This document shows, piece after piece, positions 1 through 40,997 of a DNA stretch of 40,997 nucleotides. Origin of the DNA: a virus; the UHGV virus genome UHGV-0123923. The stretch is one strand, 5' to 3'. The notes under the pieces were generated by a model that saw nothing but the letters and a program-made list of their open reading frames with translations, did not search any database and was not told the DNA's origin. Position 1 is the stretch's first letter; every line of letters starts with the position of its first letter. Position numbers and translations under genes: made by a program.

Positions 1-38
1 ACGGATTCAGCAATGGTTTTAATTAAAGAGGACTCTAT

Positions 39-1988
39 ATGTCAAGCGGATGCGGTGACGTTTTAAGCCTGGCGGATTTACAGACCGCCAAGAAACACCA
101 AATTTTTGAAGCCGAGGTTATCACTGGTAAATCCGGCGGCGTTGCTGGTGGCTCTGATATCGATTACGCGACAAATCAGGTTACTGGACAGACCCAGAAG
201 ACGTTACCCGCCGTGTTGCGCGACGCCGGCTTTTCCTCCGTGTCGTGGGACTTTTCCACGGGTGGTACATTAACAGTTAATGACCGCGACAAAGTAGTGT
301 ATGACCCTGTAAGTAAGACCTGGTACTCGTATGCGGGTACGTTGCCTGCTGTAATCCCCGCCAGTTTTAACCCAGTAGGAAACGCTAACTGGAAACCACG
401 GACCGATCCATATTTGAGGGACGATTTGTCTGGATTGGATGGTATATATAATATTGGTGCAGCAAACTACGCAGATATCCGCGCATATACAGGCCCAGCG
501 GACCGCATTAACTGCTACGGTAGAAGCTCTGTTTTTGATAATGCTTCTGGGTATTTCTTTGCGGATTCATCCGATACGACAACCCCAGACAATGACGGAA
601 CTGTGCTGGTCGATGCGTCCGGTCGTCGCTGGAAGCGCAGCTATACAGGGCCTGTCGACGCCCGCTGGTTCGGAGTTACGGCAAACGGGAGCACGGATGA
701 CACCGTTGCCGCTAACAAAGCGCTGGCAACACTACAACATGTAGTCTTCCCGGTAGGCACAATAATAATCAGTGCACCTCTTATCTTTGGTACTCAGACC
801 ATCGAAGGCGCCGGAACTTATCCAAATGGCGCCTACGGTACTATCATCCAGTGTACAGGCGACCATGCAGCATTTGAGCATGCTCCTACGGGGTATCAGC
901 CAGGAGGTATTATTCGTAACTTTTGGATTAATTATCAGGCGGGGAAACCAACTATAACCACTGGAAATGCAAAAGGTGTTAACTTCGGTACGTCCGACAC
1001 GTCTATTGATCCACTGGCTAATGGCGCGACCAAATTTATAGTAGAAAACGTCATTGTCCGTGGTGCTTATTGGGGCTTCTATGATGTAACGTCTACATAT
1101 TTAATGGAGTACAGGAACTGCTGGGCATGGGACTGCTATGTTGGGTTTAAAAAGCAGTACGGAACTACCGTAAAATACAGTTCTTGTTACGCACTGGACT
1201 GCTACGGCTCGTGGGATATGCAAGATAGTCACTGCGCCACCTTTGAGAACTGCGCCTACGACGGCACAAGCATCATCGGCAACATTAAACCTATTTACTT
1301 CAAAGGATGCCCAGGCGTCACAATTAATGGGATGCAGCATGAAGCCAGTAAAATTGACGTTTCAGGACGTGGGGATTTTGTTATTGAAAACTGCGTTGGG
1401 TTTGTGCTTAACGGCATGTCAATTCCGTCCTGGCTTAATACGTTAACTACCGGAGAAGCATATCTATTCGAGATTATAAACTCCACGGCAGACATAAAGG
1501 GAGTAGCCCTCTCTGCGGATGCCGCTAATGTGAAAAGCTCGGGTGCGAATACGTATTTATTTAACGCCAAGAGCGGAAGTATCGTCAATGTTTCGGCCAG
1601 CGGGCTACCGGCTGTGGCTGGGTCATCTTTCAATTACAGCATGTCGGCAGACAGTACCAGCAGAATCGACAGAACGCCAAGTGCGGTAATTGGCGGCTTG
1701 ACCGCCGGGGCGGTGTTCCGTAACGGCGTGTCCTCGCCTGTGTATGTGGATTACAATTCTGTTACGATTGCCGCTGGTGCGGTCGCATTGATTGGCACCG
1801 TAACCCTTCCTGGCGTGCAATATCAGGATTTCCTGATGGCTGACTCATCAACAGGGGTGAATGGTTGTACTATAGATGTTGTGCGGCCCGCAGGCGCAGC
1901 TGGGAGTGTTAATGTTTATATCAGGAACAACAATACCTCCCCTGTCACCCTCACAGGCCAGATCGCAATAAGATATCTTAGACCATAA
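39..1988 (+). CDS. tail spike / tail fibre protein, probable beta-helix (pectin-lyase-like) receptor-binding or depolymerase domain
   Basis: 649 aa ORF with AAGAGGA RBS 6 nt upstream of ATG; Gly/Asn/Thr/Val-rich repetitive middle region typical of right-handed beta-helix tailspikes; sits next to the tail genes if the window ends are joined. Confidence 0.55.
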   Translation: MSSGCGDVLSLADLQTAKKHQIFEAEVITGKSGGVAGGSDIDYATNQVTGQTQKTLPAVLRDAGFSSVSWDFSTGGTLTVNDRDKVVYDPVSKTWYSYAGTLPAVIPASFNPVGNANWKPRTDPYLRDDLSGLDGIYNIGAANYADIRAYTGPADRINCYGRSSVFDNASGYFFADSSDTTTPDNDGTVLVDASGRRWKRSYTGPVDARWFGVTANGSTDDTVAANKALATLQHVVFPVGTIIISAPLIFGTQTIEGAGTYPNGAYGTIIQCTGDHAAFEHAPTGYQPGGIIRNFWINYQAGKPTITTGNAKGVNFGTSDTSIDPLANGATKFIVENVIVRGAYWGFYDVTSTYLMEYRNCWAWDCYVGFKKQYGTTVKYSSCYALDCYGSWDMQDSHCATFENCAYDGTSIIGNIKPIYFKGCPGVTINGMQHEASKIDVSGRGDFVIENCVGFVLNGMSIPSWLNTLTTGEAYLFEIINSTADIKGVALSADAANVKSSGANTYLFNAKSGSIVNVSASGLPAVAGSSFNYSMSADSTSRIDRTPSAVIGGLTAGAVFRNGVSSPVYVDYNSVTIAAGAVALIGTVTLPGVQYQDFLMADSSTGVNGCTIDVVRPAGAAGSVNVYIRNNNTSPVTLTGQIAIRYLRP

Positions 1989-1992
1989 AACT

Positions 1993-2016
1993 AAGGCCCC
2001 AAACGGGGCCTTTTCT
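1993..2016. terminator. intrinsic terminator between converging genes
   Basis: AAGGCCCC-AAAC-GGGGCCTT hairpin followed by TTTTCTCT, between the + tail spike gene and the - helicase operon. Confidence 0.55.
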
Positions 2017-2154
2017 CTACTCTTCTGATAACTTCTCCAGTACAAACGCCAGTTGCGCATTAGCGGCGTCTCTCTGCTGCCGTAGCCGTAGAACTTCCTC
2101 CTCAAGTTCCTTGATACGTTTTTGCAATGCCGGAGTCGGGGCCATGATGTTCAT
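2017..2154 (-). CDS. small coiled-coil protein (45 aa), below the ORF-track length cutoff
   Basis: ATG overlaps helicase stop (ATGA); translation MNIMAPTPALQKRIKELEEEVLRLRQQRDAANAQLAFVLEKLSEE; heptad-like charged pattern. Confidence 0.3.
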   Translation of the reverse strand: MNIMAPTPALQKRIKELEEEVLRLRQQRDAANAQLAFVLEKLSEE

Positions 2155-3575
2155 TTCTTACCTCGTCTCTTCATGTAATTAAGCAACTCTTCCTGGACCG
2201 ATTTCTTCTCGTCAGTACGCGAGGCAACAACCTCGTCCAGCGTGTCTTTAGCAACGATGTGATAGATGAACACTGGTCGCTCGTGGCCCGCCTGCTTCTG
2301 GCGCACCGGGCCTATACGCTCGACAACCTGCAAATAGTGCTCAAGGTTCCAGCCTTGCGAAATAAACGCCAGATGATGTCCGCCGTCCTGTAAATTCAAG
2401 CCATGGCCGGCTGACGCGGGGTGCACGCATAGGATTTCGATTTCGCCACGGTTCCACGCTTCCATCTGCTTATTACCCTTGGCACCTTTGGCGAACGCCT
2501 GCGCCTGCGGGAATCGCTTAAGGATGCGCTCCAGTTCGTGCTTGAACTGATAGGCCACCAGTAACGGCGCGCCCTGTAACTCATCAACAATTGACTCCAG
2601 CGCATCCAGTTTCGTGTCGTGCACTTTCTCCCAGTCTTTGGTTGCTTCTCCGTCGTCACCCGTCACATACACGGCACCGGAAGCAATTTGCAAGCACTTT
2701 GACGTCTTTGCCGCCGCGTTAGCGGCTTCAACTTCTCCGCTCTCCAGTTCTGCGAATAACTTTTCCTCCATATCTATGTACGCCTGACGTGCTTTCTTCG
2801 GCAGGTCAATTTCAACAGGGACGATAATTGGCGCTTCGCAACCGAACCACTCAGCGGCGTCAATCGTGAGACTAATGTCCTTCATCTTCTGATGGATTTC
2901 ATTATCCGCACCAGGGCGCGCATGATACTCACGCGCCATCGCTGATTTGCCTTTCTGTACCGAGTTAAACCAGCGGTCGGTGAATGCTGTGTATGAAGAA
3001 CCGAGGCGCTCACCCGCGTCGATAAACCAGTTCTGGCCCCATAAGTCCTTGAGGCCGTTCGGCGACGGCGTACCAGTCAGGTTAATGAAACGCTTAACCT
3101 TACCGAACGCAACTTTACTTAGCGCCTTCGCCCTCTTGCTTCCACCTGAACGGCTGCGGAATGATTTCAGCTTCGTGCTTTCGTCGGCGACGATAACGGT
3201 AAAAGGCCAGTCGTCTTTGCCGTAGTAGTCAATCAGCCATTCGATAACTTCGTAGTTTGTACACACCACGTTAGCGTCTGATTCCAGCGCCGCGATGCGG
3301 CGCTTCTCTGAACCGGTTGCGTCAACGACACTCAGACAGGGAAAGTTCCATTTCTCTTGCTCTGCGGGCCACGTGCCAGACGCAACACGCAACGGGGCGA
3401 GGATTAACACGCGGTCGTCGTCATTAAGTTGCCCATTGCGGAACAGTCGGTTTAAAGCCCACAGGACACTGCCCGTCTTCCCGGCGCCCATGCTTGCCCA
3501 TATGTTGCAGCGATGGTGCCGCAACATGAACGAAGTCATGAGCTTCTGGTACTCGCGCCTTTGAAACTTACTCAT
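2151..3575 (-). CDS. SNF2/DEAD-like superfamily 2 helicase
   Basis: Walker A MGAGKTGS, DExx box VIVADEST, C-terminal helicase domain; 474 aa. Confidence 0.8.
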   Translation of the reverse strand: MSKFQRREYQKLMTSFMLRHHRCNIWASMGAGKTGSVLWALNRLFRNGQLNDDDRVLILAPLRVASGTWPAEQEKWNFPCLSVVDATGSEKRRIAALESDANVVCTNYEVIEWLIDYYGKDDWPFTVIVADESTKLKSFRSRSGGSKRAKALSKVAFGKVKRFINLTGTPSPNGLKDLWGQNWFIDAGERLGSSYTAFTDRWFNSVQKGKSAMAREYHARPGADNEIHQKMKDISLTIDAAEWFGCEAPIIVPVEIDLPKKARQAYIDMEEKLFAELESGEVEAANAAAKTSKCLQIASGAVYVTGDDGEATKDWEKVHDTKLDALESIVDELQGAPLLVAYQFKHELERILKRFPQAQAFAKGAKGNKQMEAWNRGEIEILCVHPASAGHGLNLQDGGHHLAFISQGWNLEHYLQVVERIGPVRQKQAGHERPVFIYHIVAKDTLDEVVASRTDEKKSVQEELLNYMKRRGKK

Positions 3576-3763
3576 TTCAGCACCAGAACTAACTCTTTAC
3601 GCCCGAACGCCGTAACGTTACCAGTTACATCTTCGATAACCAGTTTACCGTTCGACTCGACGAACACCGTATCAACGGCAACAGGCTGGCGTGTCTTAAC
3701 GTTGAAAATCATGTCACCCGGTACGATGTCACGTGCTGGTTTGCGGTCATATTCGTGTTTCAT
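3572..3763 (-). CDS. hypothetical protein (63 aa)
   Basis: AAGGA RBS; stop overlaps helicase start. Confidence 0.5.
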   Translation of the reverse strand: MKHEYDRKPARDIVPGDMIFNVKTRQPVAVDTVFVESNGKLVIEDVTGNVTAFGRKELVLVLK

Positions 3764-3793
3764 TTCTCAATTCCTTATATTGTTGGTGTAGGA

Positions 3794-4081
3794 CTAACTA
3801 TAATAGTTCGCTATTAGGTCGTCAACCTGTTTAAACGAACCAACGACAAAAACATTCGCACCACGTTTACGCATCCGCTCATGTTCCCGTAGCTGGTGCG
3901 GGTCTGGCTTCGTGTTCTCGTCTTTCTTAACCTCGACGAACCAGACTATGCCGCCGGGGATAATTACCAGCAGGTCGGGGGCGCCCGCTCTATTTTCGTA
4001 CGACAATTTGCGTACGAGGCCTCCCAGGGCCTCGAATCGCTCTTTTGCGTATTCCTGCACGCGCCCCTCAGGCGTACTCAT
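3794..4081 (-). CDS. VRR-NUC domain nuclease
   Basis: 95 aa; GGGAGGGG RBS; motifs PDLLVI...VEVK consistent with a PD-(D/E)XK VRR-NUC fold. Confidence 0.7.
   Translation of the reverse strand: MSTPEGRVQEYAKERFEALGGLVRKLSYENRAGAPDLLVIIPGGIVWFVEVKKDENTKPDPHQLREHERMRKRGANVFVVGSFKQVDDLIANYYS
3797..3825 (-). promoter_or_regulatory. sigma70-like promoter (TTGACG-N17-TATAGT) with operator motif, embedded in the 3' end of the VRR-NUC gene
   Basis: minus-strand -35 is the reverse complement of 3820..3825, -10 of 3797..3802; AATAG(3802..3806)-N4-CTATT(3811..3815) palindrome in the spacer. Confidence 0.45.
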
Positions 4082-4174
4082 CTATACACCCCTCCCGTTT
4101 CGTATGCGCGATACCGCAGCGAGGGCAGATTCGACAGTCTTCTTCATATAACCAGTAAATTTTCATTCCAGCAC

Positions 4175-4294
4175 CTACAGATAAATTGCGATGAACATGC
4201 TCAATATGGCAACCATCATGCCGTATTGACCCTCGTGACAGTAGACACCGGCAGCAAATCCCGCCAGTACCGCGATAATCAGTTTACTTGGCAT
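4175..4294 (-). CDS. possible small hydrophobic membrane protein (39 aa)
   Basis: ATG overlaps the DNA polymerase 3' end in another frame; MPSKLIIAVLAGFAAGVYCHEGQYGMMVAILSMFIAIYL; no clear RBS. Confidence 0.25.
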   Translation of the reverse strand: MPSKLIIAVLAGFAAGVYCHEGQYGMMVAILSMFIAIYL

Positions 4295-6464
4295 AACGCT
4301 TCATCTCCGCGCCTTCTGCTACAAGAGGGAACCCCTCGGCCCACTCTGGTAATTCGCACATCAATCGTTCCAGTTCTGCGACATTGTATTCTGGTAAATC
4401 TGGTGTCTCGCAGATAATCTCATCGTGAACATGAAGCACAATCGGGTAGCCGTTTGCTTCGACGTTCAGCAGTGCATTAGCCAACAAATCACGGCACAGC
4501 GCCTGAGTGCAGTTTTCCACCAGTTTACCAGAGTAGGTGTACTGGAAGCCCCACTGACGGGTTAACTGGTTTTCGCCCTGGTACTTGATGCGCACGTTGG
4601 TAGACACCTTCCCGTCTTCGTCTGTCTCTTTCGACACGCTTAACCCGACGCCAGGGTATGACATAACTCGACCAGACGGCAACGTCATACGCAACCACCA
4701 ACCGGCGACTTTGTTGCCGTTGTTGTCCGTTTCTACGTTGCGCGAAAACTTAACTCCCCGCGGCCCTGCGGTGAACTCTTTGCCCGGATTGCGGATAGCT
4801 GCCATAGCTGCGTCTTCAATATCCCGCCAGAAAGCTACTGTTTCCGGGTGTGACTCACGCCACATACGCTTGATAGCGTCGCAGGTACGCCACACTTTCT
4901 TATCAAGAATATAAGATGGTCGGTCATCATTTTCACCTGGACGTGGTGGTCGCTTGGCTTCCTGAATACGCGCCCACTCATATCCACGTGCGGTAGCAGC
5001 CCAGATGTGGTCGGGGAAAGTCCCGTCCATTGTTTTTGCCATATCAACAAGGTCAAGGCCGAGGTTCTTGGCGAACTGTACGAATGCGCCGACACCACCC
5101 GCGTAGCCAAGTCCAAGTTCGCATGCCTTACCAATCTGGCGTAAGTCTTTACGTTCTTTCTTAATGTAATCCGGCTCCATGCCGAACATCTTGCCTGCGG
5201 TTACGCAGTAAATATCCAGCCCGGCACGGAACGTATCAAGCGCGGTTTCTTCGCCAGCCAGCCACGCCAAACCGCGGCCTTCAACGTTCGAGTAGTCGGC
5301 GACGACAAACTTATACCCGGCTTCCGGGATAATGCAGCTGCGAACCGTAGATGCCGTTAGCTTGGCTACATCAAAACGGCGATGTGCTCGGCCCTTAAGT
5401 AATGCTGAAATACCTTTATCCAGTTCATCATCGTGATAGTACCCACGCGCCAGGTTCTGCGGCTGGAAGCCTTTACCCGCAAATCGTAACGTACGTTTAG
5501 CTCCACCATACTGGATGCAACCGCGACGGCGGTCGTCAGACGAGCGGCCTAACAGCAGCGGGTTATATTTCGTTGACGCAGTGGATGCCGCCCCGAGGCG
5601 CATTTCTATAATCGTGCGGGCGTCGTCCGGTAAATCATCGTCAGCAAGCAGGTCGTTAAGCGTAGACTTCTGCGCGTTGTGGATGCGATGCGCAGGCGCC
5701 AGTTCACGCAGAATCGGCAGGAAGTCCTTACCTGTAAGCGAGCCGCCGTATTTACGTTGGGCTTCTTCCTGTAACTGTGCCTTGTGTTTCTCCACAGCTT
5801 CAATTGCGGCTTCCGCCAGCGCAACGTCGACCTTAAACCCGCGGTCGTTAATTAACTGGTCCAGTTCCAGTACACGGTCTTCGAACTCGGAGTTACCCCA
5901 ACGCGGCAACTTATGGAACACTTCACGCATCGCGGTGATGTCGCTAACGGCGTACTTGATGAACAGCGCCCACTCATCCGGGTGCGTTTCAGCAGTGTAG
6001 CGGCGAATTTTGTAGTTCTTCGGCGTCGGTTTAGAGAAACGCTGAATAAGCGCTTTGCCTCGTTTGTCTTTCGCGTTGTCTGCAGACACGCCAAGCACTT
6101 CGCACAATGCGTCGAGTGAACCCGGCAGCGCGTGACGAAACGCCCAAATCATCGTATCAATGGTGTTGCTTACGGGAATATCAAAACCCCAGCAGTGCTT
6201 CATGATGAGTCTGTCGAACATTGAGCCGTTGTGCCACACCATCTTAATACGGCTGTTTGGTTTCACCAGACGGCGTAACGCGCGGTGCAAATCACCCGGC
6301 ATGTCGCTGCCGTTGGTGCAATCCCATACCTGCACAGGCTCGTCGTCAAAAGCATATGTGCAGATTAGAACTTCGGTGGTTGGATGTTCGGCGTAAGCGT
6401 AGGAGCCGACTTTCTTCAAATCGGCTTCTGAGAATGTTTCAAAGTCTAAGAACAGGTAACTCAT
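4284..6464 (-). CDS. family A DNA polymerase with N-terminal 3'-5' exonuclease domain
   Basis: 726 aa; exo motif FLDFETFS; polymerase motifs DYSNVEGRGLAWLAGE (A), RQIGKACELGLGYAGG (B), VLHVHDEIICE (C). Confidence 0.9.
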   Translation of the reverse strand: MSYLFLDFETFSEADLKKVGSYAYAEHPTTEVLICTYAFDDEPVQVWDCTNGSDMPGDLHRALRRLVKPNSRIKMVWHNGSMFDRLIMKHCWGFDIPVSNTIDTMIWAFRHALPGSLDALCEVLGVSADNAKDKRGKALIQRFSKPTPKNYKIRRYTAETHPDEWALFIKYAVSDITAMREVFHKLPRWGNSEFEDRVLELDQLINDRGFKVDVALAEAAIEAVEKHKAQLQEEAQRKYGGSLTGKDFLPILRELAPAHRIHNAQKSTLNDLLADDDLPDDARTIIEMRLGAASTASTKYNPLLLGRSSDDRRRGCIQYGGAKRTLRFAGKGFQPQNLARGYYHDDELDKGISALLKGRAHRRFDVAKLTASTVRSCIIPEAGYKFVVADYSNVEGRGLAWLAGEETALDTFRAGLDIYCVTAGKMFGMEPDYIKKERKDLRQIGKACELGLGYAGGVGAFVQFAKNLGLDLVDMAKTMDGTFPDHIWAATARGYEWARIQEAKRPPRPGENDDRPSYILDKKVWRTCDAIKRMWRESHPETVAFWRDIEDAAMAAIRNPGKEFTAGPRGVKFSRNVETDNNGNKVAGWWLRMTLPSGRVMSYPGVGLSVSKETDEDGKVSTNVRIKYQGENQLTRQWGFQYTYSGKLVENCTQALCRDLLANALLNVEANGYPIVLHVHDEIICETPDLPEYNVAELERLMCELPEWAEGFPLVAEGAEMKRYAK

Positions 6465-6481
6465 TATTTTTGACCCTTAGT

Positions 6482-6503
6482 AAAAAGGCCCAATGAAGGG
6501 CCT
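6482..6503 (-). terminator. intrinsic terminator/attenuator between the SSB-like gene and the DNA polymerase gene
   Basis: minus-strand GGCCC-TTCATT-GGGCC followed by TTTTTA, immediately upstream of the polymerase RBS. Confidence 0.5.
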
Positions 6504-6523
6504 TAGTTAAATTGATTCAGATA

Positions 6524-7150
6524 TTAGCGACGACGACGCTCGCGGCGCGGTGCTTCATCTTCTTCGTCGTCTTCCAGGTCATTTACGCTGGCAGCGACTT
6601 TAGAACCGCCAAACGCTTTGCCTTCGCCAATGTATTTAATCGCCAGCAGGTTAACGCCGAGGACTTTATATTTCTGACTGAACCAGATTTCAACGCTTAC
6701 GTTAGCGACGCAGCCGCTGTAAACCTGTTCACCTTCAATCTGTTCGCCGTCTACATTGAAGTCCTGTTCTACCTGAGTCTCGCCTTTTTTAGAGGTTACA
6801 ATCAGTGGCTGTTTCTGTGCCTTCGCCTTGAAGTAGAAGCCTTCCGGGAAGTCTTCAAACGGATTGTCGCGCTCGGCAATGTCTTTAATCGCACATTTAT
6901 CCATGTGCTTACCTTCGCCGTAGTTGGACTTCATCCACTTCTCAGCGGCAGCTGCGCCCAACGCTTCTTCAACCACAGCGTAAACGGTGTCGTAGAGCGC
7001 GTCGATTTGTGCGTGGTCAGACGGCAGGATGATAGTCGCGCTGTACTGGCCTTTAGTGATTGAGCCATCATCGTTTTCACGGTCTTTTTCGCGTTCGAAT
7101 ACGTTAACCCATGCAGTGTTTACTTTACGCAGATTCAGTTTAATACCCAT
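6524..7150 (-). CDS. putative ssDNA-binding protein (DUF2815-like)
   Basis: 208 aa; acidic patch DLEDDEEDEAP near the C-terminus followed by an Arg-rich tail; position between exonuclease and polymerase; family assignment from memory. Confidence 0.45.
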   Translation of the reverse strand: MGIKLNLRKVNTAWVNVFEREKDRENDDGSITKGQYSATIILPSDHAQIDALYDTVYAVVEEALGAAAAEKWMKSNYGEGKHMDKCAIKDIAERDNPFEDFPEGFYFKAKAQKQPLIVTSKKGETQVEQDFNVDGEQIEGEQVYSGCVANVSVEIWFSQKYKVLGVNLLAIKYIGEGKAFGGSKVAASVNDLEDDEEDEAPRRERRRR

Positions 7151-7203
7151 CGTGATTTCTCGCTTTTCAGTTTACTCCGGGAACTGCCCGGCCAGTGATT
7201 AGA

Positions 7204-7232
7204 ACTATAATAGCTAACTATTCGGGTGTCAA
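7204..7232 (-). promoter_or_regulatory. sigma70-like promoter (TTGACA-N17-TATAGT) with operator motif
   Basis: -35 is the reverse complement of 7227..7232, -10 of 7204..7209; AATAG(7209..7213)-CTAA-CTATT(7218..7222). Confidence 0.45.
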
Positions 7233-7236
7233 CACT

Positions 7237-8490
7237 TTATTCCAAATCTTCTTCACTAACCTGATTCCACTCAGGACGTTTGTCGTCTGCCGTTGCGACA
7301 CATGGTGCGCCTGGCTTACGGGTAATAAACGGCTCAAGCGCTGCCATCTCATCCGCCGAAAGAACTTTTGCTGCCTCCGTAGGGGTCATCAATACCTCTT
7401 TTTTGAGAATGTCGCCGTGTGACACTTCAATCGCATCGGCATCTTTCCACGCACGGTTGCCCATCTTACCTTCAACCAGCTTGTACCCAGGAACTTTCTT
7501 ACCGGAATGCAATGCGGCGGTCATCGCTTTCTCAACCTTGTCGATGTGCTGGCGTAACAGCGGCAACTTCTCATACTCAACTACGAGTTGCTCCGTCGTC
7601 AGTTCCAGCACAAAGTCGTCTTCAAGTTCTTCCGCCAGTACAGAATTAACCGTCTTTGTACGCGCGGCACACTGTTCAGAGAACCGGCACCACTGGCAAC
7701 CATCGACCGACGGTTTAAAGTCCGACGCTTTCAGGTTCTTCTTTCCACGGAAATAAGCATCAAGCGCTAACAGTGCCCGTTTCTGTGCGAACTTAGCGAA
7801 CAGTTCCAGACCTTCGACCGAGATGTCCCACTCTGACGCACCCCCCGCGTACGGCTGGAAGATGACCAGGCGCACTACTGTGATGTTATAACGTCTCTTG
7901 AGTCGGCGATAAACACCGAGAGCGTAAAGCATAAGCTGCTTGTTTTCTTTCGCTTCAACACGATGCCGTCCAGTTTTAAGGTCGCCAATAATGAGCATGT
8001 GCTCGTCGGTGTTCGCCAGTTCCTGGACAGCAACGAGGTCAGCCGTTCCGAACGTCTCGACACCTTCATACCCAGGATGCAATACCTCAGTAAGATTGAC
8101 TCGCATTTCCAGCTTGGCGTAAGTCGCTACGTCGATAATCGCTTTGCAGTAGTCGGTGTACTTGCGCACCTGCTCAATCATGTCCGCCGTAATCAGTACC
8201 GCGCCTTTCATTGGGCTGATTAGCGCCTTAATCTGGCCTTTACCTTCATCCAGCACGTAAGCGCCGACTTCACGCTCTAACGGCAGCGCAGCACCTTTGA
8301 TGTACTGGTTAAGATGCATCTCGGCTATGGTGTGCATAGCTGTGCCTAATACCGCGGCTTTACCGGACGTGTTAGGAATATCTTTTTCACAGGCCAGAGA
8401 AGCCGGGCAGGTTAGCCACTTTTTAGCGCCTGACGGTGATAGTAAGGCGTGTACATCGTTATTGCCGCCGCGCTCTTTTAGAATCATCAT
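7237..8490 (-). CDS. Cas4/RecB-like PD-(D/E)XK exonuclease with Fe-S cluster cysteines
   Basis: 417 aa; GGAGGG RBS; N-terminal Cys (LTCPASLAC), core IIGDLKTG, C-terminal C-x2-C-x5-C (CQWCRFSEQC). Confidence 0.7.
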   Translation of the reverse strand: MMILKERGGNNDVHALLSPSGAKKWLTCPASLACEKDIPNTSGKAAVLGTAMHTIAEMHLNQYIKGAALPLEREVGAYVLDEGKGQIKALISPMKGAVLITADMIEQVRKYTDYCKAIIDVATYAKLEMRVNLTEVLHPGYEGVETFGTADLVAVQELANTDEHMLIIGDLKTGRHRVEAKENKQLMLYALGVYRRLKRRYNITVVRLVIFQPYAGGASEWDISVEGLELFAKFAQKRALLALDAYFRGKKNLKASDFKPSVDGCQWCRFSEQCAARTKTVNSVLAEELEDDFVLELTTEQLVVEYEKLPLLRQHIDKVEKAMTAALHSGKKVPGYKLVEGKMGNRAWKDADAIEVSHGDILKKEVLMTPTEAAKVLSADEMAALEPFITRKPGAPCVATADDKRPEWNQVSEEDLE

Positions 8491-8744
8491 TTAGTGCCCT
8501 CCGGCAGTTCCGGTAAATACATCCAGTGAGTTATGCCCATCTCGATATACCGTTTCGTATATAGCTGATTTCCGTTCTCATCCAGCCCAGCCGTAATGTC
8601 GTCGAAATAGTCCTGTATATGTACAAAATCGATCCCACCTTCCGGGAACCCGTTATCGTCATATTTACCACCATCTACTGAGCAAACTAAAACAGAATCA
8701 TCTTTTGACTCCGGCAATGCTTCGTTTACACTAACCCAATTCAT
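8487..8744 (-). CDS. DUF551-like protein
   Basis: start moved to the ATG (MNWVSVNEALP) behind a GGGAGAA RBS; C-terminal THWMYLPELPE motif; paralog at 14096..14296. Confidence 0.5.
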   Translation of the reverse strand: MNWVSVNEALPESKDDSVLVCSVDGGKYDDNGFPEGGIDFVHIQDYFDDITAGLDENGNQLYTKRYIEMGITHWMYLPELPEGTK

Positions 8745-9013
8745 ACCCTGTTCTCCCACTGGTCAATTAAATGTCGCGTCTTATGGTCGCAATGCATAAC
8801 CCAACCATACATCGACTCGAAGACATAAAAGTCAGGTTTTGCGAAAGTCGTGCGCTTAATCTGCGACACGTGGCGGTCTATATCTTTAGGCCGTGGTACT
8901 TTGCCTAAGTACGCCATCTCTTCCATCTGGTGTGCCCCGGACGGCGCACGCAATAACCATAGCGCATCTGTGTTATCCCGCCTGTCCACGGCGCGGTAGA
9001 GTTGGTAAATCAT
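8741..9013 (-). CDS. hypothetical protein (90 aa)
   Basis: GAGGGT RBS; stop overlaps next start (ATGA). Confidence 0.5.
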   Translation of the reverse strand: MIYQLYRAVDRRDNTDALWLLRAPSGAHQMEEMAYLGKVPRPKDIDRHVSQIKRTTFAKPDFYVFESMYGWVMHCDHKTRHLIDQWENRV

Positions 9014-9056
9014 AATCCCGACCCTCGGTTAAAGCGGCCCGAAGGCCGCGGGATAG

Positions 9057-9578
9057 TTATTCTTCTTCGAAATACTTGTTCTTGATTGCTGTCAGGCGCT
9101 CCAGATACTCAGCCAGGTCTTCGTCTTTAATCGCTGCAATCTTCATCTTCTTACCGGTAAACTCTTCCAGCAGTTCGTCAGAATCGTCGCACGCAGCATC
9201 GCTTGGGCCTTCGTTAATCGCATCGTCGATAGCCTGAATCTGGTCGCGCAGAGACTGGTAATCGACTTCTTCTTTCTCTTCTTCCGGCTCTGGCGTTGGT
9301 TCCTCTACTTTGTCCTTACGCGGCTTGCGCTTCGGCTTCTCTTCTTCTGCTGGTTTAGTGTCGACGATGTCTTCACCTTCAACCGGGATTTCTTTCGCCT
9401 TCTCGACTTCTTCAAGTGCTTTAGCCAGTTCTTTTTTAACTGTCTCTACCCCAGTTACCGCGACGTCAACAGTCAATTCACCTACAGATTTGCTAGTCGG
9501 TTGTTTCACACTGTTTGCAGCAATCAGTTCGTGGGCGACTACGAAACGTTCCAGTAATACCAAGAATTTCTCTAACAT
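9057..9578 (-). CDS. highly acidic, low-complexity early protein (173 aa)
   Basis: AGAGGAGAG RBS; first gene after promoter 9609..9637; long Glu/Asp-rich stretches with a central Lys/Pro-rich patch. Confidence 0.55.
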   Translation of the reverse strand: MLEKFLVLLERFVVAHELIAANSVKQPTSKSVGELTVDVAVTGVETVKKELAKALEEVEKAKEIPVEGEDIVDTKPAEEEKPKRKPRKDKVEEPTPEPEEEKEEVDYQSLRDQIQAIDDAINEGPSDAACDDSDELLEEFTGKKMKIAAIKDEDLAEYLERLTAIKNKYFEEE

Positions 9579-9608
9579 TTGTTTCTCTCCTCTCGTTTGG
9601 TATGGGCT

Positions 9609-9637
9609 AACTATAATAGCGAACTATTCACTTGTCA
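9609..9637 (-). promoter_or_regulatory. sigma70-like promoter (TTGACA-N17-TATAGT) with operator motif
   Basis: -35 is the reverse complement of 9632..9637, -10 of 9609..9614; AATAG(9614..9618)-CGAA-CTATT(9623..9627). Confidence 0.5.
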
Positions 9638-9641
9638 ATGG

Positions 9642-9671
9642 GCTTTTCTAAAATAATTAATATGGTACTAT
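9642..9671 (+). promoter_or_regulatory. operator motif with weak promoter upstream of the Cro-like gene
   Basis: AATAT(9658..9662)-GGTA-CTATT(9667..9671); TACTAT -10 at 9665..9670; poor -35 (TTTTCT). Confidence 0.35.
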
Positions 9672-9702
9672 TCACATATCAACTGACTAAGGAGTAATTG
9701 GC

Positions 9703-9918
9703 ATGCAACCATCTGAACTAGGTATCCGTGTAGAGCAACGCCGTAAAGAACTCGGTATCTCCCAGCGCCATCTGGCTGTCCTGGCCGGTGTTTCCCAAGG
9801 CGCAATTAACCAGCTTGCACTCGGTGTAACTCAGGACGTCCGCCCGGCGACGCTGTTTAAACTGGCGGAAGTGCTTGAAGTAGACGCCAAGTGGCTGTCG
9901 TTCGGTGAAGGGGCTTAA
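9703..9918 (+). CDS. XRE-family helix-turn-helix regulator (Cro/CI-like)
   Basis: 71 aa; AAGGAG RBS; HTH signature LGISQRHLAVLAGVSQGAINQLALG. Confidence 0.8.
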   Translation: MQPSELGIRVEQRRKELGISQRHLAVLAGVSQGAINQLALGVTQDVRPATLFKLAEVLEVDAKWLSFGEGA

Positions 9919-9934
9919 CGCCCCTTTCTTTTTA
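9909..9934 (+). terminator. intrinsic terminator after the Cro-like gene
   Basis: AGGGGC-TTAA-CGCCCCT hairpin with the stop codon in the loop, followed by TTTCTTTTTATT. Confidence 0.55.
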
Positions 9935-10129
9935 TTGCACCTTTATCGGGTATCTTTTGCGAAACTTACCTAACCCGCAGTATACGCTGTAAGCCTCTGT
10001 GTAACTGTACACAACATGATACCCGCGCCCGTAAGGAACTACGTTAAGAACTTCCACTACTTCGCCTCTGTGGTTGGTGTATTTATTACCTTTAAGTTCG
10101 TCACTTACTTCTTTAAATTTACCGCTCAT
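9932..10129 (-). CDS. hypothetical protein (65 aa)
   Basis: start overlaps primase stop; no recognisable motif. Confidence 0.4.
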   Translation of the reverse strand: MSGKFKEVSDELKGNKYTNHRGEVVEVLNVVPYGRGYHVVYSYTEAYSVYCGLGKFRKRYPIKVQ

Positions 10130-12393
10130 TCCAAATCCTCCTCTGTCACTGTCAGCATCTCATTCGGTTCATATATTGTCTTCGGAATCTTGTTATCAGT
10201 TATCCGGGTGTTCAGCCTGTAACGGCCAGGGATTATCTGATTGTTTTCGTCAGTCCCCGGAACAAGATACCCAGCCTCAACCATTTTCTTAATCTTCCCG
10301 CGTTCTATGGCTTCTTTGGAGTTAAACGCCTTTGCATTGGGGTCAGACTGTGCGAGCTTATTAGCGGCGGCGACTGTGATGCCTTCGTTGCCGTTGTAGG
10401 TTCCTTCCGCCAGTTCAAACGCCGCCAGTATCGTGGCTTCTGAACTGTTGACGGCGTTCTCTATGGTTTTACGTACGTTTTCTTTACCTTCTTTCGTCAA
10501 CCCTTCTTCCCGCTCTTTCTCCTCGTCAGTCTTGAACGGCTCGAAACCCCACGGCATTAACACAAGTGCCTTATGCGGCTCCGGCAGGTCGAGGTTTACG
10601 ATTGTGCCGTATTCCTCCGTGCTACCGAGGAACTCAACCGCACGGTACTCTTTCGGCGGCGGCGCTTCACGGAACTGTACCGACTCCAGCACCATGCCAA
10701 CCGTCTTCTGTTGCGGCCCGTGCTTAAATTTCGAGTGGTATACATTTATCTGACGGTCGGTAGCTCGTTCGATTGTCAGTTCCACGTCGACGCCAGCATA
10801 CAGCGCCCCACTGCCGCGGGCTTTCTTTCCGCCCTTCGGCGTATGGTGGACAACGCCTACCGCAGCTTTAGTCGCGTCACGTACTTCTTTCAGGATGGCG
10901 ATAACCTTACCCATGCCGATTGCCGTTGATGAACTGTTCTCGTCGAACTTATCAATCGTCAGGGCTAGCGTCTGGTTGAGGGTGTCGAACGCAACCATGC
11001 CGATGGGTTCGTCACCCGCAGTTTCACGCATCAACTTAATCAGGCTTTTCAGTTTTCCGACTTCGCCCATGTCGATGACATGTACATAATCTTTACCTTC
11101 CTCGCCATATTTAGCCGCGAGCGCATCGATACGGGTGCGTGTAGCTGCGCCGCCCTCACCGTCGATATAGAAATGGTGGCAACGCTGGGTGTCAGCACCC
11201 GCAAACCGGTATCCGGCGGCGCTCAGGTACATCATCCCCAGCGTATAGAAGGATTTATACGTACCGGACTCCCCGACGATATCCCATATGCAATCCGACG
11301 GCATGTACCCTTCAACGACGAAATCAGCCTTTACCGGTTCCGGTAACTCGTCCTCCTCTGAGTCCTCGTCGTCTTCAAGGTCGTCCAGGCTGCAAGAAAC
11401 AGATTCACGTGCACCCCATCCGATGGCCTCTGCGACTTCACTGAACGGCAGCCCCGTCGCATCGCACGCATACTTCCACACCTCTTTCGGTGACATGCCT
11501 TCGGTCGCCGTAATGTCAGTGTCGTGAATCATGGTTACGTTCGGCGCCTCATATCCCTCTCGCGGGAAGCACAGCAGGAAGTCATCCGGGCGCGGCGTCG
11601 GGTCGCTGTAGTTTTCTGCGTGTTCTGGCGTAGCTGGCATCTTAAGGCCTCGTGGCGTCATGATACCGCCATACTCGAACGCCAGTGCCTCGAACGCGTC
11701 GGTAAACGCGGTGCGCAGTTCTTCCGGTATCTGGTAATCCGATGCGCTGCTAACGTCAACGGCGGGGATGCCTTCCAGTAACTCGTCCGGGTCAATCAGG
11801 TCGTTGCGGCGTGACCAGATAACGGTAGAGCCAACCGGAGGCAGGTACATCGGTTGCGAAAGAGTGAACCCGCTGCGGTCAGCACCCATGCTTTTGAAGA
11901 AGTGTTCCAGCAATCCATGGCGAACACGGATGATGTCACCACCTTCGACCGGACGGGCCAGCGGCATGACGACGCGAAAGCGCGGGGCCTCGTCGGTATG
12001 TGATGCCGTGGTATAGATACACATGCCCCGGCGGCTGCGTTTAACTAAGCGCACCGCTTCCTGATACTCTTCTGGTGTTGCGCTGTCGAAGTCCAGATAC
12101 GCCAGCGACGATTTGCTTACAGACGCGTCACAGCGATAGAAAAAGCCTTTACGCGCTTGCTTAAAGTCGCCGGTTTCCGGGTCTTTTACAGTGCTGTGCG
12201 TCGAGTCGCACGCGGCGGTGATATAACCGGGCGCGGTCTTCGGGTTAATTCCGTCACGGACAGCATCGAGTGGCTGGATTAACTCTTTCAGGTCGTCCAG
12301 TGTTGCCGTGTGTGTGGTTCTGACGTTTATATCCTTTTTCTCAGCCCGCGCGTTGCGACGCGACCACGAGTAGGATAAAATTACATCGGACAT
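10126..12393 (-). CDS. primase-polymerase (AEP-like) fused to a RecA-like ATPase (primase/helicase)
   Basis: 755 aa; GAAGGAAAT RBS; N-terminal LAYLDFD and SHTDE motifs; C-terminal Walker A GESGTYKS in a DnaB/RepA-like ATPase domain. Confidence 0.7.
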   Translation of the reverse strand: MSDVILSYSWSRRNARAEKKDINVRTTHTATLDDLKELIQPLDAVRDGINPKTAPGYITAACDSTHSTVKDPETGDFKQARKGFFYRCDASVSKSSLAYLDFDSATPEEYQEAVRLVKRSRRGMCIYTTASHTDEAPRFRVVMPLARPVEGGDIIRVRHGLLEHFFKSMGADRSGFTLSQPMYLPPVGSTVIWSRRNDLIDPDELLEGIPAVDVSSASDYQIPEELRTAFTDAFEALAFEYGGIMTPRGLKMPATPEHAENYSDPTPRPDDFLLCFPREGYEAPNVTMIHDTDITATEGMSPKEVWKYACDATGLPFSEVAEAIGWGARESVSCSLDDLEDDEDSEEDELPEPVKADFVVEGYMPSDCIWDIVGESGTYKSFYTLGMMYLSAAGYRFAGADTQRCHHFYIDGEGGAATRTRIDALAAKYGEEGKDYVHVIDMGEVGKLKSLIKLMRETAGDEPIGMVAFDTLNQTLALTIDKFDENSSSTAIGMGKVIAILKEVRDATKAAVGVVHHTPKGGKKARGSGALYAGVDVELTIERATDRQINVYHSKFKHGPQQKTVGMVLESVQFREAPPPKEYRAVEFLGSTEEYGTIVNLDLPEPHKALVLMPWGFEPFKTDEEKEREEGLTKEGKENVRKTIENAVNSSEATILAAFELAEGTYNGNEGITVAAANKLAQSDPNAKAFNSKEAIERGKIKKMVEAGYLVPGTDENNQIIPGRYRLNTRITDNKIPKTIYEPNEMLTVTEEDLE

Positions 12394-12451
12394 GTTATAT
12401 TTCCTTCAGCAAGTAATTTGGCCTCGGCGTTCACCGCGTCGGGGCTTTCTT

Positions 12452-12727
12452 TTATTCCAGGTCGCGGGAGATATTACCCTCGGGCACCAACACTTTTCCA
12501 ATACTTCTCGCTTTCTCTGTAATAGGCGTCGCTCTTGTTGCCCGATAAAACTTTCCTTTATTAAGAATCTCACCATGTCGCTCGAGCACATCTAAAGCAT
12601 GTTTGATCGGGTTTACACCGTAATTATCCAACCGGTATCTCCGAAGCCCGTCTACCGTAAAAGCGCCGTTCGCTTCGGTCAGTCTGCGTGCACACATTAA
12701 TATGTGTTTCTGGAATTTAGTTAGCAT
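12452..12727 (-). CDS. hypothetical protein (~91 aa)
   Basis: start placed at the ATG behind a TAAGGAGA RBS; the longer upstream extension in the ORF track is likely spurious. Confidence 0.4.
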   Translation of the reverse strand: MLTKFQKHILMCARRLTEANGAFTVDGLRRYRLDNYGVNPIKHALDVLERHGEILNKGKFYRATRATPITEKARSIGKVLVPEGNISRDLE

Positions 12728-12896
12728 CTTTAACGTTCTCCTTAATCCACGCCTCCACAGTAGCGCGGTCAAAGGTACCTGGCTGACGGTAGCCGTTGAT
12801 AACGCGGCAACACTCCGGGAACTTTCCTGACCGAAGCCAGCGATTAAGAGTCATAGGGGAAACCCCGATTAAGTCTGCTACTTCTTTCTGTGTCAT
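12717..12896 (-). CDS. AlpA/excisionase-like small HTH DNA-binding protein
   Basis: start placed at ATG (MTQKEVADLIGVSPMTLNRWL) behind a GAGAGGG RBS; first gene of the primase operon. Confidence 0.55.
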   Translation of the reverse strand: MTQKEVADLIGVSPMTLNRWLRSGKFPECCRVINGYRQPGTFDRATVEAWIKENVKDAN

Positions 12897-12925
12897 TTTA
12901 CGCGCCCTCTCTATCAAGTGAAACA

Positions 12926-12954
12926 ACTATAACACCTACAATAGACAAACACAA
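12926..12954 (-). promoter_or_regulatory. candidate promoter of the primase operon (TTGTGT-N17-TATAGT)
   Basis: -10 is the reverse complement of 12926..12931; AATAG(12940..12944) and CTATT(12956..12960) arms flank the -35. Confidence 0.3.
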
Positions 12955-12958
12955 CCTA

Positions 12959-12986
12959 TTGACAAAATAAAATGTAGCTGTAAAAT
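12959..12986 (+). promoter_or_regulatory. candidate rightward promoter (TTGACA-N16-TAAAAT)
   Basis: TTGACA 12959..12964, TAAAAT 12981..12986 preceded by TG; AT-rich surroundings. Confidence 0.4.
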
Positions 12987-13053
12987 CAACGTATCGAATG
13001 GCTTTAGTTAAGAATTACTTAGAAACAATATTCTTAAGTCTCGGGTACTTAAA

Positions 13054-13073
13054 GCCCCGCCATAAAGCGGGGC
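13054..13073. other. conserved GC hairpin element, copy 1 (GCCCCGC-CATAAA-GCGGGGC)
   Basis: 7 bp perfect stem; same stem and flanks recur inverted at 24547..24566. Confidence 0.5.
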
Positions 13074-13317
13074 GCTAAATAGTACTCTTGGTAACGTTAG
13101 TATCTAAGTTTCCTCAAAGTAACAGCAAGTGGCAAGAAAGCCCCCGTCTATTTAAATTTTACCCTCCTTCATAAGCCACTGATAATTAAAAGTTTCTATA
13201 GTTGCCGTAAACGTGGAAGAGAGTACTTCACTTCGCTGGGGTGGGCTAACGCCCACCCACTGCGTTGCGTACTCTTTTAAGAAACGAAAGAATCACAACG
13301 GCAACGTAACTATTCTC

Positions 13318-13346
13318 TTGCACACCCCAACATAATAGGATACTAT
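13318..13346 (+). promoter_or_regulatory. promoter (TTGCAC-N17-TACTAT) with operator motif, for the rightward small-gene block
   Basis: TTGCAC 13318..13323, TACTAT 13341..13346; AATAG(13334..13338)-GATA-CTATT(13343..13347); ~36/39 nt identical to the reverse-strand promoter at 33012..33040. Confidence 0.55.
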
Positions 13347-13380
13347 TCACTTATCGAAACGAGACAGAGGAGTGAGGGTT

Positions 13381-13572
13381 ATGTTTAAACGTGGTCAGTT
13401 GGTTAAATACTCCGACGATAAACACGGCATAATTGAATTAAAATCTGCTTTATTTCCAGGAAAGTACGTAGTTACCGTGCAAAATGTGAGAGGAGTAAAT
13501 TCACAAATATACGTAGCGGAGGAGAACTTAAAACTCATCGGCAACAATTTTAAATTTAAAGGGGCGAAGTGA
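13381..13572 (+). CDS. hypothetical protein (63 aa)
   Basis: ATG behind GAGGAGTGAGGG RBS; the ORF track's upstream GTG start is unlikely. Confidence 0.5.
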   Translation: MFKRGQLVKYSDDKHGIIELKSALFPGKYVVTVQNVRGVNSQIYVAEENLKLIGNNFKFKGAK

Positions 13573-13772
13573 TGGAAGAATTATTTGAAGAACTGAAACA
13601 TCATGATTTCGAGGAAATATATTTCGTAGCTGAACGCTACGAGGTGCATTTATCGGACGGGATTACAATTATTACGATGGATAGCCAGCAAATGCTAAAT
13701 AGCTTACAGGCAATCAAAACGGCATCGAATCGTGATGCTTGTGCCGACGACTCTGAGGGAGGTTGCCGTTAA
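13569..13772 (+). CDS. hypothetical acidic protein (67 aa)
   Basis: ATGA start/stop overlap with the upstream gene. Confidence 0.5.
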   Translation: MMEELFEELKHHDFEEIYFVAERYEVHLSDGITIITMDSQQMLNSLQAIKTASNRDACADDSEGGCR

Positions 13773-13951
13773 TGCGAATCCGTATAACTGACCGCAGGCT
13801 TGTCCGTATAACTGACCGCAGGCTTATAGATTTCGGTATCTCGGTAGGTGATGTTTTTCCGGCGTTCAGCATCAACCATTATGGTTTTATGATTGAGTAC
13901 AAAGGGTCGTTATTGTTCGTGTATCGGGATGAATGTGAGGTTCTGGTATGA
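13772..13951 (+). CDS. hypothetical protein containing an 8-residue tandem peptide repeat
   Basis: ATG behind GAGGGAGG RBS; 24 bp tandem duplication encodes RITDRRLV-RITDRRLI. Confidence 0.45.
   Translation: MRIRITDRRLVRITDRRLIDFGISVGDVFPAFSINHYGFMIEYKGSLLFVYRDECEVLV
13780..13827. repeat. 24 bp tandem direct repeat, 2 copies, 23/24 identical
   Basis: CCGTATAACTGACCGCAGGCTTGT then CCGTATAACTGACCGCAGGCTTAT, read directly. Confidence 0.85.
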
Positions 13952-14103
13952 GAGAAGCATTTGAACGGTGGGCTGTGGTCGAGGGTCTGCCGGTTAACAA
14001 GGGTTCAAAGAAAGAGTACCTGAACGTTAAGACGCGTCTCGCGTGGCGGGCGTGGAAAGCTGGTGTGCAATCCTTGATTGAAAGAGGTGTGAGGTATGGG
14101 TGA
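13948..14103 (+). CDS. hypothetical small protein (51 aa), below the ORF-track cutoff
   Basis: ATGA overlap with the upstream stop; stop overlaps the next gene start. Confidence 0.3.
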   Translation: MREAFERWAVVEGLPVNKGSKKEYLNVKTRLAWRAWKAGVQSLIERGVRYG

Positions 14104-14296
14104 GTGGATTAAGTGTAGCGAGATGCTGCCGGGTAATGGGTATACGGATAAAGAGTTCCTGGTGTATGAAACGTTAAATAACGCAGTTCAGCACGATTAT
14201 TACATAGTTCCTGATGACGGGAGAAAGCCTTTCTGGAATCACTACGATAAGTACGTGACGCACTGGATGCCGTTACCCGAGCCGCCAGAAGTGTGA
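14096..14296 (+). CDS. DUF551-like protein
   Basis: MGEWIKCSEMLP N-terminus and THWMPLPEPPEV C-terminus; paralog of 8487..8744. Confidence 0.5.
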   Translation: MGEWIKCSEMLPGNGYTDKEFLVYETLNNAVQHDYYIVPDDGRKPFWNHYDKYVTHWMPLPEPPEV

Positions 14297-14430
14297 TGTT
14301 CAATAGTTTGGGATTTTACTGAGTGACTTACGCTGCTACACAGCAGCGTACAACTTTAACTTAGTGTCGTCAAAAGGCGACACTTTCATCAAACGCAACA
14401 ATCGAAGCGACTATTGCAGGAGATGCAACA

Positions 14431-14604
14431 ATGATTACTAAAGAACAGGCTGAACGACTAATCACGTTAATCGACACGATGGTTGATGCGAAAACCGATT
14501 TAGCAACGGCAACAGAGGAATCCGCTACCTGGTCGCTTGAAGAAAGAGAGGCAGAAGCGGAAAGGGAGTTACTGGCGTTCATCGACTCTATAACACACCA
14601 ATAA
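14431..14604 (+). CDS. hypothetical small acidic protein (57 aa)
   Basis: ATG behind GGAG; the antisense ORF 14370..14582 in the track is probably its shadow. Confidence 0.3.
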   Translation: MITKEQAERLITLIDTMVDAKTDLATATEESATWSLEEREAEAERELLAFIDSITHQ

Positions 14605-14611
14605 AATTTAC

Positions 14612-14640
14612 TTGCACACTGGGATAGAATAGGCTACTAT
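14612..14640 (+). promoter_or_regulatory. promoter (TTGCAC-N17-TACTAT) with operator motif
   Basis: TTGCAC 14612..14617, TACTAT 14635..14640; AATAG(14628..14632)-GCTA-CTATT(14637..14641). Confidence 0.55.
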
Positions 14641-14670
14641 TCATTTACACGAGCGAGAGGAGAGACAGAG

Positions 14671-14808
14671 ATGGGCTGGTATGGTAGCTGGACTTTAGGC
14701 GAACTGGTAGACGCTTACGAAATAATTAGTAGCACTTCGGTGTGTGACGGCGACACTAAATCGCTGCTAGTCGGGGTGGATGCGAAAAGGGGTGAAGCTG
14801 ATGAGTAA
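14671..14808 (+). CDS. hypothetical small protein (45 aa)
   Basis: strong GAGAGGAGAGA RBS; stop overlaps the next ATG. Confidence 0.3.
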   Translation: MGWYGSWTLGELVDAYEIISSTSVCDGDTKSLLVGVDAKRGEADE

Positions 14809-15346
14809 CAAAAACGAAATATTCGAGTACCTGATCGACCAGCTACGGCAGCAGGTAAATAACAGCCGGAGCGAAGACCCGGCGCATGAGGTGCAGTCAC
14901 TTAAGAATCAGTTACGTGATGCGTCGGCGAAGATTAAGGAGTTGCGGGAAGACAACATTAAGAAATCTGAGCACATATCGCACCTGACAGGGCAAGTTAA
15001 GGAGTTGCATCTGGCATTGGTCGAGGCTACTGGTGACGTGGAGGCATACAAACTTATCCGCAAAGGTGCGTACGGTTCGGAGCAATCTGGTTGCCGAAAA
15101 GAAGATACGCAGGAATGTGACCACAATTGGATTATCGCTCCCGGATTGTTTATTGCCGAAGGCCACAAGGACAACGTGCCCGGTAGCCGGTTTTGCTGCG
15201 AATGCGGCAAGCGTGAGTGGGACGGACTTGAGTATGGGGCAACAGCCTGTACACAGGAGTGCAAACACAGTTTCTATTATGTAATAACAGATGGCTCCGC
15301 GCCGTTCGGTACGAAAGTATGTAAAACGTGCGGGGAATACTTCTGA
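14801..15346 (+). CDS. coiled-coil protein with C-terminal Cys-rich (zinc-binding-like) domain
   Basis: start chosen at the ATG coupled to the upstream stop; C-terminal CDHNW...CCECGK...CTQECKH...CKTCGEYF. Confidence 0.45.
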   Translation: MSNKNEIFEYLIDQLRQQVNNSRSEDPAHEVQSLKNQLRDASAKIKELREDNIKKSEHISHLTGQVKELHLALVEATGDVEAYKLIRKGAYGSEQSGCRKEDTQECDHNWIIAPGLFIAEGHKDNVPGSRFCCECGKREWDGLEYGATACTQECKHSFYYVITDGSAPFGTKVCKTCGEYF

Positions 15347-15549
15347 TGACCAGCATCTTATTTATCTGGGTACTGTCGGCGGGCCAGATGCAACTAGCGG
15401 CATCGGAAACGTTTTATTCGACGGAGGCGTGCCAGTCCGCGGCACGCGCCGCAGAGAACGCACACTTCCTGTTTCAGGGCGACAAGCCCAACGATTCAGA
15501 GGTACGCGCTATCTGCTCACCTAAGCGACTTGGCAATCAGGAGAAGTGA
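15346..15549 (+). CDS. small protein with hydrophobic N-terminus (possible membrane or exported protein)
   Basis: ATG overlaps the upstream stop; MTSILFIWVLSAGQMQLAAS; start uncertain. Confidence 0.4.
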   Translation: MTSILFIWVLSAGQMQLAASETFYSTEACQSAARAAENAHFLFQGDKPNDSEVRAICSPKRLGNQEK

Positions 15550-15731
15550 TTATGGTACAGAGATATTTATTACAAGGCGGTTTTGTCGCCCCGTATGATG
15601 AAGGACACTGGGTATTATATAACGATTATGTAAAACTCGAAGCTGAGTTACAGAAATACAAAGACCAGTTCCCGGATTACGTAGAGTGCGCGAACTGCGG
15701 GTCAATTACACATGTGGAAGGGGTGGAGTGA
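15546..15731 (+). CDS. hypothetical protein, paralog A (MVQRY family)
   Basis: shares MVQRY..G.WVLY.DY..LE..L pattern with the next gene. Confidence 0.45.
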   Translation: MIMVQRYLLQGGFVAPYDEGHWVLYNDYVKLEAELQKYKDQFPDYVECANCGSITHVEGVE

Positions 15732-15910
15732 TGGTGCAGAGATACGAAAACTACCACGGCGATATGTTTCAGGGCGCGGAAGGGCGCTGGGTCCTATACG
15801 AAGACTACGCGGAGCTTGAACGTAAACTGCGTGAGCTTGCTAAGCAGGTAGTAAACAGTCCGTGCGACTGGAAGACGGATGAATTGGCGCGCGAGATTCT
15901 GGACCTATGA
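15731..15910 (+). CDS. hypothetical protein, paralog B (MVQRY family)
   Basis: start moved to internal ATG (MVQRYENYHGDMF) overlapping the upstream stop. Confidence 0.45.
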   Translation: MVQRYENYHGDMFQGAEGRWVLYEDYAELERKLRELAKQVVNSPCDWKTDELAREILDL

Positions 15911-16200
15911 GCCTGGCAACTGACATCCTGAAACGAAGCGGCCTTGCGCCGCTGTCACCGAGAGCTAAAACACAGATATACAAGCGCCGCCGTAACGCGC
16001 TGTACCCTGAGATTCAGGCCCGACGCAAAGCTATCCGCGCCTGTGGCTTCCAGAACGGGAAGGCCGTGAATCTCGGTGAGTTCAAAACACAGGAACGTGC
16101 AGCTATAGCTAATCGGTTATTTAATTACTGGAAATCGCTTGGATACGATGATATTCCGACGAAACCACAGAGACGACAATACATCTGGAGACATAAATAA
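15907..16200 (+). CDS. hypothetical basic protein (97 aa)
   Basis: ATGA overlap with upstream gene; Arg/Lys-rich. Confidence 0.5.
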   Translation: MSLATDILKRSGLAPLSPRAKTQIYKRRRNALYPEIQARRKAIRACGFQNGKAVNLGEFKTQERAAIANRLFNYWKSLGYDDIPTKPQRRQYIWRHK

Positions 16201-16275
16201 ACCGTTATTAAGATAATTCCTAACCGTGCTATCCTCCAGTTACTGCATACTTAATACGCACCTGGAGGATTCATC

Positions 16276-16584
16276 TTGGATAAATTTACTGAAACAGTGA
16301 CGGGGTGGCTTCTCGCTGCCGCACTAGCCGGAGGGGTTATCGGACTACGACAACATAAGTCCGTTATTTCCGGCCCTATCGACGGCTTCTGCTTCATTGC
16401 AACTGGCTTCACTTGCGCCGTATTTGGTGCGCCTCTCGCGGCTCAATGGTTCGGTATTACCGGTGAGCGCGAGATAGCTGGCCTCGGATTCATCATCGCC
16501 ATTCTCTGGATGCCTATCTATTCCCGTCTCTCTGGTATCGTCGCCGGAGAATACATCTCACGTCGAGGAGGCCCGGATGAATGA
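16276..16584 (+). CDS. holin-like membrane protein (about three predicted TM segments)
   Basis: TTG start behind GGAGGA; hydrophobic segments; two genes upstream of the endolysin. Confidence 0.45.
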   Translation: MDKFTETVTGWLLAAALAGGVIGLRQHKSVISGPIDGFCFIATGFTCAVFGAPLAAQWFGITGEREIAGLGFIIAILWMPIYSRLSGIVAGEYISRRGGPDE

Positions 16585-16849
16585 ATTATTCTGGTTCGGC
16601 GGTATGCTGGCAATTGGGGGCACATCGCTGTTTAATGTATATCATCCCAGCGTGGACGACGGGCTATTTGGCCGGGTGCTCTATATCCTGACTGCTATAG
16701 TCTGCGCCGCCGGATGTATCCACCTGTTACAGGGCAGCATGTCACCGACGCTGCCTGAGACATTAATCACATTAGTCGCGCTGCGTCAGATTCGTCAGGC
16801 GTGGTTGTCATACGGAGGATATAAGCGTGTCTCGAAATATTTCAGATAA
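16577..16849 (+). CDS. small membrane protein (two TM; holin/antiholin partner candidate)
   Basis: overlaps neighbours; hydrophobic segments LFWFGGMLAIGGTSLF and VLYILTAIVCAAGCIHLL. Confidence 0.4.
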   Translation: MNELFWFGGMLAIGGTSLFNVYHPSVDDGLFGRVLYILTAIVCAAGCIHLLQGSMSPTLPETLITLVALRQIRQAWLSYGGYKRVSKYFR

Positions 16850-17312
16850 TGGATTGCATTTTACCGCTGCATTTGAGGGATTCCGCGGAACTGCGTATCG
16901 TGCTACGCCGAACGAGAAGTACCTGACTATTGGCTACGGGCACTACGGACCGGACGTAACCCCGGGTAAGACCATCACCCCGGGGCAAGGCCTCCTGTTA
17001 CTGAATCGCGATATGTCTAAAGCCGTAGCTGCGGTTGATGCCGCGGCGCACCATTCGCTTACACAGGCACAGTTCGATGCGGTATGTGACCTGGTGTATA
17101 ACGCAGGTGCTGGCGTGATTGCGTCTACTACGGGCACAGGCAAGGCACTGCGTTCTGGTGATACTGCAACACTGCGGGCTAAGCTGGCGCTGTTCATCAA
17201 CCAGAACGGCAAAACACTACTTGGCCTGCGTCGCCGTACCGCCGGGCGTCTGGCGCTGTTCGAAGGTAAGCCGTGGCAAGAGGCTGAGGCTATTGGGAGG
17301 GCTGTTAAATGA
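16827..17312 (+). CDS. endolysin, glycoside hydrolase family 24 lysozyme
   Basis: GTG start behind GGAGGA; motif TAAFEGFRGTAYRATPNEKYLTIGYGHYG typical of T4/lambda-R type lysozymes. Confidence 0.8.
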   Translation: MSRNISDNGLHFTAAFEGFRGTAYRATPNEKYLTIGYGHYGPDVTPGKTITPGQGLLLLNRDMSKAVAAVDAAAHHSLTQAQFDAVCDLVYNAGAGVIASTTGTGKALRSGDTATLRAKLALFINQNGKTLLGLRRRTAGRLALFEGKPWQEAEAIGRAVK

Positions 17313-17525
17313 TGGGCGAATACGAAGGCGTTTAGTATTCTGGTTAGGCCAAGTTTTTCGTATTTGCCAATGGAGGCCGTTATGGCACTGCAAGAGTTCA
17401 CCAACCCAGTTAAATCTCGTGACGATATTGACGAGCAGGTCGGTTACGGCGAAGGTTGACACCTAAGACTAATCCGACGATACTTAAATCACCTCCTGTT
17501 CCATCCCTCTGCTCTCCAGTTTTAT

Positions 17526-17556
17526 CCCGGCCCTGACCCAGCCGGGATTTTTTTTA
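17526..17556 (+). terminator. intrinsic terminator after the lysis genes
   Basis: CCCGGC-CCTGACCCA-GCCGGG followed by ATTTTTTTTATC. Confidence 0.65.
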
Positions 17557-17577
17557 TCTATCTTCCGCAATGACTAG

Positions 17578-17606
17578 TTGACTATTACTCTCACACCAAT
17601 TATATT
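17578..17606 (+). promoter_or_regulatory. promoter (TTGACT-N17-TATATT)
   Basis: TTGACT 17578..17583, TATATT 17601..17606; ACTATT half-site overlaps the -35. Confidence 0.5.
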
Positions 17607-17639
17607 TACTCCATCGACAACGAGAACGGAGTAGAGAAA

Positions 17640-17780
17640 ATGAAAATCACAGACATCGAAGCATTCAAAGACGCACAACTGATGGCACGCATCGCCGTTA
17701 GTAACCTGAGCAACAGCATTCCAGCGGACGCGTTCTGGTTCGCTGCGATGCAGACACTTAAAGCAGCTTACGCAGGAGAG
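17640..17780 (+). CDS. hypothetical small protein (46 aa)
   Basis: GGAG RBS; ATGA coupling to the next gene. Confidence 0.3.
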
Positions 17781-17944
17781 AAGAAATGAGCGAGTCAGAA
17801 GGAAATATCACGACACCATCCGCCGGGAAGAAAGTCAACCGCACCCCGTTCCCGACACGAGAGGAACTGATGAAACGTAACAGTTTCCCTGGGCCGGACA
17901 AGAACAAGTATCTTAATCGCATGTGGGGAGAGCGTAAAGAATGA
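17777..17944 (+). CDS. hypothetical small protein (55 aa)
   Basis: ATGA overlaps at both ends. Confidence 0.3.
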   Translation, partial: REEMSESEGNITTPSAGKKVNRTPFPTREELMKRNSFPGPDKNKYLNRMWGERKE

Positions 17945-18186
17945 CTGACCGCGAATATGAAAAGATGATGGTAGAGGCTGTTAACGGCGGCGTAGACATC
18001 GGACACGTGATGCACGTCCTGAATACTAAAATCGCGGTAGCTGAGCAAATGGTTGAGTCGCTTTATGAGACGCGCCGTGAACTGATTAACCGCTTCAACC
18101 TGAACAAGTGCGAACATGAGTTCGACTACAATCCGAAGGATATGTGTGGGCAGTGTATTAAATGCGGGGTACAGCGTCATGCCTAA
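17941..18186 (+). CDS. small protein with C-terminal zinc-ribbon-like motif
   Basis: CEHEF...CGQCIKCG. Confidence 0.45.
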   Translation: MTDREYEKMMVEAVNGGVDIGHVMHVLNTKIAVAEQMVESLYETRRELINRFNLNKCEHEFDYNPKDMCGQCIKCGVQRHA

Positions 18187-18427
18187 AATCACAATCGCAT
18201 CGCTCGAGCGCCGTATTCTGGTGCTTGAGTCGGAGAAACAGACGTTAGGCGGGCAACTGTCGATTAACGGTGAGTACCAGTTAGCCGCATTTAAGGTTCT
18301 TCTCATGTTGTTGAGAGGAGAAGAGGAAAAGATGAACGCCTGCGAGCATGATTACCGCCTGCATTTAGTTGATGGGGAGCATCGAGTCACATGCTTAAAA
18401 TGCGGTAAAGCGTATGAAAGCGCCTGA
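18179..18427 (+). CDS. small protein with C-terminal zinc-ribbon-like motif
   Basis: start moved to ATG (MPKITIAS) overlapping the upstream stop; CEHDY...CLKCGK. Confidence 0.45.
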   Translation: MPKITIASLERRILVLESEKQTLGGQLSINGEYQLAAFKVLLMLLRGEEEKMNACEHDYRLHLVDGEHRVTCLKCGKAYESA

Positions 18428-18596
18428 ACCCGTAGTTATCGATGGCGTCCTGTGGAAACCATACTCGGTTAACCACATCGACGCCGACGGGAAGAAGTTT
18501 AGTTTCTACATTTTTGCAATTAGCCGTGAGCACGCCGCCTGTGTGGTCGATGATATACGAGAAACGGCGTGGCTTGGCGATGAGATAGTGGGGTAA
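18414..18596 (+). CDS. hypothetical protein (60 aa)
   Basis: overlapping start; no motif. Confidence 0.45.
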   Translation: MKAPEPVVIDGVLWKPYSVNHIDADGKKFSFYIFAISREHAACVVDDIRETAWLGDEIVG

Positions 18597-18598
18597 GT

Positions 18599-18769
18599 AT
18601 GTTCAGTGACATTAACGCGGCAATCGAAGAAGCAATCTGGCGTCGCTACAACGGCGAGCAACAACGGCACTTCTGCCTGGTGCAGCGCGGTAACGTGATT
18701 GCCGTGGTACAGGACCGCGATAGTAAATATCCGAATGCGATGTGGACAACGAGGAATTTCTTAGGATGA
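18599..18769 (+). CDS. hypothetical small protein (56 aa)
   Basis: ATG 3 nt after the previous stop; stop overlaps the next ATG. Confidence 0.3.
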   Translation: MFSDINAAIEEAIWRRYNGEQQRHFCLVQRGNVIAVVQDRDSKYPNAMWTTRNFLG

Positions 18770-19002
18770 TTACCAGCATTCCGAACCTGATTAAAGAATT
18801 CGGCACGATGGCGGAGACATGCCGACAAACCGGCATCAACGAGATGACGATTGCCAAGTACAGCAAAGACGTTAACTGCGAGCGCCATGTAATTTATAAC
18901 AACCGTCTGATGACGCACGTTAAGACAAGCCCGGTGTTATTCACGCGCCGGGGTATCACTAAAACGGAGCAACGTATTGCTAAAGAGGAGAGTGGGGGAT
19001 GA
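18766..19002 (+). CDS. hypothetical protein, possible HTH
   Basis: start moved to the internal ATG; segment ETCRQTGINEMTIAKYSK resembles an HTH. Confidence 0.4.
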   Translation: MITSIPNLIKEFGTMAETCRQTGINEMTIAKYSKDVNCERHVIYNNRLMTHVKTSPVLFTRRGITKTEQRIAKEESGG

Positions 19003-19157
19003 TTAGTATTCTGGAGTTCATCGACAACCAAGTTTGGTACGAGCCAGAGTTAAATAAGTATTCAGTTAATGGGAAAATATTTCGGCGCAAAGGCCAGGCA
19101 GAGCGTTACGCAGCTAAACTATACCGTCAGCTTGTCAAGGATGGTTTCTTCAAATGA
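18999..19157 (+). CDS. hypothetical small protein (52 aa)
   Basis: ATGA overlap; below the ORF-track cutoff. Confidence 0.3.
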   Translation: MISILEFIDNQVWYEPELNKYSVNGKIFRRKGQAERYAAKLYRQLVKDGFFK

Positions 19158-19259
19158 GACTACTAATCATCCCTAACGCCCGGGCCATTCCCGTAGCTAA
19201 CGACCATTACGGCGGCGACGGTAAAAGAGCACCACGCCACGGCCTATACAACTGATACA

Positions 19260-19284
19260 AGCCCTCTACCGAGGGCTTTTCTGT
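19260..19284 (+). terminator. intrinsic terminator before the packaging genes
   Basis: GCCCTC-TACC-GAGGGC followed by TTTTCTGT. Confidence 0.6.
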
Positions 19285-19376
19285 ACATCCTGCCCAATCA
19301 CCCTATATAATCCCTTTAGACGCGTAGGGCGCGTCTGGTGCGCTCTGATGGTCAGACGCATATGCAAGGGGATTAT

Positions 19377-19922
19377 ATGAAGCTGAAACTCAAGCAGCCA
19401 TCGCCAGAGGTGGTGCAAGCTGCACATGAAGAAGCTGTTAGTGCAAACCGCCGACGTAAACGACCGCGTGGGAAACAGAGCCTTTATCAATCGTCCCGTA
19501 ATTCCGCCGCGTTGTGGGACCCGGACTATTGCGACGCGTTAATCGAGTTCTTCGACCGTACGTCGTGGGAACTTGTGCCTACGTCCAAGGGTGACGAACG
19601 TCCGCTGATTCAGGATAAACCGCCGTCACTGGCCCGCTTCGCCTCACACATCGGCGTAACTATCCCGATTATTAAGCTGTGGCTGCGTGAGATTCCCGCA
19701 TTTGCAGAAGCCTATGAAACAGCACAGGCGCTGGAAGAGGCATATTTCACTGAGACAGGGGCCGCGGGCATCTCTGCTACGTTCGCCGCAGCTAAACTGG
19801 GCCTCGGTAAAGAGAAACCAGTCGAATCCACCGAAGAAACGGCACCGACTGAGATTATTTTTAGTGTTGCAGAGCCTGTAGGTAAAATTGTAACAACGAA
19901 TATGGGTGAGGTAGAGGAATGA
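19377..19922 (+). CDS. terminase small subunit candidate
   Basis: ATG behind AAGGGGA; immediately upstream of and overlapping (ATGA) the large terminase; basic N-terminus. Confidence 0.5.
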   Translation: MKLKLKQPSPEVVQAAHEEAVSANRRRKRPRGKQSLYQSSRNSAALWDPDYCDALIEFFDRTSWELVPTSKGDERPLIQDKPPSLARFASHIGVTIPIIKLWLREIPAFAEAYETAQALEEAYFTETGAAGISATFAAAKLGLGKEKPVESTEETAPTEIIFSVAEPVGKIVTTNMGEVEE

Positions 19923-21169
19923 GTATTCAGCTATCCGCACCGCAGGCACTGTTCCTGAATTGCGGTAACAAATACAAAGCCTATGTCGGCGGCTTCGGCA
20001 GCGGAAAGACATTTGTTGGCTGCCTTGACCTGCTTACGTTTATGCTCAAGCATCCAGGTACGCGCCTGGGTTACTTCGGCCCGACATACCCGGCTATCCG
20101 TGACATCTTCTACCCAACATTTGAGGAAGCCGCTAACCTGCTCGGCCTCGATGTGCTGGTTAAATCTGGCGACAAAGAAGTCGTGGTTACTCGCGGTAAG
20201 ACGGTGCTCGGTACAGTTATCTGCCGTTCTATGGATAACCCAGGCTCGATAGTCGGCTTCAAAATCGCTGCTGCGGTCGTGGATGAGCTTGATGTATTGA
20301 GCCGTGAGAAAGCTGAGCTGGCGTGGAACAAAATAGTCGCCCGTATGCGTCTGGTTATCCCCGGCGTAACTAACCACATCTCTGTCACCACGACACCGGA
20401 AGGGTTCAAGTTCGTCTACGCCAAGTTCAAAGAGAACCCGACGCCGAGTTACTCGATGGTGCAGGCTTCTACACACGAGAACGCGCGATTCCTGCCGCCT
20501 GACTACATTAGCTCACTGACCGAGACTTACCCCGCGCAACTGATTAACGCGTACCTGAACGGTGAGTTCGTTAACCTGACATCCGGCAGCGTGTATTATG
20601 CGTATGACCGTCGCAAGCACCGCAGCAAAGAGACAATTCAACCGGGCGATACACTGTACATCGGGCAGGACTTCAACGTTACGAAGAACGCCAGCGCCGT
20701 GTATGTGCAACGTAAAGACGGCTGGCACGCGGTGGCAGAACTGAAAGGTCTGTTTGATACGCCGGACACCGTGCGTGTAATTACTGAGAAGTGGAAGTCG
20801 CAGGGCCACCGCATAGTCGTTTACCCGGACGCCAGCGGCAAGAACCGCAAGACCAACTCGGCGTCAATCTCAGATATTGCGTTACTCCAGCAGGCCGGTT
20901 TCGATGTTCGCGCTAAATCCGCCAACCCTCCGGTTAAAGACCGTGTTTTAGCCGTGAATACCGCACTGGAAAAAGGTAAGCTGTGGGTTAATGACCACTT
21001 ATGCCCCGAGATAGCGAAGACGCTGGAGCAGCAGGCATACGATGATAACGGAGAGCCAGCTAAAGACGGCATCATTGACCATATGGCGGATGCTCTCGGC
21101 TATCCTGTAGTTTACGAGATGCCGGTGGTTAAACCAGTAATCAACATCCCGGTGACTTTCGCACTTTAA
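19919..21169 (+). CDS. terminase large subunit
   Basis: 416 aa; Walker A GGFGSGKT, Walker B VVDELD; GAGGTAGAGG RBS. Confidence 0.85.
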   Translation: MSIQLSAPQALFLNCGNKYKAYVGGFGSGKTFVGCLDLLTFMLKHPGTRLGYFGPTYPAIRDIFYPTFEEAANLLGLDVLVKSGDKEVVVTRGKTVLGTVICRSMDNPGSIVGFKIAAAVVDELDVLSREKAELAWNKIVARMRLVIPGVTNHISVTTTPEGFKFVYAKFKENPTPSYSMVQASTHENARFLPPDYISSLTETYPAQLINAYLNGEFVNLTSGSVYYAYDRRKHRSKETIQPGDTLYIGQDFNVTKNASAVYVQRKDGWHAVAELKGLFDTPDTVRVITEKWKSQGHRIVVYPDASGKNRKTNSASISDIALLQQAGFDVRAKSANPPVKDRVLAVNTALEKGKLWVNDHLCPEIAKTLEQQAYDDNGEPAKDGIIDHMADALGYPVVYEMPVVKPVINIPVTFAL

Positions 21170-21180
21170 GAGGACAACAA

Positions 21181-22674
21181 ATGGTTTCCGCAAACATTAA
21201 CGCAGGGCAAGGGCAGAACGTTAAAACCCGCCACCGCCAGTACGAAGAGTATTTCCCTAAGTGGCAGAAGGTGCGACATGCGCTTTCTGGCGACCTGACA
21301 TCGTATCTACGTGACGTCAGTAAGAACGAGCCGGACCCGGTTTACGGTCGCCAGCGTCAGGCTGAATACGAAGCGGGGGCAATTTGCTACAACTTCACCA
21401 AGCGAACGCTTTCAGGCATGGTCGGCAGCGTAATGCGCAAAGACCCCGAGATGATTATTCCGTCTCAGATGGAATACCTGACCACTAACTGTGACGGGTC
21501 GGGCGTTGGCCTGTGGCAGCACGCACAGGATACTCTGTATGAGATTGATGCTGTTGGTCGCGGTGGGTTGCTGGTTGACGCCCCCGCGGTAGAAGTAGCT
21601 ACCATGGCAGAGCAAAACGAGGGTTTACTAAACCCAACAATCGCTTTCTACACCGCAGAGAATATCATCAACTGGCGTCTCCAGCGCGTCGGGTCTGTTA
21701 ATCGTGTGGTTATGGTTGTATTGCGTGAGGAATACGAGTACACCGATGGCGCGGATGAGTTCAGCCCCAACTACGGCGAGCAATACCGAGTCCTTGATAT
21801 TTTCGAAGGCCAGTATCGCCAGCGTCTGTACCGCTTTAACCAGAAAGGTGCACTGACGGAAGGTGGCTATATCGAAATATTCCCGAAACTCGGTAATATT
21901 CCGGTCGGGGTGATTCCGTTCACGTTCATCGGCGCGGGAAATAACGACTCAACCCCTGACGATGCACCTTTGCTGCCGTTGGCTGAACTTAATATCGGGC
22001 ACTTCCGCAACAGCGCGGACAATGAGGAGTCCAGCTTCGTCGTAGGCCAGCCTACTCTGTTCATCGCCCCCGGTGAGAACATGAGCATGGGACAATGGAA
22101 AGAAGCCAACCCTCACGGAGTGCGTATGGGGTCACGTTCTGGCCATAACATCGGTTACGGCGGCAATGCGTTTCTGGTCCAGGCCAGTGAGAACAACCTA
22201 GCCAAGCAGAACATGTTGGATAAAGAGAACCAGGCAATCCAGATTGGTGCACAGCTTATTACCCCGACGCAGCAAATCACCGCGGAATCGGCACGCCTGC
22301 AACGCGGCGCTGATACGTCCGTTATGGCAACAATCGCACGTAACGTAAGCATGGCGTATACCGATGCGTTGCGCTGGGTCGCGGGTATGCTTGGGATTAG
22401 CGACAGCACTGAAATTGAGTTCAAACTGAACATGGAGTTCTTCCTGCAACCAATGACCGCTCAGGACCGCGCGCAGTGGATGGCGGATATTAACGCGGGC
22501 CTGTTACCGGCTACCGCTTACTATGCTGCGTTGCGTAAGGCGGGGGTAACTGACTGGACAGACGAGGACATTCAGAACGCTATCGAGGATGCGCCTCTGC
22601 CATTAGGTGCTGTTGCTCAGGTGGCTGGGGAGATTCCGCAGTCGGCGCAGCAAAAAGACCCCACCCAGCAGTAA
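21181..22674 (+). CDS. portal protein
   Basis: 497 aa directly after the terminase; AAGAGGA RBS; size and position. Confidence 0.75.
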   Translation: MVSANINAGQGQNVKTRHRQYEEYFPKWQKVRHALSGDLTSYLRDVSKNEPDPVYGRQRQAEYEAGAICYNFTKRTLSGMVGSVMRKDPEMIIPSQMEYLTTNCDGSGVGLWQHAQDTLYEIDAVGRGGLLVDAPAVEVATMAEQNEGLLNPTIAFYTAENIINWRLQRVGSVNRVVMVVLREEYEYTDGADEFSPNYGEQYRVLDIFEGQYRQRLYRFNQKGALTEGGYIEIFPKLGNIPVGVIPFTFIGAGNNDSTPDDAPLLPLAELNIGHFRNSADNEESSFVVGQPTLFIAPGENMSMGQWKEANPHGVRMGSRSGHNIGYGGNAFLVQASENNLAKQNMLDKENQAIQIGAQLITPTQQITAESARLQRGADTSVMATIARNVSMAYTDALRWVAGMLGISDSTEIEFKLNMEFFLQPMTAQDRAQWMADINAGLLPATAYYAALRKAGVTDWTDEDIQNAIEDAPLPLGAVAQVAGEIPQSAQQKDPTQQ

Positions 22675-22684
22675 GTTCACATAT

Positions 22685-22705
22685 AGCCCCGAAAGGGGCT
22701 TTCTT
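22685..22705 (+). terminator. hairpin/weak terminator after the portal gene
   Basis: AGCCCC-GAAA-GGGGCT followed by TTCTT. Confidence 0.45.
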
Positions 22706-22710
22706 ATAGT

Positions 22711-23787
22711 ATGCTATTAACTTTAGCGCCACAGGGTTTATCTATGAGCTTACTTACATCACTAATCAGCCACCAGATATGGCTGCAACGCACCGCATCC
22801 GGTGAGGTGAAAGACCTCGCGCCGTTCATTAAGGAGATGCGGGACGAAATCAAACGGCAGGTGCTGCTATTCAGCGACGACGGTCGCAGCACTGCGCGAC
22901 TGAATAAACTGTTACGTGACCTTGAAGAAGCACTGACAGGACTTACTGGTGACTGGCAAACAAAGCTGGCAGAAGACCTCAAGGAACTGGCGGTGTATGA
23001 AGCTGAGTGGAACGTAAAGACCCTGTCCGCCAACGTAGATGCGGAATTTGTTACGCCCACCGCCGAACAGGTGTGGGCCGCTGCTGAGTTTCAGCCATTA
23101 TCATTGAGTGGCAAGCCAGTTGATTTCACTAAACTGATGTCAGGTTGGGGTGAAACGGAAGTAGCACGTCTTGTAACCGGCGTTAAGATGGGCTTTGTAC
23201 AAGGTCAAACAACACGGCAGATTGTTAAGAATGTAGTAGGCGCCGGTGGGCTGGCTGACATCTCTGAGCGTAACGCCGCTACCGTCATCCGCACCGCGCT
23301 GTCTCACGTGTCCAACGAAGCCCGTAACGAGACGTACCGCCAGAACGACGACATCATCGAGAAGTACGAGTGGGTGTCAACGCTTGACAGCCGCACCAGT
23401 ACGATTTGCAGGGTCAGAGACGGGATGACGTGGGAAATTGGTAAGGGGCCGATGCCCCCTGCCCATCCGAACTGCCGGTCGTGCACGGCTCCGGTAATCA
23501 GTTCCGAGTTCGACTTCCTTGATAAAGGCGCAAAACGCGCGGCTAAAGGCGCGGAAGGTGGCACTCAGGTAAGCGTAGACACCACTTACTACGAGTTCCT
23601 TAAACAACAACCGGCGTGGTTTCAGGACCAGGCGCTCGGCCCGGTGCGAGGTAAGATTTTCCGTAACAGCGGTATATCGCCGGAAGAGTTTCGCGTAATA
23701 TCTGTAGATGGTTTCGGGAATCCGCTCACGCTTAAGCAGATGGCGGAACTCGATAAACGTGTTGCTGATTATCTGAAAGGGGAATAA
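22711..23787 (+). CDS. head morphogenesis / minor head protein (Mu F-like, SPP1 gp7-like)
   Basis: 358 aa downstream of the portal; no RBS at the annotated ATG, so start is uncertain. Confidence 0.55.
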   Translation: MLLTLAPQGLSMSLLTSLISHQIWLQRTASGEVKDLAPFIKEMRDEIKRQVLLFSDDGRSTARLNKLLRDLEEALTGLTGDWQTKLAEDLKELAVYEAEWNVKTLSANVDAEFVTPTAEQVWAAAEFQPLSLSGKPVDFTKLMSGWGETEVARLVTGVKMGFVQGQTTRQIVKNVVGAGGLADISERNAATVIRTALSHVSNEARNETYRQNDDIIEKYEWVSTLDSRTSTICRVRDGMTWEIGKGPMPPAHPNCRSCTAPVISSEFDFLDKGAKRAAKGAEGGTQVSVDTTYYEFLKQQPAWFQDQALGPVRGKIFRNSGISPEEFRVISVDGFGNPLTLKQMAELDKRVADYLKGE

Positions 23788-24248
23788 TGATGGGCTTTTT
23801 CAAAGTAACTGACGTACCGTCTCGTCGCGTAGTCCAGTACGCCCGCGTGTCTGGCTCTGGCGAGAACGTGGTGTTTATTGAAGACGAAAGTGTACTCGGA
23901 ACACCAGTGGACGATATGCCGTTTGCGGACAAGACCGGTATTGCGCTGCCAGCGGCAGGTATGCTTTATGAGATTCAGTACCTGGCGGATGCTGGTGATG
24001 TGTATTTCTCCGTACAACCGCAGGACGCTGAACTGGCAGACGGCAGCGCAAATATCGCTGTCGAAGTTAAGGCGGGCAAAGCACCATATGCGCTGACCTG
24101 GTACAAAGACGGGAAGGAAGTGGTAAACGCCCCGGAAGAGGCTCTGTCTCTGACGGTTAACGCAGTTGGTGAATACTTCGTTAAAGTCACTGATGCCGAC
24201 GGTATAGAGGCCGTAAGTAAAGCAGCGAAGGTTACTAAGCCAGAATAA
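23787..24248 (+). CDS. virion-associated protein with probable C-terminal Ig-like domain
   Basis: 153 aa; AAAGGGGAA RBS; motifs YALTWYKDGKEV...GEYFVKVTDADG resemble bacterial Ig-like domains. Confidence 0.4.
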   Translation: MMGFFKVTDVPSRRVVQYARVSGSGENVVFIEDESVLGTPVDDMPFADKTGIALPAAGMLYEIQYLADAGDVYFSVQPQDAELADGSANIAVEVKAGKAPYALTWYKDGKEVVNAPEEALSLTVNAVGEYFVKVTDADGIEAVSKAAKVTKPE

Positions 24249-24253
24249 ACTGA

Positions 24254-24275
24254 AGCCCCGAAAGGGGCTTTTTAG
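24254..24275 (+). terminator. intrinsic terminator
   Basis: AGCCCC-GAAA-GGGGCT followed by TTTTTAG. Confidence 0.7.
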
Positions 24276-24323
24276 TGCCTGTGATTATTCCAGTTATTCC
24301 ACTCAATTGTAAATGTTGGAATA

Positions 24324-24366
24324 AACTATTCGAATAGTTGACTTTTCACCAAAAATGTGCTAAGCT
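24324..24366 (+). promoter_or_regulatory. promoter (TTGACT-N17-TAAGCT) preceded by a perfect 16 bp palindrome AACTATTCGAATAGTT
   Basis: palindrome 24324..24339 overlaps the -35 (24338..24343); -10 at 24361..24366 preceded by TG. Confidence 0.45.
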
Positions 24367-24546
24367 CCACCTGAGCTTGTGAAGTATGAACAAGCGACCG
24401 CGGCGCGGGCAGGTAACGGAGCGGGACGTAAGTCCTGAGTGTAGTTACGCTGACGCGTTCGGAAGGGCCATACTCTATTGCTTGTGTAAAAAGTAACTTG
24501 TTTACTGAGATTACGCCGTTTCTATGTTTAAATGATAAGGACTAGC

Positions 24547-24566
24547 GCCCCGCTTTAAGGCGGGGC
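24547..24566. other. conserved GC hairpin element, copy 2 (GCCCCGC-TTTAAG-GCGGGGC), terminator-like on the + strand
   Basis: same stem and flanks as 13054..13073 in inverted orientation; followed by TTTACTT; 24 nt upstream of the Rz start. Confidence 0.5.
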
Positions 24567-24590
24567 TTTACTTATCGAGAAAGGGGAAAC

Positions 24591-24977
24591 ATGAATCTTA
24601 AAGCAACTGTCGTAGCGGGAGCATGTTTCATCATCCTGGCTTACGCACACGGCATCTACCAGTATCGCAGCGGCTGGAACGGAGGCCGGGCGAATCTCGT
24701 TTCGCAGCAACAGCAGAAAGCACAGGCTGAGTTAGCTAAGAAAACACAACGGCAGCAGCAGGATGAATCGAAGGCCGCCGCCGCTGATAACGAAGGCAAG
24801 ACGAAATCAGAGGTAATCACCCGTGAAGTCGTTAAGTACATTAAAACGCCTGGCCGCAGCGTGTGCACTTTTGACCCTGAGCGCGTGCAGCTCAAGTCCC
24901 GCGCCGTCGCAAACGCCAATTCCATCCCCGGATACGACGATGATGCAGCCGCCGTGCAAACTGGCACTGCCAAGTAA
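24591..24977 (+). CDS. i-spanin (Rz-like)
   Basis: AAAGGGGAAAC RBS; N-terminal TM segment followed by a Gln/Lys/Ala-rich helical region; overlapped by a lipoprotein gene in another frame. Confidence 0.6.
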   Translation: MNLKATVVAGACFIILAYAHGIYQYRSGWNGGRANLVSQQQQKAQAELAKKTQRQQQDESKAAAADNEGKTKSEVITREVVKYIKTPGRSVCTFDPERVQLKSRAVANANSIPGYDDDAAAVQTGTAK

Positions 24978-25086
24978 CGACGCGGACGAGGATTTAGCTA
25001 TTGACGTCCAGAACGCAGAATGTGTACGGCAACTGAGACTTAAAGTGTTCATGTTGCAGGATTACGTGAGGAATATTCTGGAATAG
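24823..25086 (+). CDS. o-spanin (Rz1-like outer-membrane lipoprotein)
   Basis: GTG start inside Rz in a different frame; lipobox LSAC after a signal-like segment, then a Pro-rich region; extends beyond the Rz stop. Confidence 0.6.
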   Translation: MKSLSTLKRLAAACALLTLSACSSSPAPSQTPIPSPDTTMMQPPCKLALPSNDADEDLAIDVQNAECVRQLRLKVFMLQDYVRNILE

Positions 25087-25165
25087 TTGCCTTGTATGTT
25101 GGAATAATTTATTCTTGACATGTAAATCCGGGTGGCCCGGATTCCAACGTCCAGGGGACATACTG

Positions 25166-25792
25166 ATGAGCGAAGAAGTGAAAGACGAAACTATCGAACA
25201 ACAAGAGACTAAGACCACGTTTACCAAAGAAGAAGTTGACGCGCTGGTATCCGGTCTTAAAGCTAACAACGAGAAGCTCTTGTCTGAAAAGAAAGCTGCT
25301 GCCGCTGCTGCGAAAGAAGCCGCAGATGCGAAGCTGAAAGCCGAACAGGAACGCGCAAAACAGAACGGCGAACTTGAGGCATTCGAGAAAACGTTGCGCA
25401 GTCAGTATGAGCCAGTACTCGCCGAGAAAGACGGTAAGATTAGCAAAATGGCTGAGCGTATCCTCGGCGCAGAACGTAAATCAGTTATCAGCCAGTTGTC
25501 TGGCATGTTGATTGATGAGAGCGCAGCGGATATTATCGCTATGATGGTCAAGACCGAATTTGACGGCGATGACGTTGTGACCAAGTTCACAGGTGCAGAT
25601 GGTAATGTCATCACCACCGACGCAGAGCAATTTAAAAAGTATCTGCGTGAGCACAAAGCATTTTCGCATCTGATTAAAGCAGATGCAGCAACCGGCGGCG
25701 GGGCTTCCGGTAACAAAAATTCTACTGGCGGGGCCGGTGGTGCGGACGTAATCCAGCAAAAACTTAACGCCAAATACGGCAAACGAGGATAA
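25166..25792 (+). CDS. scaffolding protein
   Basis: start moved to ATG (MSEEVKDET) behind AGGGGA; helical, charged, Ala/Lys/Glu-rich; immediately upstream of the major capsid gene. Confidence 0.6.
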   Translation: MSEEVKDETIEQQETKTTFTKEEVDALVSGLKANNEKLLSEKKAAAAAAKEAADAKLKAEQERAKQNGELEAFEKTLRSQYEPVLAEKDGKISKMAERILGAERKSVISQLSGMLIDESAADIIAMMVKTEFDGDDVVTKFTGADGNVITTDAEQFKKYLREHKAFSHLIKADAATGGGASGNKNSTGGAGGADVIQQKLNAKYGKRG

Positions 25793-25798
25793 CAGAAT

Positions 25799-26767
25799 AT
25801 GTCTCTGTCAGATATGAAGGTTTATAACGACGATATCGTCGGTACCACTATCGAACTGCTTGGCCAGAAAACTGACCAGTTTAACGCAGCCTCCGGTGGC
25901 GCAATTGTACTGTCTACCGCTTCATGGCGCGGTGACTTCTCCCGTGAGTCTTTCTTTAACCAGATTGCCTCCGCTAAACGCCGCGTTGACCGTTACGCCG
26001 CTATCGCGTCTCAGGCAGCTACCGCGCTGACTCAGGGCGAGCGTGTAGGCGTTAAAGTCGCTGGCGGCTTCGGACCGGTACTGTTCGAGCCTGCGCAAAT
26101 GACCTGGCTGAACGAAGACCCGGCGAGCGCGATTCGTGCTATCTCCGAAGGGTTCTCTGACGCACTGTTAGCTGACCAGCTTAACACCGCTGTTGGTGCC
26201 GCCGTTGCCGCGGTATCAGGTCAGGCTGCACTGGTTAACGATGTATCCGCGACCGCTGGCTTGTCCCTGAACGTGCTGAACAACAGCCACGCTAAATTCG
26301 GCGACCAGTCTCAGTTGTTGGTCACTGACATCATGACCGGCGCGGCATACCACACTCTGGTGGACAAAGCGCTGACCAACGCAAACCAGTTGTTCGTTGC
26401 TGGCAACGTTATGGTTGTCGATGTTCTCGGCAAGCGTTACGTAATTTCCGACATCCCTGCGCTGTACGAAGCTGGCACCCCGAACAAGACTAAGGTTCTG
26501 TCCGTAGTTGCGAACGGCATCATCGTTGATAATGCTTCTGATATTATCAGCAACATTGACACCAGCAACGGTAACACCCGCATCCAGACCACCTGGCAGG
26601 CGGACTACAGCTTCGGCCTGAAACTGAAAGGCTACAGCTGGGACGTTACCAACGGCGGTAAATCTCCGCTGGACGCAGAACTGTTCACCGCGACTAACTG
26701 GGACAAAGCTGTTGCCGAGAACAAGCACACCCTCGGTACTCTGGCAATCGCCGACGCAGACCTGTAA
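25799..26767 (+). CDS. major capsid protein
   Basis: 322 aa after the scaffold; GAGGATAA RBS; strong terminator immediately downstream. Confidence 0.75.
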   Translation: MSLSDMKVYNDDIVGTTIELLGQKTDQFNAASGGAIVLSTASWRGDFSRESFFNQIASAKRRVDRYAAIASQAATALTQGERVGVKVAGGFGPVLFEPAQMTWLNEDPASAIRAISEGFSDALLADQLNTAVGAAVAAVSGQAALVNDVSATAGLSLNVLNNSHAKFGDQSQLLVTDIMTGAAYHTLVDKALTNANQLFVAGNVMVVDVLGKRYVISDIPALYEAGTPNKTKVLSVVANGIIVDNASDIISNIDTSNGNTRIQTTWQADYSFGLKLKGYSWDVTNGGKSPLDAELFTATNWDKAVAENKHTLGTLAIADADL

Positions 26768-26789
26768 CACGGTTAGTAGTAAAAACAAA

Positions 26790-26810
26790 GGGGCTTCGGC
26801 CCCTTTTTAC
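26790..26810 (+). terminator. intrinsic terminator after the major capsid gene
   Basis: GGGGC-TTCG-GCCCC followed by TTTTTAC. Confidence 0.7.
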
Positions 26811-26824
26811 TAGGAGAAATTAAA

Positions 26825-26992
26825 GTGGAAATTAAATACGTACCAATGCCAATTACCATCGAGCAGAAGCGCGAGTATAACCGTCAGGGGTTCCGTGTGG
26901 TAGATGCTCGTTTCGCACCAGAAGGCACCGTGGTAGAATCGGCTAAAGAAGAGACACCACGCCGCCAGCGCCGGGCGAAATCAGAGGAATAA
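26825..26992 (+). CDS. hypothetical small protein (55 aa), GTG start
   Basis: TAGGAGA RBS 7 nt before GTG; translation VEIKYVPMPITIEQKREYNRQGFRVVDARFAPEGTVVESAKEETPRRQRRAKSEE. Confidence 0.35.
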   Translation: MEIKYVPMPITIEQKREYNRQGFRVVDARFAPEGTVVESAKEETPRRQRRAKSEE

Positions 26993-26995
26993 TTT

Positions 26996-27508
26996 ATGCC
27001 GCTAATCGTGGAAGATGGGTCGATAGTACCTGATGCCGACAGTTACGTTAGTCTGGCCGACGCCCGCGCGTTAGCGGCTAATTACGGTCTTGTGTTGCCG
27101 GCAGACGATACCGCCGCAGAGGTGGCCCTGCGCAACGGTGCTACTTATGTTGGGCTTGCAGAACCTCAGATGTGCGGGCGTCGCGTATCCGCTGAACAGT
27201 CTCTGGCGTACCCACGTACAGGAACAACACTAAACGGCTTCACCGTAGCGGATAATGTTATCCCGTCGCAGATAATCCGGGCACAAGTAATCGCTGCTGT
27301 TACGTATGGTGCGGGTACTGATGTTCGGGCTAACTCAGATGGGCGTTCCGTGCAGACTGAGCGTGTTGAGGGTGCTGTGACAGTGACATACTTCAACAAC
27401 GGCAACAGTGGCGCCACAACCGCTATTACCGCTGCGGACGACGCATTACGCCCGTTACTGTGTGGTGGTCTTAACAATGGCTTCTCGTTTAACGTGTACC
27501 GGGGTTAA
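26996..27508 (+). CDS. head-tail connector/adaptor protein candidate
   Basis: GAGGAATAA RBS; position after the capsid gene; N-terminal MPLIVEDGSIVPDADSYVSLADA resembles gp6-like connector proteins (from memory). Confidence 0.45.
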   Translation: MPLIVEDGSIVPDADSYVSLADARALAANYGLVLPADDTAAEVALRNGATYVGLAEPQMCGRRVSAEQSLAYPRTGTTLNGFTVADNVIPSQIIRAQVIAAVTYGAGTDVRANSDGRSVQTERVEGAVTVTYFNNGNSGATTAITAADDALRPLLCGGLNNGFSFNVYRG

Positions 27509-27510
27509 AA

Positions 27511-28125
27511 ATGGCAAAGACCAAAACAGAGATGTTTGCCCTTATCGGCGCTAACCTTCCCGATAACACCACCGGGCTTATCACACCCGAGAAGTTACGC
27601 GAAGTAATGACGCAGATGGCAGATTCGCCTATCTATGCCACTCCCGGGGTGAAAGAGGTTGAAGTTCTCCGTGCCGCGTCCACTGTAATACTAGCACCAT
27701 CCGCAGTGGACACAGCATTGCAAATAACTTTCGGTGCTGCCCAGGGAGGCGCGTCTAACCCGGTAATGATTAATGCCGCAGGGCTTGTTACATTCAACAC
27801 CGCGGGTAACTACGCCGTTCGCATCAAGTTACAGGCGGGGCGTACTGGCGCTAGTGGGACATCAATCCTGCTATCACGTATTTTAGTAAACGGTGCTCAG
27901 TACGGCTCTCCCGCAGCAACTAAGCTGGTAAGCGCGGACGTGACCATCCCGATTGAATCTCGCGTCGTTATTAACACAACCGCAGGCCAGACGTTTGCCG
28001 TTCAGATTATGCGGGATAGTGCCGGGACCAACTTCGGCGGCGTATATCCGCAAGTTGCTACCGTAACCGCATGGGGTACAGCACCATCCGCATTACTGGT
28101 TATTTCGAGACTGGAGGCCGCTTGA
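27511..28125 (+). CDS. virion structural protein, function unknown
   Basis: position in the head-tail joining block. Confidence 0.4.
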   Translation: MAKTKTEMFALIGANLPDNTTGLITPEKLREVMTQMADSPIYATPGVKEVEVLRAASTVILAPSAVDTALQITFGAAQGGASNPVMINAAGLVTFNTAGNYAVRIKLQAGRTGASGTSILLSRILVNGAQYGSPAATKLVSADVTIPIESRVVINTTAGQTFAVQIMRDSAGTNFGGVYPQVATVTAWGTAPSALLVISRLEAA

Positions 28126-28219
28126 TGAATAAGTTCACATGTGGTGTAGTTTTTGGTTTTCTTACCGCGGTAGTCTTGCACAGTTACGGTGTTCTTTTGA
28201 CGCTGCAAGAGGTGCTAAA

Positions 28220-28579
28220 ATGAGCACCGCTTTCAGTAAACGTATGCAAGGCGTGGGTACGCGCCTGCTAACCAAATTCGGTAGCACGGTATCTCTGATT
28301 CGCGCTGGTTCAAAAGTATGGGATGAAGTTCTCGGTGAGTACGTCTGGTCTGCGGATGAAGTGTTGCCGTTGAAGGCCGTTCCGGTTCCGGTAAACGCGG
28401 GACTGGTAAACGGTACGACGATTCAGGCTGGCGACATGATTGTTAAAGCCGATTACAGCGTCGTTCCGAAGATGGAAGACAAGGTGCAATTCGGCGGCGA
28501 GCAATGGTCCATCGTAGCTATTGAGAAGAAGATGGTTAACGATGACGTCGTGGCATACTTTATTCAGGTGAGAAAATGA
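28220..28579 (+). CDS. head-tail joining protein candidate
   Basis: start moved to ATG (MSTAFSKRMQ) behind GAGGTG; position. Confidence 0.4.
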   Translation: MSTAFSKRMQGVGTRLLTKFGSTVSLIRAGSKVWDEVLGEYVWSADEVLPLKAVPVPVNAGLVNGTTIQAGDMIVKADYSVVPKMEDKVQFGGEQWSIVAIEKKMVNDDVVAYFIQVRK

Positions 28580-28971
28580 GTTTCGCGCTCGATGTCTCTA
28601 AGTTCGTGGAAAAGGCGAAGAAGAACCCTGAGAAGGTGATGCGTCAGGTGTCTATCAAGCTGTTTTCCGCTATTATAAAGGCGAGTCCGGTAGACACGGG
28701 CCGCTTTCGTATGAACTGGATGGCATCTGGCGGTACTCCTGCTTCCGGGATTACGGACGCTACGGATAAATCAGGAAGCACAGCAACCGGAAACGCTACG
28801 AGTTTCGTGCTGAAAGCCGCTGACTGGCATGAGTTCACGCTGACAAATAATCTGCCGTATGCGCAACGGCTGGAGTATGGTTGGTCGCAACAGGCGCCAG
28901 CCGGGGTTGTCAGGACTAATGTGTCTCGCTTCCAGCAACTCATTAACGAAGAAGCCAACAAGGTGAAATGA
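28576..28971 (+). CDS. HK97 gp10-like tail component candidate
   Basis: motif SPVDTGRFRMNW; ATGA overlap with the upstream gene. Confidence 0.45.
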   Translation: MSFALDVSKFVEKAKKNPEKVMRQVSIKLFSAIIKASPVDTGRFRMNWMASGGTPASGITDATDKSGSTATGNATSFVLKAADWHEFTLTNNLPYAQRLEYGWSQQAPAGVVRTNVSRFQQLINEEANKVK

Positions 28972-29384
28972 TGGGCTACTTTGAGGACTTAACAAAAGCG
29001 TTCGATGTTCCGCTGGTAGCCTTCGGAACCGCCAACGGCATCAAGGTCGCGCTTGAAAACATCGACGCGCCGACGTCAACCGATACGCCATATCTGGCAA
29101 GTTACATGTTACTGGCGGATACCGAGCAAGCAGATTTGTTCTTCACGGAACAACGCGCGGGTGTTTATCAGGTCGACATTAACTACGCATCGGTGAAAGG
29201 TAGCGCGCCAATCAATAAAATGGCAGACTTACTTAACACGGCATTCAAAGCAGGTAAGTCATTTTCTCGTAACGACATCTGCGCCGAGGTTCAATCGGTT
29301 AGCCTGGGGCCGCTGATTGTAGAAAACGGATGGGCCAAACGACCATTGTCAATTAACTTTATCGCATTCACCAAGAGGCTGTGA
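28968..29384 (+). CDS. tail completion/terminator protein candidate
   Basis: position immediately upstream of the major tail gene; overlapping starts. Confidence 0.4.
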   Translation: MMGYFEDLTKAFDVPLVAFGTANGIKVALENIDAPTSTDTPYLASYMLLADTEQADLFFTEQRAGVYQVDINYASVKGSAPINKMADLLNTAFKAGKSFSRNDICAEVQSVSLGPLIVENGWAKRPLSINFIAFTKRL

Positions 29385-30553
29385 ATATGGCTACAACTCC
29401 TTTTAAGGGCGCGAATACTGCGCAATTCTATGTGGCAGAAACTACCCCTGGCGTAACACCGACTAACCCGGTCTGGTCGCCATTGCGTAACACAGGTGGC
29501 GTTCCTGCCATTACCCGCGACACGCTGACCTCCAACGAACTGGACGGCAGCCGTGAAACTACGTCAATACGCACCGGTAACAAGCAGGTTAGCGGAGAAT
29601 ACGCTATTGAGCTTAGCTCGAAAAGCCAGGACGACTGGCTGGCGGGAGCTTTAGGCTCTACATGGCAATCCGGTAGTTCTCTGACCGGGCTATCAATTAC
29701 CGTCGCGCCCGCAGGCAAGACCTTTACCCGTGCCGAAGGTAGCTTTATTTCTGACGGCGTTGAAGTGGGCGACCTGATTGCGTTTACCGACTTAACCGGT
29801 GACAACGCAAAACCGTTTATCGTAACTGCAGTAGAGGCGCTGGTAGTGACCGGGGCGGGTATCCAGCATACCCTGACCACAGAGACAGTAACTACCGCCG
29901 CTAAGACAGGGGATAAACTGGAAACGGGAAGCCAGTGCAAGACGTTCTCTATTCTCACCTGGTACAAAGGCCAGTGCGGCGGGACTGACGCGTACACACT
30001 AACCAAAGGCGTGGAAGTTTCTGGTTTTACCATCGAACAGGCTGTTAACGCTATGGTAACTGGCAGCTTCCCGTTCATCGGTCGCAGTCAGGAGATTCTC
30101 ACCACGCAGCCGTCTGGTTCTGATTTCTCCTCTGTTACGTTTGGTGACGAGCCATTCTCCTCGGTCGATGTTTCTGTGTTCGACGGTTCTACGCCGTTGC
30201 GTTGCGACAGCCTGACCATCACCAACGACAACAGCGCGTCCGCACAGTTCGAACTCGGCAACACTAACGTAGCGTTTGTGGAGCGTAGCCGAGCAGCTAA
30301 CACCTTCTCCATCTCCGGTAAGCTGTACGACATGGCGATGATTCAGAAGTTTATCAACGAGCAGCAGGTGGAGATTAACTCTATTCTGGCTGGGGTAAAC
30401 GGGGCTATGTCTTTCAGTTTGAAACGTGCAGAACTTACAGCGGTTACGCCTGAGATTGGCGGGCCTGAGTCAATCACTCAGTCCATTGAAGGCCAGGCTA
30501 CTGGCAACCAGTACCAGTCATCTATTGTTATTCAGCGTATCACCTACGCTTAA
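29381..30553 (+). CDS. major tail protein
   Basis: 390 aa, Thr/Gly/Ser-rich; last gene before the tail chaperone block; strong terminator downstream. Confidence 0.5.
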   Translation: MNMATTPFKGANTAQFYVAETTPGVTPTNPVWSPLRNTGGVPAITRDTLTSNELDGSRETTSIRTGNKQVSGEYAIELSSKSQDDWLAGALGSTWQSGSSLTGLSITVAPAGKTFTRAEGSFISDGVEVGDLIAFTDLTGDNAKPFIVTAVEALVVTGAGIQHTLTTETVTTAAKTGDKLETGSQCKTFSILTWYKGQCGGTDAYTLTKGVEVSGFTIEQAVNAMVTGSFPFIGRSQEILTTQPSGSDFSSVTFGDEPFSSVDVSVFDGSTPLRCDSLTITNDNSASAQFELGNTNVAFVERSRAANTFSISGKLYDMAMIQKFINEQQVEINSILAGVNGAMSFSLKRAELTAVTPEIGGPESITQSIEGQATGNQYQSSIVIQRITYA

Positions 30554-30558
30554 AACTA

Positions 30559-30581
30559 AGGCCCCGAAAGGGGCCTTTTTC
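30559..30581. terminator. bidirectional intrinsic terminator
   Basis: AGGCCCC-GAAA-GGGGCCT flanked by A-run upstream and TTTTT downstream, between converging + and - genes. Confidence 0.65.
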
Positions 30582-31136
30582 TTACAAACCTAATTTTAAA
30601 GCAATGTCTACAACGTTCGATTTAACGTCACCCGGTATGATGTATGTGTCGTAATCTTTTACACCGCTAACATCATACAGATACTCCCTGCTATCGCCGA
30701 TGAACGTATAGCCGTCTCGGTGCAAGCGAACGATTCTTACATCATGACCTGCGGCGACGATAGGGGCTACTTCGCTGGCGAACCCGCCATCCGACACTAC
30801 AAAAACGTCATCGCCGTCGGGCAAGTTTTCAGCAAGATACTTACCGAAATAATCGCTGCCGAGAACCGGTTTAATGAATTGCTCAGATATAGCAATCATG
30901 AACTGACGCCGCGACAAGCCATTAAGGAAGCCTTCTGGCTTTTCTTTCCGCGCCCGGTCGTCGTAGCCGTCGAGAAACTCGTGGTAAGCATCCGGGCCTA
31001 ACGCCGCCAGAGCGATATTGAACATTGGATTCTTGAAACTGGTAGTTCCTTTCGCAAAGCCCATTTCTACCAGCGCCATAGCAAGTGTGTCTTTCCCACA
31101 ACCCGCCGGGCCATTAAGAATAATTACCTTAGCCAT
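30582..31136 (-). CDS. P-loop kinase, dNMP-kinase-like (GKDT Walker A)
   Basis: 184 aa; ILNGPAGCGKDT resembles the T4 gp1-type dNMP kinase P-loop (from memory); start overlaps the upstream stop (TAATG). Confidence 0.55.
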   Translation of the reverse strand: MAKVIILNGPAGCGKDTLAMALVEMGFAKGTTSFKNPMFNIALAALGPDAYHEFLDGYDDRARKEKPEGFLNGLSRRQFMIAISEQFIKPVLGSDYFGKYLAENLPDGDDVFVVSDGGFASEVAPIVAAGHDVRIVRLHRDGYTFIGDSREYLYDVSGVKDYDTYIIPGDVKSNVVDIALKLGL

Positions 31137-31624
31137 TATTTATCGCTCCCGTGTGATTTTAAGTGTGTAGAGTTCCCGTTACAGTCGTATTCAGTAACCG
31201 CGTGGGTGGTTATACCGAGTCCGCGGAAATGCTTTATTACCGCTGGAGAGTCGTCGAATGCGCACAAGATTCTCTCCAGCCCAATAGCACGCAACACCTC
31301 TTCTTTAATTACGATGTCTTTTCTGATGTCGTGTTTGCTGCGCATTAACAGAACGTCGAACTTGACATTGTTTTTACGTAACCACTCACGAGTTTCTTCC
31401 TCGGCGTCGTCGCTTCGCCCGGTAAGGATGATTATGGTAATCCCGGTATGCCACAGCGTGTTGCACAAGTGAATGTTGTCATATATCGGCGCATCATCTT
31501 TGCACGCCATGTTAAAAGGCTTCCACGCCCATGTTTCGTTGTAGTTATCTTTCGGCAGCAGGTGTAAACGATGTGTACCATCCGCCAATGTTCCATCTAA
31601 ATCGAAAATCACAATATCTTTCAT
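31136..31624 (-). CDS. HAD-family phosphatase, polynucleotide-kinase 3'-phosphatase-like
   Basis: 162 aa; catalytic FDLDGTL, then TGR and DIRKDIVIKEE...AFDD motifs in the order I recall for the T4 Pnk phosphatase domain. Confidence 0.55.
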   Translation of the reverse strand: MKDIVIFDLDGTLADGTHRLHLLPKDNYNETWAWKPFNMACKDDAPIYDNIHLCNTLWHTGITIIILTGRSDDAEEETREWLRKNNVKFDVLLMRSKHDIRKDIVIKEEVLRAIGLERILCAFDDSPAVIKHFRGLGITTHAVTEYDCNGNSTHLKSHGSDK

Positions 31625-32751
31625 CCCAGCATCTCCGGTGAAATAGTTAAACGTGCGACCTCGCCATATTCGGCGCTATAAGTAATTACATTTGCACTAC
31701 GGCCTGACATCCATCCGCCGCGAGAGGCATATGCATCTTTAGCCGCTAGGGTGCGGTGTTGCTCAACAATCATGTTACGGCTTTCTACAATCTTCTGATG
31801 GTGCAGGTGGCCTACGTGAGCGTAACTGTAAACGCTCTCGCCGAACGCTTTACGGAACTTGGCAATCATAACCGGTTCGATAGCGTCGAATCGCGCCTTA
31901 TGCCCGTGGTGAAAGAACAACGTAGTTTTGCCGTGTTGGACCATCTTGTAAACATCCGGCGACGTATCGACGAACACACGAGGCTCATTGTCGTACAGCG
32001 TACTGAACATCTCAGCTAACCAAATCATTCCGCTTTCGTCATGGTTCCCTTGCACAATAAGCAAGCGAACATTTTTATGCTTAACCAGCGCCATATCAAT
32101 AACACGGCGGACCATACGAATCATGTAGCGTACAAGTTTCTGATAGCGCGTGTCGGCGTCAAGAACATGACCGCTTGCGGGTGTAACTGCATCCAGACTA
32201 TCGAAGTGAGCGAGGTCGCCCAGCAGATTAATAACTCCTGTTCCTGCATCCGGAGCTTTCTGGAACGCAGCATCGAACCACCGAGAGAACAGGTCTTCTG
32301 CAATCTTCATATCCCAGTCGTCGCCGCTCTCGTCGGCCCAGGCCAGCATACCGAGATGGAAATCAGATACCGTGTAAAGATTGAGTAGCTTGTCGTCACG
32401 TTTGTCCCGTGCAGGTTTAACAGGTGCAACTGGCGTAATCTCTGACTTCATGCCTTCGATTACGGCTTTCATCAACTCGACCTGACGTTCTGCATCGGTG
32501 TCGGTCTTAACCCATTGCAGTTTAGTGTTGCCAAACTCATCAACCAGTGACGACGTTCCTTTAATCTTGTAGCCATCCGGCACAAGGTGACTAACGTCAC
32601 GCCCGTGACCTACGCCTTTCTTTGCCAATTTCGCTTTACGGATACGAATTACGCGGTCTGAGATGCCGTATTTACGGGCGATGTCTACATTCTTCATCCC
32701 GGCGTTCAATTCTTCCTGTAACTGTTCGTCGGTTATTTTCTTCTGGGCCAT
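31621..32751 (-). CDS. calcineurin-like metallophosphoesterase with N-terminal HTH domain
   Basis: start moved to ATG (MAQKKITDEQ) behind GAGGAAG; metallophosphatase motifs DFH, GDLAH, GNHDE, HHGH, GHLHH; HTH-like N-terminus KNVDIARKYGISDRVIRIRKAKL. Confidence 0.6.
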   Translation of the reverse strand: MAQKKITDEQLQEELNAGMKNVDIARKYGISDRVIRIRKAKLAKKGVGHGRDVSHLVPDGYKIKGTSSLVDEFGNTKLQWVKTDTDAERQVELMKAVIEGMKSEITPVAPVKPARDKRDDKLLNLYTVSDFHLGMLAWADESGDDWDMKIAEDLFSRWFDAAFQKAPDAGTGVINLLGDLAHFDSLDAVTPASGHVLDADTRYQKLVRYMIRMVRRVIDMALVKHKNVRLLIVQGNHDESGMIWLAEMFSTLYDNEPRVFVDTSPDVYKMVQHGKTTLFFHHGHKARFDAIEPVMIAKFRKAFGESVYSYAHVGHLHHQKIVESRNMIVEQHRTLAAKDAYASRGGWMSGRSANVITYSAEYGEVARLTISPEMLG

Positions 32752-32789
32752 GCTTACTTCCTCGTGTTTAGGATTTGTCTTATAGTAGC

Positions 32790-32981
32790 CTACTTCTCTT
32801 TCACGTTCGAGTTGCAAGCCCAGATTAAAATAAATACCCACGGCAGCAGAACCCAACCAAGAAACAGATTAGCCATGAATATTGCCAACTTCGCTTTATG
32901 GTTACGGAAGTACGCAACCAGGAAAGGCGCGAAATAAGCGAGCAGCGCAAACAGAATTAAAGAAACCGGTAAACTGGACAT
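32790..32981 (-). CDS. small two-TM membrane protein resembling superinfection immunity (T4 Imm-like) proteins
   Basis: start at second ATG behind AAGGGG; PFLVAYFRNHKAKLAIFMANLFLGWVLLPWVFILIWA matches the pattern I recall for the Imm_superinfect family. Confidence 0.45.
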   Translation of the reverse strand: MSSLPVSLILFALLAYFAPFLVAYFRNHKAKLAIFMANLFLGWVLLPWVFILIWACNSNVKEK

Positions 32982-33011
32982 TTTAAACCCCTTCATTGTT
33001 GGTGTAAGTGA

Positions 33012-33040
33012 ATAGTACCCTATTATATTGGGGTGCGCAA
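33012..33040 (-). promoter_or_regulatory. promoter (TTGCGC-N17-TACTAT) with operator motif, driving the reverse-strand accessory cassette
   Basis: -35 is the reverse complement of 33035..33040, -10 of 33012..33017; AATAG(33011..33015)-TACC-CTATT(33020..33024); near-identical to promoter 13318..13346. Confidence 0.5.
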
Positions 33041-33148
33041 GTAATGTGATAGAATAATTTTGCGCCTAGTGTCGCACACGAAAAGCGGGTGGTTCCCGTC
33101 TGGCGCATTTATCGTTAACCTGTAACCTCTTAACCAAAGGATTAAAGA

Positions 33149-33565
33149 ATGAAACTTTCTGATTTCTATTTCGAAGAGAAAGCGCTGGTAGGCAAGAAGA
33201 TGCCGATTCTGCTACCAAACGGTGAAGACTCCGGTGAGTGGCTTAATGTGGTAAGCCCTGACGCGGATGTCGCCGTTAAAGCAGGGCGTGCTTTCATTAT
33301 CGCGTACCGCCGCGGGCTGGCGCGTTTTGAAGAACTGGAAAAAGCTGCCAAAGAATCCGGCGACTATACTGAATATAACCTGGCGGTTAACGAACTGGCG
33401 GAAGACCTCAACCGACAACTCGCGGCAGAAGTCGTAAACGGCTGGAGCTTTGATGAGCCTTTCTCTAAGGAAGCGTTTAACAAATTGCTTGACCAGTTCA
33501 AAGCATTAGGTACACAGGTAGCTGCGTTCCATAACGCCGAGCGCAAAGCATTACAGGAAAAGTAG
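33149..33565 (+). CDS. tail assembly chaperone (lambda gpG-like)
   Basis: 138 aa acidic protein immediately upstream of the tape measure; AAAGGA RBS. Confidence 0.6.
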   Translation: MKLSDFYFEEKALVGKKMPILLPNGEDSGEWLNVVSPDADVAVKAGRAFIIAYRRGLARFEELEKAAKESGDYTEYNLAVNELAEDLNRQLAAEVVNGWSFDEPFSKEAFNKLLDQFKALGTQVAAFHNAERKALQEK

Positions 33566-33930
33566 ACGCGCTGTACAGGTTCGCCACCTACGAGTTCGTT
33601 GATAAGCATAAAATCAGAGAGTTTGATTCTATAGCTGACGGACACGAACAGGCGCTTATCGCGATGGGTGTAATCGATAAGAAAAAACGTGCAGCGCGAC
33701 GGGGTGGGCCAGAATGCCCGCCCCTTTTTATATCCACCTTTGAGACGTACTGCGACATTAAGTTTACGCGACACGTGCGCGAGGACGCTGTAGTATTGTT
33801 TGCAAGAGAATCCGTTACGTGGCAAGACCTGAAAGCCTATCTCGATGTTACGCAAAAACAGCTTAGCTTGTTCGAGATAGACATTATCATGGGCTTAGAA
33901 GCAATCTTTGAAGGTAGAAATCATGGCTGA
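33535..33930 (+). CDS. -1 frame extension of the tail assembly chaperone (gpT-like, expressed by frameshift)
   Basis: -1 frame is open from 33535 to a TGA at 33928..33930, overlapping the chaperone 3' end and the tape measure start; candidate slip site CAGGAAAAG at 33554..33562. Confidence 0.4.
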   Translation, partial: RRAQSITGKVDALYRFATYEFVDKHKIREFDSIADGHEQALIAMGVIDKKKRAARRGGPECPPLFISTFETYCDIKFTRHVREDAVVLFARESVTWQDLKAYLDVTQKQLSLFEIDIIMGLEAIFEGRNHG

Positions 33931-36196
33931 TACCGCTAGCTTGATCGTACGAGTATCATCGACCGGCGTCGATAAAACCACATCACAACTGAACGGGCTT
34001 ACCAAAGCCGCGGGGGCCGCCGCCGCTGCCGTTGTCAGTCTGGAAACTGCCAAACAGGTGTTCAGTGCGCTGGTGGACTCCCAGCGCAACTTCGATAAGC
34101 TGAACTCCGGCCTCATCACAATGACCGGGAGCGCCGAGAACGCTGCTAAGGCATTCAGCGTCCTGCAACAGTTCGCAAAAGAAACTCCGTATGGCCTCAA
34201 TCAGGCGGTAGAGGGGTTTACCAAGCTCGTGGCGCTAGGTCTTAACCCCAGCAAAGAGGCGTTAATATCCTACGGCAACACCGCCGCAGCTATGGGCAAA
34301 GACCTTAACCAAATGATTGAGGCAGTTGCCGACGCCAGTACATTTGAATTTGAGCGCTTAAAAGAGTTCGGTATCAAGTCTTCCCAACAGGCGGATACAG
34401 TTTCGTTTACGTTCCGTGGCGTAACGACCACGGTTAAAAAGAACTCCGAAGAGATTCAGAAATACCTGCTAAATATCGGTAACACTGATTTCGCCGGAGC
34501 GATGGAGACGCGCTCGAAGACCTTAGATGGTCAGTTATCTAGCCTGGCGGACTCCTTCGATGGTCTTGTTCTTGCGGTAGCGCAATCCGGTTTTGGCGAC
34601 GCGGTAGGCGAACAAGCGGCAACAGCGGAAGATGCTATCACCGCACTCACCGACGCCATCGCGTCCAATGAGATCTCCGCCACGCTCCAGGATTGGGTGA
34701 CACTGTTCAATGAGTCGTTCAAGTTTATTTCTGATGCCCTGAATGACCTGGCATTCGATACCGAGGACAAATCCGTTGATATGTCCGACTCGCTGGGGGA
34801 TATACCGGATGCCATCCGTGAGTGGTTGCCGGATATCCAGCAGACATTCCACGAGGTTATTGCGTGGTTCCAGCGCATTGACGACTACGCGGTAGCGTTA
34901 GGCCAGACCCTTGCTGATGTGTTTGACCCGAGCAAAACGGCAGCGCTCACATTTAAAAACCTGACCGCAGAGGCTGACGCCGCATACGCCGCCAGCATAA
35001 AACGTGCAGAGGCCGAATCCCAGGCCATTACCGACAGGTCTAAGCAGCGTAAGAAAGAAATTGAGGAACAGCGCAAGCAGTACGACGAGCGTAAGAAGCA
35101 AGAAATTGACTTAGCCAGCCTTGTTAATAAAAAGGGCGGAACTGGTGGGGTGGGGACAACCGACGATAAAGCAGCAAAAGCCTCCGCCAAGAAAGCAGAG
35201 CAATTGCGGAATCAGGCGCAAGATTACCTCGACACTTTGGCCCGTCAGAACAACGACGAGTTAAAGGCTATCGACGCGCAGGAACAGCAGAAACTGGCTA
35301 AGGCAAAAGAGTTCTACAGCCAGGGCGCGTTGTCCCTGAAAGAATATGAACAAGCTAAAACAGCTATCGTCCTCGAAGCCGGGCAAAAACGACAAGATGA
35401 ACTGGATAAACGCCGGAAAGAAGCCCAGGAAAAGCAGCAGAAAGGTGACGACTTCATGGCTCAGATTATGGGTCAGAACGCTACTGAGCTTGAGCTTCTC
35501 GACATCCAGGAACAGCAGAAACTGGCGGTAGCGGATAAGTACCGCGAGCAGGGTTTGATTAGCGAGAAGCAGTATCAGGCCGCTCTTAACGCCATCAACG
35601 AGCAATACGCAACCAAACGTGCCGATGCAACGGCAACGGCCTTTGGTAACATGGCCTCAAACATCGGGTCTGCGTTGGGTGAGGCTTCTGGCGCGTACAA
35701 GGCATTCGCTATCGTACAGGCCACTATCGCCACGTACACCGCAGCTATTGAGGCGTACAAGTCAACGGCAGCTATCCCTGTAGTTGGCCCGTTCCTGGCC
35801 CCTGTAGCCGCTGCCGCTGCCGTTGGTGCAGGTATGGCGCAGGTTTCCGCTATCCGGTCCGCGCGTGAACAGGGCGGACAGTTATCCGCAGGGCAGGCTT
35901 CCACCATCGCAGAACGCGGTAAACCAGAAGTTATTATGCCGGCTGGCGCATCTCGTGTTCGCACAGCACAGCAGATGAAAGAAATTATGGGGCAAAACGG
36001 GTCTTCTTCCGGCCCGTCTAATGTTACTATCGTAAACAACACGAGTTCTCAAATCGGCAACGTATCCACTGAGCAAGATGATGAAGGCCGTTTGCGAATC
36101 ATCATCGAGGAGCAGGTGGCTGCCTCTTTGCAGAACAGCAACAGCAAGATTAGCAAGGCCCGCAAAGCCACAAGAAATGCGCCGGGGTTTAAATAA
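33923..36196 (+). CDS. tail tape measure protein
   Basis: ~757 aa, helical and Ala/Gln/Glu/Lys-rich with Gly/Ala-rich hydrophobic segment; start at ATG behind GAAGGT (track start at 33908 is TTG). Confidence 0.85.
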   Translation: MADTASLIVRVSSTGVDKTTSQLNGLTKAAGAAAAAVVSLETAKQVFSALVDSQRNFDKLNSGLITMTGSAENAAKAFSVLQQFAKETPYGLNQAVEGFTKLVALGLNPSKEALISYGNTAAAMGKDLNQMIEAVADASTFEFERLKEFGIKSSQQADTVSFTFRGVTTTVKKNSEEIQKYLLNIGNTDFAGAMETRSKTLDGQLSSLADSFDGLVLAVAQSGFGDAVGEQAATAEDAITALTDAIASNEISATLQDWVTLFNESFKFISDALNDLAFDTEDKSVDMSDSLGDIPDAIREWLPDIQQTFHEVIAWFQRIDDYAVALGQTLADVFDPSKTAALTFKNLTAEADAAYAASIKRAEAESQAITDRSKQRKKEIEEQRKQYDERKKQEIDLASLVNKKGGTGGVGTTDDKAAKASAKKAEQLRNQAQDYLDTLARQNNDELKAIDAQEQQKLAKAKEFYSQGALSLKEYEQAKTAIVLEAGQKRQDELDKRRKEAQEKQQKGDDFMAQIMGQNATELELLDIQEQQKLAVADKYREQGLISEKQYQAALNAINEQYATKRADATATAFGNMASNIGSALGEASGAYKAFAIVQATIATYTAAIEAYKSTAAIPVVGPFLAPVAAAAAVGAGMAQVSAIRSAREQGGQLSAGQASTIAERGKPEVIMPAGASRVRTAQQMKEIMGQNGSSSGPSNVTIVNNTSSQIGNVSTEQDDEGRLRIIIEEQVAASLQNSNSKISKARKATRNAPGFK

Positions 36197-37596
36197 TGAG
36201 CGACTTATATTTCCCACGTAGCCTTAAGCCAATTGTATCGAAAGGCTACTCAATGACCAGACGTAACAACGTCTGGAGTGTAGATTTAGCCGGTGGCGGG
36301 GTGCGTCAGGGCCGTGACACGTATTACGACGTGTTCCCTGTTAGCGTAACCCTGATTACATCCGCAATGGGGCGACAGGCGTTTCTGTCGTTCCTCGAAA
36401 AAGTAGACGGCGGTGCGTCAAGTTTCTGGATGGCGCACGACTTCGGCATGGGCATCGAAGATTATCAGGTAACCATTACGTCCACTATCGCCGAGTCCAC
36501 CGAAGACGGGATTAACTGGACAATCACCTTCACGGCAACCGCCGAGAAATCGCCGTTCCAGGACCTTGAGAACCAGTGCCTGATTAACAATCTGCCAGAT
36601 TTGTACGGCTGTTACGGGGATTGTCTGGGTAGTTTCCTGAAAATATACGCGAACTATGAGACGACATTCCCTCGCATCTGGAGCGACGAAGGTCCTGCCG
36701 GATATCCGCCGATTAACATGCTGGCATCTACGCTTGATAGCCGCATTGTTTATGAGGGACCACAGGTTTATTACATCAACCGCAATGGTAATCTTGTACA
36801 GTCCGCCGCCAATGAATGGCCTCTTACGTTTATTGACGGGGTTGCCGCCGGGCGCGTGCCACCAGAGGTATCAGTAACTAACAGATTCCTATATTCAAGC
36901 AATTTCTCTTCGTCAAACTGGAACAAAGGTTTGGTTAGTGTATCAGTATCTGAAACAGGTGTTTTAACAGCCGCGGGCACGTACGACGTAACTGCTACCG
37001 CCACAAGCGGTAACCACCTAATAAACCAGACTGTAGATGTTAGCGTCGGTGTTGGCGACAAGGTGACTTTTAGTTTCTTCGCAAAAGCAAACGGATACAA
37101 TTTCATACGGATGTACGTGCGAGAACTTCCTACAGCATTAGGCTCAGCAGTTGTAGATTTGCGGGATGGTAGCATTTATTCCGGCCCAGGCGGTACAGAT
37201 GTAACCGACGTAGGCGGAGGGTGGTTCCGAATATCGGAGACGGTCAACGCGACAGAAGATAAAACAATGAGCATACGGATGGACGCATGGATATATTCAG
37301 ACGGAGTTACCGGGACATTTACGGGGGATGGCGTTTCAGGGATTAAATTATCCGCGGCTACTGTAGAGGTAAACCAAAATACAACATCACCAATAATTAC
37401 GGCGGCGTCTCCTGTAACACGCCCCGCGGCATCGGCAAAAGTAGTAATGAACGGCGCAACAAGCATCGGCATTACCTACTCCGACGGCTCTGTGGTAGAC
37501 GTTCAGGCTGTTGACGGTTACGCCACCATCCCACAGGCGGATTCTGCGTGGGGTAGTAAATACGTCACCCGTATTGATTTTAATGTGGACGGTTAA
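36196..37596 (+). CDS. distal tail protein candidate with large C-terminal extension
   Basis: 466 aa directly after the tape measure (ATGA overlap); Thr/Ser/Gly/Val-rich C-terminal region suggests beta-sandwich or carbohydrate-binding modules. Confidence 0.45.
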   Translation: MSDLYFPRSLKPIVSKGYSMTRRNNVWSVDLAGGGVRQGRDTYYDVFPVSVTLITSAMGRQAFLSFLEKVDGGASSFWMAHDFGMGIEDYQVTITSTIAESTEDGINWTITFTATAEKSPFQDLENQCLINNLPDLYGCYGDCLGSFLKIYANYETTFPRIWSDEGPAGYPPINMLASTLDSRIVYEGPQVYYINRNGNLVQSAANEWPLTFIDGVAAGRVPPEVSVTNRFLYSSNFSSSNWNKGLVSVSVSETGVLTAAGTYDVTATATSGNHLINQTVDVSVGVGDKVTFSFFAKANGYNFIRMYVRELPTALGSAVVDLRDGSIYSGPGGTDVTDVGGGWFRISETVNATEDKTMSIRMDAWIYSDGVTGTFTGDGVSGIKLSAATVEVNQNTTSPIITAASPVTRPAASAKVVMNGATSIGITYSDGSVVDVQAVDGYATIPQADSAWGSKYVTRIDFNVDG

Positions 37597-37599
37597 TTT

Positions 37600-38115
37600 A
37601 TGAGTCAGGAATCAGTAGAAGCTGCCTATCGCCGTAAGTTGGCATCAAATCCAGACGGCGAGATGGACTACGTAACGTTGCAAATCAGCCACCCGTTGCT
37701 GTCGAAGACGTACTATCTTGTGCGCGGGCTGCAGGAACTTACGGCGACACTGGAAACCGGCGAAACTATCACATTCGAACCCACCCCGATGGAAGCGTCG
37801 GGGGCCGCTAACAACAGTGATATGGACCAGACTACCACGTTTACTCTACCGGATATTCTCAATCAACTGGATGATGAGATGGATAAAATCCCGATGAGTA
37901 ACACCGAGTTGCCGAAATTCGTCTTCCGCCGTTATGTCAGTACCGACCTGTCTTATCCGGCGGACGGCCCGGTCGTGTACGAGTTACAGGCTATCAACCA
38001 GGAGAAAGGCGAGTTCTCCGCAGATGTCGGTACACCTATGCTGAACCAACGGAGCACTGGTATACTGATGACACCTAAAGAGATACCGTTATTGCGCGGC
38101 CTGTTGACCACATGA
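37600..38115 (+). CDS. minor tail protein
   Basis: 171 aa; position between distal tail and NlpC/P60-like genes. Confidence 0.45.
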   Translation: MSQESVEAAYRRKLASNPDGEMDYVTLQISHPLLSKTYYLVRGLQELTATLETGETITFEPTPMEASGAANNSDMDQTTTFTLPDILNQLDDEMDKIPMSNTELPKFVFRRYVSTDLSYPADGPVVYELQAINQEKGEFSADVGTPMLNQRSTGILMTPKEIPLLRGLLTT

Positions 38116-38477
38116 ATATTAACGACTACACGGGAATACCTTACGACTTTCGCAAACGTAATTGCTGGCACCATGTGCGCATTGTCCGCGCGGATGCCGG
38201 GTTAGAAACCCCGGCGTTCGACGTTACAAGCCCAACGGCAATTAACGACGCGTTTGACGAAGGCCACCGCAACACGAAGGGGCTTACGAAAATTGATAAG
38301 CCTGAAAACTTCTGTGCGGTGCTTATGGGGTATCGCCGTGGCGGTCGTATTGTGTGGCACGCGGGAGTTTACTTCGACGGGATGGTTAGCCATTGCGAAC
38401 TTGCTTCACGTCAGGTACGGCTGGACAGGCTGGCGGACCTCAGAGACACGTACACGGAGATTGAATTTTGGCGATAA
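38112..38477 (+). CDS. tail assembly protein with NlpC/P60-like Cys-His peptidase motif (lambda gpK-like)
   Basis: 121 aa; NCWHHV (Cys) and WHAGVYF (His). Confidence 0.55.
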   Translation: MNINDYTGIPYDFRKRNCWHHVRIVRADAGLETPAFDVTSPTAINDAFDEGHRNTKGLTKIDKPENFCAVLMGYRRGGRIVWHAGVYFDGMVSHCELASRQVRLDRLADLRDTYTEIEFWR

Positions 38478-38533
38478 TTCTGCACTACACGCGAAACGCT
38501 GATGGCGCTTTCGGCCGTACAAAACACGTCGGG

Positions 38534-40997
38534 ATGCCGATGGAGTTTGTCGTTAGTCGTATCCCTGACGGCGTGCCGGTGCGCGTCTACCTCGGTGAGA
38601 TTGGCGATGATACAGACGTAACGGACGACTTCGACGCGCTTAAAGATGAAGACGCTGTGTACCACATTATTGAGGGTGCGGGTAGCGGGGCGCTCGGTGC
38701 GGTTAGTAAGGTGTTTGGTTTTATCCTTAAGCCAATCGCCAAGTTGTTTGGCCTGAACACGGCCGCCAACGCCAACTACACGGCGACTAACAACCAGACA
38801 ACATCACCAAATAACAGCCTCACAGACCGCTCAAACAAACCACGCCCTTACGAGCGCTCCTATGACATCTGCGGGACTGTGCAGACAATCCCTAATGACC
38901 TGATGCAGACGTATAAGGCGTTCAACTCCACTGGTGCTTTGCTGGAGTATTCGTACTATGACGCAGGGCGCGGACATCTGCATATTGAGGCTGATGGCGT
39001 CACAGAGGGCGACACCCTGATAAGCGACATCACAGGTTCATCTGTTGCCGTATACGCGCCGTATACGTCACCGAACAACACCACATCGCCGCAACTACAA
39101 ATCGGCGACGTCATCGACCAGAAACTCTATGTGACGTACTCTAACGACGACGTTGACGGTATTGTACTGAAAGCGCCAAACGACATTGGAGCTAACCCAA
39201 GCGCCGACGGCACAGCTAAACGTATTTCAAACACCGGCTACATTTATGACCCGTCAGGGGACTCTGCTTTTTCTGAGTTTCTTAGCGTCGGGGATGTCGC
39301 GGTTCTGAGCAACTTCGACGTTGCTGATGTGACTAACCTGAATGGTTCGTTTGAGGTTTTATACGTTGACGACTTCGAAGTGAGATTAGCCGTAAACGGC
39401 GCGTCTAACTGGGCAGCGTTGACCAGCGGGCAAACGTACGCCCTAACAGAGCGTTCAGATACGTTTATCGGCCCGAGCAACACCTATGACGTATCTCTTA
39501 CGGACTGGTATTACATGGTGCGCGGAGAGGTTGACCGGGTACTTGCTAACGTTGCCGGGCAGAACGGCCTCTACAAATACGACGGAGGCTATAACCGCAC
39601 CAGTGTAACGGTGGAACTCCAGTACCAGATGATTGATTCTCAGCGTAACCCGTTGAGCGATATTTACACGGTACAGGCCACAATTACAGGCAACAATACG
39701 GATTACGTCGGTACGTCTATCTACGGGCAATTGCCGACCGCGTCCCGTTTCCGCGCCCGTATGCGTCGTGTAACTAATTTCGATAAAGACTACGACGGTA
39801 CGGTAAGCGACGAGATAACATTCATTAACCTGTATGGGCAGTCTCTGGACACCACTCCACACTACGGCAACAGAACTACCGTACATTGCGCCCGTAAACA
39901 GACGCCGCGTGCCGCCAGCATAGACAACCCGGAACTGCGCATGATTGCAACCGAGATGTGTTACAAATACCTCGGCAATGGGGTATTCGATACAGTAATG
40001 ACACCGAACACGCAAGCCGTACAATCTCTAATTCGACTGGCGCGCGACCCCGCAGTAGGCAATCTGGAACTGACAACGGCAAACATGGACAAGTTACTTG
40101 CTGTGCAGGAAGAAATTGAGTCCTATTTCGGAAGTGAATTAGCAGGGCAATTCTGCTACACGTTCGACGACTATGACACAACCATGCAGGACATCGTCCA
40201 GACCATAGCGGAAGCCGTTTTCTGTACTGCGTACCGTAAAGGTGCGGATATTATGCTGCGATTCGACCGTCCTGTCGCGGGGCCTGAAATGGTGTTCACC
40301 CACCGCAGCAAAACTACCGGTACAGAGAAATGGACCCGCACGTTCAACGATTCGACAACCTACGATAGCCTGTCGTTCTCATACATCGACCCGGATACTA
40401 ACGTACAGGAAACGATTTACATCCCGGAAGAACTGGGTGCAAATACGGAGGAATACGAATCAAAGGGCGTGCGTAACTACCAACAGGCATATTGGCTGGC
40501 GTGGCGTCGCTATCAGCGCAATGCGTTAAGTAAAGTTGTTGTAGAGTTCGAAGCTACGGAAGAAGGTGCGCTCGCTACGCCCGGTGGGGTAATCAGCGTA
40601 GTTAAAGGTTCACGTATCGCGCCACAGGACGGCTATGTTGTTGCCGTTAACGGGCTTACACTTACGCTATCCCAGCCTGTTACGTTTACTCCTGGCGACG
40701 ACCACTCCATCATTCTTAAGAAGCGCGATGGCTCAGTGCAGAGTATCTCTGTCATCAAAGGAAGACACGACCGCGAAGTGATTATGCTCTCCGCGCCGGA
40801 GGAGGCAATCTACACGGGGAATAGCGCACTAAAAACTGAGTTTTCATTCGGCAACGAAGCAAGGCATAATGCCCAGAAGATAGTTGTTTCTTCAATCGAC
40901 CCTGGCGACGACCGCACGGTCAAGATTACTGGCTACAACTATGACGACGGATTCTATAAATACGACGGCGTCGCGCCATACGGCAGCGGTTTCTCCG
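38534..40997 (+). CDS. tail tip / host specificity protein (lambda gpI/gpJ-like), 3' partial at window end
   Basis: I traced one frame codon by codon from ATG 38534 to the last base with no stop (at least 821 codons); absent from the ORF track, presumably because it lacks an in-window stop; start codon uncertain (TTG 38468 also possible). Confidence 0.6.
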   Translation, partial: MPMEFVVSRIPDGVPVRVYLGEIGDDTDVTDDFDALKDEDAVYHIIEGAGSGALGAVSKVFGFILKPIAKLFGLNTAANANYTATNNQTTSPNNSLTDRSNKPRPYERSYDICGTVQTIPNDLMQTYKAFNSTGALLEYSYYDAGRGHLHIEADGVTEGDTLISDITGSSVAVYAPYTSPNNTTSPQLQIGDVIDQKLYVTYSNDDVDGIVLKAPNDIGANPSADGTAKRISNTGYIYDPSGDSAFSEFLSVGDVAVLSNFDVADVTNLNGSFEVLYVDDFEVRLAVNGASNWAALTSGQTYALTERSDTFIGPSNTYDVSLTDWYYMVRGEVDRVLANVAGQNGLYKYDGGYNRTSVTVELQYQMIDSQRNPLSDIYTVQATITGNNTDYVGTSIYGQLPTASRFRARMRRVTNFDKDYDGTVSDEITFINLYGQSLDTTPHYGNRTTVHCARKQTPRAASIDNPELRMIATEMCYKYLGNGVFDTVMTPNTQAVQSLIRLARDPAVGNLELTTANMDKLLAVQEEIESYFGSELAGQFCYTFDDYDTTMQDIVQTIAEAVFCTAYRKGADIMLRFDRPVAGPEMVFTHRSKTTGTEKWTRTFNDSTTYDSLSFSYIDPDTNVQETIYIPEELGANTEEYESKGVRNYQQAYWLAWRRYQRNALSKVVVEFEATEEGALATPGGVISVVKGSRIAPQDGYVVAVNGLTLTLSQPVTFTPGDDHSIILKKRDGSVQSISVIKGRHDREVIMLSAPEEAIYTGNSALKTEFSFGNEARHNAQKIVVSSIDPGDDRTVKITGYNYDDGFYKYDGVAPYGSGFS

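Follow-up and report, generated by a model that had tools for sequence, protein, structure and literature searches.

A Kagunavirus genome, almost certainly complete, that is opened inside its tail-tip hub gene

In the genus Kagunavirus (Guernseyvirinae), the gene for the tail-tip hub is followed by the gene for the tailspike (PMC11990801), and the public genome records of this genus are opened at many different points. Phage K1H was deposited as a circular record in which the hub gene is intact, since its numbering begins at the terminase gene. The XY1 (MN927225) record is instead opened inside the tailspike gene, with the result that the tailspike is absent from its annotation. Structural information on a related tail tip comes from the Shigella siphophage Sf11, where chain E of PDB entry 9OCC is the "baseplate hub 2 protein"; each virion contains three copies of it. 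The Sf11 tailspikes are suspended from an adaptor helix in the distal tail protein, and the tube is closed by the hub (PMC12724387).

Here, we discuss the viral genome UHGV-0123923, referred to as the window, i.e., the whole stretch of DNA of 40,997 nucleotides that was analyzed. In megablast, 442 phage records match the region, and the genus is Kagunavirus; the best match is Kagunavirus LF7074P3 (98.8% identity), followed by K1H, K1G, K1ind1-3, and others. A first-pass annotation proposed that a J-like tail-tip gene extends past the window end and that the window is a complete circular or circularly permuted genome of about 41.0 kb linearized inside this gene. The proposal agrees with what we find, with the provision that "circular" applies to the assembly only. 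The window is almost certainly a complete unit-length Kagunavirus genome of 40,997 bp, opened inside the hub gene; the phage is a siphophage and belongs to the K1G/K1H group within Guernseyvirinae. The coordinates of the features discussed below are collected in Table 1.

Table 1. Tail-tip and terminase features of the window
Feature	Coordinates	Strand	Assignment or remark
Tail-tip hub gene, 3′ end (last two bases of the split GAC, seven codons encoding GFSNGFN, and TAA at 24..26)	1..26	+	
Shine-Dalgarno-like AAAGAGGA of the tailspike gene, overlapping the hub stop codon	25..32	+	Same in K1H and LF7074P3
Tailspike gene, 649 aa	39..1988	+	phrog_29731 "tail spike protein", E 1.7e-50, residues 1-114
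Small terminase gene	19338..19922	+	Assignments of the terminase pair: phrog_3064, phrog_2, PF03237/PF17289
Large terminase gene (TerL)	19919..21169	+	Assignments of the terminase pair: as above
Tape measure protein gene	33908..36196	+	phrog_1538, E 7.6e-195
Distal tail protein, 466 aa	36196..37596	+	Sf11 gp17 (9OCC_C), E 4e-92
Minor tail protein, DUF1833, 171 aa	37600..38115	+	PF08875, 59.7 bits; phrog_396
Minor tail protein, 121 aa	38112..38477	+	phrog_329, E 4.6e-12
Tail-tip hub gene, 5′ part, from its most likely start (843 codons and the first base of codon 844)	38468..40997	+	TipJ family/baseplate hub protein 2

The reading frame and the junction at the window ends

The frame that begins at ATG 38534 was originally traced by hand as having no stop through 40997. 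Direct reading of the sequence and a scripted join of the two ends both bear this out, giving 821 codons and one additional base. The last base of the window (G, position 40997) together with bases 1-2 (AC) forms GAC, after which the frame continues GGA TTC AGC AAT GGT TTT AAT and ends at TAA, exactly as had been predicted; the joined product across the ends reads ...GSGFS-D-GFSNGFN. Direct reading also confirms that the ribosome-binding site of the tailspike gene and its ATG at 39 come right after the hub stop. The distance from the hub stop to the tailspike ATG is 13 nt and is equal to that in K1H (20168 to 20181), which supports the earlier claim that the tail-tip gene is followed directly by the tailspike gene. 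It should be noted that a stop would be encountered by chance within nine codons of a random continuation in roughly 35% of cases (1-(61/64)^9). Hence, closure of the frame is by itself weak evidence, and homology is decisive.

In a blastn comparison of the whole window, positions 40997 and 1 correspond to the neighboring bases 21016 and 21017 of LF7074P3, with window 28219..40997 aligning to LF7074P3 8235..21016 and window 1..415 aligning to 21017..21431. Comparison of the junction with K1H and LF7074P3 over 141 nt (55 nt before the join and 86 nt after it) revealed that both phages agree with the joined sequence at all aligned positions from 40 nt upstream to 62 nt downstream of the junction. 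This fully matching stretch covers the hub stop, the ribosome-binding site, and the next ATG. Moreover, 34 phage records align unbroken through the join when the query consists of the last 600 and the first 600 nt of the window (1200 nt in total), and a 30-mer that spans the junction is internal to 21 IMG/VR contigs of 5-45 kb. A scripted comparison of the window ends detected no exact overlap of at least 8 nt, and blastn-short with the last 1000 nt against the first 1000 nt returned only chance 9-13-mers. Given that the two ends are adjacent in LF7074P3 and that there is no terminal overlap, the window represents one unit length with nothing missing. As judged by these alignments, the join is exact, with no base missing and no sequence duplicated. 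A 10-nt repeat, CGACGGATTC, which occurs at 40945 and across the junction, was considered as a terminal redundancy; it codes for DDGF/SDGF, is present in K1H, and was judged to be a chance occurrence.

At the level of the whole genome, the window is collinear with LF7074P3 (40,766 bp) as a single rotation. In this rotation, window 19890..40997 corresponds to LF7074P3 1..21016 and window 1..19888 to LF7074P3 21017..40765, and approximately 35.2 kb of the 41.0 kb aligns with 85-97% identity. Window 2000-20000 is approximately 95% identical to K1ind3, K1G, and K1H, with a coverage of 91-94%, and every module of the relatives' genomes is present once. The records of LF7074P3, K1H, and K1G/K1ind open at the equivalent of window 19890-19919; those of K1ind3, K1G, and K1H start at the ATG of the large terminase gene, window position 19919. 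The gene order is collinear and the genome-wide similarity is high as estimated by blastn rather than by VIRIDIC, which places the window in Kagunavirus on the basis of a nucleotide similarity of about 70% or more across the genome together with collinear gene order. At the assembly level, the ends are contiguous, with neither gap nor overlap, in independent relatives.

These data bear on two alternative explanations. The closure might be due to chance, the window ends being real physical termini or the contig being incomplete with further sequence between 40997 and 1. The rate at which a random continuation meets a stop, given above, means that frame closure proves little against such a scenario. 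However, no extra sequence is present between the corresponding positions in LF7074P3 or K1H, where the ends are adjacent, and both phages match fully on either side of the junction. Moreover, the joined protein has the same length as K1H gp27 and aligns with it without gaps, and the relatives' modules are each represented once. This alternative is effectively refuted, and we assign it a negligible probability. The window might also be something other than a unit genome, namely a fragment of a larger replicon (a concatemer, for example, or a chromosomal prophage), although nothing was found in favor of this. It is extremely improbable: in length and content, the window equals a single Kagunavirus genome rotated once, no sequence is repeated at its two ends, and there is neither flanking bacterial sequence nor a tRNA (Rfam and tRNA scans of the window returned nothing). 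In addition, the phage-characterization papers considered describe their Kagunavirus and Jerseyvirus isolates as lytic. Hence, a complete genome of unit length that would close on itself is the preferred reading.

The region 12772..14780, which has no ORF of at least 80 aa, was also considered as an anomaly and dismissed, as it is packed with plus-strand ORFs of 50-70 aa, which is typical of early regions.

The hub gene and its tail-gene neighbors

The start of the hub gene was first placed at ATG 38534. This assignment did not hold: the gene most likely starts at TTG 38468, 66 nt further upstream, and ATG 38534 is probably internal. An in-frame stop is present upstream at 38462..38464, and TTG 38468 is positioned eight bases past a GGAG; from this TTG, the hub gene shares its first 10 nt with the end of the preceding ORF, stop included. 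Initiation at this TTG adds 22 residues (MAIILHYTRNADGAFGRTKHVG), and homologues that are only 68% identical conserve them as MA(I/L)(I/V/T)(L/I)HYTRNxDGxF. These homologues carry SPLNF or PPMEY where the phage has MPMEF and thus have no Met equivalent to that encoded at 38534. Gene gp27 of K1H is annotated from the position equivalent to TTG 38468, and the alignment with Sf11 gp14 begins at comparable residues, 32 here and 34 in Sf11. Public gene calls are divided between the two starts, yielding proteins of either 848-855 or 824-829 aa. The conservation of the extension in homologues that lack the Met of 38534, together with the annotation of K1H, provides the rationale for choosing 38468.

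Translated from TTG 38468, the joined hub protein is 851 aa long, and 837 of its 851 residues match those of K1H gp27, also 851 aa, from end to end with no gaps. The protein belongs to NCBIfam NF040662 (host specificity factor TipJ family phage tail protein), with a score of 382.7 bits (E 2e-114) relative to the curated cut-off of 140 bits; residues 354-831 match profile positions 4-477 of 477. Its sole strong match to a solved structure is Sf11 gp14 (9OCC_E; E 4.5e-26). A profile built from 12 hub sequences reaches gpJ of phage lambda (8IYK_J and 9E7M) with E values of 2-4e-4. The hub scores below the Pfam gathering thresholds for Phage-tail_3 (PF13550; 19.0 bits vs 23) and FNIII-A_GpJ (PF24801; 17.1 vs 27). 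Profile comparison therefore supports a remote homology between the hub and lambda gpJ, and it does not support membership of PF13550 or PF24801. Considering that the TipJ family threshold is passed, that the profile reaches gpJ, and that the protein is homologous to baseplate hub protein 2 of Sf11, the label "J-like" that the gene had been given is fair, the precise name being TipJ-family baseplate hub protein. AlphaFold2 prediction, for which P0003 (96% identical to the hub) and 11 homologues were used as a 12-sequence alignment, gave an unusable model (mean pLDDT 41.6, pTM 0.33), and the fold was thus not independently confirmed.

The C terminus of the joined protein, ...GVAPYGSGFSDGFSNGFN, is the commonest among homologues and is identical in 59 of the 120 best homologue clusters. 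It is part of a Gly/Phe-rich tail of approximately 20 residues (...DGVAPYGSGFSDGFSNGFN), a portion of which crosses the junction. Neither the TipJ profile nor the solved Sf11 hub extends as far as this tail, whose GFSxGFSNG core shows no variation at identities as low as 68%. It is conceivable, albeit rather unlikely, that the tail is a dedicated functional peptide of Guernseyvirinae hubs and not a mere spacer; it could, for example, serve as a plug or be involved in docking or in contact with the membrane.

The neighboring genes fit a tail tip of the Sf11 type, i.e., homologues of the distal tail protein (gp17) and of hub 2 (gp14) occur in this order and are followed by the tailspike gene. 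The 171-aa DUF1833 protein is encoded where Sf11 has baseplate hub protein 1 (gp16, 156 aa), to which it is similar in size; a sequence search for this protein in PDB gave no match. In the XY1 annotation, the equivalent of the 121-aa minor tail protein appears as a peptidoglycan endopeptidase. The tailspike consists of a conserved N-terminal anchor (window nt 1..416) and a swapped receptor-binding module (nt 454..1987), and tailspike is also the annotation at the same place in the relatives. Its pectate-lyase-like PF12708 match reaches 25.2 bits, under the cut-off of 27, and no match was found between the tailspike and Sf11 gp13.

By homology to Sf11, the hub would be a trimer that closes the tail tube at its tip, beneath the ring of the distal tail protein, and the trimeric state is suggested by analogy with the three copies in that phage. 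The distal tail protein is likely to be the anchor for the tailspikes. The product of the gene that follows the hub would then dock on the distal tail protein and recognize a surface glycan. Hence, an Sf11-like arrangement, in which the hub seals the tube and the distal tail protein carries the tailspikes, is most likely, given the homology of the components.

Terminase family and packaging mode

The large terminase matches Terminase_6N/6C and, more weakly, Terminase_3/PBSX. In the family scan, it had no match to the HK97-type Terminase_1 at E<=0.01 and none to the lambda-type GpA, and a sequence search against PDB gave no match. It is 54% identical to the TerL of Jerseyviruses, including the Kenyan isolates. 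For Jerseyvirus K47, headful packaging was deduced from PhageTerm, from an EcoRV restriction profile that is circular-like, and from a broad band in PFGE (PMC10783031), and the ends of Jerseyvirus SeF1 have been described as "redundant, permuted" (PMC9409062). Headful/pac packaging has also been predicted for the Guernseyvirinae-like phages Sciku and Shashou. On the basis of these relatives and the terminase family, headful packaging is the most likely mode, and the virion DNA, which is linear, is probably permuted. Published relatives are usually linearized in the terminase region (19338..21169), which would also be the expected location of a pac site.

Headful packaging would generate terminally redundant, circularly permuted linear molecules, the assembly of which would close on itself. 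The circular assembly was almost certainly written out from an arbitrary base, in this case one inside the tail-tip hub gene, such that the gene looks open at 40997 with its last eight codons and the stop falling at 1..26. For UHGV-0123923, circular closure is suggested by sequence comparison, and permutation by the relatives and the terminase family. Alternatively, the genome could be complete and closing while the virion molecules, rather than being permuted, all terminate at fixed cos ends close to the terminase genes; closure of the contig would then reflect the sequencing of ligated or concatemeric ends. In favor of this possibility, a TerL tree places the K1G-like terminases in a "3′ cos HK97" clade (PMC11641727). 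PhageTerm found no termini in Kagunavirus fBC-Eco01, a result that fits either mode and does not discriminate between them. The family scan, with matches to Terminase_6N/6C in place of HK97-type Terminase_1, does not support the placement of K1G-like TerL in the 3′ cos HK97 group. Together with the similarity to the TerL of the Jerseyviruses, whose packaging is headful according to three types of data, and the predictions for Sciku and Shashou, this argues against fixed ends, which we consider improbable. Even with cos ends, the interruption of the hub gene would still have to be regarded as an artefact. The assembly closes under headful and cos packaging alike, and the opening point is consequently arbitrary.

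Published Kagunavirus genomes already show the hub gene, the tailspike gene next to it, the spacing of 13 nt, and circular closure. The hub gene looks truncated only through the point of linearization; nothing is missing and nothing is unusual. The value of this result is practical. In a record rotated to open before the small terminase gene (approximately at 19338), gene callers recover the intact 851-aa hub; without rotation, they are left with a truncated ORF and an orphan tail of 26 nt. The completeness of the window also helps in interpreting other findings in this genome. No new biology follows from it.

Comparison with K1H, Sf11, and lambda gpJ

The closest of the described systems is K1H, in which gp27 ("tail protein", YP_009168859.1) is followed by gp28 (NC_027994.1, 17613..20168 and 20181..23135). 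The start equivalent to TTG 38468 shows the same overlap with the upstream gene, and the C terminus, the stop, the ribosome-binding site, and the 13-nt spacing are identical. The difference lies downstream, where K1H has a 984-aa K1-capsule tail protein, whereas the window encodes a 649-aa tailspike with another receptor-binding module.

The hub of Sf11, gp14 (PDB 9OCC, chain E), is homologous and of comparable length, 828 aa compared with 851 aa here. The Sf11 gene order, with the tape measure protein followed by the distal tail protein, hub 1, a small protein, hub 2, and the tailspike, is that of the window. However, the similarity between gp14 and the window hub is moderate only, and the middle third is unaligned. 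Moreover, gp14 stops near the end of the TipJ domain and, in contrast to the window hub, does not have the Gly/Phe-rich tail of approximately 20 residues.

For lambda gpJ (PDB 8IYK), residues 395-762 of the hub profile align with gpJ residues 144-533 (E 4e-4). As in the window, gpJ is encoded by the last large tail-tip gene, which comes after the tape measure and minor tail protein genes. The lambda protein is longer, 1132 aa relative to 851 aa, and there is no alignment past its residue 533. Beyond this residue, gpJ carries the central fiber and the receptor-binding end. Unlike in lambda gpJ, host recognition in the window phage is delegated to a separate tailspike.

Hub gene start and C-terminal tail

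The gene for the TipJ-family baseplate hub protein runs across the ends of the window. The first-pass annotation had read its frame from ATG 38534; this reading needs correction, and the start is most likely TTG 38468, 66 nt further upstream. The public gene calls for the homologues are divided between the equivalents of these two codons. TTG 38468 overlaps the stop of the upstream ORF (38112..38477) by 10 nt, which suggests that the two genes are translationally coupled. At the other end of the protein, the C-terminal tail lies outside the TipJ profile, which ends at residue 831, and Sf11 gp14, the baseplate hub 2 protein of this Shigella siphophage, terminates before the equivalent region. 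Nevertheless, seven residues in this tail (F842, S843, G845, F846, S847, N848, and G849) are invariant in all 12 sequences compared, down to 68% identity.

Features of the window, with positions
Feature	Window position	Size or sequence	Module boundary
Hub protein C-terminal tail	40938..40997 + 1..23	last ~20 residues, DGVAPYGSGFSDGFSNGFN	
Tailspike gene	39..1988		about 416..454
Perfect tandem repeat	13779..13825	24 bp, TCCGTATAACTGACCGCAGGCTTG x2	
Large terminase (TerL) gene	19919..21169		
Distal tail protein	36196..37596	466 aa	

A public "complete genome", MN927225.1 (Escherichia phage vB_EcoS_XY1), opens within its tailspike gene, 383 nt beyond the hub gene stop, and its annotation lacks the tailspike CDS. 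This is a linearisation artefact of the same kind as in the window.

Composition of the tailspike gene

Judged from its nucleotide matches, the tailspike gene is a chimera. The N-terminal module (nt 1..416) matches the N-termini of other Kagunavirus tailspikes at 88-90% identity, while nt 454..1987 share 94.8% identity with the 3′ part of a gene in Escherichia phage KM02 (PQ179042.1). This T7-like podovirus is a Kayfunavirus with E. coli K-12 as isolation host. The KM02 gene encodes 737 aa and sits at the tail-fibre position. LF7074P3, the closest whole-genome relative, carries an unrelated module at the equivalent of nt 454..1987. It looks as if a siphovirus and a podovirus have recently exchanged a receptor-binding module.

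The early region carries the only tandem repeat found in the whole window, which is located among small ORFs.

Comparison of the terminase and distal tail protein with known phages

The window TerL matches the Terminase_6N/6C family, and the family scan gave no match to Terminase_1. Its identity is at least 95% to the proteins of about 70 records in addition to K1ind2 and fTaEco01, but falls to only 54.5% with the Bas70 protein, also from a Kagunavirus, and to about 54% with Jerseyvirus TerL. Kagunavirus holds two TerL lineages, and their presence within one genus suggests that the packaging module has been swapped within the subfamily. Published statements on packaging in the subfamily conflict: a TerL tree places K1G-like phages in "3′ cos HK97" (PMC11641727), whereas PhageTerm, restriction, and PFGE data indicate headful packaging in jerseyviruses (PMC10783031).

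The distal tail protein matches Sf11 gp17, its counterpart in the solved tail (E 4e-92). Its residues 226-411 form a domain that matches the "phage head spike fiber" domain found in the Rhodobacter capsulatus gene transfer agent, both by NF048003 (100.9 bits) and by PDB 6TB9 Rcc01080 (E 2.7e-10).
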